Below, piece by piece: positions 1 through 64,000 of a DNA stretch of 64,000 nucleotides. The DNA is taken from positions 170,811-234,810 of the IMG/VR virus record IMGVR_UViG_3300037466_002980, one strand, 5' to 3'. This DNA comes from a virus. Its lineage: Duplodnaviria; Heunggongvirae; Uroviricota; Caudoviricetes. Within the stretch, counting starts at the first letter, position 1, and each line of letters starts with the position of its first letter. Under the pieces are notes generated by a model. The model worked only from the letters and a program-made list of their open reading frames with translations. It was not told the DNA's origin and searched no databases. The position numbers were made by a program, and so were the translations under genes.

Positions 1-339
1 GACAAACATCTTATTTGTATCTTCAAATCTTCCTTTTTCGATAGTATCGAGCCAAATAAACCAGTCTGCATTGAAATGATGTCTCATTTCAATCAATGGT
101 GCAACAAAATCACAAATAACAAAGTCTGTGTTTTCTTGTTCAGCAAGTTCGGACATTCTCTTACTTTGACGGATTCTGCCTTCATAGGAAAAATCAAAAT
201 CATCAAACTTTGTTCTTATCTCGTCAGCGTTGAACCACGAAACTGTCTTATTATTTGTTTCGAGATATTCTTTTAATTTTCCGGCTAAAGTTGTCTTCCC
301 GGCACCGGGTAAACCCATAATTAATATTTTCTTAGGCAT
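1..339 (-). CDS. APS-kinase (CysC)-like P-loop kinase, runs off the window edge
   Basis: Manual translation MPKKILIMGLPGAGKTTLA...WFNADEIR...DFSYEGRIRQ; Walker A GxxGxGKT; absent from the ORF track because it is truncated. Confidence 0.75.
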   Translation of the reverse strand, partial: MPKKILIMGLPGAGKTTLAGKLKEYLETNNKTVSWFNADEIRTKFDDFDFSYEGRIRQSKRMSELAEQENTDFVICDFVAPLIEMRHHFNADWFIWLDTIEKGRFEDTNKMFV

Positions 340-697
340 TTAAATTCCTTTTTTCCCACTTTTCACGTGCCTTCTTAATATCATACTGAATTGCAGCAGC
401 ACAAGAAAATTGCATTCCTATTTGAAAATTACAATGATTTAATTTAAATGGTTTCAGTACTCTATCACCATTCCACCAACGACGTTCGGTTTTTATAAGT
501 CCTTTTTCTTCGAGTTCATTTCGAAGTCTTGTAAATTCTGGATGATCAATACTAGAGTGGCAACTATAATCGCCTTTACCTTGAAGTAATAAAATTATAT
601 CTTCTTCTGTCTTTTCTTTCTTTTCTTTAATGTAATTACCACTATAATGGATTTCTACTGATTTAAGAAATTGTTCGTCAATATAAAATTGTTTCAT
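332..697 (-). CDS. hypothetical protein
   Basis: 121-aa ORF co-oriented with the array, overlapping the next start. Confidence 0.7.
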   Translation of the reverse strand: MKQFYIDEQFLKSVEIHYSGNYIKEKKEKTEEDIILLLQGKGDYSCHSSIDHPEFTRLRNELEEKGLIKTERRWWNGDRVLKPFKLNHCNFQIGMQFSCAAAIQYDIKKAREKWEKRNLNA

Positions 698-710
698 AAT
701 GTTCTATAAA

Positions 711-799
711 TGGCGGAAAGTATAGGATTCGAACCTATGCATCCATTTTCTGAACGACAGTTTAGCAAACTGCTGCCTTAACCACTCGGCCAACTTTCC
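711..799 (-). tRNA. tRNA-Ser(GCT)
   Basis: Cloverleaf; anticodon arm GCAGT-TT GCT AA-ACTGT; long variable arm; GTTCGAATC; encoded CCA. Confidence 0.95.
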
Positions 800-802
800 A
801 AA

Positions 803-1102
803 TTAATTGTTATCCGATTTAGCAATTGCGCTCATAAGACATAATGCATTTATTCGCAATTCTTTTGTTTTTCTATTATCGGGATTTCCAAATACACCCT
901 TAACGAGCGTGTTCTTATTTAATTGATTTTGAAACAAATATGCAATTGCCAGCGATTCCGGATCATTATAATCAAAAAATTTCATTGACATTTGCTTCTT
1001 ATGTTTTAACATGTAAATGGCATGACAAGCATACCTTGCTTTATTGGAAAATACCAATTCGGCTGCTTTTCTATATAATTCACTTTGTTTCATATCTATC
1101 AA
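803..1102 (-). CDS. hypothetical protein
   Basis: 99-aa ORF filling the gap between tRNAs, just downstream of a sigma70-like promoter. Confidence 0.6.
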   Translation of the reverse strand: MIDMKQSELYRKAAELVFSNKARYACHAIYMLKHKKQMSMKFFDYNDPESLAIAYLFQNQLNKNTLVKGVFGNPDNRKTKELRINALCLMSAIAKSDNN

Positions 1103-1115
1103 TATTTGAATCTAT

Positions 1116-1144
1116 ATTATACCGTCTTAAATTTGAAATAGCAA
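1116..1144 (-). promoter_or_regulatory. sigma70-like promoter
   Basis: TTGCTA-17 nt-TATAAT. Confidence 0.7.
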
Positions 1145-1146
1145 TT

Positions 1147-1221
1147 TGGCAAGGGCTGATGTATTCGAAACATCTACAATCACGCTCAGAACGTGACGCG
1201 TCGCCATTCCGCCTAGCCCCA
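1147..1221 (-). tRNA. tRNA-Gln(CTG)
   Basis: TCACG-TT CTG AG-CGTGA; G73; CCA. Confidence 0.85.
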
Positions 1222-1230
1222 ATAAATCTA

Positions 1231-1305
1231 TGGACCCGCTTAGAGGAATCAAACCTCTATCTTAAGTTTCGAAGACTTTTATATTATTCATTATACGAAA
1301 GCGGG
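1231..1305 (-). tRNA. tRNA-Arg(TCG)
   Basis: Acceptor CCCGCTT/AAGCGGG; loop CT TCG AA; CCA; AT-rich D arm. Confidence 0.8.
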
Positions 1306-1312
1306 AAAAATC

Positions 1313-1388
1313 TGGTGGAACACATGGGAGTCGAACCCACCTAATCTACCTTATGAGAGTAGTGCATCAGCCGCTCTGCCAATGTTCC
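1313..1388 (-). tRNA. tRNA-Met (elongator) or Ile2 (CAT)
   Basis: CTACT-CT CAT AA-GGTAG; G1-C72 paired, so not an initiator; CCA. Confidence 0.9.
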
Positions 1389-1393
1389 GAAAA

Positions 1394-1444
1394 CAGGTTA
1401 CGTTTCTTTTTACCAAAATAGAATTAAATTGCCGAATGTAACCT
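1394..1444 (-). ncRNA. C(A/G)GCA-helix RNA, minimal copy
   Basis: AGGTTAC/GTAACCT-G helix; ATTCGGCAA motif; internal hairpin with loop TT GGT AA; same frame as the 3577 and 7249 copies. Confidence 0.6.
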
Positions 1445-1450
1445 TTAAAA

Positions 1451-1526
1451 TGGTGCTGCCTCGTGGAATCGAACCACGTTCACATGCTCTTCAGGCACGC
1501 GCTATGACCACATCAGCTAAAGCAGC
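1451..1526 (-). tRNA. tRNA-Phe(GAA)
   Basis: CGTGC-CT GAA GA-GCATG; CCA. Confidence 0.95.
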
Positions 1527-1527
1527 A

Positions 1528-1797
1528 TTAATCTTTAAAGACATGTATTTCTTCTCTTTTCTTCTTTAATTTAACTTCTTGTTCATCATAATGATGTTCG
1601 AGATAAAGAATTAAACCTTCGTCAAACGTCCAATTATTTTGTTTACAGAAATTACTAAACATTAGGAAATCTTTTGAATATGCTTCCGGCACATAAATTT
1701 TTGATTGTTTTAGTAATTCTAAAAATTCAGTTGGCGGAGTTCTTTTAAGATGACGGAAAACTTTCTCATCTGCATTATTTGAACCATTCTGGAACAT
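1528..1797 (-). CDS. hypothetical protein
   Basis: Track ORF 1528..1881; start reassigned to ATG 1797, which has a GGAAGG SD and a short overlap with the upstream gene. Confidence 0.55.
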   Translation of the reverse strand: MFQNGSNNADEKVFRHLKRTPPTEFLELLKQSKIYVPEAYSKDFLMFSNFCKQNNWTFDEGLILYLEHHYDEQEVKLKKKREEIHVFKD

Positions 1798-2236
1798 CTC
1801 TTTCCTTCCACGATGCAATTTCTTGCTTATATTTTTTATAATAATTTCTATAACTTTGAATAGGATCATCTGTCTTAACATCCCCCGGCATTGCTAATCT
1901 AAAAGGTGTTTTACCGATTGCAGGCAATGCAGGAACAGGTAATATTTGAATAACATCAAATGCCTTATGATTGATAGATTTCTTATATCTATATTGATAT
2001 TCTTTATTTAATTCTGTTGCTAAATCTCTTAACCATAACCAATTATCAAGTGATTCCCTAACCCAAATTGCACTAGGATGATTTTTATGTGTTATCTTGT
2101 AACCTATATCATTTCCCGATAATCTAACTGCTGTACTCAATAATTGAGCATATTCGGTAATCATCTTCACTACATGTTTATCTACATGGTAGGTTGCATT
2201 TAGATAATGATTATTGTCTAAATAAAAAATATTCAT
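1775..2236 (-). CDS. pyrimidine-dimer DNA glycosylase (DenV/Pyr_excise)-like protein
   Basis: MNIFYLD...HVVKMITEYAQLLS...THKNHPSAIWVR motifs of this phage family. Confidence 0.7.
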   Translation of the reverse strand: MNIFYLDNNHYLNATYHVDKHVVKMITEYAQLLSTAVRLSGNDIGYKITHKNHPSAIWVRESLDNWLWLRDLATELNKEYQYRYKKSINHKAFDVIQILPVPALPAIGKTPFRLAMPGDVKTDDPIQSYRNYYKKYKQEIASWKERDVPEWFK

Positions 2237-2430
2237 TCTATGTCTTTAGGACTAACTAAAATCCATCTAACATTTCCGGATGAATCTGAAAATTCTAATT
2301 CAATGCCATATTCGTTAATCTCCGAAATGGATCCTTCAACGCAATCAGAAACTAATTTCTTAATTGCAATTTGATCTTCTTCGGGAAGTCCATTAAGCAA
2401 CTCCGGCGATGCTTGTTTTAGTTTTACCAT
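2233..2430 (-). CDS. hypothetical protein
   Basis: Track start lies inside tRNA-Gly; start moved to ATG 2430 (MVKLKQ). Confidence 0.55.
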   Translation of the reverse strand: MVKLKQASPELLNGLPEEDQIAIKKLVSDCVEGSISEINEYGIELEFSDSSGNVRWILVSPKDIE

Positions 2431-2446
2431 ATGTACTTGATTAATT

Positions 2447-2520
2447 TGGAGCGGGTAACGAGAATCGAACTCGTACGATAACCATGGCAAGGTCACAGGC
2501 AACCATTACATCATACCCGC
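2447..2520 (-). tRNA. tRNA-Gly(GCC)
   Basis: TGACC-TT GCC AT-GGTTA; U73; CCA. Confidence 0.95.
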
Positions 2521-2521
2521 A

Positions 2522-2761
2522 TTATTCTACTAATTTGTTTACTTCTTCGAAACTAATCTCTTGTAATGTTCTTTCGTTTAACCCTCGTCTGGGGTTAGAA
2601 CACATCCAACAACTACATGGTTTTGGTGTATCTACAACCATTCCGAGTTGCCTTCCCGGATCTAACTCATTATTAATATGGTGCAAATCTTTACCCCAAT
2701 AGAAACGACGTTTTTTCTTTAATCTTTCTATATGAGCTCTTCTTTCAGATCTATCTCTCAT
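2522..2761 (-). CDS. small basic protein with CxCxxC motif
   Basis: AGGAG SD; TPKPCSCWMCSNPRR. Confidence 0.75.
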   Translation of the reverse strand: MRDRSERRAHIERLKKKRRFYWGKDLHHINNELDPGRQLGMVVDTPKPCSCWMCSNPRRGLNERTLQEISFEEVNKLVE

Positions 2762-2771
2762 ATTATTCTCC

Positions 2772-2862
2772 TGGAGGAAGAAGGACGTATCGAACGCCTA
2801 CCGAAAAATATCGATACCTCTGTTTTCGAAACAGCGATGGGGACCTCCCCACAACATCTTCC
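2772..2862 (-). tRNA. tRNA-Ser(CGA) with Sec-like, (8/4)-type fold
   Basis: Acceptor GGAAGATG/CTTCTTCC; 6-bp D stem with 4-nt loop; loop TT CGA AA; long V arm; 4-bp T stem; CCA. Confidence 0.75.
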
Positions 2863-2871
2863 GATAAAATC

Positions 2872-2945
2872 TGGTAGGTCATGACAGAATCGAACTGCCG
2901 TCATTGCCTTGTAAAAGCAAGGTTCTCCCATTAAACTAATGACCC
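2872..2945 (-). tRNA. tRNA-Val(TAC)
   Basis: TTGCT-TT TAC AA-GGCAA; CCA. Confidence 0.95.
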
Positions 2946-2960
2946 AATTTAATACTGTTT

Positions 2961-2989
2961 ATTCTAAATTATTTCAGAATGATTGTCAA
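2961..2989 (-). promoter_or_regulatory. sigma70-like promoter inside the tRNA array
   Basis: TTGACA-17 nt-TAGAAT. Confidence 0.75.
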
Positions 2990-2990
2990 G

Positions 2991-3067
2991 TGGTACCCCT
3001 GGTAAGATTCGAACCTACAACCAACAACTTTTGAGGATGTCCGCACTACCAATTAGCGTACAGGGGC
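2991..3067 (-). tRNA. tRNA-Leu(CAA), short variable arm
   Basis: Loop CT CAA AA; A73; CCA. Confidence 0.85.
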
Positions 3068-3076
3068 ATTTTTATT

Positions 3077-3164
3077 TGGAGTGCCGTACTGGATTCTAAC
3101 CAGTGTGGGATTTTAATCCATCAGTTTTGCAGACTGCTGCCTTCGTACGCTCGACCAACGGCAC
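3077..3164 (-). tRNA. tRNA-Cys(GCA), long variable arm
   Basis: Loop CT GCA AA; U73; V-arm hairpin GGATT-AA-AATCC; CCA. Confidence 0.85.
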
Positions 3165-3170
3165 ATTATT

Positions 3171-3264
3171 TGGTGGGTGTTGTGGGTTATCGAACCACGA
3201 CCCCTATTATCCATATTCACTGGTAGTGATAGATAACAGTGCTCTCCCTCTGAGCTAAACTCCC
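3171..3264 (-). ncRNA. tRNA-like RNA with an extended anticodon arm
   Basis: Normal acceptor, D arm and CCA; anticodon arm is 10 bp + 3-nt bulge + 5 bp with an ACC tip. Confidence 0.7.
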
Positions 3265-3268
3265 AATA

Positions 3269-3472
3269 TTAGAATAAAATTCTATATCTATATTGAATTC
3301 CACCTCGAATATATATTGCACTTGATGAACTCTTATCCTTTTGATAATTTCCATCATTTGTTATAGTAGGAAATAGATCCGAGGTAAGATAAAATTTACC
3401 GTGTTCGAATTGCATTGAAGAACATCCGGTAGATAGTACACCGAACAGTACAATAGATAATAGGCGTTTCAT
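3269..3472 (-). CDS. putative lipoprotein
   Basis: MKRLLSIVLFGVLSTG-C lipobox-like signal; start moved out of tRNA-His. Confidence 0.6.
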   Translation of the reverse strand: MKRLLSIVLFGVLSTGCSSMQFEHGKFYLTSDLFPTITNDGNYQKDKSSSSAIYIRGGIQYRYRILF

Positions 3473-3488
3473 TACATTATTTATTATC

Positions 3489-3564
3489 TGGGCGGTCATT
3501 ACGGTTACGATCCGTTCTTACCTGTTTCACAGACAGGGGTGGTAGCCACTCCACTAAATGCCGC
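3489..3564 (-). tRNA. tRNA-His(GTG)
   Basis: CCTGT-CT GTG AA-ACAGG; G-1/C73; atypical acceptor and T stem; CCA. Confidence 0.85.
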
Positions 3565-3576
3565 ATAAATTCAAAA

Positions 3577-3697
3577 CAGGTTCGCATTTTTTAAGTTCTA
3601 CCGCTAAACTAATGTGGCGACCAACTCACATCCGGGATTCGAACCCGGGCCTTCCTTTTACAATAAAGATATAATTTAAATTTGCTGAAACGAACCT
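3577..3697 (-). ncRNA. circularly permuted tRNA-like RNA closed by the CAGCA helix (Y/YrlA-like architecture)
   Basis: AGGTTCG...CGAACCT-G closing helix; order is anticodon arm, T arm, loop-closed acceptor, D arm. Confidence 0.75.
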
Positions 3698-3702
3698 AAT
3701 GG

Positions 3703-4122
3703 TCAATTCTTTTTTAATTCCTCAATCAATTCTTCTACATTGTAGAATACACCACTGGCAAATTGATACATGACATCCCAACGTTCGGGATTGTCTAATA
3801 GGATATAACCAGGTTTTCCACAACCGATAACGTATCCTAATTCTAAATGTGCAGATTTTCCTGCAGGTAATGCTAGAACTGCGATATCATTTCTGTCAAG
3901 GTGAAATTTATCGAAATTATAGACATGCTTCGCTGCATATCCTTGTAGAGCAGTTTTGTAATCATGCCCCTTTGCTTTCTCGTGATCTCTCCAACAGTCA
4001 TCTGCATTCTCGGAAGCTGACCACCAATCATCAAATACTTCGTGTCCTGCATTTCGCAATTTATTAGCGATATTAACAATTTCTGTATTTCTTAATGAAC
4101 CGATTAAATAAATGTTTGCCAT
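3703..4122 (-). CDS. nucleoside 2-deoxyribosyltransferase-like (NDT/TIR-like fold) protein
   Basis: IYLIGS...GHEVFDDW...D...LPAGKSAHLELGY pattern. Confidence 0.7.
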   Translation of the reverse strand: MANIYLIGSLRNTEIVNIANKLRNAGHEVFDDWWSASENADDCWRDHEKAKGHDYKTALQGYAAKHVYNFDKFHLDRNDIAVLALPAGKSAHLELGYVIGCGKPGYILLDNPERWDVMYQFASGVFYNVEELIEELKKN

Positions 4123-4130
4123 AATGTAAT

Positions 4131-4159
4131 ACTTTAAAACAAATACTTATTTAATGCAA
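4131..4159 (-). promoter_or_regulatory. sigma70-like promoter, probably giving a near-leaderless mRNA for 4122
   Basis: TTGCAT-17 nt-TAAAGT; the -10 box is 8 nt before the ATG. Confidence 0.55.
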
Positions 4160-4279
4160 GATTCTTCATTTAGAATTACGAACATATTCAATATATTGTT
4201 AGAAATTCTGTGATGGGGTTCACTTACGCCGGTACAATCCGGTTCCCATAACCCTCTGGGTAAACATAACAATATAATC

Positions 4280-4357
4280 TGGTACCCAAGGTGGGATTCG
4301 AACCCACACTGTACGGTTTCTAAAACCGGTGTCTCCTGCCAATTGCACTACTTGGGC
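4280..4357 (-). tRNA. tRNA-Leu(TAG), short variable arm
   Basis: CCGGT-TT TAG AA-ACCGT; CCA. Confidence 0.9.
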
Positions 4358-4423
4358 ATAAGGAATAGTAACAGATTCGTTCACATACGGCTCCCGCCTC
4401 CACTGTATATTCCTGTAAAATAT

Positions 4424-4510
4424 TTCAAATAGAATGGTTGTAGTGGACTCGAACCACCTCTCCCGCTTGAATGGCGAGTATCCTGCCCCTAGACGAACAA
4501 CATATTTGAA
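4424..4510 (-). ncRNA. aberrant tRNA-Glu-like RNA
   Basis: D, anticodon (CA TTC AA) and T arms intact; acceptor irregular and extended by TTCAAATA/TATTTGAA. Confidence 0.6.
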
Positions 4511-4636
4511 TTCTTAAGTATGATTACTCATACTGTCCATTGTCACTTCATTGACCTACTTTGATTGTGTTCCTTGCCATCGGTCGACGTTCGTTTCGCG
4601 ACTCAGTTGGAAATAGACTAGCCATACTTAAGAAAT

Positions 4637-4710
4637 TGGCATCCCGGGAAGGACTCGAACCCTCACAAACAGTTTTGGAGACTGTGGTGCTGCCATTACA
4701 CTACCGAGAT
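4637..4710 (-). tRNA. tRNA-Trp(CCA)
   Basis: ACAGT-CT CCA AA-ACTGT; G73; CCA. Confidence 0.95.
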
Positions 4711-4716
4711 AAAAAT

Positions 4717-4792
4717 TGGCTCCGGTGACTGGGATCGAACCAATGACCAACGGATTAACAATCCGCCGCTCTACCTACTGAGCTACACCGGA
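4717..4792 (-). tRNA. tRNA-Asn(GTT)
   Basis: GCGGA-TT GTT AA-TCCGT; CCA. Confidence 0.95.
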
Positions 4793-5296
4793 ATAAAAAC
4801 ATATTCTTTCAAATATTTCTATTGCATTTTCTTTTAAAATCCATTCTCCTGATTCATTTGTTATATTTGGATGTTGAAGTATTTGTTTTTCAACATCCTT
4901 TCTATTAAGAACAAAATCATATTTTTCAATCTTAAATCTTCGAAATGGATCATATGTCTGATATTGATTTAATCTTGTATTTAAATCAAGAGTCATTCCG
5001 ATTTTGTAATGATCTTGATATATCGGATTAGAAATTATATATACCAATCCAGAATCGATATCGTTAAATTTTGCACCATATTGATAATTAACCTTCAATA
5101 ATGTTAATCCGGCTAATCGTCTTGCAAATCTATATTGATTTTTTCTTATTAAACCTTTATTTTTCTTATTAAATATTTTTCCATATATTTTTATATATTC
5201 ATTAAGAATATTATCATTTATTTGAAATATATCTTTAGGAATCACAGAATTCGCTATCATTTCGTCGATAACAATTCTCTCAAATTCCTTCAACAT
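4775..5296 (-). CDS. T5orf172/GIY-YIG family nuclease
   Basis: GLVYII...YKIGMT..L..RL.QYQT.DP motif. Confidence 0.8.
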   Translation of the reverse strand: MLKEFERIVIDEMIANSVIPKDIFQINDNILNEYIKIYGKIFNKKNKGLIRKNQYRFARRLAGLTLLKVNYQYGAKFNDIDSGLVYIISNPIYQDHYKIGMTLDLNTRLNQYQTYDPFRRFKIEKYDFVLNRKDVEKQILQHPNITNESGEWILKENAIEIFERICFYSGVAQ

Positions 5297-5602
5297 TTAA
5301 ACCTTACCTTTTAGAAAATTTGCTGTATCATCTTCATCGATTTCACTGTAGACAGGAATATCTGGATCTCTTCTTCCACCTAACCAACGATATATTTTTG
5401 TCTGATAGAGTGAACTTTTACTTAAAGCAGCATCTAATGCTATTTTATGTCCATCTCTCATAATTTCGATTTTTCGATTACCACTATCATTTTCATAACA
5501 ATGAATATAATACTCCGTAGTATAATATCCATTTGATACCTTATGATTAAATGTTTTTACATGAACAAATTTTTCTTTTTTCTTAAACCAAGGAAAAATC
5601 AT
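5297..5602 (-). CDS. hypothetical protein, paralog of 5599..5919
   Basis: Shared C-terminus RW.GR.DPDIP.Y.EIDE.DTAN.LKGKV. Confidence 0.75.
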   Translation of the reverse strand: MIFPWFKKKEKFVHVKTFNHKVSNGYYTTEYYIHCYENDSGNRKIEIMRDGHKIALDAALSKSSLYQTKIYRWLGGRRDPDIPVYSEIDEDDTANFLKGKV

Positions 5603-5919
5603 ACCTTACCTTTCAGATAATTAGCAGTATCCTCTTCATCAATTTCATCATATTGTGGAATATCGGGATCTTTTCTTCCCAATTCCCACCGTCTAATTTT
5701 TTCATGATATATGGTTCGTTGATTTGCAATATATGCAAGATCTACTTTCTTTTCGTACGTCGAAGAAAATTCAACCTGTCTGTTATCTTTATTAGATTGA
5801 AGTAAATTATAGTAAAAGGTAATATCAACTTCACCATCATGTGTGTTGAGTTTAAAATTTTCAGAAATTATTTTTACTAATTTCCATTTTTCTTTTTCAA
5901 ATCTTTTAAATATCGACAT
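5599..5919 (-). CDS. hypothetical protein, paralog of 5297..5602
   Basis: Shared C-terminus; ATGA stop/start overlap. Confidence 0.75.
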   Translation of the reverse strand: MSIFKRFEKEKWKLVKIISENFKLNTHDGEVDITFYYNLLQSNKDNRQVEFSSTYEKKVDLAYIANQRTIYHEKIRRWELGRKDPDIPQYDEIDEEDTANYLKGKV

Positions 5920-5924
5920 ATTTT

Positions 5925-5998
5925 TGGTGCGGGTACCGGGAATCGAACTCGAGACTTCTGTTTGGAAGACAAATGTTATACCACTTAACTATACACGC
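5925..5998 (-). tRNA. tRNA-Gly(TCC)
   Basis: TTTGT-CT TCC AA-ACAGA; CCA. Confidence 0.9.
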
Positions 5999-6329
5999 AT
6001 TAATTTAGAATGTCAACTATGATTAATTTGCTTTCTTTCGCCACCTATTCCGTCGAAACGGTTTGGACTTACACCATGCTGATAGGCTATTGCATTATTG
6101 CCGGAAGAATTTGAACCATTATCCTGAGCGAAATACTCTGTCGATAGTAATCAGCTATCCTAGCAAATCAAAAAATAATTATAGTCACATGGAAGATTTG
6201 ATATCATGGCGTCCCAAGTATCATCACATTACCACTTACGTCTTCACTATGTAGAACTTCTCCAACACGTAGAGCTTCACACATAGGAGTAGAACCATAT
6301 GACTCACTAGGAGCTACCTAATAGAAAAC

Positions 6330-6452
6330 TGGTCTCGCCTGAGGGAATCGAACCCCCTCCTCTCCCTTCTGATGGAATTGAAATTTAGTGCTGAACGAAT
6401 TCTTAGACAGAATTGCTTTCGTTTAGCGTGCTAGCCGTTACACCAAGGCGAA
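6330..6452 (-). ncRNA. CCA-ended tRNA-like RNA with the CAGCA helix inserted in the anticodon stem
   Basis: Acceptor TTCGCCT/AGGCGAG-A-CCA; normal D and T arms; about 45-50 nt insertion containing AATTCTG-TCTA-AGAATT-CGTTCAGCAC. Confidence 0.75.
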
Positions 6453-6532
6453 AAATATGGCAGGCCCTCATGAATCCGAGTATAAGGTTTTGGACATCAT
6501 AGTGACATCGGGAGCGCCTATAAAATCATTAC

Positions 6533-6608
6533 TGGTAGGGGCACTGGGACTCGAACCCAAGAACTCACGGTTTAAGAGACCGGTACGTTACCATTACGCC
6601 ATACCCCC
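6533..6608 (-). tRNA. tRNA-Lys(CTT)
   Basis: CCGGT-CT CTT AA-ACCGT; CCA. Confidence 0.95.
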
Positions 6609-6610
6609 AA

Positions 6611-6671
6611 ATCGAAATAGCGGCTTTCAAGACCGGTTTCAATAAATTTTGCAAATTTAATATATTTCGAT
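6611..6671 (-). ncRNA. small three-way-junction RNA bearing two anticodon-like arms
   Basis: ATCGAAATA/TATTTCGAT closes TAAAT-TT GCA AA-ATTTA and CGGT-CT TGA AA-GCCG. Confidence 0.55.
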
Positions 6672-6678
6672 CAAAAAT

Positions 6679-6757
6679 TGGCGTCCCTACGGGGATTCGA
6701 ACCCACGCTTTTTACCTTGAAAGGGTAACGTCCTCAAACCATATAGACGATAGAGAC
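6679..6757 (-). tRNA. tRNA-Glu(TTC)
   Basis: TTACC-CT TTC AA-GGTAA; G73; CCA. Confidence 0.92.
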
Positions 6758-6768
6758 AAGAAAAATAT

Positions 6769-6843
6769 TGGCATCCCGTAGGGGTTTCGATCCTTCTCAT
6801 TAGTTTGAAGGACTAACGGCCACGGCCAGCTGCCTCACGGGAT
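6769..6843 (-). tRNA. atypical tRNA with loop CCTTCAA (TTC with C33); identity uncertain
   Basis: Acceptor ATCCCGT/ACGGGAT-G-CCA; TTAGT/ACTAA stem; T loop ATCGAAA. Confidence 0.6.
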
Positions 6844-6844
6844 A

Positions 6845-7144
6845 TTAAGGAATATAATCGAAAGGTCTATGATACTGATCTTTTCGATTATCCATATAAT
6901 TCATTATAAAAATTTGTGGAATTATGTGCATTCCTGGATCAAGTCGAAGTTTGAAAAATTCTAAACAGTCGTTCTCTTTTAATTCAACCTCAAAAATATT
7001 TCCATCAAAAATTCTAGCCAGAGAGTTATATCGAAATTCTATTTTCTTAACACCTAATCTTATTCTTGTTTTTTCGTAATCCGGCCAGTCATCGGCGGGA
7101 TAATTAACCGAAATTTCAATACCGATATATAAAATTCTAGACAT
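6845..7144 (-). CDS. hypothetical protein
   Basis: 99-aa ORF exactly filling the gap between tRNAs. Confidence 0.65.
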   Translation of the reverse strand: MSRILYIGIEISVNYPADDWPDYEKTRIRLGVKKIEFRYNSLARIFDGNIFEVELKENDCLEFFKLRLDPGMHIIPQIFIMNYMDNRKDQYHRPFDYIP

Positions 7145-7158
7145 GGTTGAATTATTAA

Positions 7159-7233
7159 TGGTGCTCCCGAAAGGAATCGAACCTTACGTCTTCGCGTTAT
7201 CAGCACGCTGCTCTGCCATTGAGCTACAGGAGC
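7159..7233 (-). tRNA. tRNA-Ile(GAT)
   Basis: Loop CT GAT AA; CCA. Confidence 0.92.
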
Positions 7234-7248
7234 AAAATTAAAATAGGA

Positions 7249-7385
7249 CAGGATCACTTTTTACGTTGCTCTACCAAACTGAGCTATTGCTTCGTTAAAT
7301 GTAACAAAAATACACTTAACGAAGCAAGTGGGATTTGAACCCACGACCTACGGCTTGACATGCTAATGATTGCTGCAGGGATCCT
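7249..7385 (-). ncRNA. circularly permuted tRNA-like RNA closed by the CAGCA helix (Y/YrlA-like architecture)
   Basis: AGGATC...GATCCT-G helix; T arm GTGGG-TTCAAAT-CCCAC precedes a loop-closed 12-bp acceptor and D arm GCTC-AGTTTGGTA-GAGC. Confidence 0.8.
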
Positions 7386-7393
7386 TTAAAAAC

Positions 7394-7468
7394 TGGTCAG
7401 GGAGCACAGAATCGAACTGTGTCTACGAGGCTCCAAAGCTCGGCGGCTAACCATTACCATACACCCTG
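7394..7468 (-). tRNA. tRNA-Pro(TGG)
   Basis: C1-G72; loop TT TGG AG; CCA. Confidence 0.92.
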
Positions 7469-7565
7469 AAAAACTTTGGTAGATTATATACGCCATCATA
7501 CCGGGGCAATTATCTAATGTAATAATGCAGATTGGAATAGGAAGTCTTTCTATATTACATCTAAC

Positions 7566-7643
7566 TGGAGCTCCCAGAAGGAATCAAACCTTCATCCACG
7601 GACTACAAAACCGTTATAATCTAATCCATTATACTATAGGAGC
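7566..7643 (-). tRNA. tRNA-Thr(TGT)
   Basis: Loop TT TGT AG; acceptor GCTCCTA/TGGGAGC; CCA. Confidence 0.85.
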
Positions 7644-7650
7644 AAAAAGT

Positions 7651-7726
7651 TGGCGCCGCCAAGGAGGATCGAACTCCTACTACAACCGTGACAGGGTCGC
7701 GTGCAGTACCACTACACTATGGCGGC
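7651..7726 (-). tRNA. tRNA-Asp(GTC)
   Basis: CGACC-CT GTC AC-GGTTG; G73; CCA. Confidence 0.95.
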
Positions 7727-7902
7727 AAATTGGTCTAGGTATCCAGTATATTTCTATAGTAACCAGGTAACCCAGATGAAATTAGACAAGCTTCACACTT
7801 GATTGAACGTTCCATTCGCTTACTGCAACGTCTAAGCTTCGCTCGGTTTCTCTCGCGCCTTTAACATTCTAGCAAGCGCGGCTATGTACACAGAGAGAAA
7901 TT

Positions 7903-7978
7903 TGGTGGACCAGGAGGGAATCGAACCCTACTTACAATTTCCTTGCAAGGGAAACCAGTAACCCCATTACTCAAGCCC
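7903..7978 (-). tRNA. tRNA-Ala(TGC)
   Basis: TTTCC-CT TGC AA-GGAAA; G3.U70 pair; atypical D arm; CCA. Confidence 0.85.
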
Positions 7979-7985
7979 ATAATTC

Positions 7986-8070
7986 TGGTGGAGTAGCTAG
8001 GAATCGAACCTAGATGATCAGTGATGACAGTTTTACAGACTGCCCCGCCTCCATAACGGTCTACTACTCC
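7986..8070 (-). tRNA. tRNA-Tyr(GTA), first tRNA of the array
   Basis: GCAGT-CT GTA AA-ACTGT; long V arm; CCA. Confidence 0.92.
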
Positions 8071-8271
8071 AAAACACTCTTTCGAATGTTGATATTAAAA
8101 TACACCATTTTTGATATATTTTAATATCCTAGATTTTTACCACCTACGTTATCTCCATAGGCTTCTCATCTTCTAGTACGCCCTCATTAATAGCTAGATG
8201 TTTTTACGGTGCCTGGCAGGATCGCGTTTCCTATACACACCGTCCATAATACGTCCTTAGACTTAACATGG

Positions 8272-8304
8272 AAATAAAAAAGCCGCTTAGTTTCCTAGCG
8301 GCTT
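8272..8304 (-). terminator. intrinsic terminator in the tRNA-array leader (attenuator)
   Basis: AAGCCGCT-AGGAAACTA-AGCGGCTT followed by TTTTATTT on the minus strand. Confidence 0.85.
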
Positions 8305-8364
8305 CCTTATATAAACTTTCTAGATTTACTTTATGTATTTCTAGTCTCCTTATATAAGGAAGCC
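8300..8364 (-). promoter_or_regulatory. antiterminator helix overlapping the terminator 5' arm
   Basis: Perfect 15-bp inverted repeat 8300-8314 / 8350-8364 (GGCTTCCTTATATAA). Confidence 0.75.
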
Positions 8365-8480
8365 TTGGTAGGGTTTTGTTCAATCTCTGTACTATTACCT
8401 GCCCAATAAAATCCACAGAGATGCATACGATCTAACATCGCATCTACTGTCGGTTTATTAAAACGGTTAATGTAATTCAT
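8331..8480 (-). CDS. 49-aa leader peptide containing all 20 amino acids (putative attenuator leader)
   Basis: SD TAGGA-5 nt-ATG; MNYINRFNKPTVDAMLDRMHLCGFYWAGNSTEIEQNPTKASLYKETRNT*; below the ORF-track size cut-off. Confidence 0.75.
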   Translation of the reverse strand: MNYINRFNKPTVDAMLDRMHLCGFYWAGNSTEIEQNPTKASLYKETRNT

Positions 8481-8539
8481 TTTATTCCTAAAAACTCTCT
8501 ACTGCACAGACCCATTCTATGCAATGTTTATTTATCTCA

Positions 8540-8568
8540 ATTGTAGCAAACGTTTTAATCTACGTCAA
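8540..8568 (-). promoter_or_regulatory. sigma70 promoter for the leader and tRNA array
   Basis: TTGACG-17 nt-TACAAT with extended -10 TG; late-type GATAAATA immediately downstream (8529-8536). Confidence 0.8.
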
Positions 8569-8691
8569 CTATATCAAGATGATTTACAATTAATTCTGGC
8601 TACTTAAAAGTTATAGAAAATCTGCTAAGTTACAACGGTTATCTTCTGTAAACAGATATATATTCGCCTTCAATTTTATTTATCATCGACG

Positions 8692-8720
8692 ATTTTACAC
8701 ATACTTAATATAGGTGTCAA
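8692..8720 (-). promoter_or_regulatory. sigma70-like promoter
   Basis: TTGACA-17 nt-TAAAAT, again followed by GATAAATA (8677-8684). Confidence 0.7.
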
Positions 8721-8817
8721 ATCGCATCTTTTATTGTTTTAGATAGGTGCCGATCCACTATCAATTTATATCGGATGTTAAGTTTTCTTCTATTCATCAC
8801 CATAAAACAATATCGCA

Positions 8818-8845
8818 ATTATATATAATTAATTCAGTGTGTCAA
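8818..8845 (-). promoter_or_regulatory. sigma70-like promoter
   Basis: TTGACA-16 nt-TATAAT. Confidence 0.6.
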
Positions 8846-8864
8846 GTGGTTTATCAATTTCCAA

Positions 8865-8885
8865 TATTTATCAATGTGATAAATA
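8865..8885. promoter_or_regulatory. back-to-back late promoter motifs
   Basis: TATTTATCA-ATG-TGATAAATA inverted pair at the divergence point between the tRNA array and the neck genes. Confidence 0.6.
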
Positions 8886-8902
8886 ATAGAAAATGAGGTA
8901 AT

Positions 8903-9559
8903 ATGAATAATTTCTATGTGTATGCTTATATCCGAAGTAAAGATAGCAAAACTGCGAAAGCAGGCACACCATATTATATTGGAAAAGGAACTGAAAATCG
9001 AAGGTTTCGAAAACATGTCAACATATCAATACCTAACAAAAATTTTATTCTTATAATTGAAAATGATCTTACTGAAATTGGTGCATTAGCTATAGAACGT
9101 AGATTAATTAAATGGTGGGGAAGAAAGAATACAGGAACAGGCATTCTTCTAAATAGAACAGATGGTGGTGAAGGAATCTCTGGTTATAAGCATACAGAAA
9201 ATGCTAAAAATAGAATCGGTCAGGCATCTATAGGCAGAAATAAGGGACCAAAAATACTCTCAAACGAAACAAAAAGAAAAATATCGACTTCATTGAAAGG
9301 AAAGAAAAAGCCACCAAGGACAAAAGAACATGCTTTGAAAATATCAGAAGCACTCAAAGGAAAAATTTGCAATGACCTCGAAATTGAACAACTAAACAAA
9401 ATGGTTGAAAAAATTAAGGTTCCTGTTCAAATCTTCGGAAAACAATATTCATCGATAACCGAAGCATCCTTGGCCTTAAATATACATCATGAAACGATAA
9501 GATATAGATTAAAATCCAAAAATTATCCAGAATATATACAAGAGAAAAAAAATGCCTAG
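8903..9559 (+). CDS. GIY-YIG homing endonuclease with NUMOD3-like repeats
   Basis: FYVYAY...[17 protein letters not shown], KRKISxSLKG repeats. Confidence 0.9.
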   Translation: MNNFYVYAYIRSKDSKTAKAGTPYYIGKGTENRRFRKHVNISIPNKNFILIIENDLTEIGALAIERRLIKWWGRKNTGTGILLNRTDGGEGISGYKHTENAKNRIGQASIGRNKGPKILSNETKRKISTSLKGKKKPPRTKEHALKISEALKGKICNDLEIEQLNKMVEKIKVPVQIFGKQYSSITEASLALNIHHETIRYRLKSKNYPEYIQEKKNA

Positions 9560-10805
9560 AATATCCTTATGGAATCCTCAAAAAACAAATGATTATAATT
9601 TCATCGATAAAACAATCGGTGAAAATTTCAGAATTGCTGGATTAGGAATTCTTGTTCATATGTATCAAGGTCCTACAACTGATTCAAACGGAAACACAAA
9701 TACATCTTTAACAACCATTCAAGATGTTCTTTTCCTACAAAACAACAATAGAAAATATGATCCAAACGTTATTGAATTAAAGGGTCATTACACTCCGCAA
9801 GATGTTAATTTTGATTTATCACAATTTGGAGTCTTCTTAAGTTCTGATGTTATCCGAATCCAATTTCATTTTAATGATATGATAGATGCATTAGGAAGAA
9901 AACTCATTGCAGGTGATGTCTTAGAACTACCAAATATGTTTGATACTCCTATTTTCGATAATGCCGTTGGAATTAATCAATATTATGTTATTCAGGATGC
10001 ATTATATGCTGCTGGAGGCTATGGCCAAAAATGGTATCCACACTTATGGTTGGTAAGAGCAAAACTTCTACAAGCATCTCCGGAATACAAAGAAATCCTT
10101 AATCAAGCATCAACAGGACAAACTGCTGGTGGTGCAGGTCAAAGTATTGGAATTATGCCAGAGGGATTTACAGATACAACAGATTCAAATGGAAATCCAG
10201 GTATAGGAGAAAATCCGAATATTACGAATTCATTAAACTTGTTCTGCCAAATTATTGGTCTCACTGATGAAATTATCAAAGAAGCTGAGTGCAATGCATT
10301 TTTTGATCCTAAATTCTTTGAGAGTGCAAATTTATATATATACATTGATTCAAACACCGGTTATCCAGTAATCGGAAGTAATTATTTCAGTGGTGACGGT
10401 GCACCACCTAATTATTCTACCGACCTAAATGATGATCTAGTTCCTAGTGGACCATTGGTTGGTGCAGGCATTAGTTTTCCGACCGATATGCAAGATGGAC
10501 AATATTATTTAAGAATTGATTATTATCCAGAAAGATTATTTCAAAAGCAAGGAAATTGTTTTAAATTAATTGAGGTAAACGTTTTGAAAAATTGGACTGC
10601 ATACAACAGAGTATTGGATACATTTATCGATAATATCAATGATACAACTCTTTCAGATGGAACTGTTGTTCCAGAAAAACAAGCTGTTTCGACAATTGTT
10701 AAACAGAAGGTTGATCTGTATGCTGAGAGAAAGAAACAAACAACCGATAACGAAGCTGCTAGATCTAAGATTGCCGATGATAGAGCTGCCAATCGCGGTT
10801 ATTAA
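9552..10805 (+). CDS. neck/head-tail connector protein (T4 gp14-like)
   Basis: FDLSQFG...LGRKLIAGDVLELP motif; position before the tail-completion gene. Confidence 0.7.
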   Translation: MPRISLWNPQKTNDYNFIDKTIGENFRIAGLGILVHMYQGPTTDSNGNTNTSLTTIQDVLFLQNNNRKYDPNVIELKGHYTPQDVNFDLSQFGVFLSSDVIRIQFHFNDMIDALGRKLIAGDVLELPNMFDTPIFDNAVGINQYYVIQDALYAAGGYGQKWYPHLWLVRAKLLQASPEYKEILNQASTGQTAGGAGQSIGIMPEGFTDTTDSNGNPGIGENPNITNSLNLFCQIIGLTDEIIKEAECNAFFDPKFFESANLYIYIDSNTGYPVIGSNYFSGDGAPPNYSTDLNDDLVPSGPLVGAGISFPTDMQDGQYYLRIDYYPERLFQKQGNCFKLIEVNVLKNWTAYNRVLDTFIDNINDTTLSDGTVVPEKQAVSTIVKQKVDLYAERKKQTTDNEAARSKIADDRAANRGY

Positions 10806-10819
10806 AGGAACTTTTAAAA

Positions 10820-12268
10820 TTGGATTTCTTTTACGATTCTCAAATAAGACGATATCTTGTTCAATTTATGAGAATTTTCTCTGATATGAAAATTCGAATT
10901 GGACCGGATGCCAATGGACTTTTTTCTATACAGAGAGTTCCAATTTTATATGGTGATCCATCATGGATGGTTTCACAATTAATTAAAGGAGCAAGTCAAA
11001 ATACATTGCTTCCTTCTCCAATGTTTAGTGTATGGATTGAAAATATTAAACACGAACCAAAGAGAAGACAAGATCCACAATATGTTGGTAAGGTTTCTAC
11101 AGTAGAAAGAAGTTATAATTATCAAACAGATACCTACGGACAGGACCCTGGTGTACGACAAGATGTTGAAAGATACATGCCTGTACCATACGATATGTTT
11201 TTTAGATTAGATGTATGGACAACAAATACAACCATTAAATTACAAATTTTTGAACAGATTTGTATGATATTTAATCCTTCATTACAACTCCAACAAAATA
11301 GTAATCTTTTAGATTGGACAAGTATTTTTGAGGTTTGGCTAGAAGATGTTATTTGGACAAATAGAAGTATTCCACAAGGTTCCGATGATACTCGTGATGT
11401 GATGAGCTTTAAATTTAAGATACAAGGATGGATTAATCCTCCAGCCAAATTAAAACGAAGTGGTCTAATCGCAGAAATAGTTACGCAGGTTTTTAACACC
11501 AGTGAAGTCCAGAGTATTCGTGATAGTATCGAAGAAGGTATCGAATACGATCCATTTAGTTGTTTAGATCAAATTCCAATTCAAATTATTACAACCGAAG
11601 GGGATTATAAGATTTCGGTTGCGAAGGGAAATTCCTCTGATCTAATTACTCTCTTAAACGAAAATGGAGAAATAGATCCAACACTAAGTTGGCCAGATTT
11701 AATCCAAAAATACGGACAGATCACACCTAATATTACAAAAATAAGATTGAAATTAGATCCGAATATTGAGGTAGATACTTCTGATATTATTGGAACAATA
11801 AGTCAAGATCCTAATCATCAAAACATTTTATTCTTTACACCCGATATAGATACATTACCACCTACGACACTTACACCTATCACAACAATTATTGATCCTG
11901 TTGAAGTTACACCGGGAAATGGATTACCTGCTGCTACCGCTGGACAACGTTATCTATTAACATCAGCCGACAGTGCGGGTGAAGAACCTGCAATTCCTCC
12001 AAATGTATCAACAAGTCCATGGGGACAGATGCTGATTGCCTATCCAAATGACATTATCGAATATAATGGTATAAATTGGTTTGTTGCTTTTGATTCAAGA
12101 AATTCTATTGGAAAAAATTATGTTATAAATAATGCAAACGGTAGTCAATATATGTTTGACGGTAAAGACTGGACATATACCTATTATGGCATGTATAATC
12201 CAGGCTACTGGAGAATTGATAATATCATTTCTGCACCAAACGGAACTACAGTTAACAATTACGAATAA
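10820..12268 (+). CDS. tail sheath stabilizer/completion protein (T4 gp15-like)
   Basis: FFYDSQIRRY...RVPILYG...PVPYD...QIFEQI...FNP motifs; TTG start. Confidence 0.8.
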   Translation: MDFFYDSQIRRYLVQFMRIFSDMKIRIGPDANGLFSIQRVPILYGDPSWMVSQLIKGASQNTLLPSPMFSVWIENIKHEPKRRQDPQYVGKVSTVERSYNYQTDTYGQDPGVRQDVERYMPVPYDMFFRLDVWTTNTTIKLQIFEQICMIFNPSLQLQQNSNLLDWTSIFEVWLEDVIWTNRSIPQGSDDTRDVMSFKFKIQGWINPPAKLKRSGLIAEIVTQVFNTSEVQSIRDSIEEGIEYDPFSCLDQIPIQIITTEGDYKISVAKGNSSDLITLLNENGEIDPTLSWPDLIQKYGQITPNITKIRLKLDPNIEVDTSDIIGTISQDPNHQNILFFTPDIDTLPPTTLTPITTIIDPVEVTPGNGLPAATAGQRYLLTSADSAGEEPAIPPNVSTSPWGQMLIAYPNDIIEYNGINWFVAFDSRNSIGKNYVINNANGSQYMFDGKDWTYTYYGMYNPGYWRIDNIISAPNGTTVNNYE

Positions 12269-12272
12269 CTAA

Positions 12273-12725
12273 ATGACCAATTTCAATACTTCACAAAAAA
12301 TAGGAGTGGGAACAATTTTTGTTTCGACCAAAACTCAACGCATACTTCTGAATCTTAGAGCACCCCATAAAACACATTCGATGTGTTGGTCATTATGGGG
12401 CGGTATGGTGGAACAAGGTGAACAACCTAAGGAAGCACTTCTCCGAGAATTATCAGAGGAAATGGGATCTATTCCGGATATTGAACGAATTTATCCCTTT
12501 GATATCTATCATAGCAAGGATAAACATTTTCGATATTATACTTTCGTATGTGTCGTTGAAGAGGAATTTATTCCGGAATTAAATATTGAAAGTGCTGGTT
12601 ATGCATGGATTGACTTAGGACAATGGCCAAAACCAATGCATCAAGGGGCTAAAATTAGTTTCTGCAATCTCAAAGCAATTGAAAAGATAAAATTAATTAT
12701 CAATCAACATTCGAATTCTCAATAA
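12273..12725 (+). CDS. NUDIX hydrolase
   Basis: GGMVEQGEQPKEALLRELSEEMG Nudix box. Confidence 0.9.
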   Translation: MTNFNTSQKIGVGTIFVSTKTQRILLNLRAPHKTHSMCWSLWGGMVEQGEQPKEALLRELSEEMGSIPDIERIYPFDIYHSKDKHFRYYTFVCVVEEEFIPELNIESAGYAWIDLGQWPKPMHQGAKISFCNLKAIEKIKLIINQHSNSQ

Positions 12726-13203
12726 GATATACAGGTTTATCTAATTCTTGCTGAACAAACTTAACCAGATTTGACGGAGTAGCTGATACCGAAATATCTA
12801 TTCCAGCTTTTTCGTACACCGCCTGCACATATCTTGCACATTCCCAAAGATTATCATCAATATCTAAATCTAGAAAAGACTCAATTGCTTGTATCTGAGA
12901 ATATTTTTCACCGATTATAGACATTGCATATTCTTCGATATCAGGTGTCCAATTAATTTCCATCGGAACATGATAAAAGTCTCCTAATTTAGATAAAGGA
13001 AAAATTCTCACTAACGGAACCACAGCTTCCAAACAAAATACTCGTCCACCGGTTACCCATGCTATTCCAACATGCGAATATTCTGATTTTGTAAAAATTC
13101 TAACTGCTTGAACTTTTATATCGTGCCAAGATTTCCAACCAGCATGAGAGAATGCTAGGAGATCACCAGATTTGATATTAGTTCGTATATCAGAATATTT
13201 CAT
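12700..13203 (-). CDS. permuted papain-like NlpC/P60 (YiiX/YebB-type) amidase
   Basis: GDLL...SHVGI (His) upstream of ECARYV (Cys). Confidence 0.75.
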   Translation of the reverse strand: MKYSDIRTNIKSGDLLAFSHAGWKSWHDIKVQAVRIFTKSEYSHVGIAWVTGGRVFCLEAVVPLVRIFPLSKLGDFYHVPMEINWTPDIEEYAMSIIGEKYSQIQAIESFLDLDIDDNLWECARYVQAVYEKAGIDISVSATPSNLVKFVQQELDKPVYLIENSNVD

Positions 13204-14096
13204 TACTGTTTAGGAACCCACAATCCACCACCGGACGCTGTAGCACCGAATCCAAAATTAACGTAATTGGTCCCCGAATATGAAAATTCATCAAGAAGTG
13301 TAGCTGATGAAACAGAGGATAATTTAATATCATATGCTGTTCCGGCAAAAACACTATTAAAACTCATTCCGGCAGAATAAAGTGCTATATATTGATTTTC
13401 AGAAGCATCTCTATACAAACCACTTCCTGCACCTTGTGGTCCACCAACATTTAATATTGGACCCAAATTGGTTATCGCTGCAGATACAGTGGTATCGCCC
13501 GATGATGTTTGATTTTTAGCTCTCGAGATAAACCAAGATGAAGTGTTGGCCAATGAAAACCACGGAGCCGATTGTCCGGCGGCCTGTGAAAACATTGCAT
13601 AGCAAGGATATCCAGAAGGAATGGCAGCATCTCGGGTAGTTTCGATAGTTGAACCTGTAAATCCTCGAAAACTACCAGTGGTGGTCCAAGAAATCATAAT
13701 AATATTCTTTGCTGTGGCATAGATATAAAAATAACCACCATTGGTTGCATCCCATGAACCGGATCCTGTGGTACATGCATTGGTTCCAGCATGAGTACTT
13801 GCATTCCATGTTTCAGCAATAAAGCATAAGAAGGTAGAAATACCGTTTAATTGTATGCCCCAATATTTATATGTAACTCCATCCTGTGCTAAAGTACGTA
13901 GCATCTGCCAATTTGTTCCTGCAGAGGCATCCCAAACTGACCAACCAGCAGCAACCGTTGAAGTAATAGAAGTATTAGACTGAACACAAGATGCACTAAG
14001 ACTGGCAACGTTTGTTGTACCAGTTAAAATAGATATAATATCTGATAACACCTGTGCCTGCGTTGATCCAGCTTTGTAATTATAAACAGCATACAT
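13203..14096 (-). CDS. virion/fibre-associated protein, paralog of 14387..15286
   Basis: S/T/G-rich; near-identical N-terminus MYAVYNYKAGSTQAQVLSDI and C-terminus GLWVPK. Confidence 0.7.
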   Translation of the reverse strand: MYAVYNYKAGSTQAQVLSDIISILTGTTNVASLSASCVQSNTSITSTVAAGWSVWDASAGTNWQMLRTLAQDGVTYKYWGIQLNGISTFLCFIAETWNASTHAGTNACTTGSGSWDATNGGYFYIYATAKNIIMISWTTTGSFRGFTGSTIETTRDAAIPSGYPCYAMFSQAAGQSAPWFSLANTSSWFISRAKNQTSSGDTTVSAAITNLGPILNVGGPQGAGSGLYRDASENQYIALYSAGMSFNSVFAGTAYDIKLSSVSSATLLDEFSYSGTNYVNFGFGATASGGGLWVPKQ

Positions 14097-14111
14097 AATT
14101 TAAATCCTTAA

Positions 14112-14390
14112 TTAGAACGATGTTATCGATCCCCAAATAAACTGAGAATTAGATGATACAGTCGTACCTCCCTTAGCTGGACCAAATGTACCACCATTAA
14201 ATCCGCTATTTAATATTGATGTAATGGCAGTTGATTGAATGATAGTTCCACCAAGAGAATCGCCAGCTTGAAATCGTTGACGATATGTATTAAATGATAT
14301 TAATGTACCACTTACTGTCAAATTAATTCCAGTAGATTCTCTGGGTCCTGCCGCGGGTTGAACTGTAGTGGTGTAAACAAGAACTGTCAT
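14112..14390 (-). CDS. small virion-type protein
   Basis: T/G/S-rich 92-aa ORF in the fibre cassette. Confidence 0.65.
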   Translation of the reverse strand: MTVLVYTTTVQPAAGPRESTGINLTVSGTLISFNTYRQRFQAGDSLGGTIIQSTAITSILNSGFNGGTFGPAKGGTTVSSNSQFIWGSITSF

Positions 14391-15286
14391 TTCTTAGGTA
14401 CCCAAAGTCCGGAAGAGGCTGTTGTAACACCATTTCCAAAATTTACATAATTAACACCACTAATTACAATTTCATCTAAAATATTAACTCCGGAAAGAAT
14501 AGTAACTGCTTTTAAATCATAACCAGAACCTAACCATGTGCCGTTATACACAGCACCGGTGCTATTCATAGCTACATATTGAGTTTCAGACGCATCTCTA
14601 TAATATCCACCACCTACCGAAGTCGCATTACCTACTGCTGTCACAACTCCATATCCCATAGACGATGCAGTCGAAGATGTAAGAGTATCGCCGGTTGTTG
14701 AAACATTCTTAACTCTTGGAATTTGCATACCAGATGTAGATCCAAGAAGAGATAAATTAATACCAATACCGGTTCCGAGTGTGTCTAAAATCCAACATGG
14801 ATATGTAGATGGTATTGTATCTCTTGTAATTTCAAATAAGGAACCAGTAAGGCCTTTATATCCAGTGGCCGATAACCATGATAAGAATACAATATTTTTC
14901 GGAGTGGCATAGATATAAAAGAATCCACCATTGGTTGCATCCCAGGCCCCCGTTGATGAAGTACATGTATTGGTTCCGACGTGAGTACTACTATTAAAAC
15001 TTTCATATGCCGTCATTGTGAACGCTGTGGTTGTAGTCATCTGAACGCCCCAATATTTAAACGTGGTAGCGTCTTGATTGAGTACTCTTAAAACTTGCTG
15101 GTTGGTACCGGCAGAAGCATCATATACTGACCAACCAGCTGCTTCTGTTGAAACAATAGAGGAGTTGACTTGAACACAAGATGCACTAAGTGAAGATACT
15201 AACGTAGTTCCTGTAAGGATAGCTACAATATCTGATAACACCTGTGCTTGTGTTGATCCTGCCTTATAATTATAAACAGCATACAT
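14387..15286 (-). CDS. virion/fibre-associated protein, paralog of 13203..14096
   Basis: Full-length similarity to 13203..14096. Confidence 0.7.
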   Translation of the reverse strand: MYAVYNYKAGSTQAQVLSDIVAILTGTTLVSSLSASCVQVNSSIVSTEAAGWSVYDASAGTNQQVLRVLNQDATTFKYWGVQMTTTTAFTMTAYESFNSSTHVGTNTCTSSTGAWDATNGGFFYIYATPKNIVFLSWLSATGYKGLTGSLFEITRDTIPSTYPCWILDTLGTGIGINLSLLGSTSGMQIPRVKNVSTTGDTLTSSTASSMGYGVVTAVGNATSVGGGYYRDASETQYVAMNSTGAVYNGTWLGSGYDLKAVTILSGVNILDEIVISGVNYVNFGNGVTTASSGLWVPKK

Positions 15287-15292
15287 GATATA

Positions 15293-15481
15293 TTATGTTC
15301 CACCTATATTAATTTCAGTTAATCCGTTAATTGTTCCATCAACTTCAATATAACCGTTATTATGAATAATTACATTTCTAAATTCAGTATCAAATGTAAT
15401 ATCCATCGATGTTACGCGATTACAAAAATCATGAAAACTTTCACCTTCGTTTTGTTGAATTTTATATGCTCTAATTGTCAT
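15293..15481 (-). CDS. hypothetical protein
   Basis: AGGA SD; tightly packed in the operon. Confidence 0.65.
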   Translation of the reverse strand: MTIRAYKIQQNEGESFHDFCNRVTSMDITFDTEFRNVIIHNNGYIEVDGTINGLTEINIGGT

Positions 15482-15491
15482 GATATATTCC

Positions 15492-15833
15492 TTAAATCAT
15501 TATTTCTACACTAAATCCAGCATTATTGGTACTTGACCCCGATATTCCTGCTGTAAAATAATCCGTTGATACAACAGATAATGATAAGCCGGTTGTCGAT
15601 CCGGTAGATTGTCCCGCTAATATGGTAACTGTAGTAAATGAAACTCCATTTTTATATAAGGTAATTGTTGTATTCACAGAGACCGCACCGGCAGCCCATG
15701 CATAGATAGCACTAAGAAGACCTGTTGCATTTGGATAAATCGGCAATCCGGTATTAACTGTTCCAGAAACTCCAGGGAATACACCAAGAAATGTTACCTT
15801 TCTGTTTACATTATATGTCATACAATACTCCAA
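15492..15833 (-). CDS. small beta-rich virion protein
   Basis: Composition and operon context; true start may be the second Met. Confidence 0.65.
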   Translation of the reverse strand: MEYCMTYNVNRKVTFLGVFPGVSGTVNTGLPIYPNATGLLSAIYAWAAGAVSVNTTITLYKNGVSFTTVTILAGQSTGSTTGLSLSVVSTDYFTAGISGSSTNNAGFSVEIMI

Positions 15834-17071
15834 TAACCTAATTGGTTACTATATACAAATGAATAGGATGGTCTTGATGTTGAAGAAGTAACAACAGTAG
15901 AAGAACCATCGATTGTCTTACCATTGCCATCGATTGTCATTGTGTTTGCATCGGTTGTTATTTTTTTAATTGTATGAAATTCTCCATCCACCGGAGAAGC
16001 TGGAAATCTAACTGTTGTATTTCCACCGCTTGTATCAACTGAATAGAAAGCACTTGTTGAAGATATAGTTGTTCCGCCGACACTATATGTTATAGCAGTT
16101 CCTACTGATATAGGAGTTCCACTCGTTGTTGCAATTGTTACATTTTTGGTGGTATTATCGGTTGTAATAGTAACATTGTTTCCTGCTACCAACGTTAATG
16201 TTTGAGTAGTAGAAGCTGCCGTTACTGTTGTTTGGCCAGATACAGCTATTGATGAAAAGAGATTTTGATCACCGGTATTTGTACCCGATAGGTTCGAACC
16301 GGTAACTGTTCCGGTTGCTGCCACCGAAGTAGGTGTAATATTTCCCAATGTTAATGTTATTGCTGGCGTAGTTGTTGGGTTTGATACTGTTCCCGAAACA
16401 CCATTAGCTGTAGTAACAGAAACACTAGTAACCGTTCCTCCTCCACCATTTGATGCACTTGTGATCCTACCTTTTGAATCAATTGTGATATTCGCATTTG
16501 TATAGGATCCAGCAACTACAGCAGTATTCGCTAAGGTTGTTACAAAACTTCCCGTACCTGTGCCCGTTACATCACCAGTTAAAGTAATAGTTTGATCACC
16601 AGTATTTGTACCAGATAGATTTGAACCAGTAACTGTTCCGGTGGCAGCAACAGAGGTTGGTGTTATATTGCCAAGGGTTAATGTTATTGCTGGCGTGGTT
16701 GTTGGGTTAGCTACTGATCCTGAAACTCCATTTGCAGTGGTAACAGAAACATTAGTTACTGTTCCTCCACTACCTATACCGCTTGACGCACTTGTAATTC
16801 TGCCTTTTGAATCAATTGTGATATTTGCAGATGTGTAAACACCGGGTGTAACACTCGTATCAGATAATGTCGCTGCAAAACTTCCTGTTCCGGATCCAGT
16901 AACATCACCGGTTAAAGTAATAGTCTGATCTCCGGTATTTGTTCCAGTCAAATTCGAACCGCTAACTGTTCCAGTTGCGGTTATTGTTCCACGTACATCG
17001 AGCGAAACGTCTGTTCCATCTTGCCTGGATATTTCGACTATGCCGTCTTGCGAGGATACCTTATATGACAT
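15818..17071 (-). CDS. fibre protein with internal ~110-aa repeats
   Basis: Repeated GSNLxGTNTGDQTITLTGDVTG...ANITIDSKGRITSAS...GTVTxVSVTTANGVSG. Confidence 0.75.
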   Translation of the reverse strand: MSYKVSSQDGIVEISRQDGTDVSLDVRGTITATGTVSGSNLTGTNTGDQTITLTGDVTGSGTGSFAATLSDTSVTPGVYTSANITIDSKGRITSASSGIGSGGTVTNVSVTTANGVSGSVANPTTTPAITLTLGNITPTSVAATGTVTGSNLSGTNTGDQTITLTGDVTGTGTGSFVTTLANTAVVAGSYTNANITIDSKGRITSASNGGGGTVTSVSVTTANGVSGTVSNPTTTPAITLTLGNITPTSVAATGTVTGSNLSGTNTGDQNLFSSIAVSGQTTVTAASTTQTLTLVAGNNVTITTDNTTKNVTIATTSGTPISVGTAITYSVGGTTISSTSAFYSVDTSGGNTTVRFPASPVDGEFHTIKKITTDANTMTIDGNGKTIDGSSTVVTSSTSRPSYSFVYSNQLGYWSIV

Positions 17072-17110
17072 AATTTTGTTTTATTTTATATTTATATAGA
17101 AAATCCATTA

Positions 17111-18919
17111 TTAAATAGTTGTACTAAACAATCCACCTGTACCAGTGACACCACCTGTTCCAAGAGTTGTGCCGTTCTCTAGCAAGAAGGATAGTTCACG
17201 AACATTATATGCTGATCCGGTAATAGTTCCCGAACTTAGCGACATATAATTTTCAACAAAACTATTTCCTTCTACATAGAAAATATAATTCCCACCACTA
17301 CAAGTACATGGTTGGGAAAATGTTATACCACCCTGCATACGAACATGTGACTGTCCATAAACCGCTACCAATCCGTCGATTGTTGAGATGTTAATAGTTG
17401 GACTAAACACATCCAACATAGCGTTGTTTAAAACAGAAAAAACGGTAGCACCAGTGCCTGTAAAGGTACACCCAGTTGTTTTAAGGTAGACTCCGGGGCC
17501 GTCAGCTAAGATTATGTTTCCGCCGGTATTATTAAGTGTAATGCCTTGAATAGATGTAGGAGTGCTACCAGCGTATGAGCTAAACTGACCATTGATGATT
17601 GTTGATAGCGTTCCGGTAATGATAAGTTCTGAATTAGCACTTGCTCCTACAGCAACTGGAACGGTTACGCTTTCGTTGTAAGTTCCGTTTCCGATACTGA
17701 CAGTAACTCCCCATCCGTTGAAGTCAAGTCTTGAAACTATTAACATCGCGTGTGAGATTGTTAAGAATGCACCAGCAGAACTATTTGTCAGACCATTATT
17801 TGAATCAGAACCATCGGTGCGCACGTAATATGTTCTGGCAGCGGTTAATATTTCTCTGCCACCGGTTGCTCCGTTGAAACTCGAAGATGCATCAAGTGTT
17901 CCTGTTATCGTACCTGGCATTGTAACAGGTGAATAGAGAGAAGAGCCACGAATGAGAGTATATGCTGTACCTGTTGGTGATCCCGAGGTTGTCACGTTGA
18001 AGCTGACCATCGAAAGGTCACTAGCTTCGATCAAGGCTACACTGAAGTTGTTCGTTCCCGAGAACACAATGTTACCTGTGATTTCGGCTCTAGAAGCATT
18101 AGAAAGCTCCAACCACGAGTGAGGAGTGCTAAATGCATTGCTTTGAATCGTTATGTTCGAGATAACACCCAGTGATCCGTCAAACAGTTGAACGGCAGTA
18201 CCATTAGTAGGAAGATTGAAAATAACAGAATCGCACTCAAAGATTGATCCATCGTACGCTGCGATTGCAACACTCGAAGCATTAATTTGTAAGTTGTAAA
18301 TCGCCCAAACGTTTGAGAAATATAAGTTGAATCCACCATTAATAACAACGTTCGACGGAGTGACATTGTTACCTTGAATTGAAACATTAAACCAATCTTG
18401 ACCTGTACAGAGTACCTGATTTAATTCGTTGGTTTCGGTATATGTTCCATCGGCGAGTTGGATGGTAACTGTAGCAAGAGATCCAATTGTTAATGTGTAA
18501 ACAGTGGTAATTGCTTTATTAATTGTTGCAAAAGGCGTTGCAGGAGATAAACCATTATTGGAATCACTTCCACTTGGGTCGACATAATAGGTAACGTTAG
18601 TTTCAAGTTGTCCTCCGCCTCCGGTTCCGTTTGCTGCACTTGTAATTCGTCCTTTAGCATCAACTGTGATGTTAGCTGAAGTATATGAGCCTGCAGTAAC
18701 TCCACTCGATGAAAGTATTGTTGCGAAACTTCCTGTACCTGACCCGGTTACATCACCGGTTAATGTAATAGTCTGATCTCCAGTGTTGGTGCCAGTTAAA
18801 TTGGAACCAACAATTGTGCCAGTTGCATTAATAGATCCTTCAACATCAACTAAAATACCTGTTCCATCAGATTTTGCAAATATTAAAGATCCGTCTTGAA
18901 CTACAATTTTATGCGCCAT
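17111..18919 (-). CDS. fibre/spike protein with two beta-helix (pectin-lyase-like) modules
   Basis: N-terminal repeat shared with 15818..17071; two YYVxxxGSDSNNGL...F.TI..A...GTYxE modules. Confidence 0.7.
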   Translation of the reverse strand: MAHKIVVQDGSLIFAKSDGTGILVDVEGSINATGTIVGSNLTGTNTGDQTITLTGDVTGSGTGSFATILSSSGVTAGSYTSANITVDAKGRITSAANGTGGGGQLETNVTYYVDPSGSDSNNGLSPATPFATINKAITTVYTLTIGSLATVTIQLADGTYTETNELNQVLCTGQDWFNVSIQGNNVTPSNVVINGGFNLYFSNVWAIYNLQINASSVAIAAYDGSIFECDSVIFNLPTNGTAVQLFDGSLGVISNITIQSNAFSTPHSWLELSNASRAEITGNIVFSGTNNFSVALIEASDLSMVSFNVTTSGSPTGTAYTLIRGSSLYSPVTMPGTITGTLDASSSFNGATGGREILTAARTYYVRTDGSDSNNGLTNSSAGAFLTISHAMLIVSRLDFNGWGVTVSIGNGTYNESVTVPVAVGASANSELIITGTLSTIINGQFSSYAGSTPTSIQGITLNNTGGNIILADGPGVYLKTTGCTFTGTGATVFSVLNNAMLDVFSPTINISTIDGLVAVYGQSHVRMQGGITFSQPCTCSGGNYIFYVEGNSFVENYMSLSSGTITGSAYNVRELSFLLENGTTLGTGGVTGTGGLFSTTI

Positions 18920-18988
18920 ACCTTTCCTATCAATTTCTTATATTTATCAAGAAATTGTCATTAAAAACAAATTGGAAAGTTTTTCAAT

Positions 18989-19013
18989 AAAAAAGGCCCG
19001 AATAAATCGGGCC
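18989..19013 (-). terminator. intrinsic terminator after the major capsid gene
   Basis: GGCCCGA-TTTAT-TCGGGCC-TTTTTT. Confidence 0.9.
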
Positions 19014-19042
19014 CCAAACCTACTAAAAGTTCTAACTAAGGA

Positions 19043-20215
19043 TTAATAGAACTTCAATGTTGCGCTATTGATACCAACTTTCGAAAGGTAGTCAGCTGCG
19101 TTACCGAACGAGTTAGCGGTATTGGTAAGTTCCAAGTATCCGTAACGTGTCATAAATGAAACAACTGGTTCGAAAGTCTGTGGATCCATAACAGGACCAA
19201 CGCTCATTAATGGAATGTATGGGCAGTAGTAAGCTGCTGCGTCTGTTTCTGTTGGTCCTTTGTAACCAATAAGGACTGGATCTCCATCGCTTGCGTATTG
19301 GTTAACGTAAACACGCATGGTGCTATTGAGTGTACCGACAAATTTTGTATTTGTTGGTGCTTCAAATGTACCTTCTGTGGTACGAGCAAAACTCGATGTT
19401 GTAGCAGACTGAAGAATTGTTAATGCTGTTGGCGAAACAACTGCCCAGTTAGCTGCACCACGACGTGTACGTGCTGCGATAAGGTTAGCTTGTTGGTTGA
19501 TCATAACTGCAAGAGCGGCCATTTCATCACCAACGTATGTTGCTGTACCAGAAACAGCGGCTTGGTCAAATGTTGTTGGAGCAACAGGGACTAAACTACC
19601 GAGCTTGAAAAGCATTTCCTGGTCAATTTCAACTGTAATTTCTTGTGCAAGTGCTTGCATAATTTCTGCTTCGATGTCAATACCATGAATAGCGTTAGCA
19701 TCTTGTGCAGCTTCGAAAGTCCAACGTGCCGATAGCTTACGTGTTTTAGCTTCGACAGTTTCCTTTAGAATCTGAATGCTTAACTTGTTACCTGGTACGC
19801 CTTCTAATCTAGCTGTGCTTGCGGCAGCTGGATCAGCAGCATTTTCGTTACCCGAATATGCTTTAGCAATATCAAATGGACTCAATGCTTCAGTACCTGC
19901 TGTAATTCCAGCGGCAGTATTAGCATAACGAACACGCAATGTATGGATCTGTCCAACAGGTCCTGTCATTGGCTGAACACCCATGATTTCATTTGCAATG
20001 ACGGTTGGCATAACACGTCGAATTAGCGGTAACATAACTTTGTTAAGTACAGCGATATTACCTGCTTGTGTAGCTCCTGCGGTAGCCGATTCAGCTAAGT
20101 ATTTACGAGTGTTTTCAAACACTACGTCCATGCTTTGACGGCGGGTTCCCGAAAGGCCTTCTAGAAGGGCTTCTTTAGTAGCGGCCCAGTTTGATTCAAA
20201 TAGCTTAGTTGCCAT
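19043..20215 (-). CDS. gp23: major capsid protein (T4 gp23-like)
   Basis: LIRRVMP..IA.EI.GVQPMTGP.GQI; KTRKLSARWTFEAAQD; YYCPYIPL; FMTRYG. Confidence 0.97.
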   Translation of the reverse strand: MATKLFESNWAATKEALLEGLSGTRRQSMDVVFENTRKYLAESATAGATQAGNIAVLNKVMLPLIRRVMPTVIANEIMGVQPMTGPVGQIHTLRVRYANTAAGITAGTEALSPFDIAKAYSGNENAADPAAASTARLEGVPGNKLSIQILKETVEAKTRKLSARWTFEAAQDANAIHGIDIEAEIMQALAQEITVEIDQEMLFKLGSLVPVAPTTFDQAAVSGTATYVGDEMAALAVMINQQANLIAARTRRGAANWAVVSPTALTILQSATTSSFARTTEGTFEAPTNTKFVGTLNSTMRVYVNQYASDGDPVLIGYKGPTETDAAAYYCPYIPLMSVGPVMDPQTFEPVVSFMTRYGYLELTNTANSFGNAADYLSKVGINSATLKFY

Positions 20216-20231
20216 TATTAATTCTCCTAAA

Positions 20232-21350
20232 TTACTTTCTAATTCCGGCTAAGGATAAAATTTTCTGAAGATCAACGACTTCTTCCTGATCTTCGCTTCG
20301 AGTGTTATCCACTCTATTACCTGTTCTTTCAGACAATGTTGCTTCGTTCAACTGTGGTTTTTGTGTCACAGGTTTACGTTCGATTGCTTCATTAAGAACG
20401 CTTGGTAGATACTTGTTATATGCTACCTGTAAATTCTTTGTCTGAACTGATTCAAGCAATTCTTTCATCACTGCCTTCTTGTCTTTAGACAATGGGGCGA
20501 GTAATTCGTTCATGGCTTTTTCTCTTTCTACGAGGTCCTGTGTAACCTTAAGTTTAGTATCAAGACTTTCCATTACGCTTCTTGACTTCTTAACTGATTC
20601 GTTAAGATTTTTCAATTCAGCTTCTTTCTGTTCTAATACTTTCTGAAGTTTTCTAATTTCAGTACCTTCGTTTAAATACGAAGCCATAAATTCACCAGCG
20701 TAAGCTTCAAACATCTTACGACCGAATTCGTTTTCACGGGCAATACGAATATCATCCTTGAATTGTCCAATTTCAGTACGTAATGCTTTTTCGATGTTGG
20801 CTTCAACAATCTGAGCTGCACGCTTGATAAATTGTGTCTTTGTTTCTTGTAGTTTCTGTTTACCTTCAGTAACCATCTTGACTTTCTGTTCTGCGAGAGA
20901 TTTCTTGTCTTCGCGGAAATCACGAATTTCTTCAGCAAGTTGTTTCAAAAGGAAGTTTTCAAGTTTCTTAAAATTTTCCTTCATTAACTTCTTTTCGCCA
21001 TGAAATTCTTTCATTTCCTTTGCGACGGCTTCTGTGATGAACTTGTTTAACATTCCTGTGTGTTCAAGTAGCCTATTCTTATAAGCAACTTTTTCTTCGA
21101 CAAGTTTCCTCTTGTCTTCGGCGAATTCTTCGAGTTCGACGCGAACTTTATCTGTTAAGAAACGATCCATGGACTGGACGAGAACTCCCTTGTCATGTTC
21201 AAACTTACGAGCAAATTCTTCACGAAGTGTTGCTGCAACTTCTTCACGTGCTTCGGCAATTCTTTCTTCCCAGAGTCCAACAATCTGATTCTTTACATCT
21301 TCAGAAAGTCCGACGCTTTCGCTCAAGATCTCATCAATTTTCTTTGCCAT
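20232..21350 (-). CDS. prohead scaffold/core protein (gp22-like)
   Basis: Coiled-coil, E/K-rich; lies between protease and capsid genes. Confidence 0.8.
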   Translation of the reverse strand: MAKKIDEILSESVGLSEDVKNQIVGLWEERIAEAREEVAATLREEFARKFEHDKGVLVQSMDRFLTDKVRVELEEFAEDKRKLVEEKVAYKNRLLEHTGMLNKFITEAVAKEMKEFHGEKKLMKENFKKLENFLLKQLAEEIRDFREDKKSLAEQKVKMVTEGKQKLQETKTQFIKRAAQIVEANIEKALRTEIGQFKDDIRIARENEFGRKMFEAYAGEFMASYLNEGTEIRKLQKVLEQKEAELKNLNESVKKSRSVMESLDTKLKVTQDLVEREKAMNELLAPLSKDKKAVMKELLESVQTKNLQVAYNKYLPSVLNEAIERKPVTQKPQLNEATLSERTGNRVDNTRSEDQEEVVDLQKILSLAGIRK

Positions 21351-21361
21351 CTTGAGTTCTC

Positions 21362-22000
21362 CTAATATTTTAACTCTTGAATAAATCGTTGAATGTCTTT
21401 CGCAAGCTGTTTCTGTGCTGCGGCTTCGTATAATGCATCTTTGGCTGTAGACATTAAACTTGCACCGCCTTTCATGTTGTAAAGACTTTCATAAATTGTT
21501 CTTGGATATGCGTTCGGTGCACTCGGTTGAGCGACTATATCGACTGTTACAATTTCAAAATCAGAAACTGCACCATCATCGTTAACATTTCCAGAACCAC
21601 GGGATGAAACACCCAACTTTGCGCCCGATTCCAATAGCGTCTTTACGATATTGCCCATCGGAGTTGAGACAATTTTCAACTTACCGTATCCGTCAGTGCC
21701 ATCCATCCACATTTCAGTGATAAGGTGGCTCACACGATCTAAATTAATCGAAAGTTCTTCTGGATGATCCAGTTCTCCCATAACTGATTGACCGTGTGTA
21801 ATCTTTTCTGTAATAGAATTAACAGCCCTAGCAATTTCTCTTGCCGGATAAACACGCTGATTTTGGTTACGAACGTCTCCTTGTATAAAGATTCCCTTCA
21901 TACAAAGATCTTTTCCACCGCGAGCGTTGGTTTCCTCAAGTAATGTTACGTGTGCCTTATCAAAAGATAGATACTCGTAAAGTTTATTTGCCATAGACAT
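21362..22000 (-). CDS. gp21: prohead protease (T4 gp21-like)
   Basis: GELDHP, GVSSRGSG, DIVAQPSAPNA motifs. Confidence 0.95.
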   Translation of the reverse strand: MSMANKLYEYLSFDKAHVTLLEETNARGGKDLCMKGIFIQGDVRNQNQRVYPAREIARAVNSITEKITHGQSVMGELDHPEELSINLDRVSHLITEMWMDGTDGYGKLKIVSTPMGNIVKTLLESGAKLGVSSRGSGNVNDDGAVSDFEIVTVDIVAQPSAPNAYPRTIYESLYNMKGGASLMSTAKDALYEAAAQKQLAKDIQRFIQELKY

Positions 22001-22011
22001 CTATTTTCCTA

Positions 22012-23043
22012 TTATTCGTGCCTTGCGCCAGGCTTGCTTGGTGCTTTAGATAAAGGACTCTTTACATCTGTCTTACCAGAGTGACTTCCTTTTCCTGTAC
22101 CAACAAACTTACCTTCTGCCTTATCAGCATGGCTTCCTGTTTTCTTTAATGGAACATCAACGTTATCTGATGGAGTATCATCGGACGCACAATCGCCTGT
22201 CCATTTTCCATATTCGCCGCCAGTAGACTTGCTACCTAAAATGTTATCAGTCTTTCCACCGTAACTTGGCTTTGAAGGAGCTTTTGAAAATACAGACTTA
22301 CCTTGTTCGGCACCCTTTGGGGTATCTTTACCTGTACCAGCAAAACCAGGATTTGCACTCTTCTGTCCTGTATCGCCGACTTTCTTCATAAATTGTGTTT
22401 CTTCGTCGACTTTCTTATCTTTCTTTAAATCTTTAGCTTCTGGTGCTTTCTTGATCTTACCATCTTTCTTCTTTTCAAACATGGTAGCAACTACTTCACC
22501 AACGACTTTTTCTTCTCCGCCGAAATCAGGCATTCCTTCATCGCCGCCCATATCCATTTCAGGTTCCTCTTCGGCGCCAAATTCGCCAGCAAGATCTGCA
22601 TGTTCTGGCTCTTGCATTTCTTCGCCCATTAAAGCGTCAAATTCTGCACGAAGTTCAGCAAGCTGTGATTCGAGATCTTCAACTCTGTCTTCGACATCGC
22701 CTTCGCCCATTTCTTCTTCGCCTTCTTCGCTTCCCATTTCGTCAGAAGGTTCGTCATCCTCTTCGGATGCTTCACCATCGTTTTGTTCATCTGTATCAAT
22801 TTCGTCCTTGTCAGACGCAATTTCATCTGTAAAATTCTTATTAGGTTCACCACCAACATCGTCTTCAGATTCTTCAATCTCTTCATTACCTTCTTCGACA
22901 TCCATGTCTTCTTCTTCGACAATGCTTTCGTAGATGGTACGAGCCTTTTCAACAATGATTTGATGGAGAAGTTCAGCTGCCTGGTCAGATTCTTCGTTAA
23001 GAAGAAGATCTAACACTTGTTCTAACTTCATTTGTTGTGACAT
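22012..23043 (-). CDS. acidic prohead core protein
   Basis: D/E-rich N half and K/G-rich C half; head module position. Confidence 0.7.
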   Translation of the reverse strand: MSQQMKLEQVLDLLLNEESDQAAELLHQIIVEKARTIYESIVEEEDMDVEEGNEEIEESEDDVGGEPNKNFTDEIASDKDEIDTDEQNDGEASEEDDEPSDEMGSEEGEEEMGEGDVEDRVEDLESQLAELRAEFDALMGEEMQEPEHADLAGEFGAEEEPEMDMGGDEGMPDFGGEEKVVGEVVATMFEKKKDGKIKKAPEAKDLKKDKKVDEETQFMKKVGDTGQKSANPGFAGTGKDTPKGAEQGKSVFSKAPSKPSYGGKTDNILGSKSTGGEYGKWTGDCASDDTPSDNVDVPLKKTGSHADKAEGKFVGTGKGSHSGKTDVKSPLSKAPSKPGARHE

Positions 23044-23128
23044 GCCCTATCTCCTTAGTTGTTAGGTTTTCAAAATTACCAATTAAAGGTATTCATGATA
23101 TTTAACTAGAAGTCAGGGAATATAGACG

Positions 23129-23154
23129 AAAATGGCCGAAAAAGAGGCCATTTT
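23129..23154. terminator. hairpin, possible bidirectional terminator
   Basis: AAAATGGCC-8 nt-GGCCATTTT. Confidence 0.5.
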
Positions 23155-23213
23155 GATGATTTTGTCGATTGACAAGAAATATTTAGTTCAGGTATCTAAA
23201 GAATAAAAATATG

Positions 23214-23432
23214 TTATAAAGTTGGCTGTTGAGGTTCAGCAGATTGTCCATACATATCTGGTAAGAACTCTAGATGCTGTGCTTTATCATATTTTTCAGC
23301 ATCTCTAGCCTTTCTTAGTTTTTGAAGGTGCATGAAGGTAAGGCGTGGACGACGTGTATCATCCATTTTAGCCTTTCCTAATTCATCATCAGCTGGATCA
23401 TAAAATTCAACTAAAAGATTTTTTGCCCTCAT
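23214..23432 (-). CDS. small head-module protein
   Basis: DTRRPRLT..HL.KLR motif; AGGA SD. Confidence 0.75.
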   Translation of the reverse strand: MRAKNLLVEFYDPADDELGKAKMDDTRRPRLTFMHLQKLRKARDAEKYDKAQHLEFLPDMYGQSAEPQQPTL

Positions 23433-23462
23433 AATATCCTTTTTCCCGAATTATTATTTATC

Positions 23463-23678
23463 TTATAATGCTGGATAGACATCAACAGCTTGAGTTACTG
23501 ATCCCGAATGTCCCATTTGATTACTACGTTTCATAATATCTTTCATTTTACGCGCTGAATCAGATTTATTCTCGGGATCATCTTTTGCCTGCCCCCAGGG
23601 TTTAATTCTTTTCTGAACTTCAAAACGGAAATCGTCGTCCTCGTCTTTAACACCTTCCATAATTTCTGAAATTTTCAT
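23463..23678 (-). CDS. small protein with an MKIxEI-type N-terminus
   Basis: AGGA SD; N-terminus resembles head-targeted internal proteins. Confidence 0.65.
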   Translation of the reverse strand: MKISEIMEGVKDEDDDFRFEVQKRIKPWGQAKDDPENKSDSARKMKDIMKRSNQMGHSGSVTQAVDVYPAL

Positions 23679-23689
23679 TTTATCGATCC

Positions 23690-25414
23690 TTATTGTCCAA
23701 AATTATCTACTTCATTATCGGAAACTTCTGACCCATCTCCGCCGGTCATATCCATACCTTCGGTACCCTCTTCGCCTTCTGGAGGAAGCATTCCATCAAT
23801 GCCAGAACTTGTAATTCCAACATCTGATAAACCAGTTGGTGCAGATCCACCACCCATTGGTTCAGGTGCAAACGTTTTAGTGAGTCTGCTTCTCTCTTCC
23901 TTCCACATACGTTCATTTTCTGCAAGTTCTGCATCAGTCCAACCAAGATACCTTTTAAGAATAAATCTCTTAGAAACAAACGAAATATCAGTCAATGCAG
24001 TAAAGGCATTAATTTTTGCTGCATCTAATTCGAGTTGTCTGTATTCAGAGAATGATTGTGGTTCTGTAAACTGAATTTCAAATAAACTGTTATCAACTGT
24101 GACACCACGATGCTTTAAGAATAATTTAAATTCTGTATCGAAAGATTCAATAATTTGTTGTTGGTATCTTGAAACCACTTTAGCAAATCTAAATTCTTGA
24201 ATAAATGCTGTTCCAACCTTACCATCATTTATTGTGGCAGTTCCATCTTCTGGACCGGTTGGGAGATATGAACTTGGAACACCAAGCGCTCTCATCATTT
24301 TATTATTGAAATATCTTAAATCATCAATATCACCAAGATTTTCACCACCAGGTAATACTTCTACCTTAGATCCACGACCTTCACTTGTTACAGCAAAGAA
24401 GTAGTCTTCAAGAATAGACATTGGATTATATGTAGAATCGACAACATTTGCTCCGCCACCAGTTCTACTTGGAATTCTCTTTTGCTGAACTTCATAGCGA
24501 ACACGTTCAAGATACTGTTGTGATTTGTTTGGAGGCATTGTTCCGACGTCAATAAAGAAAACACGTCTTTCTGGTGCTCTGTGAACACGATAAATTAAGA
24601 TTGCATCTTCAAGTAATTCTTTCTGTTTATAAACTTTATAAATCTGTTCAAGAATACTTAAACCAAATGGCCATGCAGCATTCATACCATCAGTTAATGA
24701 AAGTTGAACAATATGTTCTGCATCTACTGCAACTGCACCACCATCTTGGTAGTTAGCTGTTCCTGCACCACCATAACCGCCCGATACATAATTCATGTTA
24801 CCTTGCATTGGCGGAGAAAATACAATACTATTCGCACCAAAAGTTTCATTTGAAAGTTTATTAAGCTGGTTAGTAGCAACCATGCTTTTGATATTTAAAT
24901 CAATATCCTTAATAAAATAACTTTCAATTTTCTTTCCATCACTTTCGTTAACAATAACCTTCTCTACTTTGGCAGGATCTACCCAATAGAGTTCAAATGT
25001 TTCTGGATCTCGAATAAAAAATTGATCTCCATATACTAGGGTTGATCTAAACATTCTCCATAGACGTCTATTTAATTTATTTAATCTAACCCATTGTCCT
25101 AAAGATTTTTCTAAAATTTGAATTTCAGCTGGCGTTGGTTCTTCATTATAATTAATAACCAATGGCATTTTAGTTGGTTCATTAACTTCAGTTCCAAAAT
25201 CAGCAATTGTATCTAGTGCAGCACTTATTTCATGATCAAAATTCATCTGATCATAAACTGAATATCTTTGTAATCTATCTGGTGGTCCAGAATAAACTTC
25301 TGGAAGCCAATTACTATATTTAGATATAGAAGCATATGCTGAAGTGCTATCTATTGATCTCTGTGATGCTGGTAAAACGGAATTTACCGGCTTAAAAAAC
25401 TTACGCCATGTCAT
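23690..25414 (-). CDS. gp20: portal protein (T4 gp20-like)
   Basis: EDAILIYRVHRAPERRVFFIDVG; EDYFF; LPGGENLG.IDD..YF. Confidence 0.97.
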   Translation of the reverse strand: MTWRKFFKPVNSVLPASQRSIDSTSAYASISKYSNWLPEVYSGPPDRLQRYSVYDQMNFDHEISAALDTIADFGTEVNEPTKMPLVINYNEEPTPAEIQILEKSLGQWVRLNKLNRRLWRMFRSTLVYGDQFFIRDPETFELYWVDPAKVEKVIVNESDGKKIESYFIKDIDLNIKSMVATNQLNKLSNETFGANSIVFSPPMQGNMNYVSGGYGGAGTANYQDGGAVAVDAEHIVQLSLTDGMNAAWPFGLSILEQIYKVYKQKELLEDAILIYRVHRAPERRVFFIDVGTMPPNKSQQYLERVRYEVQQKRIPSRTGGGANVVDSTYNPMSILEDYFFAVTSEGRGSKVEVLPGGENLGDIDDLRYFNNKMMRALGVPSSYLPTGPEDGTATINDGKVGTAFIQEFRFAKVVSRYQQQIIESFDTEFKLFLKHRGVTVDNSLFEIQFTEPQSFSEYRQLELDAAKINAFTALTDISFVSKRFILKRYLGWTDAELAENERMWKEERSRLTKTFAPEPMGGGSAPTGLSDVGITSSGIDGMLPPEGEEGTEGMDMTGGDGSEVSDNEVDNFGQ

Positions 25415-27801
25415 ACTTGTGCCCTGGTATATTTGAGAATATCTTTACTTGTAGATGCCATAGAATTAATGCTATGAAGAAGTTGTTCCATCAACGAATT
25501 TTGATAATTTAATGCTGTATTTATGTTAACATCACTAGAGGACTTCTCAATTCCTGTTCCTGCTGCAGAAGACGATTCTGGAATCTTCACTGCCTTGACT
25601 GATTGAGTATCGGGCTGTTCTGCAATTGTTTTCGGTGAAACTACATTTGTTTGTGATGGACTTTTAATAATAGTTACATTATTGGAACTAACTGCACTCG
25701 ATTTAGATTCAGAAATCTTTGTATTTGTCACTGATGATGCCGGTGATTTATTTTCACCAGAACCAAACCATCCTTTAGCAAAATCAGGAATAAATTTTCC
25801 AACGACACGGCCTATTAATTGTTTGAATGCATCGCCTATATCATTCACAATATTAGTAAATTCTGAAAATATCGATTTAACACTATCAGGAATTAATCCA
25901 ATAACCTCTTTTATTTTTCCACTAATCCACGATGCAATGTTTGCATATCCATCTCCGATTTCGGAAAAAGTTTTCATAAAATAATCTTTTATCTGAATCA
26001 ATCCCTTCCAGAATGAAGAGAGGGTATCTAACAGGCCAGCAGTAATATCATCAATTCCTTTAAATAGAGAATCCATCATATCGTTGAACCAATTGAAATT
26101 TGATACAACTCCGTATATCTGTTCTCCAATTGCCTGTCCTACTTCAAATGCTGCATAAAGTAATCCTGCCACACCTAATAATCTTCCAACTATAGGAAGT
26201 AATCTTCCTATTCCACCAAATAATCTGCTTATTAGTCCCGGTGCCTTAGATCCTTCTTCTGCAATCAGACCAAAATTCTTCGAAGCAACTCTAACAATCG
26301 ATCCTAATATTTTCATTCCGGCAAAAAATGTCCCAATTACAATGCCTATGCCAACCCACGATCTTGTTTGATCACTAAAAAGATTTATGAATGCATCAAT
26401 CTTTTTATTAAGCCATTCTAAACCATTTGCAAACATTTCAATCATTGGTGCTGTTGGTGCAAATGCCTGTTGCAACTTAGAAAGTAATGTTTCCCATTGA
26501 GTTGCTAATGCTGCTCGAGCCTTATTTGTACTTTCTAATTTCTTAAGATCTTTTTCATTTAATTCTGTAACAGCTCTTGCCGATTGTTGTAAACCAGCAT
26601 ACATTTCAAGTGCTTTGTTTGCTTCTCCAGCTAATTCCGGAACTTGACTATAGAAGTTCGCTTGTTGCTTATTTGCTTCAATTTCTGCGTGATTTCTTCT
26701 TTCAAATTCCTTTAATGCTTGAGCTTGTTGTTGTGGACTTAATCCATCTAGGCTTCTAACAAATGCTTGCATCTTCTGTGCAAATCCACCTTGACCTAAT
26801 TTCTGTAATGTCATTGATGTTTCGTTAAGTGGTTTTACTACATCGGTCATCATCTTTAAAAGACTCTTACCAAAATTTTGATTCTTTAACGATGATACAA
26901 ATTCTAAGGTAGATTCGGCTGCTTTTTCACCTACCTGTCCTTGTAAAACACTCGCTTCGTTACTCTTTGCTAATGCATCTAAATTGGCTAAAATTGCTGC
27001 TCTTGCCATTCCGGTTGCAAGACTTAATTTATTAATTCTATCTCCAAATCCAACTAATTCTGACGAAACCTGTAATACGCTCTTCTTACTGACGTCAGTG
27101 TATCCCATTTGTGTATCTAAATAAGCACCGAGTAAATCAGCAGATTCCTTGCTAGAAAATCCAAATTGCAATAAATTCTTTGTTGCTAAACCAACTGTCT
27201 TAGCAAATTTTCCTGCACTAAATGCATTCACTGCTGCATTATATTTCGTCATACTAGCTGCTAATTCTGTATAACGAACTCCAGTAAGTGCGGTAATCTG
27301 TTGAAGAGAATTAAATCCGTCAGATGCAGATTGTAGATTAGCGACCAAATTGATGCCTTCAGCATTTAGTTTGGTATAGGTATCAAAATTTTCTTTAAAT
27401 GTATTTTGAATTGCTGCTCCGAAAGCAACTATTCTACCTCTGATTTCTGTCCAGACAGCAAGCTGATCTTCCCAGTGCTTCTTCTTTTTCTTAAAATGAT
27501 CTTCTTCTTCTTTTCGTTCTTTCTTTTTCTTAGTATTTTCGGAATTTTCTTTAGCAAGGTTTTTAACTGCTTCTTCTAGCTCATCGTTATACTTCTTTGT
27601 TGTCTCTGGATTATTTGAACCTTTTCCGCCGAATTTTTTGGCAGCTTCTGCTAACATTTTATTCTGGACTTGTAATGTCTTTTCTAAAATGCCTTGAATT
27701 TTAAATAAGGTACTTTCAGTAGCCCATGGCGGAAGTCCGCTTAATGCTTCTGTAAACGCACCATCAGCAGCACCCGTAATAAAAACAGAATTATCAGCCA
27801 T
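25411..27801 (-). CDS. tape-measure-like protein
   Basis: 796-aa helical A/K/Q-rich protein with hydrophobic G-rich segments. Confidence 0.6.
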   Translation of the reverse strand: MADNSVFITGAADGAFTEALSGLPPWATESTLFKIQGILEKTLQVQNKMLAEAAKKFGGKGSNNPETTKKYNDELEEAVKNLAKENSENTKKKKERKEEEDHFKKKKKHWEDQLAVWTEIRGRIVAFGAAIQNTFKENFDTYTKLNAEGINLVANLQSASDGFNSLQQITALTGVRYTELAASMTKYNAAVNAFSAGKFAKTVGLATKNLLQFGFSSKESADLLGAYLDTQMGYTDVSKKSVLQVSSELVGFGDRINKLSLATGMARAAILANLDALAKSNEASVLQGQVGEKAAESTLEFVSSLKNQNFGKSLLKMMTDVVKPLNETSMTLQKLGQGGFAQKMQAFVRSLDGLSPQQQAQALKEFERRNHAEIEANKQQANFYSQVPELAGEANKALEMYAGLQQSARAVTELNEKDLKKLESTNKARAALATQWETLLSKLQQAFAPTAPMIEMFANGLEWLNKKIDAFINLFSDQTRSWVGIGIVIGTFFAGMKILGSIVRVASKNFGLIAEEGSKAPGLISRLFGGIGRLLPIVGRLLGVAGLLYAAFEVGQAIGEQIYGVVSNFNWFNDMMDSLFKGIDDITAGLLDTLSSFWKGLIQIKDYFMKTFSEIGDGYANIASWISGKIKEVIGLIPDSVKSIFSEFTNIVNDIGDAFKQLIGRVVGKFIPDFAKGWFGSGENKSPASSVTNTKISESKSSAVSSNNVTIIKSPSQTNVVSPKTIAEQPDTQSVKAVKIPESSSAAGTGIEKSSSDVNINTALNYQNSLMEQLLHSINSMASTSKDILKYTRAQV

Positions 27802-27824
27802 ATTTTCAGCCTATTAAGTCCCTT

Positions 27825-27862
27825 GATAAATAATAAAAAAGTATATTTCGATCTTATTTATC
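27825..27862. promoter_or_regulatory. face-to-face late promoter motifs for divergent operons
   Basis: GATAAATA on + (27825-27832) and on - (27855-27862). Confidence 0.6.
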
Positions 27863-27884
27863 AGAAATATTTTCAAGGAAAATT

Positions 27885-28724
27885 ATGGAACAACATCAGA
27901 ATCCACTAAAACAGTATTTTAGGCAAATTAAATTATTCATAAAACTACCAAGTGGAATTACATATTATCCACCGGGATCAATTAAATTTACAGATCAAGG
28001 TGAAGTGGGAATTTTTCCAATGACTGGAAAGGACGAATTAATCCTCAAAAATCCCGATGCCCTCTTAAATGGCGAAGCATTAATCGAAGTTTTAAAAAGT
28101 TGCGCACCATCTATTTCAGATCCAAAGATATTGTTAACAAATGATATCAATGCATTAATTACCGCTATTAGATATGCAACCTTTAATGATAAACTAGAAA
28201 CCGAAATTGCTTGTCCTTCGTGTGGTCATCAAAATTTATTCAAATTAGATTTAGGTTATGCATTAGACCACATGACGTATTTAGAAGCCGATTACGTTGT
28301 AAATCTCGAATCCGGACTTACAGTTTTTGTCAGGCCATACGGATTTACCGATCTTCTTGCAGGTTTACATGCTCAATTTGAACAAACAAAAATTCAAAGA
28401 GCTATCGAAAACGAAGATCTAACAGAAGAACAAAGAATAAAATTATTTTCTACCGCGTTTAAAGAAATGTCAAAAATTTCTTATTTGTTAGTTGCAAATT
28501 CAATTATCAAGGTTGTTGATGAAAGAAATAATATTCATGTAACCGATAAGAAAGATATTAAAGAATTTATAGATAATATCGATAAGAAAAGCATCGATCA
28601 AATTTCCGATCTAGTACAAGAAATTAATAAGGTAGGTATTAAACAAACATTCCCAGCTAAATGTGAAAAATGTAATCACGAATGGGAACACGAAATTGAT
28701 TTTAATCCGGTAAATTTTTCATAA
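27885..28724 (+). CDS. baseplate hub assembly protein (T4 gp26-like)
   Basis: NPLKQYFR..LPS.G; MT.KDEL.LK.PDALLNG; two CxxC pairs; FNPVNF end. Confidence 0.8.
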   Translation: MEQHQNPLKQYFRQIKLFIKLPSGITYYPPGSIKFTDQGEVGIFPMTGKDELILKNPDALLNGEALIEVLKSCAPSISDPKILLTNDINALITAIRYATFNDKLETEIACPSCGHQNLFKLDLGYALDHMTYLEADYVVNLESGLTVFVRPYGFTDLLAGLHAQFEQTKIQRAIENEDLTEEQRIKLFSTAFKEMSKISYLLVANSIIKVVDERNNIHVTDKKDIKEFIDNIDKKSIDQISDLVQEINKVGIKQTFPAKCEKCNHEWEHEIDFNPVNFS

Positions 28725-28732
28725 GGTCCTTA

Positions 28733-28951
28733 ATGTATCTACCATCCGAAAAATTAATGGACCTGTTAAAAACGTATGAAAACGAATGTAATAAATTAAG
28801 AGAAGATATAGCAGAAATTTGTTACGTTATGAAGGGTGGTGTTGATTATGATTCTGCCTGGGGAATGAGTTTCGAAGATAGAGAAATATTAATTAAGGTA
28901 ATTAATAGACACCTAAAAGCATCTAATCCTAACGGTAAAGAATATATGTGA
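28733..28951 (+). CDS. baseplate hub assembly catalyst (gp51-like)
   Basis: YxMKGG..Y..AW.MS.EDRE pattern; follows the gp26-like gene. Confidence 0.65.
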   Translation: MYLPSEKLMDLLKTYENECNKLREDIAEICYVMKGGVDYDSAWGMSFEDREILIKVINRHLKASNPNGKEYM

Positions 28952-28960
28952 GGCAATATC

Positions 28961-29530
28961 ATGCAAAAGAAGACAGATATACACGAACTTGACATTCCTA
29001 AAGATGATGTGGAATGTTGGAATAGATACACAAAATTTCATTGGGTCTATGATCTTTCTAGATTGTTTGAAGCACAGAGCCTTAAATGGTCTCCGTTTAA
29101 AACTGAAGAATTTTTTGTAAAAAGAAAGACATATGATATCATATCTGCAAATTCTCAAACTGATTCTTATATCTACACTAAAGACATAGATGGAGATCTA
29201 ACAATTTCAGAAGTTTACCTAATAAAAGGTGAATTAAAATACATGAGACATATCAATTCAACAACTCTAGAAGAATTACCTCTAAATGGACAAATAGAAC
29301 TAAGACTCAATGCTTTTTCAACTTTGTATTTTCAGAAGTTTACCGGTGTAATCACAATAGAAACAATTGGAATAGATATAGTCAGAATTAGACTTCGTCC
29401 ATATGTAGACATTATGGAAGAGAAGAATCATGAAGTCATTAAATTACTTCGTAGAATCTATAAGAAATCAGAAACTTCAATTATTAATGGTCTTACAGAC
29501 CAAGTCCATCAAGAATCCCTCGCTTCGTAA
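28961..29530 (+). CDS. hypothetical protein
   Basis: 189-aa ORF with GAGG SD. Confidence 0.7.
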   Translation: MQKKTDIHELDIPKDDVECWNRYTKFHWVYDLSRLFEAQSLKWSPFKTEEFFVKRKTYDIISANSQTDSYIYTKDIDGDLTISEVYLIKGELKYMRHINSTTLEELPLNGQIELRLNAFSTLYFQKFTGVITIETIGIDIVRIRLRPYVDIMEEKNHEVIKLLRRIYKKSETSIINGLTDQVHQESLAS

Positions 29531-29589
29531 ACTTCGCTCGTATTCTTTCGGACTAATAAAAAATTCTTATTTAATAATGATTTTATTTA

Positions 29590-29980
29590 AGGCTTGACGG
29601 GAGAGTCAGACCAAGGGTATCGCTACGCCTTGGTGGTGAAACTTCTTGACAGTTTCGCCAGACTCTGAAATAGGATATTTTATGTAGTGTTGGATTGATT
29701 ATGTCAACTACGCGCTCATAAGGCGTCCCGGAAGGGGTCCAGTATCTATGTCGATACCTTTTGGACTCAGTGTAATTCAATAGCTTTTCAGACAACTATT
29801 GACACTCAGCAGGCCATACCCTGTTTTCACATACCTGCTGCAAACTCCTCACTATCTTACGACAAATTAAATTTGCTTTCTTATAGCTCTGCCGCTGTGC
29901 ATTCAACGGTCCTGGCTGTTGCGCTCCATTCCGAACGACTCGCCGGCGATATTATAACGAAGGCTCGCTACCCTTATTCT
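29590..29980. ncRNA. candidate large structured ncRNA or origin-associated element
   Basis: Dense series of hairpins in a GC-richer intergenic region between convergent genes. Confidence 0.45.
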
Positions 29981-30228
29981 GCATTAAACTTAATTTCTAT
30001 GATTTGATTTGATTTAAGATTTGGGTTTAATTTGTTTTCTGTTTTTAATGTTTTCTGATTTTTAAATTTTTTCTATATATAAACCTAAACGCTGTTGTCC
30101 TTATACGTTCACAGGGCGCGTTACTCCTGCTATCTAAATTTTCGATTTTAAAATGATGAACAATTACTATGAACTGTTATTACTATTTTAGCAGTATTTA
30201 ATCATTGGCCTTAATAATTTTGATATAA

Positions 30229-30798
30229 TTAAAATTGACCATCGGGATCGGTAACAAAATGTCTCATTTCTTCAACACGAATTAACCAACCGCGAAGATA
30301 TTTTGCCTGAGTTGGTTTTCTTTGAACAATGTTTCTATAATAATCTGCACGTTCATCACATACAGAATTACATAAGGCAATCTCATCTGCATTTTTAATA
30401 GCTTCGATTGTTTCTTGTCCAATTTTTCCATCAACGGTAACATTTACTGCACGTTGAATTAATTTTGCTGCAGAAGCAAGTCCTATATTAATAGAACCGT
30501 CAAAGTGTAATGCGGCAAGACGTCCCGGCATATCATCACAATGAGAAGGAATCCAATATCTATCAAAATAAATGTGTTTGGCCTGTTCCCAATTTAAATT
30601 TTTAACATCAATATCTGGATTTTCATTTTCGGCAATTCCGTATTTTGTTTCTCCACCTGGATCGTTAGGATCATTGGTGTAACCTGTATATTTGTCGCTT
30701 GTACCATCAATGGCCCCTGGATTATCTAAACTCCAGAATCCACCAACTTCATATTTCATTTCATGATTTACGGCTGATTCAAATGCTTGCGAATACAC
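30229..30798 (-). CDS. endolysin, glycoside hydrolase family 108 with a peptidoglycan-binding domain
   Basis: EVGG...NDPNDPGGETKYGI; VDGKIG.ET; YLRGW..R; GTG start with GGGAG SD. Confidence 0.88.
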   Translation of the reverse strand: MYSQAFESAVNHEMKYEVGGFWSLDNPGAIDGTSDKYTGYTNDPNDPGGETKYGIAENENPDIDVKNLNWEQAKHIYFDRYWIPSHCDDMPGRLAALHFDGSINIGLASAAKLIQRAVNVTVDGKIGQETIEAIKNADEIALCNSVCDERADYYRNIVQRKPTQAKYLRGWLIRVEEMRHFVTDPDGQF

Positions 30799-30857
30799 AG
30801 TTTTCTCCCAATATAACGATATTTATGTGATAAATAACAAAACAAGGGATTTAATGA

Positions 30858-31376
30858 ATGCCAAGTAAATCAAAAACAAAAGGAAATTCCTGGGAATTAG
30901 ATGTATCTAAATTTCTAAGCGAAACCTATAACGAAAATTTTCTAAGAATACCGTCATCGGGTGCATTTGTTGGTGGAAAAAATAACATCAGAAAAGTATC
31001 ATTAGATGGATCACAACTTCAAAGTAAGAAGGGCGATATACATCCACCGGAAACATGGAAACATTGGAATATTGAATGTAAGAATTATAAAGATTTTCCA
31101 TTTCATCAATTATGGACAACTGATGTGAAAATTTTAGACTCGTGGATTCAACAACAGAAAGATGTTGAAGATCCAGGAGATTTAAATTTAATTCTTATTA
31201 AGATTAGTAGAAAAGATAAATGGGTTGTATTTCCGGAAAATCTCGGATTTATTGTCGATCGTTCTCTTCTGTACAAAGGCTGGTATTTTGTATCATGGGA
31301 TGATTTCTGGACAAAGGAACAGAATCGTAATCTTGTGAAACAACATTCCCAATTAGGTACCAATAAAGATTTATGA
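30858..31376 (+). CDS. Holliday junction resolvase-like PD-(D/E)XK nuclease
   Basis: SKTKGNSWE...GDI...IECKNY. Confidence 0.8.
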   Translation: MPSKSKTKGNSWELDVSKFLSETYNENFLRIPSSGAFVGGKNNIRKVSLDGSQLQSKKGDIHPPETWKHWNIECKNYKDFPFHQLWTTDVKILDSWIQQQKDVEDPGDLNLILIKISRKDKWVVFPENLGFIVDRSLLYKGWYFVSWDDFWTKEQNRNLVKQHSQLGTNKDL

Positions 31377-32029
31377 TTCCAACCTTTCTTGATTTACCTT
31401 TAATTAATTTAGAATGTGGACCCCCAGAAGATAGACGAAGATTAACATTCAGACTCGATTTTTTAAGACGTCGGGTTGGTGTTCTTGTAAGTGGTGGATT
31501 AGATAGTGCTTTATTGTATTATCTATTGGTTCGATTAAATCATGAAAATAATTGGTCTCATGAAATAACTCCCTATACGATTCTTCGAAAAGAAGGTTCA
31601 CCTGAGTTTGCTCCTTTGGTTATTAATTATATCGATAGTTTGTTTGGATTACCGAAGAGAGAATTATCGATTGTTGGCGATAATACATTACCCGAAAATA
31701 AACAGGTAGAATCTGGTGTGGTAGAAATACTTAAAAATCAAGGTATTGTCTATCTCGGATTAATTGAAAATTTAGAAATTCATACAGTTGGTTGGAATAC
31801 ACCAACAATATGGAAAGATTCAGAGATTAGAAAATACCCCCTCAAGCATCTTAATAAGAGTCATATCATTGATTTAATCTATCAATGTAATCAAGAATAT
31901 TTATTTGAAATTACACATAGTTGCATTTTTCCATCGGGCAGATGTAATGAATGCAATGGATGCAATGGATGCAATGAACGTAATTGGGGTTTTATGCAAC
32001 TTGGAAAAACAGATCCAGGAAAGCGATAA
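31373..32029 (+). CDS. QueC/ExsB-like PP-loop protein
   Basis: VSGGLDS PP-loop; PL..LNK..I; THSC...C..C..C..R zinc site. Confidence 0.7.
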   Translation: MIPTFLDLPLINLECGPPEDRRRLTFRLDFLRRRVGVLVSGGLDSALLYYLLVRLNHENNWSHEITPYTILRKEGSPEFAPLVINYIDSLFGLPKRELSIVGDNTLPENKQVESGVVEILKNQGIVYLGLIENLEIHTVGWNTPTIWKDSEIRKYPLKHLNKSHIIDLIYQCNQEYLFEITHSCIFPSGRCNECNGCNGCNERNWGFMQLGKTDPGKR

Positions 32030-32038
32030 TTTAATCTA

Positions 32039-32509
32039 TTAAATTCGAGAAAAATTATTCTTCTTATTTGATTTCTTATAATCACCAGATATAAATGATT
32101 TATACGAATGACAATCTTTACATAATGTCTGAACATTATCTGGAACATTATTAAAATGATTGCCATCAATGTGGTCTAATTCCAATTGGCCTGAAAACTT
32201 TATAGTAGTGGTACATGTGAAACCTAATCGACCATCGATATTTTCACAAAAATCTTTTTTATGTGCTTTTATATTTTCTGGTAATAATTTCTTACCATAA
32301 CTGGCTTCATGGCAAGACCTGCATACTGTTCTAAGTACACGTCTAGTTTTTACATTTTCTACAGACCCTGATGATAATGTAACAGGGTTTTCACAACCAT
32401 GATTAATACATTTCGGTCTAGGCATTCCGTCTGGAAAGAGATACGGCGCCTCCCATATTTGAACCTGATTTGTCATACCGGTTATATTTATGAGATGACG
32501 CCAAATCAA
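32039..32509 (-). CDS. HNH endonuclease
   Basis: LELDHIDGNHFNN.PDNVQTLC..CH. Confidence 0.88.
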   Translation of the reverse strand: MIWRHLINITGMTNQVQIWEAPYLFPDGMPRPKCINHGCENPVTLSSGSVENVKTRRVLRTVCRSCHEASYGKKLLPENIKAHKKDFCENIDGRLGFTCTTTIKFSGQLELDHIDGNHFNNVPDNVQTLCKDCHSYKSFISGDYKKSNKKNNFSRI

Positions 32510-34272
32510 ACTGACGCATTTGATTCTAAGGTAGTAAATCCGCCTTCTTTAACAACCTTAAGAACATCAGTGACACGACCAACTAATTCGTCACGGTGCG
32601 AAATTAAGAAAATATTTCGTTTATTATCACGACTCATCTTCTTTAGTATTCTTAATGAAGATTCGACACCACTTGAATCTAAACCATTATCAATTAATTC
32701 ATCAATAAATAGCAAATTAATCTTATCATTCATACTTTCAAACACATCGCGGAAGGCCCATGATAATGAAAGTATCAATCTTGTACGTTCGCCTCTACTT
32801 AAATTATCAAAGTCAAATTCTTTACCATACATACTGATTTCAACTTCAAGGTCTGATTTGAATTTAACGCTGTGAGGTAAACCTATTTCGGAGATATAAT
32901 ACGATAATCTCTGATTTAATAAAGAAAGGTTTTGATCAATAATTTTCTTTCTGATAAAACTATCTTTACTTGTCAACAATTTAAGAAGAAATTCCTGATG
33001 ATCTCTTAGTTTTACTAATTCATTGAGTTTATCGAAATTAATTTCTTGAAGACCATCTTTCCTCAATGATTCGATTTGCTCAATATAAGGGTTCTGTGCC
33101 TTCAATTCATTCTCTAAATTGTTTCCTAACTTGTCCAAAATATTTTTATGCTGATATGCTTCGTCGATAGTTTCATAAAATGTTTTCGGAACTTCCGGAA
33201 TAAGTCCTTCAACAGATTGAAGTAATATCAACACTTCATCTCTTTTAAGAATCTTCGCATCTAATTTTTTTCTAAGATCCTTTTGTTGTTCTTCATATTC
33301 TTCGTGAACACGATGATGTGTTTCTTTATCCATTTCTTGATTACAGGTAGGACAAATTTTTTCATTAGATGTTTTTAGAACATTAACAAGTTTCTTAAGA
33401 CTTTTTTCGTTTGAATCAATATCGGACTGCAAAGATGATAATTCTTTAGATAAAGAACGATGTTCTGACCTAAGATCTTCAATTTCTTTTTTAGTCTTAT
33501 GATTTTGTATTTCCGAATCAATATCAACATTCAACAATTCAGTGATTTGTGTTTGCAAATCATCTATCTTATTAATTTTATTCGTCTCCCATCCCTGTGA
33601 TTTTCGTTCTAGAAGTACAATGTTTTGTTCTATTCTTCTATTTGCTTCGGTAGCTGCAGAAATACGAAACTCTTCTTCTTTAATCTCATCTTTGGTTGTC
33701 TTGTTGATATTACTTAACTTTTCAGCCTTTTCAGACAATTTTGTAATACCTAACAATTGTTCAATGATTGTTCTTTGATCACTAGATTTTAAAGCCAAGA
33801 AAGGTTCTACATAAGTATTCAAGGCTAAGATATGTTTAAACATATCATGGCTAAAACCAATAGTTCTAACAATTTCTTCTTGAGTATGTCGTCCTTCACC
33901 TTGTGATTCATCGTCACTAGCATCAGTTTCAACATCGCCTTTGGTGAATTTAAAGATAGCAGGCTTTCTGCCACGTTCTATCTTATATGTTACACCATCT
34001 AATTCAAATCCAAGTGTTACCAACATGTGCTTCATGTTGGATTTATTAATTAAATTATCTTTCTTAATGTTGGTTAATGCTGTACCAAACAATGCATAAC
34101 TGATTGCATTTACGATACTAGATTTTCCTACACCATTTTTATTATCATTTCCGCCTAGATCTAAATTTTCACCTAAAACTAAAATCAAATCATTATTATT
34201 AAAATTTATCGACTGTGTAACATTGCCGATACTCATGAAATTTTTAATTGTCAAACTTTGTAATAATAGCAT
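32506..34272 (-). CDS. gp46: recombination endonuclease ATPase subunit (T4 gp46/SbcC)
   Basis: NGVGKS Walker A, CPTC hook, LSRGE signature, LLFIDE Walker B. Confidence 0.95.
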   Translation of the reverse strand: MLLLQSLTIKNFMSIGNVTQSINFNNNDLILVLGENLDLGGNDNKNGVGKSSIVNAISYALFGTALTNIKKDNLINKSNMKHMLVTLGFELDGVTYKIERGRKPAIFKFTKGDVETDASDDESQGEGRHTQEEIVRTIGFSHDMFKHILALNTYVEPFLALKSSDQRTIIEQLLGITKLSEKAEKLSNINKTTKDEIKEEEFRISAATEANRRIEQNIVLLERKSQGWETNKINKIDDLQTQITELLNVDIDSEIQNHKTKKEIEDLRSEHRSLSKELSSLQSDIDSNEKSLKKLVNVLKTSNEKICPTCNQEMDKETHHRVHEEYEEQQKDLRKKLDAKILKRDEVLILLQSVEGLIPEVPKTFYETIDEAYQHKNILDKLGNNLENELKAQNPYIEQIESLRKDGLQEINFDKLNELVKLRDHQEFLLKLLTSKDSFIRKKIIDQNLSLLNQRLSYYISEIGLPHSVKFKSDLEVEISMYGKEFDFDNLSRGERTRLILSLSWAFRDVFESMNDKINLLFIDELIDNGLDSSGVESSLRILKKMSRDNKRNIFLISHRDELVGRVTDVLKVVKEGGFTTLESNASV

Positions 34273-34279
34273 CTATTTC

Positions 34280-34657
34280 CTAATCATTGATAACTTCAAC
34301 AGCAAGAGGCCAAGGTCCTTGATGACCAGTCATTCTTTTATAATGGTCATATCTTGTGTTATTTCTTGCATGAGTCTGAATTTTATTGGCTACAGTTTCG
34401 GCAACATCTCTACTTCCGTAGGTTGCGACAGCAGCCCATCCATTATTATGTGAATGGTGAACTCTTCTTGCGGCCTCATCAGCTGGTAAACCTGTTCCGT
34501 AAACTACAGCCTCAATTACAACTTCAAATGGCGTAACCGGATCATTTAAAATCACAACAGTTGAACCACCCGGTTCTCGTAATGGTATTTCTTCTTGTTT
34601 CTTAACCGGTGGACGGTCAATAACTTCGCCTGCCTCTAAAATTTCGTCTATTTTCAT
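34280..34657 (-). CDS. clpS: ClpS-like N-degron adaptor
   Basis: VVILNDPVTPFEVVI...H..G.AAV......AE.....PL. Confidence 0.75.
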   Translation of the reverse strand: MKIDEILEAGEVIDRPPVKKQEEIPLREPGGSTVVILNDPVTPFEVVIEAVVYGTGLPADEAARRVHHSHNNGWAAVATYGSRDVAETVANKIQTHARNNTRYDHYKRMTGHQGPWPLAVEVIND

Positions 34658-34684
34658 ATTATTCTCCGAACAACAGAATATTTA

Positions 34685-35698
34685 TTAGAGGTCGTTATAA
34701 ATTTCAATCAACTTTGTCGGATCGATTGTTGTACTATCAATACCCGAAAGCTGTTCGGTAACAATCTGATCAATAGTTTTGAAATTTACATTCAATGCAG
34801 AAGTGTTGGTTATTTCTTCATCTAAATTTCGAATAAGTTTAAATTCACGAACTTGATATTGAGTTAAAAAAGTTTCACGAAGAAATAAAGCTTCTTCGTA
34901 TGTAATATCTAGATCTAATGTAACCTGAAGATACGTTTTTGACTTTAGATAAAGTTCAGGATTTTCAAGTAATGAAGAAAGACTGATACTAATAAATCGC
35001 GGACCTTCTTCATAATTTAAAAATTCCGGAGATTTATCCCATTCAAGAAACATTGCTCCTCTTTCGAAATCCCATGTATCGGAATAATTATGTCCAAACG
35101 GATTACCAATATAATTAATCTTACCTTTGGTTTGCCTTTTATGGAAATGTCCAGAAAATACATAATCCTGATGTTTGAAATGTGTGCTATTTAAAGTTCC
35201 AGTATCTGGCATCTCCACCATAGCATTCATTTTAAATCCCGGTAATTCTAAATGGCCAAATAGATATTTAGATTTGAGTGCTGATACATTTTTCCATTCT
35301 TCCTCAACTAACCAAGGAACCAATGCAACATCATTCTTCAATACAGGTGAATCAATTAATTCTACATTTGGATATAGTGAGGCAAACTTTGCTGAAGTCA
35401 CTGCTCGACTTTCACGATAATATAAATCATGATTACCAACCATAAAATATGTCTTTTCAAAATTATCATTCAAAAGCTGAATAAATTTGAGAGCATATTC
35501 TGCAGTCTGAACATTAATTGTATTTCTATGATGCATAAAATCACCAAGAAAGATGCATGTTTCTGCATCTCTTTTCTTAGCTTCATTTACAAACCATTGA
35601 CCGAAATCCATACAATCTTGATTATGTTCTTCAGCATTATGTCTTAATCCAAGATGTATATCTGTGAAGGCCATACATCGTTTAAAAAGATTAGTCAT
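34685..35698 (-). CDS. gp47: recombination endonuclease subunit (T4 gp47/SbcD)
   Basis: DIH, GD, GNHD, GHFH metallophosphoesterase motifs; start moved to MTNLFK. Confidence 0.95.
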   Translation of the reverse strand: MTNLFKRCMAFTDIHLGLRHNAEEHNQDCMDFGQWFVNEAKKRDAETCIFLGDFMHHRNTINVQTAEYALKFIQLLNDNFEKTYFMVGNHDLYYRESRAVTSAKFASLYPNVELIDSPVLKNDVALVPWLVEEEWKNVSALKSKYLFGHLELPGFKMNAMVEMPDTGTLNSTHFKHQDYVFSGHFHKRQTKGKINYIGNPFGHNYSDTWDFERGAMFLEWDKSPEFLNYEEGPRFISISLSSLLENPELYLKSKTYLQVTLDLDITYEEALFLRETFLTQYQVREFKLIRNLDEEITNTSALNVNFKTIDQIVTEQLSGIDSTTIDPTKLIEIYNDL

Positions 35699-36653
35699 GA
35701 TCCCTCGCATAATCTTGGGCATCTTCTCTTAGGCGACGAATTTCATTTTCAACTTCAAGTTGACGAGAGAAGCTTGGACTTGCACCACTATCAATAAGTA
35801 AATCATCACGTATATCTTGATTTCGTTTTTCAATATTCAAAACTCTTGTGAAACTATTTGTTACACTTGCAGTATAATATGAAAATGGATTATCGGATTT
35901 ATATTCGTCGAATTGAAGTCCCATCTGGGATAATTGAAGAAGTGCTTGCCCCTTCATTTCATCGATGTATGTATAACCTCGCCAATTTCCTTTTTGAGCA
36001 TATCTATTAACCATTAAAATAAACATTTCGGCTAATTTATTTGTAATAGATCCATGTTCGAGTGAAAATTTTCCTTTTCTAGAATGTGATCTTCCAACTT
36101 CTTTAGCAATATTATTTTCAATGATATAATGCTTGAAGGGATAGAAATTTAATTTCACATAATTATCGGCAAGATTTTTCGGATTCTTCTTACGTCCCGG
36201 TGCCAACGGAATATGATCGAAACATAAAACTCTATAGACTAAATCATCTAATGAAATAGTTTCTGGTTTAATCTTATATTCAGATAGTTTAGGTTTATTT
36301 GATTTCGATACATTCGGTGCTGTATTTGCTAATGCAGCTTCAAATGCCGATACACTTAATCTTGCGGCACGATTAATTTTTGCCTTCTCTTGAACTTCTG
36401 GATTAAATATGTCAGAAAGATTTTCAACAATTACGTCATAGTCGCTATATTTTCCTTCAACGTATTCACAAAAAGAATTTTTACTTTTATGAATTTCTTT
36501 TAACATATCTTTATTATTAAGATAATTAATTTTCTTGGCAGGTACTACTTCTACCACCACCGGAGTTTCCACCACAATTTCATCTGATATCTCATCTAAA
36601 TCTGTTGAAGATTCAATATCGAATGTTTCTTCGTCGTCGTTGGGGAATGTCAT
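35691..36653 (-). CDS. gp55: late-transcription sigma factor (T4 gp55-like)
   Basis: NYLNNKD...NWRGYTY.DEM...FDEYKSDNPFSYYT....NSF.R....EK. Confidence 0.88.
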   Translation of the reverse strand: MTFPNDDEETFDIESSTDLDEISDEIVVETPVVVEVVPAKKINYLNNKDMLKEIHKSKNSFCEYVEGKYSDYDVIVENLSDIFNPEVQEKAKINRAARLSVSAFEAALANTAPNVSKSNKPKLSEYKIKPETISLDDLVYRVLCFDHIPLAPGRKKNPKNLADNYVKLNFYPFKHYIIENNIAKEVGRSHSRKGKFSLEHGSITNKLAEMFILMVNRYAQKGNWRGYTYIDEMKGQALLQLSQMGLQFDEYKSDNPFSYYTASVTNSFTRVLNIEKRNQDIRDDLLIDSGASPSFSRQLEVENEIRRLREDAQDYARDHD

Positions 36654-36681
36654 GTAAATTTTCTCCTATAAGAGTTTCATC

Positions 36682-36710
36682 ATTATAACGAAAATCACGA
36701 AAAAGGTCAA
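36682..36710 (-). promoter_or_regulatory. sigma70 promoter of the gp55-47-clpS-46 operon
   Basis: TTGACC-17 nt-TATAAT. Confidence 0.8.
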
Positions 36711-36771
36711 GGATTTCATTATGTCCCTTGTTTATTACCAGATAAATACCAAAGTAGGAGAATTATCGGCA

Positions 36772-37458
36772 ATGCCACAAGTAGATTTCAGAGCGAGATT
36801 ACAACCTAAAGATTTCGATAGACAAGCACAAGATAGTGATGTTTTGGGTCCTAGAAATCCAAATAACATTCTATTTCCTCTTTGGAATACAAGTGGTGTT
36901 CTTTTTCCATATACTCCGTCTATAACCACTGGTAGCGTAGCTGAATACGATCCAACAGCTTTTATTCACTCAAACTATGGATATAACGCATATGTTCGAT
37001 CTTATCCAAGACCAATTAGTATCGCTGCTGAATTTACAGCTCAAACAAATGATGAAGCATTATATTTATTGGCGGTCCTTTGGTTTTTCCGTTCCATAAC
37101 GAAATCTTATTTTGGTATTAATCCATACAATAAGGCCGGTACACCACCACCCACATTGATATTTAATTATTTAGGTGATTATCAATTTAATAATGTTCCG
37201 GTTGTTGTGAAAAATTTTGATTTCACATATGAATCTAATATCGATTATGTTCCAGTTAGTACCGCACTGAATAGTCAATATGCAGGAAATATCGGAGTAG
37301 ATTTAGCACCAGGATCTTCATCGGGATTTACTTATGTTCCAACACACTTGAGTGTGAATGTTGAATTAGATACACAATATATTCCTATACAGACCAGAAA
37401 TGAATTTAACCTTGATGATTTTAGACAAGGAAAGCTAATCAATAAAGGATTTATCTAA
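36772..37458 (+). CDS. baseplate/tail-tube cap or initiator protein
   Basis: GVLFPYTP, GTPPP, FNNVPVVV motifs; start moved to ATG 36772 (AGGAG SD and GATAAATA upstream). Confidence 0.7.
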   Translation: MPQVDFRARLQPKDFDRQAQDSDVLGPRNPNNILFPLWNTSGVLFPYTPSITTGSVAEYDPTAFIHSNYGYNAYVRSYPRPISIAAEFTAQTNDEALYLLAVLWFFRSITKSYFGINPYNKAGTPPPTLIFNYLGDYQFNNVPVVVKNFDFTYESNIDYVPVSTALNSQYAGNIGVDLAPGSSSGFTYVPTHLSVNVELDTQYIPIQTRNEFNLDDFRQGKLINKGFI

Positions 37459-37745
37459 TGGCCCAGAATAGTAAAGATACTAGTCAATACCTTCTCACAC
37501 CGACGAAAGATTGGTACCTTGATATTTGGGTGCCCAGAGTAGTTTCAAAAAATGACTTTGATAAAGTTATTATCATTCCGCCTTCATTTGATCAGAGACC
37601 CGATTTATTAAGTTATCAGGAATACGGAACACCTTCACTTTGGTGGGTGTTTGCGGTTAGAAATCCGGATTTAATTATTGATCCAATTAACGATTTTGTT
37701 GCTGGATTACAGATATACGTACCTAATAATATACTTAAACAATAA
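37458..37745 (+). CDS. baseplate wedge subunit (gp53-like)
   Basis: RPDLLSY..YG...LWWVFA.RN. Confidence 0.8.
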   Translation: MAQNSKDTSQYLLTPTKDWYLDIWVPRVVSKNDFDKVIIIPPSFDQRPDLLSYQEYGTPSLWWVFAVRNPDLIIDPINDFVAGLQIYVPNNILKQ

Positions 37746-40489
37746 TGGCTGATTTAAAATCTTTTATGAGTAATAGTGTTCAAAACACTATTAATTCTGT
37801 AACAAATAATATCAATTCAACAGTTAATTCAGCTGTTAATTCTGCTACGAGCAAAGTTAATTCAACAATTTCGTCATTCACTTCCCAAATTCCGGGTGCA
37901 GGTTCCATTCCTGCATTAAATCCTACAACTTTAGATAATAATGCTTTTACCTTTAACGATACCGGCAATTCTGTAGGATCAAGCACAACCTCAACAACAT
38001 CTCCCACAGCGGACTATAAATTAAATTTCTTGCCAAACGTTCTAGATAATTACGATGTTTACACTTATCATTGGAAACTTTTTATAACATCATTGAATGA
38101 TGCAACAAGTGGAAATATTTTAAATCTTGATGCACAGACAATAATTGCAGAAAGCGGAGTATCTGATTTAACAATTGATAAAGTAGAATTTCATTCAATT
38201 TGTGTCCCATCTATTGAAGCAGGAACTGGAACACAAACAATTGTTAAATTTGAAATTATGGAACCGGCAGGTGCAGGTTTAATCGATAAACTCTATTATC
38301 AGGCAACAGCATTAGGTATTGGAAACTGGATGGTTATGCCGTGTTTCTTACAATTAGAATTTAGAGGAAGAAATCCCGATACATCGAGCTCGGATATTGA
38401 CGGTGCATCCGGTGGCCTTGGATCATTGAAATGGGTTTGGCCGGTTAAATTAACTACCGCCAAGGCAAACGTAACCAAAATGGGAACATTGTATCAATTT
38501 GATGCAATTTTCTATTCAGAACTCGGTCAATCAAATTCATATTTTAATATTCAACATAACGTGGTATTGAAAAAGTTAAAAACTTTCAGAGATGCTATGA
38601 CAGAACTTGAAGATAAACTAAATGCTGACCAGTTTGAAAAGTTAATTGACAACTATAGCATTCCGGATACCTATAAAATTATCATAGATCCTGCCTTTGC
38701 TGATAAACCAATAACGTTAACTCCTTCAAATAAAAACACTTCTCGTGGAAACGATTATTTGGATTTTGAAAAGAAAACCGCAACTTATAATGCTGGAACA
38801 AGTATTGATAAGATTGTCGATTCTTTGTGCGGAAGTATGGATTATTTTCAGCAAAAATTACAAAGTTCTAATACCCCAGATGCACAACCAAATTCGATAA
38901 ATCAAGAACCAACGCAAATGAAAACTCTATGGAGAGTTATTACAGAAACCAAACCAATTGCTTATGATGCCTTGCGTCAAGATAATGCTGTTGAAGTTAC
39001 CATTTATATCGTCGAATATGACATAGGCATTTTAGATATCGATGCTGCCCAAACAGGCCAGACGCCCGATACAATTAATGCGGCTAAGAAAAGATTTGCT
39101 GAATATGCAAAGAGAAAAATTCTAAATAAGAAATATAATTATATCTTTACCGGTTTAAATGATCAAATTCTCGAATTAGATTTAAACATGAATTTTTCAT
39201 TTATATCGACACTATCCAGATTTGGTGGAATTTATTCAGATACTGCTACCAACGAATATGGTGTAGTTGCTCATAATAATGCCGAGACTGCTAAGAATGC
39301 AGCGGAACAGGTGCGCCAGACTTTACAATTCGTTAATAATGCTACGAATACACAAGAATCACAAGATAAAATTAATAATACCATTCAGAGTATTAACGCT
39401 GCCCAATTAGATAATGATACAAAACAACGATATATCGCAATTTTAAATTTTGCCAAGAATCCCGATAGGCAATCTGCTGCAAATCAAATCACGACTGCAG
39501 GTGGAATTGGAAATGCTTCGACACTTTCGGAGGCTACACGAAATGCTGTTTCGCTTGCTCAACCATTATCGGCAACAAATAGTAATGGTGATAATATTAA
39601 TTTAACATTTATTTCAGATGTAAATATTAATTCCACACAGGCACAACAGACAGCAACCTCATATCAAGAATCTTTAAAGAAGGAAAAATTAAGACCGATT
39701 GCATTTAGAGAAGGATCACAAGAAGTTAACCTTCAAACTGGTATAGATCCTAGCAGCAATCCGGGAAGACAACGAACATCTAGCATTTTTGCAACAGCCT
39801 TATATCAAGGTATGGGTGATGTAAGTTTAACTCATTTGAAAATGAAAATTAAAGGTGATCCATATTGGGTTTTTCCTCGAAATATTGGCAAAGATATTAC
39901 AATCTTTCCATACAAATCCAATTTAGCACCATTAGACGCTATTAATGAAATAAAGAAAGCTCATATACAATATCCAAATTCTGTTAATTTATTTGGAACT
40001 GATAATTTCATTGTAATTCGTTTTAGGACTCCGAGAATCTATAATGCCACTTCTTCTCCGACAGACCCATTTAGTGAAGTAGAAACATTTAGTGGTGTTT
40101 ATAAGGTTATTAGAGTTGTAAGTCATTTTGAAAATGGAAAATTCACACAGGAACTTGAATGTATTATCGATCCCGTAATCGATCTTGCAGACTTCTTAAA
40201 AGATATCGAAGATGCTGTTAAAAATCCCGATCTAACTATTCAGCAAACTGCAGATACTACAATTTCTATTCCCGATCTTTCGATTAAGACAGATAGAATT
40301 TCATCTGCAGAAAATTTAATAAACGGACAGGTTGCTACCGTGCGTAATCAAATTGGAAGTGTTGTTAGCACCGCACAAACAACAGTTGGAAAAATTCAAG
40401 GAGCGGTAAGTAACATTCCTACAATTATTCCAACACCAGACCAGGCAGTTGCTCAAGCCCTTGCCGCAGCAGGAATTGGAAATATATAA
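37745..40489 (+). CDS. baseplate hub protein
   Basis: IKGDPYW and SGVYKV..V.S.F.NG.FTQ.L hub motifs; precedes the gp5-like gene. Confidence 0.65.
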   Translation: MADLKSFMSNSVQNTINSVTNNINSTVNSAVNSATSKVNSTISSFTSQIPGAGSIPALNPTTLDNNAFTFNDTGNSVGSSTTSTTSPTADYKLNFLPNVLDNYDVYTYHWKLFITSLNDATSGNILNLDAQTIIAESGVSDLTIDKVEFHSICVPSIEAGTGTQTIVKFEIMEPAGAGLIDKLYYQATALGIGNWMVMPCFLQLEFRGRNPDTSSSDIDGASGGLGSLKWVWPVKLTTAKANVTKMGTLYQFDAIFYSELGQSNSYFNIQHNVVLKKLKTFRDAMTELEDKLNADQFEKLIDNYSIPDTYKIIIDPAFADKPITLTPSNKNTSRGNDYLDFEKKTATYNAGTSIDKIVDSLCGSMDYFQQKLQSSNTPDAQPNSINQEPTQMKTLWRVITETKPIAYDALRQDNAVEVTIYIVEYDIGILDIDAAQTGQTPDTINAAKKRFAEYAKRKILNKKYNYIFTGLNDQILELDLNMNFSFISTLSRFGGIYSDTATNEYGVVAHNNAETAKNAAEQVRQTLQFVNNATNTQESQDKINNTIQSINAAQLDNDTKQRYIAILNFAKNPDRQSAANQITTAGGIGNASTLSEATRNAVSLAQPLSATNSNGDNINLTFISDVNINSTQAQQTATSYQESLKKEKLRPIAFREGSQEVNLQTGIDPSSNPGRQRTSSIFATALYQGMGDVSLTHLKMKIKGDPYWVFPRNIGKDITIFPYKSNLAPLDAINEIKKAHIQYPNSVNLFGTDNFIVIRFRTPRIYNATSSPTDPFSEVETFSGVYKVIRVVSHFENGKFTQELECIIDPVIDLADFLKDIEDAVKNPDLTIQQTADTTISIPDLSIKTDRISSAENLINGQVATVRNQIGSVVSTAQTTVGKIQGAVSNIPTIIPTPDQAVAQALAAAGIGNI

Positions 40490-43017
40490 TGCCATATTTA
40501 GATAGTCATGCTAGAACTACGAAACCAACAAAAAACGAAATGTTTCAACCAGCTGGTAGAATACCGACATTGTTCGGTGTATTCGTTGGTTTCGTAAAAG
40601 ATGTAAAAGATGTTCAAAAAAACGGAAGATTAAGAGTTTGGATTCCGGAATTAGGATCTGCACCAGATAATCCCGATGGTTGGGTCATTGTTAACTATTG
40701 TTCACCTTTTGCTGGAGCAACAAACGTAGAAACATCGGGAAAAAGTGCATTCGAAGCATTTGATAAAACACAAACCTCTTATGGATTCTGGATGATTCCG
40801 CCCGACATTAACAATCAAGTTTTGGTAATGTTTATAAACGGAGACCCGTCTAGAGGAATATGGATTGGTTCTCTTTATAACCAATTTATGAATAATATGG
40901 TTCCGGGAATGTCCTCAAGTACAAATAACTATCAATATCCTGGAAAAAATATACCAGTTGCAGAATATAATAAATGGAATTCAAAGGTAACAGATCCCGA
41001 TGCTGCTACAAAACCATACGAACAAACAAAATTTCAAGGTATTGGAAATCAAGGACTTATAACAGATGACCAACGTGGTGTAACAAATACATCAGCTAGA
41101 AGAGAATCTCCTAGCCAAGTGTTTGGTATCCTAACACCGGGCCCTGCAATTGATGCGTCAGCTTCGCCGGAAGCAATAAGAAGAAAGGGTGGTTCTGCAT
41201 TCATAATGGATGACGGAGATGGACACGAATATATTCAGTTGGCAACCAAAACCGGAGCTCAGATTAAATTAGACGAAACAAATGGTTTCATATATGTTAT
41301 TAATCGTGATGGAACAGGATGGATTCAAATTGATGAAAAAGGAAATATAGATCTTTTTGGTGCAGCAAATATTTCTTTAAGATCACAAGCTGACATTAAC
41401 TTTCGAGCTGATAGAAATATTAATATTGAAGCAGGACAGAATATCTATTTAAAGGCTGCGATGGATACCGTTCAAAGCACAACCGATTTCACATACGATG
41501 TTAATAATGATCCTACTGCATCGAAAATACCTTATTTCAAATATGTAGGCGAAGGAAAAGGACAAGGCGGAAATATTGTTATGCAGGCATGGAATAATTG
41601 GCATAGTACCACTTATAACACTGCCTATTTAAGTGTGATTCAAAACAATATGAATATTGATATTGGAAACTCATTTGCATTAACAACTGTTGCTGGTGGA
41701 CAAGATTATAATTCTAAGATGGGAATTAAGTTTGCAACCCAGGCGTCTGTTGATATTGCTGCCACAACAAATATTCGTGTAAATGCAAATGGTTCCATAT
41801 CTTTATCGTCACAAGATGATGTAACAATGTGTTCAAAGACAAAATTCAGTATTAATGGCGATACAGGTGTTGCAATTTCTAGTGCTAATCAAATCGGTGT
41901 TACCGGAAACACAATTTTTGGAGACGATGTTGGAATTGTTGGTACATTGACAGTGGCAGGTGGAAGTACATTAGCTGGTCCAGTAAGCACCGGTGGTTCC
42001 GCACCAGTAAATCCTCCGATAGATCCAAATAGTCCCGATCCTGCATTGGTTGCACAAACCGCAATTCAGGCAGAAATTAAACCTATGGTTGATAAGATCA
42101 ATATCTTAGCAACATGGTCGACAATTTCGAATTTTCCAGAATGGCAACCAGATCAGAATTATAAAGCGAATGATATTGTTACCTATAAAGGAATCGCATA
42201 CATCGCGAAGAATTCTGTTCCATTTACACAGGTGTTTGATATTACCTTCTGGGACATATATGTTCCGCCTGATAAGTTTAAGAGAAATGCTGAAGGTGTA
42301 AGAACAACTGTTACAAGATTCCCAACATATGAACCATGCCCAGAACATGATAATTTTAAACTATCCTCTATTACCGGATATACTCCTGTTAAGACCGAGG
42401 GCGATAAAACATATGAAGGATCTGGTGCTCCTGGTAATGATAATGCAACATCTCCACCGCCTGACACTACACCTGGTGCAAATAATACAGATGTTCAACC
42501 GGAATCATCTTCTAATAGTGTTGTTTCAAAAGACTTCAATATGCCTGCATATGAATGCCAATTGAAGATACACGAAGGTGTAAAATATCAATCATATCTT
42601 GATTCGAGAAATTTACCTACAGGCGGAATTGGGCATTTGCTTAGAACAAATGAAATATCACAATATCCTGTTCCAAGCCCATTAAGTGAAGATCAAGTTA
42701 CAACTTGGTTTAATTTTGATGCACCAAGTTCGATTAAAGGAATTCAAGATCTCCTAGGAATTGATACATGGGGTAATCTTTCCGATGTTAGAAAACGTGC
42801 CTGTGCAGACCTTTGTTACAATATGGGCCCTACTAGACTATCAAAGTTTACCAATTTCATTTCTGCAATGAAGGTTGGTAATTATTCGGTAGCAGGAAAA
42901 GCATTACAAGATTCTAAATGGTACACTCAGGTCGGAAGAAGAGGACCAAATATTATTTCTATGATCACACAAAACATCGATCCTAACGGATGCGATAAGA
43001 AATTTCCAACTACATAG
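40489..43017 (+). CDS. gp5-like baseplate spike with C-terminal T4-type lysozyme
   Basis: OB fold GRLRVWIP..PPD.N.QVLV.F; beta-helix; HEG...YLD....TGGIGHL...SKWY.QV..R. Confidence 0.85.
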   Translation: MPYLDSHARTTKPTKNEMFQPAGRIPTLFGVFVGFVKDVKDVQKNGRLRVWIPELGSAPDNPDGWVIVNYCSPFAGATNVETSGKSAFEAFDKTQTSYGFWMIPPDINNQVLVMFINGDPSRGIWIGSLYNQFMNNMVPGMSSSTNNYQYPGKNIPVAEYNKWNSKVTDPDAATKPYEQTKFQGIGNQGLITDDQRGVTNTSARRESPSQVFGILTPGPAIDASASPEAIRRKGGSAFIMDDGDGHEYIQLATKTGAQIKLDETNGFIYVINRDGTGWIQIDEKGNIDLFGAANISLRSQADINFRADRNINIEAGQNIYLKAAMDTVQSTTDFTYDVNNDPTASKIPYFKYVGEGKGQGGNIVMQAWNNWHSTTYNTAYLSVIQNNMNIDIGNSFALTTVAGGQDYNSKMGIKFATQASVDIAATTNIRVNANGSISLSSQDDVTMCSKTKFSINGDTGVAISSANQIGVTGNTIFGDDVGIVGTLTVAGGSTLAGPVSTGGSAPVNPPIDPNSPDPALVAQTAIQAEIKPMVDKINILATWSTISNFPEWQPDQNYKANDIVTYKGIAYIAKNSVPFTQVFDITFWDIYVPPDKFKRNAEGVRTTVTRFPTYEPCPEHDNFKLSSITGYTPVKTEGDKTYEGSGAPGNDNATSPPPDTTPGANNTDVQPESSSNSVVSKDFNMPAYECQLKIHEGVKYQSYLDSRNLPTGGIGHLLRTNEISQYPVPSPLSEDQVTTWFNFDAPSSIKGIQDLLGIDTWGNLSDVRKRACADLCYNMGPTRLSKFTNFISAMKVGNYSVAGKALQDSKWYTQVGRRGPNIISMITQNIDPNGCDKKFPTT

Positions 43018-43029
43018 GAGAAATAAAGA

Positions 43030-43848
43030 ATGCCATGTGCTGCACCTACAACTGTTGTTGGCGGAGTTACATTATCAACTAACAATTTTGAAAATGCTCA
43101 AGCCTTGATTGCTACGGTTGGATCGGACCAATCGGATCCAACCGCTGATGAATATGAAGGTTATATTGCTAATGGCAATAATACCAACGGAACAACCGGA
43201 ATTCAACAATCACCCTTACCAACACAGACTACATTACCACCTACATCGTCGATCCCTCCAAAGCAAACCAATGATACGCCTGCCTCTGGTAAAAATGGAA
43301 CACCGGTTGTTTCGCCCACATGGGATGGATCTAATTATGATATCGCCATGAGTACAAATTTCATTCTAAGAAATTTTACTGTAGGATATGGATCTGGAGA
43401 TCCAAATACCACATCACGAGGATGTTTATTTCCAAATGAACTAAATGATGGCTTCGGATTAACAAAACAACAAAGGTTTGAAAATCTTCAAGCCCTATCG
43501 GTTAACATATTGGAACCTTTGTGGAATAAGTTTGGTCCTTTTAGAATTAATTCTGGCATAAGAAACGAAAATTCTGTTAAACCACCTGGAATCAGTCAGC
43601 ATTGCACTGGACAGGCAGTTGATATTCAATTTCCAGATTGGACATATGATAGTTATTGGCAAAATGCTCCCTGGGTAAAGGATAATCTTCCGTTTGACCA
43701 ATTTATTTTTGAACATAGTTCGAGAACTAAAACAGTCTGGTTTCATCTTAGCTATAATTCATCGGGTGGACGATCAACATCAGATCCCACGAAGGTTATG
43801 ACTATGTATCGTGGATGTTATGATTCTGGATTGAAACGTTATTATTAA
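43030..43848 (+). CDS. peptidase M15-family protein
   Basis: INSG.R, SQH..GQAVD, W.HLSY zinc motifs. Confidence 0.8.
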   Translation: MPCAAPTTVVGGVTLSTNNFENAQALIATVGSDQSDPTADEYEGYIANGNNTNGTTGIQQSPLPTQTTLPPTSSIPPKQTNDTPASGKNGTPVVSPTWDGSNYDIAMSTNFILRNFTVGYGSGDPNTTSRGCLFPNELNDGFGLTKQQRFENLQALSVNILEPLWNKFGPFRINSGIRNENSVKPPGISQHCTGQAVDIQFPDWTYDSYWQNAPWVKDNLPFDQFIFEHSSRTKTVWFHLSYNSSGGRSTSDPTKVMTMYRGCYDSGLKRYY

Positions 43849-43892
43849 GTTGGTATATTATTTTCCTTGATAAATAACAAAAAGGGAATAAT

Positions 43893-44312
43893 ATGGCACT
43901 TAATCAACTTGGATTTGTTCAAAAAAATATAATTACAAAGAAACCATACTTTGTTGGTTTTAACACTGTTGGTCAATCTCGCCCTCCTTATTCACTAACT
44001 AATATCGAACTTGTCAAACGCGATATAAACAATCAGTTTGCTACACCAATGGGTTCCAGGGTAATGCTACCTACATATGGAACAAAAATCTATAGTTATC
44101 TTTTTGATCCTTTTGACGAATATACAAAGAATTCTATTATTCAAGATGCAACAAGAGTTGTTCAATCCGATCCAAGAGTATCTTTAGTTTCAATTGATGT
44201 ATTCCAAGAAGATCAGGCATTAACTGTTGCAATGATATTGAAATTTCAACCGGAATCGGTTACCGATAGTTTATTTGTAACATTTAGCCAACAGAATCAG
44301 GAGTCATTCTAA
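43893..44312 (+). CDS. baseplate wedge protein (gp25-like)
   Basis: T..GSRVM.P.YGT.I..YLFDP..DPRV. Confidence 0.88.
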   Translation: MALNQLGFVQKNIITKKPYFVGFNTVGQSRPPYSLTNIELVKRDINNQFATPMGSRVMLPTYGTKIYSYLFDPFDEYTKNSIIQDATRVVQSDPRVSLVSIDVFQEDQALTVAMILKFQPESVTDSLFVTFSQQNQESF

Positions 44313-47300
44313 TGTCGGAAAGCCTTCGTCAAAGTAACCTATTTGCGGCCGAGGATTATAAGAAAGTATTCAAGGCCTTTTCTTTTATCGATTATACTGC
44401 ATATGATTTTGATAGCCTTAAACAGGCGTTAATGAATTATATTCAAACATATTATCCAGAAGATTTCAACGATTATGTTGAAAGCTCGGAATTTATTGCT
44501 ATTATTGAATTGTTGGCATATTTTGGTACAAGTCTAGCATTCAGAACAGATTTAAATAGTCGCGAAAACTTTATTGATACTGCAGAAAGAAGAGAAAGTA
44601 TCATTCGTCTGGCACAGATGGTAAATTATGTTCCAAGACGAAATGTTGCCGCAAGTGGATTGATGAAAATTTCAGCTGTTCAGACAGATCAAGTTTTAAT
44701 CGATGCTAACGGCACAAACCTCAATGGAACAACAGTTTTCTGGAATGATCCAAATAATCCAGATTGGTTCGATCAGTTTATTCAAATTTGTAATTCTGCA
44801 TTTAGCACTTTGAATCCATTTGGTAAACCAACCAAGAGTGGAACAATTGGTAGTATTCCAACCGATTTATATCAATTAAATAACGTTCTTAGACTAAATG
44901 TTACCTATCCTGTTTCTATTACAATAAACGGACAGACATATCCAATTGATGTCTGTAATCCAGATTTTATCACCAATCAAACTATATTTGAAAGAGATCC
45001 AGATCCATCAAATTCCTTTAATTTTATCTATAGAAACGATAGCTTAGGTGTTGCATCTGAAAATACCGGATTTTTTCTTTATTTTAAACAAGGAAATCTT
45101 GTTAATGTGGATTCTAATTTCGAATTTCCTGTTCCAAATAGATTATTCCCAATTGATATTCAAAATATTAACCAAGACGATGTTTATGTTCAAGAAACTG
45201 ATCAAGATGGTAACGTTTTAAACAAATGGGTTAAGGTTCCTGCATTGTCAGGTGAAAATATTATTTACAATAGCATCCAATTTGGAATTCGTAATATTTT
45301 TGATGTAATTTCCGGTGCTAATGATACAGTTACCATTCGATTTGCAGATGGCAATTTCGGTAATGTCCCGACCGGTTTGTTTAGAACATGGGTAAGAATA
45401 AGTGCCAATCAATCGTTAATTATACGTCCAACTGATGCACAGGGATTAACAATAACAATTCCATATATTGGTGTAGATCAACAACAATATAACCTAAAGA
45501 TTACATTTAATCTTGAACAAACAATTGGAAATGCAGCTGCGTCCGAAACAATTGATCAAATTAAATTAAGAGCTCCGGAAGTTTTCTCTACTCAATCTAG
45601 AATGGTCAACGGTAGTGATTATAATGTTCTACCTTTAATTTATGGTAATCAAATTTCTAAGATTCAAGCAATTAATAGAACATTCAGTGGACAGAGTAGA
45701 TATATCGACTTAAATGATCCCACCGGATTCCACAGAGACTTAATTATTTTCGGCGAAGACGGTGCATTATATCGAGACAACGATAATGTATTAGAAGAAA
45801 TAGTCGAAAATTCTTCTAATTCAGAAACAATCGAACAGATCCTAATTGATGCCATACAAAATATGTTACAAAATCCTAACGTAACATCATTCTTCTATGA
45901 TTCGTATCTTCCGGGATTTGAATCTACCATAAAGGTTAATCCACCCGGAACTGGAAGATCATTACTCAATTTAGTTCCGACAATTGGAGATCCTTCGGAA
46001 CCATTATATTGGAGAACTAGTCCATCTAAATTTAAGAATGATACTGGATATTTTGTTAACTCTACTAGTCCGACCGCACCGGCTGCTCCGTTAATTAACA
46101 CTCTTAGTACCAATAACGTAAATGGTGATCTATACCAACCATGGGCATTTATTAGAAGCGGATCAGTGGTCCAATTTGCATTAAATTCGACAGATACAGC
46201 AACATTAAATTCTGTTTCTGTAGATAATGTTATTCAGTCAGGACAGGTAGTGAATGTGAATATTAATAATCCTTTTGCTAATATAGGTCCAGTTGAATTA
46301 AGTGATCCAGAACAGAATAACTATCAGGCCGTGCATGTCTATCCGACATTTAGAAATATTTTAAATAATACAGAAATTGCCGAAATAGTTACTACTATTC
46401 AGAATGGTATTTCATTCTATATGTATTACGATTTATTATCCGATGAATGGCATACTTCGACTGCCGCAACACCAGGAATTTCAAATCAAGCTGATCAACC
46501 ATTTGTGTATCCTCCTGCAATTGTAAATGCTGGTATTCCAGAAATTTATTCCGATTGGTCAATTCACCCAGATAGTGGAATTTTATATGCGAGTATATCA
46601 ACGATCGGAGGAATTACTACATATGATTTAACCGCACGTGGAAGAACATATGTGTTTGAATCATACAGAGATGTTCGTTTCTATTGGGAACCAAACCAGG
46701 TCATTATTGATAATGTATCTGGACAGGCGTTGAAAGATACAATCGAAATTATGCCTTTTGTGAATACAAATGATACCATTGATAACAACGAACCTGTGAT
46801 TTCTGATCCAACACAGGCTTATTTAGAAACCGAAATTTCCTTCAACATATCTGGAGTATTCACTCAAGATGACGGTTATGTAGATAATTCAAAGGTACAA
46901 GTTTCATTACTTGATTCTAATAACGACGGAATACCAGACGATCCCACAGGATTTTCCAAAATCGTTTCTGATACAGATAGAGTGGTATTTGAATTCTATA
47001 CAAATGAAATTACTGGATATCAATCAACACGACCTTGGATTTCAACTTGGGGTATAAACCTACAAAATGTTTCTACAACACTATATGTTTATTTTCCAGT
47101 ATTGAATCCAACAGTTGGAACAGATACAACTTTATATAATGCACCATTTATAGCAAACGTTCAATTCAATCCTACTACACAGAATGCATATATTTTAAAT
47201 CCTGCATCTTATAGTGCGGTAGGATATGAATTTACAGAATTAGATACAAATGATTTAATTTTTATCTATCAACTATCACAATTAAAATTTGATTCTGTAA

Positions 47301-48238
47301 CACCTGGCACGGTAACAATTGCTAATCAGGTGTCTGCATTCTTTAATAACGATACAACTACCTTTCCATGGTTAATGGGAACAGCTAATGTCGTGAATAA
47401 ATCCGACATTGTTACAACATATTTCTACGATAAGGTTTTTCTTCTTTCTTCTATTAGTCCTCCGGGATTTGGAGTGTATTACACTTTATATTCTACAACA
47501 ACCAGTAATCTTCTAGCTTACCCAAGCGGACAAATTGCTAAAGAAAACTTAGATACAACACATTTCGATAAAAATGGCAAGGTATTCACACAAAATGAAA
47601 CAATTGCATTAGACAGTAGATTACCATTGTATTTTAAATGGAGCCATTATAGTCCAATTGATCAACGCATAGATCCGTCTGCTTCTAATATTGTCGATAT
47701 GATTGTTATTACAGATAGCTATTATAGAGATATGGTAATTTGGAAAAATAGTGGTGGCACAACACTTACAAAGCCAGTGCCGCCAACTACTGAAGAATTA
47801 AGAATTCAATTCCAAGCTCTTGATCAATATAAGATGCTAAGTGATAATATGATTTGGAATTCGGGTAGTTTTAAAATCCTATTTGGACCACAAGCACCAA
47901 CTGAATTACAAGCAACATTTAAGGTTGTTAAGGCACCGTCGACCAGCATCAGTGACAATGAAGTTAAGACAAGAGTAATTCAAGCAATTGATGCTTATTT
48001 CGATATTAGAAATTGGGACTTTGGAGAGAAATTTTTCTACACAGAACTAGCAGCATTCATACACCAACAGCTTTCTAGAATTATCAGTTCTGTAGTTATT
48101 GTTCCTAATAATGCTAGTTCACAATTTGGTGATTTATTTGAAATTATTGCAGGACCGACAGAATTATTCATGTCTACAGCAACAGTAAATAATGTTCAAA
48201 TTATTGCAAACCTAACAAATCAAAATTTAAGAATTTAA
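44312..48238 (+). CDS. baseplate wedge protein (gp6-like)
   Basis: YDFDSLK...ENFIDTAERRES; FADG.FG.VP; ET..QIK.RAP...Q.RMV...DY. Confidence 0.85.
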   Translation: MSESLRQSNLFAAEDYKKVFKAFSFIDYTAYDFDSLKQALMNYIQTYYPEDFNDYVESSEFIAIIELLAYFGTSLAFRTDLNSRENFIDTAERRESIIRLAQMVNYVPRRNVAASGLMKISAVQTDQVLIDANGTNLNGTTVFWNDPNNPDWFDQFIQICNSAFSTLNPFGKPTKSGTIGSIPTDLYQLNNVLRLNVTYPVSITINGQTYPIDVCNPDFITNQTIFERDPDPSNSFNFIYRNDSLGVASENTGFFLYFKQGNLVNVDSNFEFPVPNRLFPIDIQNINQDDVYVQETDQDGNVLNKWVKVPALSGENIIYNSIQFGIRNIFDVISGANDTVTIRFADGNFGNVPTGLFRTWVRISANQSLIIRPTDAQGLTITIPYIGVDQQQYNLKITFNLEQTIGNAAASETIDQIKLRAPEVFSTQSRMVNGSDYNVLPLIYGNQISKIQAINRTFSGQSRYIDLNDPTGFHRDLIIFGEDGALYRDNDNVLEEIVENSSNSETIEQILIDAIQNMLQNPNVTSFFYDSYLPGFESTIKVNPPGTGRSLLNLVPTIGDPSEPLYWRTSPSKFKNDTGYFVNSTSPTAPAAPLINTLSTNNVNGDLYQPWAFIRSGSVVQFALNSTDTATLNSVSVDNVIQSGQVVNVNINNPFANIGPVELSDPEQNNYQAVHVYPTFRNILNNTEIAEIVTTIQNGISFYMYYDLLSDEWHTSTAATPGISNQADQPFVYPPAIVNAGIPEIYSDWSIHPDSGILYASISTIGGITTYDLTARGRTYVFESYRDVRFYWEPNQVIIDNVSGQALKDTIEIMPFVNTNDTIDNNEPVISDPTQAYLETEISFNISGVFTQDDGYVDNSKVQVSLLDSNNDGIPDDPTGFSKIVSDTDRVVFEFYTNEITGYQSTRPWISTWGINLQNVSTTLYVYFPVLNPTVGTDTTLYNAPFIANVQFNPTTQNAYILNPASYSAVGYEFTELDTNDLIFIYQLSQLKFDSVTPGTVTIANQVSAFFNNDTTTFPWLMGTANVVNKSDIVTTYFYDKVFLLSSISPPGFGVYYTLYSTTTSNLLAYPSGQIAKENLDTTHFDKNGKVFTQNETIALDSRLPLYFKWSHYSPIDQRIDPSASNIVDMIVITDSYYRDMVIWKNSGGTTLTKPVPPTTEELRIQFQALDQYKMLSDNMIWNSGSFKILFGPQAPTELQATFKVVKAPSTSISDNEVKTRVIQAIDAYFDIRNWDFGEKFFYTELAAFIHQQLSRIISSVVIVPNNASSQFGDLFEIIAGPTELFMSTATVNNVQIIANLTNQNLRI

Positions 48239-48244
48239 AAGATT

Positions 48245-51200
48245 ATGGCGAATTATATAAATCGTTTACCTGCAGTATTTCAGACCACGACTGAAAAGAA
48301 ATTTTTTGATGCTACTTTTGATCAAGTCTTTTCAAAGAAAGATAGTGATTTATTAGCGGGATATCTCGGAAGAAGAGATCCTGGCGAATATAATCCTATT
48401 TCTGATTTCTACATACCAGAACCAACTAAAAATAGAACTTGGTGGCAATTAGAATCAACTGCATATTCTCTTGATACTTCGGGAAATAAATCAAATATCT
48501 TTTTCTATGAAGATCTATTGAATAAAATTCAATCCCTTGGTGGAAATATTCTAAACCAAGATAGATTATTTGAATCTAAGTTTTATAGTTTCGGTCCTCC
48601 AATCGATTATGATATGTTTATTAACTATCAAAATTATTATTGGATAGATCAATATCTTCCAACAATTGAAATTACTGGGGTAACTGCTTCGTCGATTATT
48701 GGACAACCAATATTTACTACACCGAATACTGCAACACCTCCGGGATTAACATTATCGACAGGAATGGTAATTTCGTTGCTCGATGACCCCGATTATTCTT
48801 CGCCACACCTTGTAGAAAACTTCGGTGGTTGCACTGGAATTCAGTTAGTACCTAAATTTCCAGATTTCATTGCAGGAACTATCTTTGAAAATCTACCATG
48901 GGACGGAGAGATCGAACTCTCTACTGGAAGAATTATCGATAATAGATTCTGGGATGCAACTACCTGGGATACAGAAACACAGCCAGGAACAGGAGATTAT
49001 ATCACCATTGAACGTGGTGCACGAGATAGAAATGCATGGTCAAGAACTAATAAATGGTTCCATATTGATGTAATCAATAAAGTATCAGAATTAACCGGAA
49101 CTTCGTTTCCATCGAATGCAACAAGAGCTCTTCGACCAATTATTCAGTTTATCGCTGATTTAGTTTTATATAAATCTGGAACTCAATTTAGAGATGAAAT
49201 TGATTACGGTTTCAGAGATAACGGAATCGGCAATCCTTTATTGTTTACTGATTTTAATGGAAAATTAGCTGCAACATTAAACAGCACCTATGGTATTAAT
49301 ATTGTCAATGGAACTTCGGTTGTATTTTTCAACGATACAACACAGATTACCGAAGATATACATCCATGGGATACCTTTAATTGGGACACTGTTTCCTGGG
49401 ATTCTGGTAATATTGAAACTATAAATCAATTTATTTTTATTGCTTCAATTGATAATAGCGGATTTGTTACATTTTCTCCAAAGACATCTTATCTAACACC
49501 TATCGTTGAAGGCGATATTGTTTTTATTGATGCAGACGCACCGTATAATGGTGCATTAAGAGGCGAAACATGGTATTACAGTAATGGTACATGGCAAGAA
49601 GCATTCAACGATAAAATTTCTATAAATCAACCACCGTTGTTCCAATTGTATGATCATAATAGTATTCCTTTAGATGATTCTACTGCTTATCCCGGAAGTA
49701 ATTTTGAAGGTAATAAAATATTTTCATATAAGGTAGATACAACTCCTGGCGCTACAGTTGATCCTGTTTTAGGATTTCCTATTATCTATACATCTTTAGG
49801 ACAATCGTCAGATATTATTTTTCAAAATAATTTGATTACTGATAGATATATCTATAACAATTTTAAAAATATAGATGGTTACTATTACTACAAGAAATCT
49901 ACTAAACCGGTTCTTTATAATAGTTGGAACTTATATGATTTATGTGATTGTCCTACAATTATTCCAACACCACCATGTAACTGTATCGAAACAAGTAAAC
50001 AGCGAGTTATTGACAAATATGTTGTGGGTTTTGGATCGCAATATCAATTTAAATTGAGTGCAACACCTGTTGGATATCCTGGAACTTCAACGCATTCTCC
50101 TGATATCATTGTAATTGTTAATGGCATCGAAGTTAAGAGTTCTTCCGAACAAACAGATGGTTATGGATTTGTGGTAGTCAATGATACTGTTTATGTTGAC
50201 CTAAGTATATATCTAACCAATTTATTACTTACACAGCAGAAACAACCACCTGTTGTTGAAATCCAAACATATACACGTGATGAATTAGATCCAGCTGCAA
50301 GCGGTTATTTTCAGATCCCACAACAACTAGAAGCAAATCCGTCTCAATTAGAAGTTGCTGAAATCAGCGGCAGTAATTTGATTCAACACTTTACTTCGAT
50401 AATCTCTAATCAAATTGGATTCACCGGAACTGCTTTTGGTGGAAGCAATAATTATCGAGATTCGAGAAAAAATAGATCCATCGGATCTTACATTCTTCAG
50501 AATGTAGCACCAATTTTAAAATCAATGCTTGTATCTTCAACTGACGATTTAGATTTCATCACAGCTGAGCGTTTTAGTCAGGATGAATATACAAAATTTA
50601 AAAACAAATATATTTCTACCTCGGCACAACTAATTAATCAAAGCTTTAATCCAGTTCAATATCATACTAATTCTATTTCGATAACATATTGGGTAGATGA
50701 AATTATTAAGAGATTGAATATTTCGAAAGAATTTTCGGATGCATTTGCATATTCTTATATGATTGCAACCGGAACCCCCACCTTTACAGAATCTCATACT
50801 GTAGCCGGAAACTCCACTGTTCTACTTGATAATTATATCGATTTATCCGATCCGAAGAATATTCTATATGTCTACGAAGATAATGGTTCTACTACAGAAT
50901 TACTTGTTATCGGTCAAGATTATGATATTATTTCTACAAACTTATCAATTGAAGTTGAATTAAAGAAAGGATCGTCTGTTGGTACATTTGTGTTTTATTT
51001 GTATCAAAATCCATTACCGACATATATTCCATCAACACCGACTAAATTAGGGTTGTATAATGCATACATTCCGAGAAAAGAACTAGATACATCATATGCT
51101 ATTCCTACATATGTTATTATTGGACACGATGGTTCTAAAACTATTGCATATGGCGATTATAGGGACGAGTTATTACTTGATTTAGAAATACGAATTTACA

Positions 51201-54200
51201 ATAATATTCAAGAAACATTTAGAAATGAATATGTTCCTTCGGCTAGTTTAGTAACAGTCAAATCTGGTTATTTCAGAAAAACTCGTTATTCAGTAAATGA
51301 TTATTTAGATATTACAGAATCTTATCTAAATAAATGGTCCGCTAAGAATAGAGTAAATTACAGAATTAATGACTGGCCTACAGCAAGTACGGTCACACCA
51401 GTCAATGAACTTTGGAAACTCTATAACTATAGAAATGCGGTCGATACCTATGGCAATTCCCTAAACCTACCAGGAAACTGGAAGGGAATCTATCAATTCT
51501 ATTATGATACCTATAATCCAAATACACGTCCTTGGGAAATGCTTGGATTCAGTGAACAACCATCATGGTGGATTGTTGAATACGGAGTTCCAACGATAAA
51601 TGGATTAGGGGAATTATCGTGGACATCTACAAGTGCTGGATTACACCAAATGTGGCAGGACCTCGAAGATGGAATTATTCGACAAGGACCACGTGCTGTA
51701 TATGATCCGATAACATTAAACCCAGTCTCTATTCATGAATACGCTAGACCAGGACTTTTATCAATAATTCCAGTTGATGCATCTGGTAATCTTATTCCAG
51801 TTCCTACATTATTCAATGTAGCAATGTCTGGAAATAATTATGCACCATTTGATGGATTTGATGAAGATTGGATTTATGGTGATGGCGGACCTGTTGAACA
51901 GGCATGGATGAGTACATCTGGTTATGCCTTCAGTGTACAAGAATTTATTTTCCTAACAAGACCGGGTCCTTTTGGAGAATATAGTTGGGATACACTCGGA
52001 ACAAGTGTATCTCCTGGTACGTTTACTATTCCCGGAATCGAAGGACCGGTACAATCATTATTGAATTGGCAATATGTTCAAAATGATTTATATTCCAGTA
52101 CTGATACATTCTTCGCATGGATGAGACCAAAGAATAAAGATCAAAATGTGCATGCCGAGACAATCGACGGTATTATTCAAGTTCGTTTCGGATATCAAGC
52201 ATGGATTAGCGATAGACTATTATTCCTTGGAAAAGATATAACTGATAATTTTGGTCAGAAAGTTAGAACATTAGATGTTAACCTGGCAAACAAATTAGCT
52301 GGATTTACAAATAAAGACACCACAACCAATTATATCGAATCTGTAACTCCGGGTGCAACCACAAATACCTTAGCAATTCCATCAATTGATTTCCAGGTTA
52401 TTTTACACAAAGGACCACCAGTAAAAACCTATGCATATAGCGGGGTAATTATTCGTGCATTATCTGATGGAGCATTTGCAGTATATGGTTATGATCTTTT
52501 GAATTCTGAATTTATAATTCAGGATCGAAGTAATAATCAATTAATTGATGTTACTGTTGGTGCAACACCAGCTGAATTTAGATATTTCAATGTTGGTGAT
52601 ACCTATAATGTCGGTGATATTGTTAGATACAATGGTGTTTATTATCAAAGTTTAATAACCCAAACAGTGACTTCTTTTGTATCAACAAACTGGAAAAAAT
52701 TACCTGGATTACCAAATATCGGTGGTATATCAGTAAGCTATAAGCCAATTTCAGCTTCGACTACAACTAAGATTCCTTACGGCTATGTAATGTCTACGGT
52801 ACAAGAAGTTTTTGATTTCTTGATCGGTTGGGGTGCATGGCTCGAATCTCAAGGCTGGCAGTTTGAAAATGTAAATCAAGACACCGCACAGGTTGAAGAT
52901 TGGTTGTTTTCTGCAAAACAATTCTTATTCTGGTTAAATTCAAGTTGGGCACCCGATGCATCTATTCAGTTAAGTCCGATTGCCAATTCTGCTACATTAA
53001 TTGTAGATACCGGATATCCAGATGATGTAGAAACCTTAAATAATGGTGTATATAGTATTCTAGACAAATATGGAGTAGCAATAGCTCCTAATAATACAAC
53101 AATAGATCGAGATGGAAAGAGTATCACTGTTTCTCCAAATGATGTATCTGTTGGTGGAATCTATTTCTTACAGGTAACCGCCTCCGAAACAGAACATATA
53201 TTAATTTTCAACAATACCACAAGTTTCAATGATATTGTTTATTCTCCATTGTTAAGAGCAAGACAACAGCGTCTACGTTTCAACGGTTTTAGGAGCAATG
53301 GTTGGTACGGAAAAATGGAAGCACCTGGTTATCTAGTTATTGATAATCAACTAGTTCCTAACTATGATACTATTGTCGATAATATGAGATATTATTACGA
53401 TCCTAATCTGGTTATTGATAATCCAAGTTTAGAAGAACTCGGAAGACACCTTATTGGTTATGAAAATAAGAGTTATCTTGATAATCTCCAGGTCTCTGAT
53501 AATATTCAATATCTTTTCTATCAGGGTTCTATTAGACAGAAAGGTACCAAACAGGCTCTAGAAAAGTTATTTAGATCAACTAAAATTCAAATTAATGAAA
53601 TTATAGAAATCTATGAAGAATGGGCATTAAAACTTGGAAACTTTGGAAATACAATTGAACAAGTATCTACGGAATTTAAACTTACACCTGAGCAGAATTC
53701 GGGCGAAGTAATTGTTTCGAGATTAAATTTTGTTCCGTCGTCGATTGGTTTTGTAAAAGAAATCCGTATTCTAAATGCTCAAAACATATACACGTCTTTA
53801 CCAGTAATATCAATTGCGGCGCCAGATGCAACACCAGATGTTCCTTGGACTGTTTTCTCTCCGAGTGCCACTTATGCAATTGGTGATGTTGTGAAACATA
53901 ATGACACACAAGGAAATGCGGTATATTATTCAAGCAATGTTGCACAAGGACCAAGTTCCTTTAATTCAAGTAATTGGACGATTATCTTACAAACAAGGCA
54001 GGCAACTGCTTATGCTGTATTAGATACAACGGGTGTGATTACTCGCGTTGATATAGTAGATCCAGGTTATGGTTATCTATCAGCACCGGCTGTTAAGATA
54101 TTGGTAAGCAACGTTGAAGTGGTGCACGATAAACTTTATAGTGTATGGCAAGGAGATATTGTTAAAGACACTACACTTGATAATATTATCGATATCGATA

Positions 54201-57200
54201 TTGATGAGACTGATGTTTGGACAGTAAGACCTCCACAACCATCATACTCTCTGGTATTTCCAACAACATCTAAAATCGAATATTATACACCATCAGCCGG
54301 TTATGTTCATTTCAATGACGTCGATCATTATTCTTTTGATATTGCTCAGACTGCTGTTAATTGGGGTATTTCTAATTTCAACCCGATTGAAGGTGATTCT
54401 ATTTGGGTTGCAAAAAACTTTATTAATGACTGGGGTGTATATAAATTAGTAAATATATCTCCAGAAACATTTGATGTATGGAAAGATGGAAATGACGAGT
54501 TATATCTACGAACAACACAACCATACCTTATTACCGCGCAAGGATCAACCATTGGCGATGTAACAGATTTCGGTAATATGATTGTTCTTCAGGTAATTGA
54601 AGCACAAGCGGAACCTGTAATAGCATCTGGTTCAATTCAGTCGATTATTGTCACAAAAACTGGTGCTAACTACATTGTTCCTCCAAATGTTGTCATTACA
54701 GGAGATGGTACTGGAGCGCAAGCTGTAGCTGTAATCAATGGAGGTATTGTTACTGAAATTAATATTACAATTCCAGGAACTGGTTATACAACTGCAACCA
54801 TTACAATCGATCCACCTGCAGAAATTAGTGGACAAGATAATTTCGCAGTAGCATTTGAATTTGATAGAACTCAGACACTTGCCCAAAATGATGGTTTGAA
54901 TTATTACAGTCTACTAACATTGGATGGAAATCCAATAACATCCGATAATATTCCAGATTATACAAATTTTACCAAATTAATGTTATTTAAGACATTAAGA
55001 TTCTTCACCACACCGGTAGTTCCTTCTTATCTTGCAAATACAGATAAAATTTGGGTAGATCAGGTTGGCACATATCCAAATGTGCTCTGGAGTGTTTATA
55101 CATATAATTCTCCTAATTTGGTACTCTTCAGACAACAAGAAAAGTTAATCGATACCTCCTTGTTTGAGAATGCATCTATCTACGACGATAATGGAAATGA
55201 ATTAATTCAATTACCAATTTATGATCCATATAAGGGTATCCTTCCGGGTCCTGCTAAACAGAACCTAACTTATATAATAGAAACCGATCCTGCTACCTAT
55301 AATGTTACTCCAGATCCAAGACTTCAATCTACATCGATTACATTTGGACCAAGACAGGTAGGACAATTGTGGTGGGATATATCTACATCAAAATTTGTCT
55401 ATTATGAACAACCAAAAGCATTAGATAATTCAGAAACAGACACAGATAATCTCGTATATAGAAGAGATCATTGGGCAATGATTGCCCCTGGCTCATCTGT
55501 AGATGTCTATGAATGGACTGAAAGTTTAAATCCACCTGCTGATTACACAGGCACTGGAACACCACGCGATACAACAAGTTTTGTTCAGATTGTGACAGCG
55601 AATGTTTTAACCGGAATAACTGAAATTAAGTATTATTTCTGGGTTCTAAATAAAACGGATAAACCAAATCTACCAAATAGAACTCTTACAGCACTTGATG
55701 TTTCGTTGTTGCTTCAAACTCCGAAGAGCCAGGGATTTTCATTCTTCTGCCCAGTTCAACAGACAAGCACGAATAATTCCTATATGTTCTATAATGTACA
55801 AGAACTCCTTACATATAAAGGAAATAATATACAAATTCAATATCGTGTTGCACAAAGAAACGATCAAGAACATACACAATGGTCATTCTTCCGTGAAGGC
55901 GATAGTACATCACTAGTGACAGATCAATATTGGAATAAGATGGTTGATAGTCTTTGTGGATATACAAAAGACCTAACAATTTCTTCCGAATTCGGTAATG
56001 GAATTATTATTGATAAGAATTTTCCGTGGAATACAACAATTAGCAATGATCCAACACAATATACAGAAATTCTTCCAGTTCCAGATCCTATGTTAAGCGA
56101 TGGCGAAAAATACGGTATTAGTTTCAGACCAAGACAAGGAATGTTTATTGATGTATATGCAGCCAGAAAGAATTTTGTCTATTCGGCAAATTCCTTATTG
56201 CAATATATTCCAATTAGAGATACAAACATAAACTGGAATACAGGTATAAGTACCGACATTTATTGGAAATATGTGAATTGGTACAAAGCTGGATATGAAA
56301 ATGCAACACCATCAATAATTTATCAGCAACTCTCAGAAGCAATTTCGGCGCTTAATGCTGGATTATTACAAGTTGGACAAATTGTTGAAGTTATAAACGG
56401 CACACCCGATGGAAGATATATTTTATATGTAGTAACACAACCTGATCCAAATGTCTCAATATTGAGTTTAGATCAAGTTGGAATTGAAAATAGTGCTATT
56501 CAATTGCTAGATACTGTTTATTCTTCTATAAACAAATATTCTCTATCAGTTGAATTACGCCAGCTTTTAGATGCATTCCGTACAACGGTTATGATTGATG
56601 ATTATATTGTTGATCAGAATGAATTGTTCTTCTCTATGATGAATTATGTTTTAAGTGAACAGAAAAATGTTGACTGGATGTTTAAATCATCCTACATCTT
56701 TATCAAAGAAAATAATCTTCCACTAACAAAAGATACATTGTTTATTCCGGATCAGATAAGCAATATTGTCGATTTTATTACAGATTCGAAACCATATCAC
56801 ACAAATGTTAGAGATTATACGAGTACCTATACAAACACCGATATGGTGTCGGGAACATCTTCCGATAATGTTAAGATTACCTCTACGGTAGCATTTGGTC
56901 CAGATTTTGCAGATGCATCAGTTACTACGCAACAGGTATTGTTAGATGCCGGACAAATTACCGATGCTGTAACGCAATATGTATCTGGAAATCCAACACC
57001 TGCAGATTTTAATCCAGGTACAGGAAATCCATGGCCAAATGTCTATACCATAGAATTAACTAATTACGATCCAAGCAAGAAAGGATATTCAGAACTATAT
57101 CCATACACATTTAGCTTTGATTCATTGAATATAAATAATCCTCAAACCTTTATTACTCCAAATAATATTGTAGCAGTTCAAATTGGAACAACTATATTAA

Positions 57201-59050
57201 ATTACGGAGTGGACTATTTTGTAGAATATAACAATGATTCAACCTACACAATTTATTTCTTTGATGATCCTAGTGTTTCAGGAACCCCAGTTGCATTAGT
57301 CTGGTGGGATGCTGGTCAATTGTTAATAATGAATAATTATGAACCAAGAGGTGAACTTGCAAATGGTTTTGCCGAAGATGATTTTGTAATTGGTGTTGAT
57401 ACTAGATTACCTATTAATATATCAACTGGAAGTCGTACACCATATGTTGGATGGGGAGATGTCTGGGAGGCAGTATCGAGTCCTCTAGCCGATGTTATTA
57501 TTGCCAACGGTGGTACTACTGATATTCCCTGGGATGTTCCATTAGAAGCATTAATAACTCCAATAACTATTAGCTATCGAGAGAATCTCTATAAAGATGC
57601 TTCCTTTGTTAGAAATGCAACAGTCTATACAGGAAATCTTGTGTATGATTTGCCTGCACCGACAGCTGAAACATATAACCTCGATACTATAACAGTATTT
57701 GTTGATCCAGCAGATCATCCTAATACAGATATTCTTCCAGAACCTACTCTTATAACAAGTGTAATATGGATTCAAGGTGAAAGAATTGAATATAGAAAGA
57801 AGGAATTGGTTGCTCCAAATACATGGAAATTATCACTCTTAGTTAGAGGTTCTAATGGTACAGCAATCACAGATCATCCTGCATTAGTTCCAACAATATC
57901 CGATCCTGCGATATTAAAACCAAATCTAGTATTTGTTGAATTTGAAAATATTGTTACAACTGGAACTGCAGATACAGATGTATGGAATGCTGCAGGATTA
58001 CCAGCATCACCAGATTTAACAACAGAACAGAGTGTAGATCACTATACCAGTATTCAACAAGTTCCTGCGGGAGGAATGTGGTATTCAAGAACACCAGAAG
58101 CTATTTTCTTAATAACAGATCCTGGTGCATATTTTCCAGATGATCCTAGTTCGGCTTCCGTTACTGAAACTGCAGATGCAACCGATACATCAATCGGTGG
58201 AAGAGTATTATCAGATTCAGTAACTGAAACTACAATTCCAACCGAAACAGAGAGTGCCGGATTTGGATTTACAATAACTGAGTTTGCGTCACCTATTGAT
58301 ACTGAAGATGCAGCATATGGATTTGATATTACAGAGCCTGCTGTAGCAGATGATTCATTCTCTGTGACATGGATTTCGACTAATCCTATCATAGAGTCTG
58401 TATCAGCAACAGATTCAATTATTGGTATAAATTATAATCCGAATTATGGTTTCCAAACAACTTCAACGGGAACATTGAGTTTGTCAAATACAATCTGGAC
58501 AACTGCTTCTCTTGCAACTAATAAACTTGGATATGCAACAGGATCAGGTACTGTATCGCAAGTTAATATTCATGGAAGAAAAATATATTGCGAATTCCAA
58601 GTTACATCAAGACCAGGTAATTTCAGAAGCTTTGTTGGTGTAAGTAATAACGGTGCTAATCCAGGCGGATCTGGAAAAATGGCTATGTATTTCAGTAGCT
58701 CAGCATCCTCCACATATTCATCTTGGCCGGCAAAAGGACACGTTACTGGTACAACAGTAACCTCAGATAATACAATTTCCTGGGGAACTACAGATAGATT
58801 ATCAGTGGCAGTAGATGCATCTGGAAATACTATTAAACTCTGGGTTGGTAGTAACAATGTATGGTTCAATGGAAATCCAGCAACCGGTACAGGCGGTCTA
58901 AGTTTTAACGTTTCCGGCGGCGATAGAATATGGTTATACGGTGGAGTTTATTCAGCCGATAGTACCGGTTCGATGCAACTGCAAATGTTCCCAACAGCTG
59001 ATTTACAGTTCTACACACCACCAACCGGATTTAGTGTTTATGAGCCGTAA
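48245..59050 (+). CDS. giant 3601-aa baseplate/structural protein
   Basis: Uninterrupted ORF after the gp6-like gene; LP.VFQT...KKF N-terminus; KPYHT..R motif; modular C-terminus. Confidence 0.75.
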   Translation: MANYINRLPAVFQTTTEKKFFDATFDQVFSKKDSDLLAGYLGRRDPGEYNPISDFYIPEPTKNRTWWQLESTAYSLDTSGNKSNIFFYEDLLNKIQSLGGNILNQDRLFESKFYSFGPPIDYDMFINYQNYYWIDQYLPTIEITGVTASSIIGQPIFTTPNTATPPGLTLSTGMVISLLDDPDYSSPHLVENFGGCTGIQLVPKFPDFIAGTIFENLPWDGEIELSTGRIIDNRFWDATTWDTETQPGTGDYITIERGARDRNAWSRTNKWFHIDVINKVSELTGTSFPSNATRALRPIIQFIADLVLYKSGTQFRDEIDYGFRDNGIGNPLLFTDFNGKLAATLNSTYGINIVNGTSVVFFNDTTQITEDIHPWDTFNWDTVSWDSGNIETINQFIFIASIDNSGFVTFSPKTSYLTPIVEGDIVFIDADAPYNGALRGETWYYSNGTWQEAFNDKISINQPPLFQLYDHNSIPLDDSTAYPGSNFEGNKIFSYKVDTTPGATVDPVLGFPIIYTSLGQSSDIIFQNNLITDRYIYNNFKNIDGYYYYKKSTKPVLYNSWNLYDLCDCPTIIPTPPCNCIETSKQRVIDKYVVGFGSQYQFKLSATPVGYPGTSTHSPDIIVIVNGIEVKSSSEQTDGYGFVVVNDTVYVDLSIYLTNLLLTQQKQPPVVEIQTYTRDELDPAASGYFQIPQQLEANPSQLEVAEISGSNLIQHFTSIISNQIGFTGTAFGGSNNYRDSRKNRSIGSYILQNVAPILKSMLVSSTDDLDFITAERFSQDEYTKFKNKYISTSAQLINQSFNPVQYHTNSISITYWVDEIIKRLNISKEFSDAFAYSYMIATGTPTFTESHTVAGNSTVLLDNYIDLSDPKNILYVYEDNGSTTELLVIGQDYDIISTNLSIEVELKKGSSVGTFVFYLYQNPLPTYIPSTPTKLGLYNAYIPRKELDTSYAIPTYVIIGHDGSKTIAYGDYRDELLLDLEIRIYNNIQETFRNEYVPSASLVTVKSGYFRKTRYSVNDYLDITESYLNKWSAKNRVNYRINDWPTASTVTPVNELWKLYNYRNAVDTYGNSLNLPGNWKGIYQFYYDTYNPNTRPWEMLGFSEQPSWWIVEYGVPTINGLGELSWTSTSAGLHQMWQDLEDGIIRQGPRAVYDPITLNPVSIHEYARPGLLSIIPVDASGNLIPVPTLFNVAMSGNNYAPFDGFDEDWIYGDGGPVEQAWMSTSGYAFSVQEFIFLTRPGPFGEYSWDTLGTSVSPGTFTIPGIEGPVQSLLNWQYVQNDLYSSTDTFFAWMRPKNKDQNVHAETIDGIIQVRFGYQAWISDRLLFLGKDITDNFGQKVRTLDVNLANKLAGFTNKDTTTNYIESVTPGATTNTLAIPSIDFQVILHKGPPVKTYAYSGVIIRALSDGAFAVYGYDLLNSEFIIQDRSNNQLIDVTVGATPAEFRYFNVGDTYNVGDIVRYNGVYYQSLITQTVTSFVSTNWKKLPGLPNIGGISVSYKPISASTTTKIPYGYVMSTVQEVFDFLIGWGAWLESQGWQFENVNQDTAQVEDWLFSAKQFLFWLNSSWAPDASIQLSPIANSATLIVDTGYPDDVETLNNGVYSILDKYGVAIAPNNTTIDRDGKSITVSPNDVSVGGIYFLQVTASETEHILIFNNTTSFNDIVYSPLLRARQQRLRFNGFRSNGWYGKMEAPGYLVIDNQLVPNYDTIVDNMRYYYDPNLVIDNPSLEELGRHLIGYENKSYLDNLQVSDNIQYLFYQGSIRQKGTKQALEKLFRSTKIQINEIIEIYEEWALKLGNFGNTIEQVSTEFKLTPEQNSGEVIVSRLNFVPSSIGFVKEIRILNAQNIYTSLPVISIAAPDATPDVPWTVFSPSATYAIGDVVKHNDTQGNAVYYSSNVAQGPSSFNSSNWTIILQTRQATAYAVLDTTGVITRVDIVDPGYGYLSAPAVKILVSNVEVVHDKLYSVWQGDIVKDTTLDNIIDIDIDETDVWTVRPPQPSYSLVFPTTSKIEYYTPSAGYVHFNDVDHYSFDIAQTAVNWGISNFNPIEGDSIWVAKNFINDWGVYKLVNISPETFDVWKDGNDELYLRTTQPYLITAQGSTIGDVTDFGNMIVLQVIEAQAEPVIASGSIQSIIVTKTGANYIVPPNVVITGDGTGAQAVAVINGGIVTEINITIPGTGYTTATITIDPPAEISGQDNFAVAFEFDRTQTLAQNDGLNYYSLLTLDGNPITSDNIPDYTNFTKLMLFKTLRFFTTPVVPSYLANTDKIWVDQVGTYPNVLWSVYTYNSPNLVLFRQQEKLIDTSLFENASIYDDNGNELIQLPIYDPYKGILPGPAKQNLTYIIETDPATYNVTPDPRLQSTSITFGPRQVGQLWWDISTSKFVYYEQPKALDNSETDTDNLVYRRDHWAMIAPGSSVDVYEWTESLNPPADYTGTGTPRDTTSFVQIVTANVLTGITEIKYYFWVLNKTDKPNLPNRTLTALDVSLLLQTPKSQGFSFFCPVQQTSTNNSYMFYNVQELLTYKGNNIQIQYRVAQRNDQEHTQWSFFREGDSTSLVTDQYWNKMVDSLCGYTKDLTISSEFGNGIIIDKNFPWNTTISNDPTQYTEILPVPDPMLSDGEKYGISFRPRQGMFIDVYAARKNFVYSANSLLQYIPIRDTNINWNTGISTDIYWKYVNWYKAGYENATPSIIYQQLSEAISALNAGLLQVGQIVEVINGTPDGRYILYVVTQPDPNVSILSLDQVGIENSAIQLLDTVYSSINKYSLSVELRQLLDAFRTTVMIDDYIVDQNELFFSMMNYVLSEQKNVDWMFKSSYIFIKENNLPLTKDTLFIPDQISNIVDFITDSKPYHTNVRDYTSTYTNTDMVSGTSSDNVKITSTVAFGPDFADASVTTQQVLLDAGQITDAVTQYVSGNPTPADFNPGTGNPWPNVYTIELTNYDPSKKGYSELYPYTFSFDSLNINNPQTFITPNNIVAVQIGTTILNYGVDYFVEYNNDSTYTIYFFDDPSVSGTPVALVWWDAGQLLIMNNYEPRGELANGFAEDDFVIGVDTRLPINISTGSRTPYVGWGDVWEAVSSPLADVIIANGGTTDIPWDVPLEALITPITISYRENLYKDASFVRNATVYTGNLVYDLPAPTAETYNLDTITVFVDPADHPNTDILPEPTLITSVIWIQGERIEYRKKELVAPNTWKLSLLVRGSNGTAITDHPALVPTISDPAILKPNLVFVEFENIVTTGTADTDVWNAAGLPASPDLTTEQSVDHYTSIQQVPAGGMWYSRTPEAIFLITDPGAYFPDDPSSASVTETADATDTSIGGRVLSDSVTETTIPTETESAGFGFTITEFASPIDTEDAAYGFDITEPAVADDSFSVTWISTNPIIESVSATDSIIGINYNPNYGFQTTSTGTLSLSNTIWTTASLATNKLGYATGSGTVSQVNIHGRKIYCEFQVTSRPGNFRSFVGVSNNGANPGGSGKMAMYFSSSASSTYSSWPAKGHVTGTTVTSDNTISWGTTDRLSVAVDASGNTIKLWVGSNNVWFNGNPATGTGGLSFNVSGGDRIWLYGGVYSADSTGSMQLQMFPTADLQFYTPPTGFSVYEP

Positions 59051-59079
59051 TTAGAATAAATAAATTGGGAGATAATTAT

Positions 59080-59229
59080 ATGATAAATAAAGAGAATAAC
59101 GCAGAACAACCAGAAAACGAAAAACCAGTAGAAACTGGTTTTATCGACACAGCTAAAATGGATGTTCAGTGTCATATCTTAATAAAAGATAAAGATACCG
59201 GTGAGGTATTAATAAATCAAAGGGGATAA
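59080..59229 (+). CDS. 49-aa small protein not in the ORF track
   Basis: GGGAG SD; MINKENNAEQ...HILIKDKDTGEVLINQRG*. Confidence 0.6.
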   Translation: MINKENNAEQPENEKPVETGFIDTAKMDVQCHILIKDKDTGEVLINQRG

Positions 59230-59230
59230 G

Positions 59231-60004
59231 ATGTTGGAGACAATTAAGTGCTCTATACAAGGCTTTGTAAAAATTACCGATAAAGATACAAAAGAAGTAT
59301 TAGTTGATACTCATAATGATGTCCTATATGGTAATATTTCTATGGCACTTGGTCATGCTCTTATAGGAAATCCTGATAGTTTCTTATATTATATGGCATT
59401 CGGAAATGGTGGTGCTTACATTGGCCCAACAGGATCTATTTTCTATAAGCCATCGCTCGGTGGTCCCGGTAGTTTGATAAAGAATCCAACGGCTAATTTA
59501 TATAATACCATTTATGTAAAGAAATTATCAAACGATGCAACAGACTCATCAATTTATAATAATCTTTCAAAAGCATATATTCCAACAGAAAATTATGCAA
59601 CCAATTATGAAGATATTATTGTTGATGTAACCATAGGTTATGGTGAACCACCAACTGGTCTTACACCATCAAACATAATTCAACAAACAACAATTGACAA
59701 TTCGACATTTGTCGGTACCAGTGTAACAACCAATACCGGAACTGCTACCACATTTGATCCGAATACTTTGGTTTTTAATGAAATTGGACTCTTTGCCGGT
59801 ACAAATAATTTATTTTCAGGAAATTTCACTTCGACAATTTCTGATGTTGATAATTTTATTACTCAAGGTGTAAATTTTTCAACAAATCCAGGAACGAAAT
59901 CCAAATTAATGTTAACCCATGTAGTATTTCATCCGGTCCAGAAATCAGCAAATAGAGCTTTAGAAATTGTCTATACGCTAAGAATCCAGATGGGGTCGGC
60001 ATGA
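59231..60004 (+). CDS. baseplate structural protein
   Basis: [26 protein letters not shown]...I.YTLRI. Confidence 0.7.
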
Positions 60005-60609
60005 TATTTTATGTTTATGCATATCTAAGAAGTAATGATTCTAATATCGGAAAGAAAGGAACTCCATACTATATAGGAAAAGGTAGGGAAAAAAGAGCCT
60101 ATGAGAAACATAAGAAAATTCCGGTTCCTACACGAGATTTTATAATTATATTAGAGAAGAATCTTACTGAAATTGGTGCATTGGCTATAGAACGTAGATT
60201 AATTAAATGGTGGGGAAGAAAGGATATAGGAACAGGCATTCTTCTAAATAGAACAGATGGTGGTGAAGGAACTTCCGGTACCGTACAATCGCAAGAAACA
60301 AGAAAGAAGAGATCCAACTCGCTAAAAGGCTGTGTTGGGCATACATTAGGGAAAGCACTTACAGAAGAGCATAAAGAAAAATTATCTAAGGCTAAAAAAG
60401 GAAAACCCGCAACATCAAAGGGTAAATTAGGTTATATCATGCCGCAAGAAGAAAAAGATAAAATTTCAATAGCTCAAAAAGGAATACCTAAACCAAAATT
60501 CTTATGCCCACATTGTGGAAAAAAAGCATCGATTGCTAGATTAACACAATGGCATTTCGATAAGTGTAAGAATCTGATAAATATTAGAAATAAGGATTTT
60601 AAAGTTTAA
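60001..60609 (+). CDS. GIY-YIG homing endonuclease with NUMOD3-like repeats and C-terminal CPHC
   Basis: [23 protein letters not shown]; paralog of 8903..9559. Confidence 0.9.
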
Positions 60610-60611
60610 AA

Positions 60612-61181
60612 ATGGCATATTCAATTTATAAATCAGATGGAACAGCGGTTACCATACCAGATAATGCAATCGATACAACGTTCTACGATAGTAGTGGCGG
60701 TGGAGGATATGGACCGGGTAACGTACCTCAAGCAGGTCACGGATTAGGTCAACAACTTATTGGTCGAAATGCCGTTGATTATGGTGCTGCAATTGCCCAA
60801 AACTTTTTACAATTAACAGAAAATTTTTCTAGTTCAACTGTACCTAATGATACATTTGCACTTCAGGGACAGCTTTGGTTTAACCAGACCTCTACAACTA
60901 CCGGCGATCTATATGTTAGAGTTACAACAAATAACACGGGTGGAATTGCTAACTGGTCTAAAATCATTGTTCAAGATATATCGGGTAATTTAACAGTTTC
61001 CAACAATCTTATAGTTGGTGGAACAATTACAGCCGAAGGTGGACATCATGTACCGGTTGTTTTCGGTTCAGCACCCGGTCCTGGTGTAGCAGTTGATGGT
61101 GATATATTGGTTATCGGTTCTACAATTTCAATTTATGCCGGTGGAGCTTGGAGACAGGTATTCCCAGCTGTATATTCATAA
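60612..61181 (+). CDS. tail/baseplate structural protein
   Basis: LIGRN...YG..IAQNFL.L.ENF...P.....GQLW motif. Confidence 0.7.
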   Translation: MAYSIYKSDGTAVTIPDNAIDTTFYDSSGGGGYGPGNVPQAGHGLGQQLIGRNAVDYGAAIAQNFLQLTENFSSSTVPNDTFALQGQLWFNQTSTTTGDLYVRVTTNNTGGIANWSKIIVQDISGNLTVSNNLIVGGTITAEGGHHVPVVFGSAPGPGVAVDGDILVIGSTISIYAGGAWRQVFPAVYS

Positions 61182-61194
61182 TCGGAGTTAATAA

Positions 61195-62142
61195 ATGACA
61201 TATAGTACCGGTGGGAGTATTCAAGCAACCGATTATAATACTTTTGCAACCTTAACTGGTGGCATTAATGAAGTATTCGGTGATATGCATTCTGGTGCTA
61301 CCACTATAGGGGCATTTGCTGATTTTGGATATGGACAAACATCGACACTAACTTCTGTTAGTGCCGGAAATGCTATTCAAGCGTCTGAATGGGATGCTCT
61401 ATTTACAGCAATGAAAAATTGTGGTACACATCAAGGAACAACTGTTGTACCACCATTGCCATCTTCAAATCCAAATGTGGGAGATGCTATTACAGCTTTC
61501 AATTCTCCTACAGCATTTTCAACTATTATTACAAATCTAAGAAATAACAGAAAGAATGTTGCAGTTGGACAATCTACATTGATAGTGGGTTCTAATTTTA
61601 CACAACCTATTGCGGTTCAACCGTGGGTGAATACATTAACATTTGCTTATCAGGTTGATTTTGGATCATGGGATAATGCAAGGTATTTCTTTAATGCAGG
61701 CGGATATCTAGGGCTGAATGGATCTTATAGTCCATCAACAACACCAGATGATGCAGTTTGGGTGAGTATGTTAACAGCAATGAGTCCACTAGTTTTTAAT
61801 TGGACATCAACAACACCAAATAGTGGAACAGGTGGAACTGCAATTGGTTTTTATCAATTAACAACTACCTATCAAACAATTTATAACCATACATATGGAG
61901 TAGCCGGATCATATTCGAATAACTCTATTCAAGTTCAGGCCAAATATGATACAACAGCCGGCACCAATGGAAAGGTTGATTTCACAATCACATTAACTGA
62001 TTTAGATCCGACTGCAAGGCCAAACAAAGCTGGTACAACCGTGTATCATATTGATACCTCCAAAGCATCCGGTGCAATTACATATCCAGGAACAGTAAGC
62101 ATTGCTTCAGTTGGTGCAAATAGCGGATTTAGTAAGACTTAA
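61195..62142 (+). CDS. virion structural protein
   Basis: I.A.DYN, ARYFFNAGG motifs; T/G/S-rich. Confidence 0.7.
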   Translation: MTYSTGGSIQATDYNTFATLTGGINEVFGDMHSGATTIGAFADFGYGQTSTLTSVSAGNAIQASEWDALFTAMKNCGTHQGTTVVPPLPSSNPNVGDAITAFNSPTAFSTIITNLRNNRKNVAVGQSTLIVGSNFTQPIAVQPWVNTLTFAYQVDFGSWDNARYFFNAGGYLGLNGSYSPSTTPDDAVWVSMLTAMSPLVFNWTSTTPNSGTGGTAIGFYQLTTTYQTIYNHTYGVAGSYSNNSIQVQAKYDTTAGTNGKVDFTITLTDLDPTARPNKAGTTVYHIDTSKASGAITYPGTVSIASVGANSGFSKT

Positions 62143-62159
62143 TAACTCCTAAACAAAAT

Positions 62160-62202
62160 ACCTCCGTTAAAACTATAGATAAATAGCATAACGGAGGTTT
62201 TT
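62160..62202 (+). promoter_or_regulatory. hairpin/terminator with a late promoter in its loop and the SD in its 3' arm
   Basis: ACCTCCGTTA/TAACGGAGGT followed by TTTT; GATAAATA at 62178-62185. Confidence 0.65.
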
Positions 62203-62204
62203 CT

Positions 62205-62564
62205 ATGGAAGAAAGATTACAGAAAGCCCTTGAATTTGCTAACTATCGCCAAACCCTCAATAATCAATTACAGAAAGAAAAAATTAAAATCGAAGGCCTT
62301 TTAATATTCGCCAAGAATGGTGGATCATTTAAGGTTAATCAAGAATTAATTTGTTTCTTAGATTATTTAGATAGGACTGGACTCGAAGAAGCGGTATTGT
62401 TAGATAACAATAATAATCCAATTAAGATTAAAAATGTCAAGGAATTTTTAAAAGAAATTACAGCAAGGTATTTCGAAATAACAAACGATTATCTTCAGGA
62501 ATATCAAAAAATTAGAACATCAAGAAATGTTAAATCTATTTTAGATATTAAGGAAATTGAATGA
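62205..62564 (+). CDS. hypothetical protein
   Basis: GGAGG SD; 119 aa. Confidence 0.75.
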   Translation: MEERLQKALEFANYRQTLNNQLQKEKIKIEGLLIFAKNGGSFKVNQELICFLDYLDRTGLEEAVLLDNNNNPIKIKNVKEFLKEITARYFEITNDYLQEYQKIRTSRNVKSILDIKEIE

Positions 62565-63442
62565 CATCGGGAGTATTGATGTATGCACACAATAATAGTG
62601 AAATTGATTATTTCAAAATTGCTTGTGCAAATGCCTTAATGGTAAAAAGAAATCTTGGAAAAAATACAACACTGATTACAGATTCGGGGACTTATTCGTG
62701 GGGTAAGAAGAATCTCGGTGGAAAACTTATTAATGAATGTTTTGAACATATAATCGAGATTGATAGAAATTATAGTTTCGAAAATCCGCGTGGATTTCAA
62801 GATACTTCTCATACAACTAAAACACTTCAATTTTACAATTGTCATCACTGGAAGGCATATGAATTGTCGCCCTATGATGAAACTTTATTTATTGATTCAG
62901 ATTACCTAGTAATGAGTGATGCTCTTAATAAATGTTGGGATAGTGTTTATGATGTAATGATTAATAAGAAAATATATTCTCCTTATGAAACTATAAAAAT
63001 AAAATATTTAGATGATTTAGGAATAGAACTTTATTGGGCAACAGCAATTTTCTTTAGAAAATCGCCATTGGCAGAAACTTTATTTTTATTGGTAAAACAT
63101 ATTGAAGAAAACTATCAATACTATAAAGATTTATATGGTTTTAGGCAAGGAATGTATAGGAATGATAATGCATTCAGTATTGCAATTCATACATTAAATG
63201 GATTTAATTCAGTTAATAATATTGTTTCTGAATTACCAATTCCGGGATTATTAATGTCTTGGGATGTAAATGATATTAATCAAATCCATGGAATTAACGA
63301 TATTTCAATTTTCTCTGAAAAAGAAAATGAAAAAGGAAATTATTTGTTATCTAGATTTAAGAATACCGATATTCATATAATGAATAAATGGGCAATCAAC
63401 AGGCACTCAGATACTCTTATTTCTTTATATAGGAAAGCATAA
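62561..63442 (+). CDS. glycosyltransferase-like protein (GT-A fold, DxD)
   Basis: SPYDETLFIDSD, WAT..FF.K, RND.AFSIA, H.MNK. Confidence 0.65.
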   Translation: MTSGVLMYAHNNSEIDYFKIACANALMVKRNLGKNTTLITDSGTYSWGKKNLGGKLINECFEHIIEIDRNYSFENPRGFQDTSHTTKTLQFYNCHHWKAYELSPYDETLFIDSDYLVMSDALNKCWDSVYDVMINKKIYSPYETIKIKYLDDLGIELYWATAIFFRKSPLAETLFLLVKHIEENYQYYKDLYGFRQGMYRNDNAFSIAIHTLNGFNSVNNIVSELPIPGLLMSWDVNDINQIHGINDISIFSEKENEKGNYLLSRFKNTDIHIMNKWAINRHSDTLISLYRKA

Positions 63443-64000
63443 TGTCAAGAGGATATCTAATCTTAGCGCAAAATAATAGAAAAGATGATTATCTTAGAAT
63501 GGCATATGCTCTGGGATTGAGTATTAAAAATTCACAATCTAAATATTCATCTATCGCACTTGCAACAGATACGCCACCATCTAAGCTCACTGATAAGCAA
63601 TATGATTTATTCGATCATATTGTTGATATTCCATGGACAGATCATGCATCATCATCAAAATGGAAGATTGAAAACAAATGGAAATATTATTATATGTCTC
63701 CGTTTGATGAAACAATTGTACTTGACGCCGATATGTTATTTCCATCAGATATAAGTTATTGGTGGGATATTTTATCTAGTAAAGAAATGTGGATTGCCAA
63801 TAAACCAAAAACGTTTCGAAATGAGACTATTACCTCAACCAAATACAGGCAAACTTTTGTTTCTAATAATCTCCCTAATGTTTATACTGCATTTATGTAT
63901 TTTAAGAAAACCAGGCTAACAGCTGAAGTTTTTAAAATGACGGAATTAATTTTTGAAAATTGGGAAAGATTTTATTATGAATTTCTCGATGAAACACGTC
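63442..64000 (+). CDS. glycosyltransferase-like paralog, runs off the window edge
   Basis: Manual translation MSRGYLILAQNN...SPFDETIVLDADML...LPNVYTAFMYFKK. Confidence 0.65.
   Translation, partial: MSRGYLILAQNNRKDDYLRMAYALGLSIKNSQSKYSSIALATDTPPSKLTDKQYDLFDHIVDIPWTDHASSSKWKIENKWKYYYMSPFDETIVLDADMLFPSDISYWWDILSSKEMWIANKPKTFRNETITSTKYRQTFVSNNLPNVYTAFMYFKKTRLTAEVFKMTELIFENWERFYYEFLDETR

What the first reader, a model, noticed from the sequence alone, without database searches (positions are those of the whole stretch)
3577..3697. Second permuted tRNA-like RNA (TGT loop) with a different sequence but the same fold
Seen: AGGTTCG-TTTCAGCAA-linker-TCTTT AT TGT AA AAGGA-AGGC-CCGGG TTCGAAT CCCGG-ATGTG [loop] CACAT-TA-GTTT AGCGGTA GAAC-TTAAAAAATG-CGAACCT-G. 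Helix sequences differ from the 7249 copy while pairing is kept. This within-genome covariation supports a selected structure rather than a rearrangement accident.
Basis: seen in the sequence. Interest (0 to 1): 0.72.

Follow-up and report, generated by a model that had tools for sequence, protein, structure and literature searches.

The report
Phage Y-RNA-like tRNA mimic, knotted subtype
A giant phage carries a small conserved RNA gene shaped like a transfer RNA with its parts re-ordered and hung on a short "handle"; it is probably not a tRNA but the partner of a ring-shaped, Ro60-like phage protein (a relative of which defeats a bacterial defence), and this copy's subtype appears to tie its front end onto its sealed acceptor loop.

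Summary
Observation confirmed; interpretation partly supported. 3577-3697(-) is a conserved structured element with the YrlA Y-RNA layout (T arm, loop-closed acceptor, D arm inside a terminal helix), but with a CAGCAA box instead of YrlA's Ro60 motif.

- Family: about 200 distinct matches in viral contigs and MAGs; acceptor pairs, not part of the search pattern, hold in 88-93% versus 41-55% shuffled.
- Partner: the family travels with DUF2828 (24/25 complete genomes versus 0/15 tRNA controls). This genome's DUF2828, 29 kb away, folds as Ro60 (Z 22.7) and is 43% identical to Bas63 gp130, a published anti-ppl protein.
- Not a tRNA-Thr precursor: the 'TGT' triplet varies among orthologues, and the acceptor has 5 bp and no CCA.

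Expression and binding are untested.

The parts
3576..3705 (-). Whole predicted RNA (about 125-130 nt): leader, CAGCAA handle and re-ordered tRNA-like body
   Evidence: ends inferred, not mapped
3700..3705 (-). 5' leader TGACCA, complementary to the acceptor loop (probable pseudoknot); overlaps the stop codon of ORF 3703-4122
   Evidence: GACC present in 14 of 15 other loop-bearing orthologues whatever lies upstream; compensatory variants in L001, L153, L188; absent in L406
3690..3698 (-). 5' strand of the closing (handle) helix; core AGGTTCG 3697-3691
   Evidence: pair probability 0.77-1.0; family covariation
3682..3687 (-). CAGCAA box, predicted protein-binding motif; ends an 11-nt motif (3692-3682) like that of Dictyostelium Class I RNA
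   Evidence: binding inferred
3670..3681 (-). A/U-rich 5' linker
   Evidence: sequence; variable length in the family
3653..3669 (-). Anticodon-like hairpin, 5 bp and 7-nt loop (U33, A37, A38; triplet TGT not conserved)
3649..3652 (-). 4-nt variable region; C48 can form the Levitt pair with G15
   Evidence: G15:C48 or A15:U48 in 146/163 family members
3632..3648 (-). Canonical T arm, 5 G-C pairs
3612..3631 (-). Acceptor stem closed by a loop: 5 bp, positions 1-72 and 2-71 mismatched, no CCA; conserved loop TGGTC at 3623-3619
3595..3611 (-). U8-A9 and D arm
   Evidence: pair 12-23 is T-A here and G-C in orthologues
3576..3594 (-). A-rich 3' linker, 3' strand of the closing helix (3585-3577) and the CTGT end
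   Evidence: G follows the helix in 143/163 members
7249..7385 (-). Paralogue of the main subtype, with a 17-bp acceptor
   Evidence: Rfam YrlA 39.5 bits, E 2e-7, model positions 23-87 only
6330..6452 (-). Sister form and circular permutant: normal tRNA order with 7-bp acceptor and CCA, handle inserted as a hairpin after the D arm
   Evidence: same form in five other distinct loci and twice in Aeh1
1394..1444 (-). Handle-only RNA (CGGCAA box), 51 nt
   Evidence: Rfam Class I model 23.9 bits, E 0.007

Best explanation
A non-coding RNA of a widespread phage Y-RNA-like family that partners the Ro60-fold protein DUF2828 (gene at genome 143909-145345, 29 kb outside the window, same strand). Shown: conserved structure, genomic association, and Ro60 fold of the protein. 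Inferred: (1) it is cut from the polycistronic tRNA transcript; (2) the closing helix plus CAGCAA binds the outer surface of the ring, as Y-RNA stems bind Ro60; (3) the body folds into a tRNA L-shape that resists nucleases and tethers or gates the ring toward a host RNA-processing partner (PNPase-like, by analogy) or the phage's RNA-repair enzymes; (4) in this subtype the 5' leader pairs with the acceptor loop, sealing the acceptor end and protecting the 5' end, so it is never matured or charged.
For: YrlA layout, and a YrlA hit for the paralogue. Family covariation in helices the pattern did not impose. DUF2828 in the same locus in 43/131 versus 1/119 tRNA-control loci, p 5e-13; same strand 59/59; whole records 40/46 versus 1/36, complete ones 24/25 versus 0/15. 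Reverse test: 62/80 DUF2828 loci carry a handle, 103 on the same strand and 0 opposite. Handle follows protein: the same tRNA core carries an AGCGAA stem in phages with TROVE Ro60, and the one complete genome without DUF2828 has TROVE. Model pLDDT 92.8; Foldseek top 13 all Ro60; VIA Z 22.7, rmsd 3.6 A over 404 residues. A handle RNA sits just upstream of this genome's DUF2828 gene; an Rnl2-type ligase lies 1.7 kb from it and RtcB elsewhere. Phage Ro60 binds Y-like RNAs and host PNPase in vitro (PMC12135203).
Against: No binding or expression data. This copy is 29 kb from the gene, beyond the 4-kb rule for YrlA. It folds weakly alone. Three complete close relatives that encode DUF2828 have no match to the strict tRNA-body pattern, so this form may be dispensable. 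Bas63 gp130 counters ppl from a plasmid or from T7, where these RNAs are presumably absent, so that activity seems not to need them. Genomes are not phylogenetically independent, although the link spans mycobacterial, Listeria, enteric and cyanobacterial phages.
Confidence: 0.7

Rival explanations
1. Decoy for host anticodon nucleases or tRNA-sensing defences: the stable body displays a fast-changing anticodon loop that soaks up the nuclease, and the handle only stabilises it.
For: Many members keep an anticodon-like loop (U33 73%, purine-37 91%, A38 87%; four or more stem pairs in 64/161 versus about 21 expected) with diverse triplets. It sits in a tRNA array.
Against: Many members have lost the hairpin, and handle-only RNAs exist. 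Position 32 is A here. A decoy needs neither a tight link to DUF2828 nor a leader-loop pairing.
Confidence: 0.12
2. Permuted gene for a functional tRNA-Thr(UGU), matured by joining the ends and opening the acceptor loop.
For: All four arms are present; sister forms with open CCA ends exist; 17/147 members have CCA at positions 74-76 in the loop; M. smegmatis YrlA is cut by RNase P; the genome has RNA ligases.
Against: 5-bp acceptor with 1-72 and 2-71 mismatches and no CCA; triplet not conserved; the handle and linkers would have to be excised; the window already has a normal tRNA-Thr(TGT) at 7566-7643.
Confidence: 0.04
3. Cis-acting processing or autoregulatory element in the tRNA-array transcript, bound by DUF2828, rather than a free RNA.
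For: It lies 5 nt after a stop codon and 13 nt before tRNA-His with no promoter match of its own; handle RNAs often sit in the leader of the DUF2828 gene.
Against: Upstream neighbours vary among orthologues; a full tRNA-like body and the sister forms point to discrete RNAs.
Confidence: 0.09
4. Decaying remnant of two adjacent tRNA genes (3' half plus the next 5' half).
For: Weak isolated fold; patchy among close relatives; tandem tRNAs are a known false positive for YrlA.
Against: The acceptor strands pair with each other and covary among orthologues; closing helix, box and leader are not tRNA-derived; the arms match no tRNA of this genome exactly.
Confidence: 0.04

Closest known systems
YrlA Y RNAs with Ro60/Rsr (Rfam RF02553; Chen et al. 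2014, PMC4201824)
   Same: Order V, T, closed acceptor, D; tRNA tertiary nucleotides including the Levitt pair; several RNAs per genome; same-strand link to a Ro60-fold protein.
   Different: CAGCAA box and a perfect 7-bp closing helix instead of GNCGAA(N)G; partner is DUF2828, not Pfam TROVE; often keeps a 7-nt anticodon-like loop; open-acceptor sister forms exist; leader-loop pairing in this subtype; no Rfam hit for this copy.
Bas63 gp130 (bioRxiv 10.1101/2024.10.10.617714)
   Same: 43% identical to this genome's DUF2828; reported as Ro60-like and as a counter to the ppl defence; the authors guessed that Y RNAs lie nearby, and four handle RNAs do.
   Different: The RNAs were not identified there, and the anti-ppl effect was seen with the protein alone.
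Thermus phage phiLo Ro60 with Yrl1/Yrl2 (PMC12135203)
   Same: Phage Ro60 ring that binds adjacent Y-like RNAs and host PNPase.
   Different: TROVE-type protein, CGAA motif; no tRNA-like body is described in the passages I read.
Dictyostelium Class I RNAs (RF01414; PMC7919456)
   Same: Short terminal stem, 11-nt motif with T3, C6, C9, A10, A11, CUGU end, variable interior; the model's four best hits in this genome are the four short handle RNAs.
   Different: 42-65 nt, eukaryotic, no tRNA body, RRM-protein partner reported; scores 17-24 bits against a cut-off of 41.5; homology not shown.
Circularly permuted tRNA genes of red algae and archaea (from my own knowledge, not looked up)
   Same: tRNA arms in rotated order.
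   Different: Those yield normal tRNAs through bulge-helix-bulge splicing; here I see no such junction, no 7-bp acceptor and no fixed anticodon.

Membership tests
YrlA (RF02553) | T arm, closed acceptor, D arm order | tested here: met
YrlA (RF02553) | Conserved tRNA tertiary nucleotides (U8, A14, 15:48, G18, G19, T-loop) | tested here: met
   sequence; 15:48 covaries in 146/163
YrlA (RF02553) | 5' GNCGAA(N)G Ro60-binding motif | tested here: not met
   CAGCAA instead
YrlA (RF02553) | Within 4 kb of a TROVE-domain gene | tested here: not met
   no PF05731 match in the genome; DUF2828 is 29 kb away
YrlA (RF02553) | Rfam gathering score 69 bits | tested here: not met
   no hit for 3577 at E up to 10; paralogue 39.5 bits
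YrlA (RF02553) | Bound by Ro60 and PNPase; pseudouridine 55 and dihydrouridine | not testable with these tools
   needs experiments
Ro60 (for the DUF2828 partner) | Helical ring plus vWA fold over the whole length | tested here: met
   VIA Z 22.7, rmsd 3.6 A, 404 aligned to 1yvr; Foldseek top 13 all Ro60
Ro60 (for the DUF2828 partner) | MIDAS residues | tested here: met
   D268, S270, S272, T339, D371 invariant in 144 sequences
Ro60 (for the DUF2828 partner) | Pfam TROVE PF05731 | tested here: not met
   DUF2828 plus DUF7788 instead
Ro60 (for the DUF2828 partner) | Binds a Y-type RNA | not testable with these tools
   the complex tool does not score RNA partners
Permuted tRNA gene | 7-bp acceptor able to give a mature tRNA | tested here: not met
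   5 bp here, mostly 6 in orthologues
Permuted tRNA gene | Conserved anticodon identity | tested here: not met
   about ten different triplets among 16 orthologues
Permuted tRNA gene | Bulge-helix-bulge junction and circular intermediate | tested here: inconclusive
   none seen by inspection; the intermediate cannot be tested
Dictyostelium Class I RNA (RF01414) | Terminal stem, five invariant motif positions, CUGU end | tested here: met
   sequence against PMC7919456
Dictyostelium Class I RNA (RF01414) | 42-65 nt and Rfam score 41.5 bits | tested here: not met
   121 nt or more; 3577 not hit; siblings 17.5-23.9 bits
Dictyostelium Class I RNA (RF01414) | DUSE promoter element upstream | not tested
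   eukaryotic promoter, not expected in a phage

The most novel reading that the evidence does not exclude
The leader-loop pairing is a switch. The loop's GG core is complementary to the CCA end of tRNAs (as in T-box antiterminators and RNase P, from my own knowledge) and the leader mimics that end. Uncharged or damaged tRNAs would displace the leader, be captured on the loop and be delivered to the Ro60-like ring and the phage ligases: a trans-acting tRNA-end sensor in an undescribed ribonucleoprotein that may share ancestry with Dictyostelium Class I RNAs.
Probability: 0.1. Interest if true: 0.88.

Novelty: new variant of a known kind. Interest (0 to 1): 0.62.

Why it matters
It names testable RNA ligands for DUF2828, a large protein family of phages, bacteria and plants with one demonstrated anti-defence member. 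The handle that follows the protein type gives a natural specificity experiment. The open and sealed circular permutants show that handle plus tRNA body is one 3-D unit, which bears on the open question of what the tRNA-like module of Y RNAs does. The handle also offers a candidate relative for the orphan Class I RNAs of social amoebae. Interest is tempered because the principle (Ro60 plus a tRNA-mimic Y RNA) is known and nothing here shows function.

Tried and rejected
Rfam at gathering and E-value thresholds: no family for this copy. TROVE search of the genome: none. Single-sequence PDB search: uninformative; the profile gave only weak Ro60 hits, E 0.025-0.12. First strict viral scan: 0 hits; the metagenome scan only re-found one contig. 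Sequencing runs: no RNA holder was listed, which says nothing about expression. Promoter scan: chance level. tRNA-Thr identity: rejected. Family-wide leader-loop pairing: not above shuffles outside the subtype (0.26 versus 0.22). Coupling to the upstream stop codon: seen in only 2 of 15, rejected. One search used pre-filtered members and leans toward the structure; (unfiltered) is the fair test. Paper searches found no description of these RNAs; the Sim 2020 review and the Chen 2014 supplements were not held, and Burroughs and Aravind 2016 did not come up, so prior mention there is not excluded. No covariance model was built and no R-scape test was run. No complex prediction was run, because RNA partners are not scored.

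Full report
Context. The window comes from a complete 362,810-base virus record, a jumbo phage whose neck protein is 35-40% identical to those of PA5oct and Atu_ph07. Bases 700-8100 hold a minus-strand array of 22 called tRNAs. The element lies 5 nt after the stop of a nucleoside-deoxyribosyltransferase-like ORF (3703-4122) and 13 nt before tRNA-His, with no promoter match of its own. Co-transcription with the array is inferred.

Observation. The full grammar occurs twice in the genome and never in 2000 simulations. Folded alone, only the closing helix and T arm are stable (z -1.3), so this copy's structure rests on comparison with relatives.

Family. Pattern scans that imposed only CAGCAA, a T loop and a D arm gave 196 distinct elements in viral contigs and MAGs. 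Features that were not imposed appear strongly. Acceptor positions 1-7 pair in 88-93% of all 196, against 41-55% when shuffled, using all pair types. A closing helix starting 10 nt before the box has 7/7 Watson-Crick pairs in 122/163 and is followed by G in 143/163 (its 3' strand was chosen by best match, which inflates the pairing). Pairs 27-43 and 28-42 form between the D-arm flank and the pre-variable region in 87-90%, and 15:48 covaries in 146/163. An anticodon-like loop is often kept, with 28 different triplets in 84 cases. So the body is a near-complete tRNA whose chain is opened in the 5' strand of the anticodon stem, where the handle is attached, and whose acceptor ends are joined by a loop. 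The reciprocal form, with a normal CCA end and the handle inserted as a hairpin, occurs at 6330-6452, in five other distinct loci and twice in Aeh1.

Relation to YrlA. This order of arms is that of bacterial YrlA (PMC4201824), and the 7249 paralogue hits the tRNA-like part of the YrlA model. But 3577 gives no hit, lacks the GNCGAA motif, and the genome has no Pfam TROVE match. It works like YrlA but is not a member by the published criteria.

Partner protein. It is a 478-aa protein at genome 143909-145345, with a handle RNA just upstream. Its model (pLDDT 92.8) matches Ro60 over the whole length. The association holds in both directions: 43/131 RNA loci versus 1/119 tRNA-control loci; 40/46 versus 1/36 whole records, and 24/25 versus 0/15 complete ones; 62/80 DUF2828 loci carry handles, all 103 on the gene's strand. 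Control contigs were somewhat smaller, and relatives are not independent, but the link is seen in phages of four bacterial phyla. Three contigs carry almost the same tRNA core as 3577 on an AGCGAA-type stem; the two of them that I searched encode TROVE Ro60 rather than DUF2828. The single complete genome lacking DUF2828 has TROVE and an atypical handle. The handle therefore tracks the protein type, the best indirect sign that it is the binding site. The protein is 43% identical to Bas63 gp130, which a preprint reports as Ro60-like and as a counter to the ppl defence, even when expressed alone.

What is particular to this copy. A syntenic orthologue (L406) and a loop-based scan define a subtype: purine-rich variable side, self-contained anticodon-like hairpin, 5-7-bp acceptor with compensatory changes, D-stem pair 12-23 switching between T-A and G-C, and varying triplets (TGT, GTA, GGA, GCA, GAA, AAT, CGT, TGA). 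14 of 20 such mostly fragmentary records encode DUF2828. Just upstream of the closing helix, GACC recurs in 14 of the 15 other loop-bearing orthologues, whether a tRNA, another handle RNA or an ORF precedes it. It is complementary to the loop TGGTC; here TGACCA (3705-3700) can pair with 3623-3618, duplex energy -7.8 kcal/mol. Three members found without the loop constraint show compensatory versions: TACCT with AGGTA (BUCT-ZZ01), TTGCCG with CGGCAA (L153), TGCC with GGCA (L188); a CC:GG core is kept in all. Among members chosen by an independent purine criterion, 68% have four or more Watson-Crick pairs versus 22% in three controls. That figure is inflated, because about half were retrieved with the loop in the pattern and share ancestry. 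L406 keeps the loop but lacks the leader. I put the pseudoknot at about 65%.

Mechanism. Most likely the RNA is cut from the array transcript, docks by helix and CAGCAA on the DUF2828 ring, and uses its tRNA shape as a nuclease-resistant tether or gate for RNA-processing partners, as Y RNA does for PNPase (PMC4201824; phage example PMC12135203). An Rnl2-type ligase 1.7 kb from the gene and an RtcB suggest an RNA-repair setting. All binding and functional steps are inferred. Maturation into tRNA-Thr is unlikely, since RNase P cleavage of YrlA was attributed to a 7-bp acceptor.

Other resemblance. The handle meets the five invariant motif positions and the CUGU end of Dictyostelium Class I RNAs, and that Rfam model's top four hits in the genome are the short handle RNAs, below cut-off. 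This is a lead, not proof of homology.

Novelty. I found no paper describing these RNAs, though some key texts were not available. The scan has noted the family in at least 62 other genomes; those notes are not independent evidence. Verdict: real, a new variant of the Ro60/Y-RNA kind, interest 0.62.

Noticed in passing
window 3170-3264 (-): tRNA-shaped element missed by ARAGORN and Rfam: D arm, then a long (about 15 bp) hairpin in place of the anticodon arm, odd T loop, CCA-like end.
   Followed up: no
window 4435-4501 (-): Short tRNA-like element with a 5-bp acceptor, Glu-like loop and canonical T arm; not called by ARAGORN.
   Followed up: no
window 6769-6842 (-): Uncalled 74-nt tRNA-like element with an atypical T loop, ending in CCA.
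   Followed up: no
window 6000-6330, 7735-7900, 8100-8270 and 4510-4630 (-): GC-richer intergenic stretches between tRNA genes with apparent hairpins and no Rfam hit at gathering scores; possible further non-coding RNAs.
   Followed up: no
window 5297-5602 and 5599-5919 (-): Two tandem paralogous ORFs (101 and 106 aa) with near-identical C-termini, inside the tRNA array.
   Followed up: no
window 3491-3563 (-): tRNA-His with non-canonical D and T loops (33.5 bits).
   Followed up: no
genome 166875-167048 and 145414-145508 (-), outside the window: Three more handle RNAs; one is directly upstream of the DUF2828 gene and one carries a lone T arm.
   Followed up: partly
L225:11100-11300, L226, L227: Probable unannotated canonical-type phage YrlA (AGCGAA stem) with nearly the same tRNA core as 3577; the L225 and L227 contigs each have two TROVE genes.
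   Followed up: partly
L355:8000-8290 (phage Aeh1): Two open-acceptor sister forms with variant boxes (CTGCAA, CCGCAA); one is annotated as a 122-nt tRNA-Val.
   Followed up: partly
G113 record behind L526, 114278-116799: DUF2828 gene matched in two pieces about 1 kb apart, perhaps interrupted by an intron or mobile element.
   Followed up: no
L355:3827-5407: The Aeh1 DUF2828 annotation notes similarity to an Arabidopsis protein, so eukaryotic homologues might also have handle RNAs.
   Followed up: no

What the first reader, a model, noticed from the sequence alone, without database searches (positions are those of the whole stretch)
6330..6452. One tRNA-derived RNA family in three topologies; this copy keeps its CCA end
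Seen: normal acceptor (TTCGCCT/AGGCGAG-ACCA), D arm and T arm, but the 5' strand of the anticodon stem is split (CT ... TCC-AT CAG AA-GGGAG). The insert reads A-rich-AATTCTG-TCTA-AGAATT-CGTTCAGCAC-linker. It is the same module that forms the ends of the RNAs at 3577, 7249 and 1394 (AG[G/A]NNN helix, C[A/G]GCA motif, linker ... A-rich, helix, G), but here a loop closes the helix. So 6330 and 3577/7249 are circular permutations of one two-domain RNA. All three full copies have an unusual AT-NNN-AA anticodon-like loop (CAG, TGT, GTC). Inference: a protein-binding helix grafted onto tRNA scaffolds with varied anticodons, possibly nuclease decoys or tRNA-repair/Ro60 adaptors. This copy could be aminoacylated.
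Basis: partly seen in the sequence, partly recalled or inferred. Interest (0 to 1): 0.85.

Follow-up and report, generated by a model that had tools for sequence, protein, structure and literature searches.

The report
Phage tRNA carrying a Y-RNA handle
A giant soil phage encodes a complete, CCA-ended tRNA-shaped RNA with a conserved hairpin "handle" built into its anticodon stem. The same handle forms the ends of neighbouring scrambled tRNA-like RNAs and lies in front of the phage's Ro60-like ring-protein gene, so the RNA is most likely a tRNA-shaped partner of an undescribed phage version of the Ro60/Y-RNA particle.

Summary
Window 6330-6452 (minus strand) is a 123-nt cloverleaf with a 7-bp acceptor stem, D arm, T arm and encoded ACCA. 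A 48-nt insert splits the 5' strand of its anticodon stem between nt 28 and 29.

The insert reads: A-rich linker, helix ending CU, G-N-N-A-type loop, helix starting AG, CGUUCAGCA, linker. The same module forms the paired ends of the RNAs at 3577-3697, 7249-7385 and 1394-1444, and of four more copies upstream in the genome. So the closed and open forms are true circular permutations.

I collected 18 distinct homologues from related jumbo phages. They keep the fold with heavy covariation and 17 keep CCA, but the anticodon changes freely.

The phage has no Pfam TROVE gene. It does encode a DUF2828/DUF7788 protein whose confident model matches only Ro60 structures. That gene has two handle copies in its leader and sits beside an Rnl2-type RNA ligase.

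Best reading (about 0.55): the handle is retained and the RNA is a tRNA-bodied Y-like RNA. The main rival is an excisable insert (0.2). No RNA data were available to decide. This scan has reported the same kind of RNA on other phage DNA; I found no published description in the held paper library.

The parts
6330..6452 (-). Whole 123-nt handle-tRNA: cloverleaf with a 48-nt handle insert and an encoded ACCA end
   Evidence: sequence. Model R1 scores it 137.5 bits. Covariation.
6446..6452 (-). Acceptor stem, 5' strand (RNA nt 1-7, UUCGCCU). It pairs with 6334-6340.
   Evidence: In the two covariation sets, 5 of 7 and 6 of 7 acceptor pairs show double changes.
6428..6443 (-). D arm (nt 10-25), with G18 G19 and A14, A21 invariant
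6425..6426 (-). Upper two base pairs of the split anticodon stem (C27 U28), pairing with A42 G43 at 6362-6363
   Evidence: Fully compensatory among homologues: CU/AG changes to AC/GU; further pair types.
6415..6424 (-). A-rich 5' linker of the handle (nt 29-38, AAACGAAAGC)
   Evidence: It equals the A-rich run before the 3' strand in the open copies.
6398..6414 (-). Handle hairpin: AAUUCU, loop GUCUA, AGAAUU. The terminal C-G and U-A pairs and the loop G...A are invariant.
   Evidence: The loop is G-N-N-A in 16 of the 18 distinct homologues and GUCUA here.
6389..6397 (-). Invariant single-stranded box CGUUCAGCA (CAGCA motif)
   Evidence: zero entropy at 8 of 9 positions. The same box follows the 5' strand in every open copy.
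6377..6388 (-). AU-rich 3' linker between the CAGCA box and the lower anticodon stem
   Evidence: variable in sequence and length.
6362..6376 (-). Lower anticodon stem and loop: UCC, AU-CAG-AA, GGGAG. Anticodon CAG lies at 6369-6371.
   Evidence: Among homologues the anticodon is hypervariable and the loop flanks are invariant.
6341..6357 (-). T arm with loop UUCGAUU
6330..6340 (-). Acceptor 3' strand AGGCGAG, discriminator A and CCA
   Evidence: CCA is kept in 17 of 18 distinct homologues.
3577..3697 (-). Circularly permuted copy. Order: handle 5' strand AGGUUCG, UUUCAGCA, anticodon-like hairpin (AU-UGU-AA), T arm, loop-closed acceptor stem, D arm, A-rich run, CGAACCU-G.
   Evidence: Four orthologues are 100% paired.
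7249..7385 (-). Second permuted copy (handle AGGAUC/GAUCCU-G, loop AU-GUC-AA, 17-bp closed acceptor helix). Its tRNA-like core matches Rfam YrlA below threshold.
   Evidence: RF02553: 39.5 bits, gathering score 69, model positions 23-87. RNAfold z = -7.0.
1394..1444 (-). Handle-only mini RNA (AGGUUAC, AUUCGGCA ... A-rich, GUAACCU-G)
   Evidence: Weak Rfam Dicty_Class_I_RNA match, 23.9 bits.

Best explanation
The RNA at 6330-6452 is a tRNA-bodied Y-like RNA. It is probably cut out of the long minus-strand tRNA transcript by the usual tRNA end-processing enzymes (inferred). It folds as a normal L-shaped tRNA with a free CCA end.

From the 5' strand of its anticodon stem, a tethered 'handle' sticks out: a 5-6 bp helix whose end is always C-G/U-A, capped here by a G...A loop, and flanked by an A-rich strand and the single-stranded box CGUUCAGCA.

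The handle is the docking site for the phage's Ro60-like ring protein (DUF2828/DUF7788-vWA) (inferred). The tRNA half is the adaptor that brings this protein to enzymes that recognise tRNAs (inferred).

The neighbouring RNAs at 3577 and 7249 are the same two-domain particle with the chain ends moved to the handle and the acceptor stem closed (the YrlA topology). The RNA at 1394 is the handle alone.

Shown here:
- the architecture and its conservation and covariation
- the circular-permutation relation between closed and open forms
- co-occurrence with the Ro60-like gene, and handle copies in that gene's leader
- the Ro60 fold of the protein

Inferred, not shown:
- binding of the handle by the protein
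- retention of the handle in the mature RNA
- the downstream partner (RNA repair, surveillance or counter-defence)
For: 1. Structure. 18 distinct homologues keep the cloverleaf, the split stem and the handle helix. About 94-95% of cells are paired, 16-20 of 27 pairs show double changes, and 0 of 500 shuffles do as well.

2. Handle features. The CGUUCAGCA box, the terminal CU/AG pairs and the loop G...A are invariant, while the rest of the helix covaries.

3. Same handle, same attachment point. The handle is joined to tRNA-like bodies at the D arm/anticodon stem junction in RNAs that cannot be tRNA precursors, because their acceptor stem is closed, conserved and covarying. It also occurs alone. 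The handle-plus-tRNA geometry is therefore itself under selection.

4. Link to the protein.
- Two handle modules lie between the promoter-like TTGACA and the start codon of the DUF2828/DUF7788 gene.
- Up to five modules lie in tandem before the same gene in relatives.
- Handles flank the gene in two of four distant homologue contexts examined.

5. Fold of the protein. The AF2 model has pLDDT 92.6. The top 13 Foldseek PDB hits are all Ro60/TROVE, with TM up to 0.63 and E as low as 1e-7; the next hits are vWA-only at E of 0.01 or worse. A profile search of PDB sequences also ranks TROVE/Ro60 first, at E 0.02.

6. Co-occurrence. All 5 complete or near-complete genomes that carry a closed handle-tRNA encode this protein.

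7. Precedents.
- The 7249 core matches Rfam YrlA.
- M. smegmatis YrlA is cut by RNase P in its acceptor-like stem, gains CCA and stays Rsr-bound (PMC4201824). A CCA-ended Y RNA therefore has a precedent.

8. Not an ordinary decoder.
- A32...A38 loops are very rare in the phages' own tRNAs.
- The anticodon duplicates ordinary tRNAs in G001 and G002.
- The body is no close paralogue of the ordinary tRNA with the same anticodon.

9. Repair context. An Rnl2-type ligase gene lies about 1.5 kb from the Ro60-like gene, and RtcB is present.
Against: - No binding or expression data exist. No RNA run was available, so retention of the handle is unproven.
- The Ro60-like gene lies about 32 kb from this RNA, not within the 4 kb typical of YrlA.
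- The handle lacks the GNCGAA / GGUCCGA motif of known Ro60 ligands.
- With the insert removed, 7 of 8 homologues are textbook tRNAs.
- The discriminator base tends to follow the anticodon (G73 with GUC/CUC, A73 otherwise; p = 0.013, not corrected for relatedness). This is what one expects of RNAs that are really charged, and it fits an excisable insert equally well.
Confidence: 0.55

Rival explanations
1. The insert is an excisable, intron-like element. A phage or host nuclease cuts at the base of the handle, a ligase (RtcB or the Rnl2-type enzyme) joins nt 28 to 29, and the mature product is an ordinary decoding tRNA. The Ro60-like protein might be part of this processing machine.
For: - In-silico removal gives canonical 74-75-nt tRNAs in 7 of 8 homologues.
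- The anticodon stem covaries across the insertion.
- CCA is retained.
- The discriminator tends to track the anticodon.
- RtcB and an Rnl2-type ligase are encoded.
- CAG is absent from the ordinary tRNA set of this genome.
Against: - No tRNA-splicing endonuclease is present (PF01974).
- The junctions do not form a bulge-helix-bulge motif (inspection).
- 48 nt is far too short for a group I intron, and no intron or ribozyme family matched.
- The same handle occurs at RNA termini, alone, and in an mRNA leader, where there is nothing to splice.
- Permuted copies keep the same handle-body geometry but have closed, conserved acceptor stems.
- A32/A38 loops are atypical for decoders.
- The anticodon is redundant in G001 and G002.
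Confidence: 0.2
2. The handle is a real conserved RNA element, but its ligand is not the DUF2828 protein. It could be a processing or stability signal for the polycistronic tRNA transcript, or a site for a host protein. The link to the Ro60-like gene would then be regulatory or coincidental.
For: - The modules sit between tRNAs, with short spacers and U-rich 3' flanks.
- The handle motif differs from known Ro60-binding motifs (PMC4201824).
- It resembles Dictyostelium Class I RNAs, whose known direct binder is an RRM protein (PMC7919456).
Against: - Handle copies recur directly at the DUF2828 gene in this clade and in distant homologue contexts.
- Gene and handle-tRNA co-occur in 5 of 5 complete or near-complete genomes.
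- A handle buried inside a tRNA as a closed hairpin is not at a processing site.
Confidence: 0.15
3. It is a decaying tRNA gene disrupted by insertion of a repeated or mobile module, with no function of its own.
For: - One homologue (L099:6312-6432) has a broken acceptor stem, and its tandem neighbour has lost most of the CAGCA box.
- The anticodon drifts.
Against: - There is one copy per complete genome, and it is orthologous.
- 27 base pairs are maintained by compensatory changes in at least 18 distinct sequences.
- CCA, T loop, D loop, U33, A37 and A38 are invariant or nearly so.
- Helix sequences differ between copies but stay complementary, which argues against recent transposition.
Confidence: 0.05

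Closest known systems
YrlA-type Y RNAs with Ro60/Rsr (Rfam RF02553; Chen et al. 2014, PMC4201824)
   Same: - Two-domain RNA: a protein-binding stem formed by the chain ends plus a tRNA-like domain (T arm, closed acceptor-like stem, D arm).
- Encoded with a Ro60-fold ring protein and RNA-repair ligases.
- Found in phages too.
- The 7249 core matches the model at 39.5 bits.
- M. smegmatis YrlA even acquires an open, CCA-ended acceptor stem through RNase P cleavage.
   Different: - The protein is DUF2828/DUF7788, not Pfam TROVE.
- The handle carries a CAGCA box instead of GNCGAA.
- The RNAs are scattered in a tRNA array up to about 32 kb from the gene.
- An anticodon hairpin is retained.
- In the 6330 form the handle is an internal capped hairpin and the CCA end is genomically encoded.
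Dictyostelium Class I RNAs (Rfam RF01414; Kjellin et al. 2021, PMC7919456)
   Same: - A short terminal stem joins the 5' and 3' ends.
- A conserved motif lies right after the 5' strand, followed by a variable middle and a 3' CUGU.
- Length is about 50-65 nt.
- The phage mini handles score 23.9-34.4 bits over the full model.
   Different: - All scores are below the gathering score (41.5).
- Class I RNAs are eukaryotic, reported as restricted to dictyostelids, and bound by an RRM protein.
- No tRNA cargo or closed topology is known for them.
- Homology is not established.
Permuted and intron-containing tRNA genes of archaea and red algae (own knowledge; reviewed in PMC3400036, listed, not read)
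   Same: - The 3' half precedes the 5' half in the 3577 and 7249 genes.
- Non-canonical insert position in the anticodon stem of 6330.
- An RtcB ligase is encoded.
   Different: - No bulge-helix-bulge motif and no EndA.
- The acceptor stems of the permuted copies are closed by conserved loops or long helices without CCA, so they are not evident precursors of mature tRNAs.
Stable non-tRNA species of phage tRNA clusters (T4 species 1 and 2 RNAs; own knowledge, not checked here)
   Same: Small stable RNAs co-transcribed with phage tRNAs, with tRNA-like ends and unknown function.
   Different: No sequence or motif comparison was made here. No CAGCA handle or Ro60-like partner is known to me for T4.

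Membership tests
YrlA / bacterial Y RNA (RF02553) | Reaches the Rfam gathering score (69 bits) | tested here: not met
   The 6330 RNA gives no hit at E up to 5. The 7249 RNA scores 39.5 bits over model positions 23-87 only.
YrlA / bacterial Y RNA (RF02553) | tRNA-like domain with T arm, loop-closed acceptor-like stem and D arm, with chain ends in the protein-binding stem | tested here: not met
   Met by 3577 and 7249. In 6330 the topology is inverted: the acceptor stem is open with CCA and the handle is closed.
YrlA / bacterial Y RNA (RF02553) | GNCGAAN0-1G motif near the 5' end (PMC4201824) | tested here: not met
   The conserved box is (C)GUUCAGCA / UUACAGCA. No GNCGAA is present in any copy.
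YrlA / bacterial Y RNA (RF02553) | Encoded within about 4 kb of a TROVE/Ro60 gene on the same strand | tested here: not met
   There is no PF05731 hit. The Ro60-fold DUF2828 gene is on the same strand but about 32 kb away. Other handle copies do lie in its leader.
YrlA / bacterial Y RNA (RF02553) | Bound by Ro60/Rsr in vivo | not testable with these tools
   Needs RIP or EMSA.
Canonical elongator tRNA (RF00005) | 7-bp acceptor stem, D and T arms with conserved tertiary nucleotides, 3' CCA | tested here: met
   U8, A14, G18G19, A21, the UUCGAUU loop and CCA are invariant.
Canonical elongator tRNA (RF00005) | Continuous anticodon stem with a 7-nt loop Y32-U33-NNN-R37; detected by tRNA finders | tested here: not met
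   The stem is interrupted by 48 nt. ARAGORN (with and without the intron option) and Rfam tRNA miss it in the window. The G003 orthologue just reaches 29.4 bits. A32 is present in 6 of the first 8 homologues.
Canonical elongator tRNA (RF00005) | Aminoacylated and used in decoding | not testable with these tools
   Indirect hints only: CCA is kept and the discriminator tends to follow the anticodon. The anticodon is redundant in G001 and G002.
tRNA with protein-spliced (BHB) or group I intron | Bulge-helix-bulge motif at the junctions with an EndA endonuclease, or a group I ribozyme core | tested here: not met
   No PF01974 hit. No BHB by inspection. The insert is 48 nt, and no intron or ribozyme family matched.
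Dictyostelium Class I RNA (RF01414) | Reaches the gathering score (41.5 bits); terminal stem plus an 11-nt motif after the 5' strand | tested here: inconclusive
   The open mini copies score 23.9-34.4 bits over the full model length. The architecture is shared, but scores are sub-threshold and the 6330 copy is permuted.
Ro60 / TROVE protein (for the presumed partner) | HEAT-repeat ring plus vWA/MIDAS domain | tested here: met
   AF2 pLDDT 92.6 and pTM 0.91. Foldseek top 13 hits are all Ro60/TROVE over about 520-590 aligned columns. The D-x-S-x-S MIDAS motif is invariant in 138 homologues. Pfam TROVE itself is not matched.

The most novel reading that the evidence does not exclude
The handle-tRNA is charged like a real tRNA, and its fast-changing anticodon sets which tRNA-specific enzyme it engages. 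The enzyme could be a synthetase or a host anticodon nuclease. The RNA would then act as a programmable, anticodon-addressed adaptor or decoy. It would recruit the phage's Ro60-like ring and the nearby RNA ligases to exactly the tRNA species the host attacks, with the anticodon evolving in an arms race.
Probability: 0.15. Interest if true: 0.9.

Novelty: new variant of a known kind. Interest (0 to 1): 0.72.

Why it matters
Ro60/Y-RNA particles are known from animals, some bacteria and mycobacteriophages. Their RNA partners were defined around TROVE genes and a GNCGAA motif.

This work points to a large second branch. More than 6,000 protein clusters at 50% identity match the DUF2828/DUF7788 protein at E of 0.001 or better. 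The branch appears to have its own RNA handle, which phages attach to interchangeable cargos.

The 6330 form is the most telling cargo: a full tRNA with a free CCA end. It would physically couple a Ro60-like ring to the tRNA world of charging, repair and nuclease attack, and it gives a simple, testable entry point (one RNA, one protein).

It also shows that tRNA finders miss a conserved class of phage tRNA-shaped genes. And it gives the orphan Class I RNAs of Dictyostelium a possible relative.

Tried and rejected
- **Expression:** no RNA holder was listed for this stretch. Expression and splicing remain untested.
- **Known phages:** megablast against deposited phages found only ordinary tRNA matches.
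- **Pfam TROVE:** no hit in the genome.
- **Protein model:** single-sequence AlphaFold of the DUF2828 protein was useless (pLDDT 33.7). It was replaced by a 138-sequence alignment.
- **Regex scans for the handle:** loose scans were very noisy. Enrichment of helix-flanked CAGCAA in the tRNA region was only moderate (p from 0.0004 to 0.16). True copies were picked by the full grammar and by clustering.
- **Gap-filling idea (the anticodon supplies a missing tRNA):** rejected. CAU and GAU are already present two or three times in G001 and G002.
- **Recent insertion of the handle into the ordinary tRNA with the same anticodon:** rejected. The best identity to any ordinary tRNA is 0.66-0.71, and that tRNA does not share the anticodon.
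- **BHB or group I intron:** rejected.
- **Own promoter or terminator:** none above chance.
- **RNase P-like RNA in this genome:** none.
- **Handle pairing GCU with AGC of CAGCA, as in the RNAfold MFE:** not conserved in L129.
- **ARAGORN intron mode:** does not detect any homologue.

Full report
**Setting.** The window is G000:C1:170811-234810 of a 362,810-bp phage record with direct terminal repeats. The phage is a jumbo myovirus by its portal, major head, sheath and baseplate proteins. Its DNA is held mainly by soil and rhizosphere DNA runs. The genome has 36% G+C and 45 ARAGORN tRNAs. These include an amber-suppressor type, and there is also a permuted tmRNA. Twenty-two tRNAs lie on the minus strand of window 711-8067.

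**The object.** Read on the minus strand, 6330-6452 is 123 nt:
- acceptor UUCGCCU/AGGCGAG
- U8
- D arm GUGU-AACGGCUA-GCAC
- G26
- C27 U28
- a 48-nt insert
- U-C-C
- loop AU-CAG-AA
- GGGAG
- a 4-nt variable loop
- T arm GGGGG-UUCGAUU-CCCUC
- discriminator A and CCA

The insert reads AAACGAAAGC, AAUUCU, GUCUA, AGAAUU, CGUUCAGCA, CUAAAUUUCAAU.

ARAGORN and Rfam tRNA do not call the RNA, even with ARAGORN's intron option. If alignment columns 29-76 are removed in silico, ARAGORN calls a 75-nt tRNA with anticodon CAG, and likewise for 7 of 8 homologues.

**The module elsewhere in the genome.** The grammar is: AG-helix of 6-7 bp, 2-4 nt, C(A/G/C)GCA ... A-rich run, complementary strand ending CU, then G. 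In the genome's tRNA/Ro60-like-gene region (about 145-178 kb, minus strand) it recurs, besides the closed copy inside 6330-6452, at:
- window 1394-1444
- window 3577-3697
- window 7249-7385
- four more places upstream of the window: genome 145358-145402, 145414-145508, 166875-166939 and 166953-167048

All copies are on the minus strand.

In 3577 and 7249 the module's two strands are the ends of the RNA. The interior reads: linker, anticodon-like hairpin (AU-UGU-AA or AU-GUC-AA), variable loop, T arm, loop-closed acceptor stem, D arm. Going round the circle, the order of elements is identical to 6330. So the closed and open forms are circular permutations.

At the sequence level, cross-order alignments of the halves give z of 1.3-7.7. 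Same-order controls give z of -1.1 to 0.4.

The conserved G after CU and the A before AG in the open copies become the first and last loop nucleotides of the closed copies. That loop is G-N-N-A in 16 of the 18 distinct homologues and GUCUA here.

**Conservation.** The major capsid protein has 287 relatives in IMG/VR. A covariance model built from three orthologues (R1) found exactly one closed handle-tRNA in each of four complete genomes, G000 to G003. A pattern scan of IMG/VR followed by R1 gave more. In all there are 18 distinct sequences.

Pair counts:
- first set of 8: 94.4% paired, 16 of 27 pairs with changes on both sides, 0 of 500 shuffles as good, slid controls 43-54%
- second set of 12 distinct sequences: 94.6% paired, 20 of 27 pairs

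The two base pairs above the insertion switch CU/AG to AC/GU (plus GG/CC, UU/AA and AU/AG variants). The handle helix has three covarying pairs and two invariant terminal pairs.

The permuted 3577 RNA has orthologues in G002, G003 and L129. All of its pairs are kept, and 5 of 6 closed-acceptor pairs covary.

Invariant unpaired nucleotides are CGU(U/A)CAGCA, G37, U33, A37, A38, the T loop, G18G19 and CCA.

**The anticodon.** Among the 18 sequences the anticodon reads GUC (6), CAU (4), UAC (2), and GAU, CAG, CAC, UCU, GAC and CUC once each. Its column entropies (1.1-1.5 bits) equal those of the freest linker positions, while its neighbours are invariant.
- A32 with A38 is present in 6 of the first 8 homologues, against A32 in 2 of 191 ordinary tRNAs of G000-G003 (p about 1e-8).
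- The anticodon does not fill gaps. CAG is absent from G000's ordinary set, but CAU (three copies) and GAU (two copies) are already present in G001 and G002.
- The body is not a close paralogue of any ordinary tRNA; the best identity is 0.66-0.71, and it is not to the tRNA with the same anticodon.
- G73 goes with GUC/CUC in 5 of 7 sequences and A73 with the others in 10 of 11 (p = 0.013, not corrected for relatedness). This is a hint that synthetase identity rules may still matter.

**The likely protein partner.** Pfam TROVE is absent.
- With a 138-sequence alignment, AlphaFold gives pLDDT 92.6 and pTM 0.91.
- Foldseek's 13 best PDB matches are all Ro60/TROVE: Xenopus, human, Deinococcus Rsr and Thermus phage phiLo. 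TM is up to 0.63 and E ranges from 1e-7 to 2e-5. After them come only vWA domains at E of 0.01 or worse.
- A profile search of PDB sequences also ranks TROVE/Ro60 first (E 0.02).
- The family is very large: 6,209 clusters at 50% identity with E of 0.001 or better.

The gene's 5' leader holds two handle modules: AGAUUAG-UUA-CAGCA...CUAAUCU-G, and AGAAUCA-UUU-CCGCA...UGAUUCU-G, the latter ending at the ribosome-binding site. G002 and G003 have three to five modules in the same place, some with permuted tRNA-like cargo. Of four distant homologues examined (42-44% identity), two have a perfect 7-bp handle with UUCAGCA within about 130 nt of the gene.

All five complete or near-complete genomes with a closed handle-tRNA have the gene. 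An Rnl2-type RNA ligase gene lies about 1.5 kb from it, and RtcB is encoded elsewhere. There is no tRNA-splicing endonuclease and no CCA-adding enzyme.

**Comparison with what is known.**
- Rfam YrlA matches the T arm, closed acceptor and D arm core of 7249 at 39.5 bits. That is below the 69-bit cutoff and covers none of the Ro-binding part of the model.
- YrlA is defined by a GNCGAA motif, a tRNA-like domain and proximity to a TROVE gene (PMC4201824). The motif and the proximity are not met here.
- M. smegmatis YrlA is cleaved by RNase P in its 7-bp acceptor-like stem, receives CCA, and both halves stay Rsr-bound. The 6330 topology encodes that state directly in one chain.
- The handle-only copies hit Rfam's Dictyostelium Class I RNA model over its full length at 23.9-34.4 bits against a cutoff of 41.5. 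They share its published architecture: terminal stem, motif after the 5' strand, 3' CUGU (PMC7919456).
- A comparative study of jumbo phages notes TROVE proteins in a few of them but no partner RNAs (PMC7824862).
- 'DUF2828' occurs in five unrelated papers.
- This scan's earlier notes report the same handle, the same protein and closed handle-tRNAs in other phages. I re-tested the main points on this genome.

**Reading.** The same handle, tethered at the same point of a tRNA-like body, is kept in a topology that cannot mature into a tRNA. It is also kept alone, and in the leader of the Ro60-like gene. The simplest account is therefore that the handle is a retained protein-docking element, and that 6330 is a tRNA-bodied Y-like RNA with a free CCA end.

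The main open alternative is that the handle is cut out to give an ordinary tRNA. It cannot be excluded without RNA data. The clean tRNA obtained by in-silico excision and the discriminator trend keep it alive. The transcript is probably polycistronic, since no promoter or terminator above chance lies nearby.

**Verdict.** This is a new variant of the Ro60/Y-RNA kind. The function of the particle is unknown.

Noticed in passing
G000:C1:160426-160939 (minus strand; about 10 kb before the window start; locus L169/L170): ARAGORN calls a permuted (two-piece type) tmRNA with tag AANDAVFALAA in this phage.
   Followed up: no
G000:C1:157384-157460 (minus strand; outside the window): ARAGORN calls a tRNA with anticodon CUA (amber-suppressor type, labelled Pyl). 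One such tRNA is present in each of the four complete relatives. Weak full-length YrlA-model hits (19.3 and 14.2 bits) overlap this spot.
   Followed up: no
L215:10279-10621 (+), i.e. G003: There is a full-length but weak match to Rfam archaeal RNase P RNA (27.8 bits, gathering score 84, E 8.6e-5) inside the tRNA array of a relative. Nothing comparable was found in G000.
   Followed up: partly
window 6458-6532 (minus strand): Between tRNA-Lys(CUU) and the handle-tRNA lies a roughly 65-nt stretch that can pair its ends and finishes in GCCA, spaced like a tRNA gene but without a cloverleaf. Another first-reader note lists three such CCA-ended hairpins.
   Followed up: no
L099:6195-6432 (minus strand): One relative carries two closed handle-tRNAs in tandem. 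One has a broken acceptor stem. The other has lost most of the CAGCA box (CC...GCA) and has a shortened hairpin loop. This may be decay after duplication.
   Followed up: partly
window 4775-5296 (-) and 8903-9559 (+): A T5orf172/MUG113-domain ORF lies inside the tRNA array, and a NUMOD1/NUMOD3 homing-endonuclease-like ORF lies at its edge.
   Followed up: no
window 2991-3067, 4280-4357 (minus strand): The tRNAs called Leu(CAA) and Leu(UAG) are only 77-78 nt, too short for the long variable arm usual in bacterial tRNA-Leu.
   Followed up: no
G002:C1:129122-129334, G003:C1:50058-50274, G001:C1:241241-241465: Some handle RNAs carry a roughly 200-nt structured cargo of unknown kind, conserved between G002 and G003 and placed just before the Ro60-like gene.
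   Followed up: no
window 48245-59050 (+): A single 3,601-aa ORF lies among the virion genes.
   Followed up: no

What the first reader, a model, noticed from the sequence alone, without database searches (positions are those of the whole stretch)
7249..7385. Circularly permuted tRNA-like RNA (GTC loop) with Y/YrlA-like architecture
Seen 5'->3': AGGATC-CCTGCAGCAA-linker-GC AT GTC AA GCCGT-AGGTC, T arm (GTGGG TTCAAAT CCCAC), a 12-bp acceptor-like helix TTGCTTCGTTAA/TTAACGAAGCAA closed by a loop, TA, D arm (GCTC AGTTTGGTA GAGC), then A-ACG-TAAAAAGT-GATCCT-G. The ACG and GC segments together re-form the anticodon stem with GCCGT. The T arm precedes the D arm and there is no CCA. Established: bacterial YrlA Y RNAs join a Ro60-binding terminal stem to a tRNA mimic with a loop-closed acceptor. 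Inference: this is an analogous or divergent phage class that also retains an anticodon loop. No Ro60 gene is present in this window.
Basis: partly seen in the sequence, partly recalled or inferred. Interest (0 to 1): 0.8.

Follow-up and report, generated by a model that had tools for sequence, protein, structure and literature searches.

The report
Permuted tRNA mimic on Ro60-like handle
A giant phage hides, among its tRNA genes, a small RNA shaped like a complete tRNA whose parts are in rotated order and whose ends form a conserved "handle"; it is most likely not a working tRNA but a partner RNA of the phage's Ro60-like ring protein, in a widespread branch of the Ro60/Y-RNA system for which I found no published description.

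Summary
Window 7249-7385 (minus strand) lies between tRNA-Pro and tRNA-Ile. It encodes a 137-nt RNA with a terminal 6-bp stem, a CAGCAA loop motif, an anticodon-type hairpin (AUGUCAA), a T arm, a loop-closed 17-bp acceptor helix and a D arm.

Rfam YrlA matches only the tRNA-like core, at 39.5 bits (gathering score 69). My covariance model finds 38 relatives in other phages. In these, 92% of cells pair (63% in shuffles), and all 7 acceptor pairs show compensatory changes.

Five relatives keep the same nicked 5-bp anticodon stem and 7-nt loop, but with other triplets (GAA, UUG, GUU, UUU). None encodes CCA, whereas all 22 real tRNAs in the window do.

The genome has no Pfam TROVE gene. It does have a DUF2828/vWA protein whose model matches only Ro60 structures over its full length. 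Handle RNAs lie beside that gene: 98 on its strand against 4 on the other, in 80 phage loci. Felix O1 carries them too.

Best reading (0.62): a Y-RNA-like tRNA mimic bound through its handle by the Ro60-like protein, acting as an adaptor or bait for tRNA-recognising factors. Binding and function are inferred, not shown.

This scan has already reported the same handle/DUF2828 system in this genome and in at least 76 others.

The parts
7380..7385 (-). Handle, 5' strand (AGGAUC). It pairs with 7250-7255.
   Evidence: In 36 distinct relatives this helix is 99.5% paired, and 5 of its 6 pairs show compensatory changes.
7369..7379 (-). Conserved handle loop motif (CCUG-CAGCAA-U). It lies at a fixed distance of 7 nt from the 5' AGR.
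   Evidence: The spacing and motif are shared by 88 distinct elements. It is the same motif as the Rfam RF01414 consensus CUUACAGCAA.
7353..7363 (-). Anticodon-type hairpin: a 2-bp GC/GC stem with the 7-nt loop AUGUCAA (triplet GUC at 7357-7359).
   Evidence: Equivalent hairpins with U33, A37 and A38 occur in L097, L121, L096, L098 and L099, with different triplets.
7350..7352 (-). 3' strand (CGU, tRNA positions 41-43) of the upper anticodon stem. It pairs with 7264-7266.
   Evidence: The register is fixed relative to the variable loop and D arm in all six homologues. L097 has a compensatory CUC/GAG, and L096, L098 and L099 have CG/CG.
7345..7349 (-). 5-nt variable loop AGGUC.
   Evidence: The loop is 5 nt in all six homologues with the anticodon hairpin.
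7328..7344 (-). T arm: 5-bp stem and loop UUCAAAU.
   Evidence: Rfam YrlA and tRNA alignments. The helix is 97.8% paired in relatives.
7287..7327 (-). Acceptor-like helix of 17 bp, closed by a 7-nt loop (7304-7310). The first 7 bp correspond to tRNA pairs 1-72 to 7-66. G follows at the discriminator position, and there is no CCA.
   Evidence: The first 7 pairs are 94.7% paired in relatives, and all 7 show compensatory changes.
7268..7286 (-). U8-A9 and the D arm (4-bp stem, loop AGUUUGGUA containing G18 and G19).
   Evidence: alignment. The helix is 93.1% paired in relatives.
7264..7267 (-). A26 and the 5' strand (ACG, tRNA positions 27-29) of the upper anticodon stem. The chain leaves the cloverleaf after position 29.
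   Evidence: Same register in the homologues.
7256..7263 (-). A-rich 3' linker (UAAAAAGU), facing the CAGCAA motif.
   Evidence: The 3' linker is A-rich in the 88 elements.
7249..7255 (-). Handle, 3' strand (GAUCCU) plus the terminal G. These form the conserved YCUG end.
7394..7468 (-). Upstream neighbour tRNA-Pro(UGG), 8 nt before the element. This is context for co-transcription.
7159..7233 (-). Downstream neighbour tRNA-Ile(GAU), 15 nt after the element. This is context for co-transcription.

Best explanation
The element is a non-coding RNA gene co-transcribed with the phage tRNA array.

The RNA folds into a complete tRNA cloverleaf whose chain is circularly permuted. The acceptor stem is sealed by a loop. 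The 5' and 3' ends leave the 5' strand of the anticodon stem and pair with each other to form a handle. This handle is a short stem beside an internal loop carrying the CAGCAA motif.

The handle is most likely the docking site for the phage's Ro60-like ring protein (DUF2828 plus vWA domain), as the stem-and-loop module of Y RNAs is for Ro60. The tRNA-shaped body, which here includes an anticodon arm, would then act as an adaptor or bait. It would bring tRNA-recognising host or phage factors to the ring, or hold them away from real tRNAs. Candidate factors are anticodon nucleases, repair or processing enzymes, and modification enzymes.

The RNA is not expected to be charged or to decode.

Shown here: the fold and its conservation; the handle family; its genomic linkage to the protein gene; and the Ro60 fold of the protein model.

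Inferred, not shown: protein binding, the RNA ends, and the biological role.
For: - **Anatomy and stability:** (z -6.35).
- **YrlA core match:** positions 23-87 of 114, 39.5 bits, E 1e-7.
- **Covariation:** on 38 relatives found with model R1, 92.2% of cells pair, against 62.8% in shuffles and about 40% in the slid controls. There are 268 doubly changed cells against 78 in shuffles. The acceptor helix has 7 of 7 pairs with compensatory changes.
- **Anticodon arm:** six homologues from different phages keep a 5-bp composite anticodon stem nicked after nucleotide 28 or 29 (L121 has one mismatch). All six also keep a 7-nt loop with U33, A37 and A38, and a 5-nt variable loop.
- **No encoded CCA:** none of the six encodes CCA. 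All 22 real tRNAs in the window do.
- **The mimic duplicates a real tRNA:** the array already holds tRNA-Asp(GUC). Likewise there is a tRNA-Phe next to L097 and a tRNA-Lys next to L098 and L099.
- **Handle family:** 5' AGR-N7-CNGCAW ... YCUG 3'. In 80 DUF2828 loci there are 98 copies on the gene's strand and 4 on the other; shuffles give 0-4.
- **Position next to the protein gene:** members sit 13-66 nt upstream of the DUF2828 start codon in this genome and in G001, G009 and G014. The G014 copy (L121) belongs to the same anticodon-bearing subclass.
- **Protein identity:** DUF2828 plus DUF7788/vWA, and PHROG 850 'RNA-binding protein'. In the fold search of the model (pLDDT 80), the 12 best PDB matches are all full-length Ro60/TROVE, with E 4e-8 to 1e-4.
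- **Motif differs by protein family:** a phage with a true TROVE gene (G036) carries CGAA-type modules instead of CAGCAA upstream of its gene. This is what one would expect if the motif is the protein's recognition site.
- **Published precedent:** YrlA and Rsr (PMC4201824); phage phiLo Ro60 binds Yrl RNAs encoded upstream of its gene (PMC12135203).
Against: - No binding, expression or end-mapping data are available.
- This copy lies 32.7 kb from the DUF2828 gene, so its own link to the protein rests on the shared handle alone.
- The nearest-neighbour MFE fold (-50.9 kcal/mol) pairs the 5' linker with the variable loop instead of forming the anticodon hairpin. The cloverleaf structure scores -41.0. 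The alternative pairing does not recur in the MFE folds of the five homologues.
- The upper anticodon stem is only 51% paired in the model-fitted family alignment. Its support comes from my manual reading of six sequences.
- The covariation alignment was fitted to the model's structure, which biases it toward that structure.
- Close relatives with complete genomes (G002, G006, G009) lack an orthologue of this copy, so it is dispensable within the group.
- The displayed triplet is not conserved, so no single target is implied.
Confidence: 0.62

Rival explanations
1. Two-piece (split) tRNA. RNase P cuts at the 5' side of the acceptor 5' strand inside the closing hairpin. The 3' strand is trimmed to the discriminator G and receives CCA. 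The result is a tRNA-Asp-like molecule made of two strands held together by the acceptor stem, the anticodon stem and the handle. It is charged and used in translation or in some other aminoacyl-dependent reaction.
For: - M. smegmatis YrlA, which has a 7-bp acceptor stem, is cut by RNase P in vitro. In vivo it is cleaved and receives CCA (PMC4201824).
- The element has a regular 7-bp acceptor segment.
- It has G at the discriminator position, G10 and the triplet GUC. As I recall them, these are E. coli tRNA-Asp identity elements.
- Its orthologue L097 has a 2x2 internal loop exactly after the 7th pair, with A at the discriminator position and the triplet GAA, which fits a Phe identity.
- Other permuted family members (L064a, L069a, L106) carry ACCA directly after the 7-nt acceptor 3' strand.
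- ARAGORN also calls a permuted tmRNA gene in this genome.
Against: - No CCA is encoded, in a phage where all 22 window tRNAs encode it.
- None of the six members with the anticodon hairpin encodes CCA.
- In this copy the helix continues unbroken for 17 bp across the would-be cleavage site, and the discriminator G is paired.
- L098 seals a 9-bp acceptor with a UUCG tetraloop. Acceptor length varies from 5 to 17 bp across the family.
- Positions 32 and 38 are A, not the C32 and C38 found in the phage's real tRNA-Asp. Pair 2-71 is A-U.
- A bulky handle leaving the anticodon stem would probably clash with the decoding site (inference).
- A normal tRNA with the same anticodon is already present.
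Confidence: 0.12
2. Free-standing decoy. The RNA acts alone as a competitive substrate or inhibitor for a host tRNA-targeting defence nuclease. The conserved handle is only a processing and stability module that sets the ends within the polycistronic tRNA transcript. It is not a protein-binding site.
For: - The element sits within the tRNA array, with spacers of 8 and 15 nt.
- The flanks are conserved: UAA before AG, and U-rich after CUG.
- Anticodon loops of several identities are displayed on handles.
Against: - A role in processing alone does not explain why handle RNAs cluster on the DUF2828 strand right next to that gene (98 against 4).
- It does not explain why the loop motif changes to the CGAA type in a phage with a true TROVE protein.
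- It does not explain why handle-only RNAs with no tRNA-like cargo are kept.
Confidence: 0.14
3. Non-functional debris. The element is a rearranged tRNA pseudogene left by tandem duplication and deletion in a recombining tRNA array.
For: - tRNA arrays recombine.
- The arrangement of a 3' half before a 5' half can arise from two tandem copies.
- Close relatives with complete genomes lack this copy.
- One GenBank phage record labels a family member 'tRNA-Pseudo'.
Against: - Compensatory changes occur in every helix across phages whose DUF2828 proteins are only about 50% identical.
- The 17-bp closing helix has no mismatches; all 17 are standard pairs, one of them G-U.
- All core tertiary nucleotides are intact (U8, A14, G15-C48, G18 G19, U54 U55 C56).
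- The handle sequence is shared with dozens of RNAs that are not derived from tRNA.
Confidence: 0.03

Closest known systems
YrlA Y RNAs with Ro60/Rsr (Rfam RF02553; Chen et al. 2014, PMC4201824; also reported in 22 phages with TROVE genes)
   Same: Both have the order T arm, loop-closed acceptor-like stem, D arm. Both have ends that pair into a stem beside a loop with a short conserved 5' motif. Both are encoded on the same strand as, and in relatives right next to, a ring-plus-vWA protein. The sub-threshold Rfam hit covers the core.
   Different: This element scores 39.5 bits against a gathering score of 69. It has no GNCGAA motif and carries CAGCAA instead. The partner candidate is a DUF2828-family protein that the Pfam TROVE model does not detect. 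This copy lies 32.7 kb from that gene, inside a tRNA array. It also keeps a full anticodon arm, which YrlA lacks.
Thermus phage phiLo Ro60 with Yrl1 and Yrl2 (PMC12135203; PDB 9KOP, 9L5Y)
   Same: A phage-encoded Ro60-fold ring with partner RNAs encoded upstream of its gene. These are the best structural matches to the DUF2828 model.
   Different: The phiLo RNAs are simple hairpins with a CGAA motif, and the paper does not describe any tRNA-like domain. The protein there is a recognisable TROVE homologue with about 17% identity to the DUF2828 model.
Dictyostelium Class I RNAs (Rfam RF01414; Kjellin et al. 2021, PMC7919456)
   Same: They have the same end architecture and motif: a 5' G-stem, CUUACAGCAA next to the 5' stem strand, and a 3' stem followed by CUG. 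A phage handle-only relative (L044:1535-1592) aligns to the whole model at 25.4 bits.
   Different: Class I RNAs are 42-65 nt with a variable loop that is not tRNA-like, and the paper reports them only from dictyostelids. The known binding protein there is an RRM protein (Rnp1A). The hit is below the gathering score of 41.5, and my element itself gives no RF01414 hit.
Circularly permuted tRNA genes of Cyanidioschyzon merolae and some archaea (from memory, not read here)
   Same: The gene order places the 3' half before the 5' half, and the ends pair.
   Different: Those genes are matured through a bulge-helix-bulge motif, a splicing endonuclease, circularisation and normal end processing, and give an ordinary tRNA. 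Here there is no such motif, no endonuclease gene, no CCA, a sealed acceptor, and a conserved handle shared with non-tRNA RNAs.
Two-piece tmRNA from permuted ssrA genes (from memory; ARAGORN calls one in this genome)
   Same: It is a bacterial-type precedent for a permuted tRNA-like domain whose acceptor is opened by processing.
   Different: Permuted tmRNA genes encode CCA and a tag reading frame. This element has neither.

Membership tests
YrlA (Rfam RF02553 / Chen et al. 2014) | tRNA-like domain in the order T arm, closed acceptor-like stem-loop, D arm | tested here: met
   The cmscan alignment covers model positions 23-87. The helices covary in relatives.
YrlA (Rfam RF02553 / Chen et al. 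2014) | Reaches the Rfam gathering score (69 bits) over the whole model, including the Ro60-binding stem | tested here: not met
   39.5 bits. Positions 1-22 and 88-114 are unmatched.
YrlA (Rfam RF02553 / Chen et al. 2014) | GNCGAAN0-1G motif near the 5' end (PMC4201824) | tested here: not met
   The 5' region reads AGGAUC-CCUG-CAGCAA-U. There is no CGAA.
YrlA (Rfam RF02553 / Chen et al. 2014) | Encoded within 4 kb of a TROVE-domain Ro60 gene and on the same strand | tested here: not met
   No PF05731 hit in the genome. The Ro60-like DUF2828 gene is on the same strand but 32.7 kb away. Relatives L095, L100 and L121 do lie directly upstream of that gene.
YrlA (Rfam RF02553 / Chen et al. 2014) | Bound by Ro60/Rsr in cells | not testable with these tools
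   Needs immunoprecipitation or EMSA.
CAGCAA-handle RNAs linked to DUF2828 (defined in this scan; I found no publication) | 5' AGR-N7-CNGCAW ... complementary stem-YCUG 3', with covarying stem | tested here: met
   The pattern matches at 7249-7385. The stem is 99.5% paired, and 5 of its 6 pairs show compensatory changes.
CAGCAA-handle RNAs linked to DUF2828 (defined in this scan; I found no publication) | The genome encodes a DUF2828/vWA Ro60-fold protein, with handle RNAs on its strand | tested here: met
   Seven handle RNAs lie on the minus strand of this genome, two of them in the gene's leader. In 80 loci the count is 98 against 4.
Canonical tRNA (Rfam RF00005) | Contiguous cloverleaf reaching 29 bits, with a free acceptor end and CCA | tested here: not met
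   Not called by ARAGORN. The tRNA model gives 25.8 bits, and only on an alternative reading without a D arm. No CCA is present, whereas all 22 tRNAs have it.
Permuted tRNA genes (C. merolae type) | 3' half upstream of the 5' half | tested here: met
Permuted tRNA genes (C. merolae type) | Bulge-helix-bulge junction and a tRNA splicing endonuclease for circularisation | tested here: not met
   No PF01974 hit in the genome. The junction is a 6-bp stem with a 16-nt/8-nt internal loop. An RtcB ligase gene is present.
Dictyostelium Class I RNA (Rfam RF01414) | Short terminal stem, the 11-nt motif next to the 5' stem strand, a CUG end, and a length of 42-65 nt, reaching 41.5 bits | tested here: not met
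   No RF01414 hit on 7200-7420 at E up to 10, and the element is 137 nt long. The stem, the CAGCAA core and the CUG end are present by eye. The handle-only relative L044 scores 25.4 bits.

The most novel reading that the evidence does not exclude
The Ro60-like ring together with this RNA forms an anticodon-display particle. The permuted tRNA body presents an intact anticodon arm, but its acceptor end is sealed so that it cannot enter translation. The particle would capture or neutralise enzymes that read or cut specific anticodon loops, such as host anticodon nucleases used in anti-phage defence, or it would channel cut tRNAs to repair. The displayed triplet is swapped between phages (GUC, GAA, UUG, GUU, UUU) to follow the specificity of the host's defences.
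Probability: 0.2. Interest if true: 0.85.

Novelty: new variant of a known kind. Interest (0 to 1): 0.7.

Why it matters
If this reading is right, several things follow.

- **A partner for DUF2828.** This protein family of unknown function is very common in phages. It gave 710 GenBank phage records here, including Felix O1, Listeria, Staphylococcus, Campylobacter and Vibrio phages and mycobacteriophages. It would gain a defined class of partner RNAs, and the Ro60/Y-RNA system would gain a second branch that had gone unrecognised.
- **Re-annotation of tRNA arrays.** Many gaps and 'pseudo-tRNAs' in phage tRNA arrays would turn out to be genes for tRNA mimics.
- **An informative member.** This copy is a complete cloverleaf, anticodon arm included, but permuted and sealed. 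That suggests selection for a tRNA shape without tRNA function.
- **A testable system.** Felix O1 carries the gene and four handle RNAs, so the question of what Y-RNA tRNA-like domains are for can be tested in a standard laboratory phage and host.
- **A link to Class I RNAs.** The handle matches the Dictyostelium Class I RNA motif, which offers a lead on a class of eukaryotic RNAs whose function is still unexplained.

Tried and rejected
- **Exact-pattern scan of IMG/VR** for a T loop followed by a D arm: it returned only ordinary tandem tRNAs.
- **blastn of the locus against GenBank phages:** only the neighbouring tRNA-Ile matched.
- **Pfam TROVE search of the genome:** negative. A sequence search of the PDB with the DUF2828 protein found no Ro60. 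Only the fold search did.
- **First loose handle search:** 281 mostly spurious hits. I replaced it with a stricter pattern with strand and shuffle controls.
- **Negative-control phages (L004-L010):** not clean negatives. One turned out to have a TROVE gene with CGAA-type modules, one a DUF2828 gene, and one is a fragment with handle RNAs. The two complete genomes that have neither protein gave only weak, partial hits of the tandem-tRNA type.
- **Tabulating displayed anticodons over all handle RNAs:** too noisy to interpret.
- **Permuted-tRNA maturation by splicing endonuclease:** rejected, because there is no endonuclease gene and no bulge-helix-bulge motif.
- **The MFE alternative pairing of the 5' linker:** rejected as a conserved feature, because it does not recur in the homologues' MFE folds.
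- **Literature searches** for DUF2828, permuted tRNA in phages, and tRNA-mimic decoys: none described this RNA class.

Full report
**1. What is there**

The window holds 22 tRNA genes, all on the minus strand. The genome is a 362.8-kb phage record with terminal repeats and 46 tRNA/tmRNA calls.

The finding lies on the minus strand between tRNA-Pro(UGG) at 7394-7468 and tRNA-Ile(GAU) at 7159-7233, with spacers of 8 and 15 nt. Read 5' to 3', the 137-nt element is:
- a 6-nt stem strand;
- a single-stranded stretch containing CAGCAA;
- a 2-bp hairpin with the 7-nt loop AUGUCAA;
- CGU;
- the variable loop AGGUC;
- a T arm;
- a 17-bp hairpin whose first 7 pairs sit where an acceptor stem belongs;
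- UA;
- a D arm;
- A;
- ACG;
- an A-rich linker;
- the complementary 6-nt stem strand plus G.

ACG pairs with CGU and stacks on the 2-bp hairpin. Together they form a normal 5-bp anticodon stem with a break in its 5' strand after position 29.

The core tertiary nucleotides of tRNA are all in place: U8, A14, G15 with C48, G18 G19, and U54 U55 C56.

The only change is that the closing helix is 17 bp, not 12. The strand folds far better than shuffles (z -6.35).

**2. Standard detectors**

- ARAGORN does not call the element.
- The Rfam tRNA model gives 25.8 bits, below its threshold of 29, and only by pairing a second copy of the acceptor 5' strand and skipping the D arm.
- Rfam YrlA aligns positions 23-87 of 114 (T arm, closed stem, D arm) at 39.5 bits against a gathering score of 69. 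The Ro60-binding ends of that model are not matched.

**3. Relatives and covariation**

Direct DNA searches found no near copy. Its protein retrieved 80 viral loci at 47-76% identity.

Scanning 25 of those records with RF02553 gave true homologues of the element. From 18 sequences I built covariance model R1. It finds the element at exactly 7249-7385 with 94.6 bits, and dozens more, all on the strand of the DUF2828 gene.

On 38 matches (36 distinct):
- 92.2% of cells form standard pairs, against 62.8% in shuffles and about 40% when partners are slid.
- 268 cells have changes on both sides, against 78 in shuffles.
- Handle: 99.5% paired.
- T arm: 97.8% paired.
- Closed acceptor: 94.7% paired, with all 7 pairs showing compensatory changes.
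- D arm: 93.1% paired.

The alignment is fitted to the model, which favours the structure. The slid controls and the many pair types argue that the signal is real all the same.

**4. The anticodon arm**

In the family alignment the 3-bp upper stem is only 51% paired, because most members lack the hairpin. Six members from different phages have it:
- this one (triplet GUC);
- L097 (GAA);
- L121 (UUG);
- L096 (GUU);
- L098 and L099 (UUU).

In all six the register relative to the D arm and the variable loop is that of tRNA positions 27-31 and 39-43. In each the composite stem spans five positions (2+3 or 3+2). L121 has one mismatch. The loop has 7 nt with U33, A37 and A38, and the variable loop has 5 nt. 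The pairs change in a compensatory way: ACG/CGU, GAG/CUC, CG/CG in the upper part, and GC/GC, AGA/UCU, AGC/GCU in the hairpin.

All six lie in or next to tRNA arrays or the DUF2828 gene, on the same strand. L121 ends 66 nt before the DUF2828 start codon of a complete 161.6-kb genome.

The triplet is not conserved. Each array examined already has a normal tRNA with that anticodon: tRNA-Asp here, Phe beside L097, Lys beside L098 and L099.

**5. Is it a working tRNA?**

All 22 tRNAs of the window encode their CCA. The element has GUUAAG after the acceptor 3' strand, and none of the six anticodon-bearing members encodes CCA.

Here the helix runs unbroken for 17 bp across the would-be RNase P site. 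L098 closes its acceptor with a UUCG tetraloop, and acceptor length varies from 5 to 17 bp. The genome has no tRNA splicing endonuclease, so maturation of the Cyanidioschyzon type is not available. It does have RtcB.

I therefore consider a decoding role unlikely. Processing cannot be excluded, for three reasons:
- M. smegmatis YrlA is cut by RNase P and receives CCA (PMC4201824).
- L097 has an internal loop exactly after the 7th pair.
- Some other permuted members carry ACCA right after the acceptor strand.

**6. The handle and the protein**

Seven RNAs on the minus strand of this genome share 5' AGR-N7-CNGCAW ... stem-YCUG 3'. Two of them lie in the leader of the DUF2828 gene, one ending 13 nt before its ATG.

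In the 80 related loci the pattern occurs 98 times on the gene's strand and 4 times on the other. Block shuffles give 0-4. Positions that the pattern does not require are also conserved (U at +5 and +9, an A-rich 3' linker). The cargo varies between members: nothing, a lone anticodon-type hairpin, a T arm, a non-permuted tRNA body, or a permuted one.

The protein has these properties:
- Pfam DUF2828 plus DUF7788/vWA, and PHROG 850 'RNA-binding protein'.
- No sequence match to any PDB Ro60.
- Its AlphaFold model (pLDDT 80, pTM 0.74) has Ro60/TROVE structures as its 12 best PDB matches, over the full length. The best is the Thermus phage phiLo Ro60. After those come only isolated vWA domains.

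A phage with a true TROVE gene (G036) carries modules with a CGAA motif upstream of its gene, and these have T/acceptor/D cargo. So the loop motif differs between the two protein types while the cargo type stays the same. This is the main reason I read the handle as the protein's docking site. It remains an inference.

**7. Wider distribution and known relatives**

DUF2828 homologues occur in 710 GenBank phage records.

In Salmonella phage Felix O1 the gene (ORF86) heads the tRNA array. Four unannotated handle RNAs lie between the tRNAs, and one has permuted T/acceptor/D cargo (63.5 bits). Citrobacter phage Ci1 annotates a 'tRNA-Pseudo' feature that overlaps one of my model's hits.

The model's consensus shows the same CUUACAGCAA motif and CUG end. 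Its published description is a short terminal stem, an 11-nt motif next to the 5' stem strand, and a conserved 3' CUG(U) (PMC7919456). That description also fits the handle.

**8. Comparison and novelty**

The element works like a YrlA-type Y RNA, but it fails four of that family's defining tests: score, motif, TROVE neighbour, and distance to the gene. It belongs to a separate family of handle-bearing RNAs tied to DUF2828. I found no description of this family in Rfam or in the papers I searched.

Phage Ro60 with Y-like RNAs is itself known (PMC4201824, PMC12135203). Jumbo-phage TROVE proteins with a 'tRNA-like partner' have also been mentioned (PMC7824862). I therefore rate it a new variant of a known kind.

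What is special about this copy:
- a complete cloverleaf, with the chain ends in the anticodon stem;
- a displayed anticodon loop;
- a long sealed acceptor arm, shared with L097 and L121.

This scan has already reported the handle/DUF2828 system many times: sibling copies in this genome, and 90 findings in at least 76 genomes.

**9. Verdict**

The RNA gene is real and conserved. The most likely reading is a Y-RNA-like tRNA mimic that is the partner of the phage's Ro60-like protein (0.62).

Rivals:
- processed split tRNA (0.12);
- protein-independent decoy (0.14);
- debris (0.03).

Function beyond 'tRNA-shaped adaptor or bait' is open.

Noticed in passing
L144 (Salmonella phage Felix O1, AF320576) 7755-7822, 7922-7980, 8376-8444, 8463-8588; DUF2828 gene = ORF86 at L144 6001-7416: Felix O1 has the DUF2828 gene at the head of its tRNA array. 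Four unannotated CAGCAA-handle RNAs lie between the tRNAs, all flanked by CAGA before AGACC and by GGUCUG-G. One has permuted T/acceptor/D cargo (63.5 bits with R1). A spurious opposite-strand ORF (ORF94) is annotated over one of them.
   Followed up: partly
L064:2121-2252, L069:2492-2628, L106 (G024 33064-33190): Permuted family members without an anticodon hairpin carry ACCA (discriminator plus CCA) immediately after the 7-nt acceptor 3' strand, inside the closing loop. It is conserved although the rest of the loop differs. This suggests that some members are opened to expose a CCA end.
   Followed up: partly
L142 (G036 about 97150-97760, minus strand): A 392-kb phage with a true TROVE gene has three tandem modules upstream of that gene. 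Each starts with a GCGAAUGCUCGAAGGGA-like motif (the CGAA type). At least one carries T/closed-acceptor/D cargo. It is the TROVE counterpart of the CAGCAA system.
   Followed up: partly
L044:1535-1592 and similar 54-65-nt RNAs just downstream of DUF2828 genes (L040, L046, L052, L053, L056): Handle-only RNAs match Rfam RF01414 (Dictyostelium Class I RNA) end to end below threshold, with the identical CUUACAGCAA motif and CUG end. I did not test whether dictyostelids encode a DUF2828 protein.
   Followed up: partly
Genome 160426-160939 and 157384-157460 (outside the window, minus strand): ARAGORN calls a permuted (two-piece) tmRNA gene with tag AANDAVFALAA. It also calls a tRNA with anticodon CUA (labelled Pyl; it would read amber codons).
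   Followed up: no
Genome 145358-145402 and 145414-145508 (minus strand, 13 nt and 69 nt upstream of the DUF2828 ATG): Two handle modules sit in the leader of the DUF2828 gene. The proximal one is a 45-nt handle with no tRNA-like cargo. In relatives G001 and G009 the same position holds a full T/acceptor/D module. The 3' end of the module abuts the ribosome-binding site, which hints at autoregulation.
   Followed up: partly
Genome 357384-358511 (minus strand): A full-length RtcB RNA ligase gene (425.7 bits), unlinked to the DUF2828 gene. In Salmonella, rsr, yrlBA and rtcBA form one operon.
   Followed up: no
L145 (Citrobacter phage Ci1, OR515478) 7942-8054 and 8142-8273: A T4-like (Straboviridae) cultured phage has two R1 hits about 0.5 kb downstream of its DUF2828 gene. 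GenBank annotates the stretch overlapping the first hit as 'tRNA-Pseudo-AAC'.
   Followed up: partly
window 8540-8568 (minus strand): A strong promoter-like site (TTGACG-17-TACAAT with an extended-10 TG) lies at the head of this block of the tRNA array, about 1.15 kb upstream of the element. This is consistent with co-transcription.
   Followed up: no
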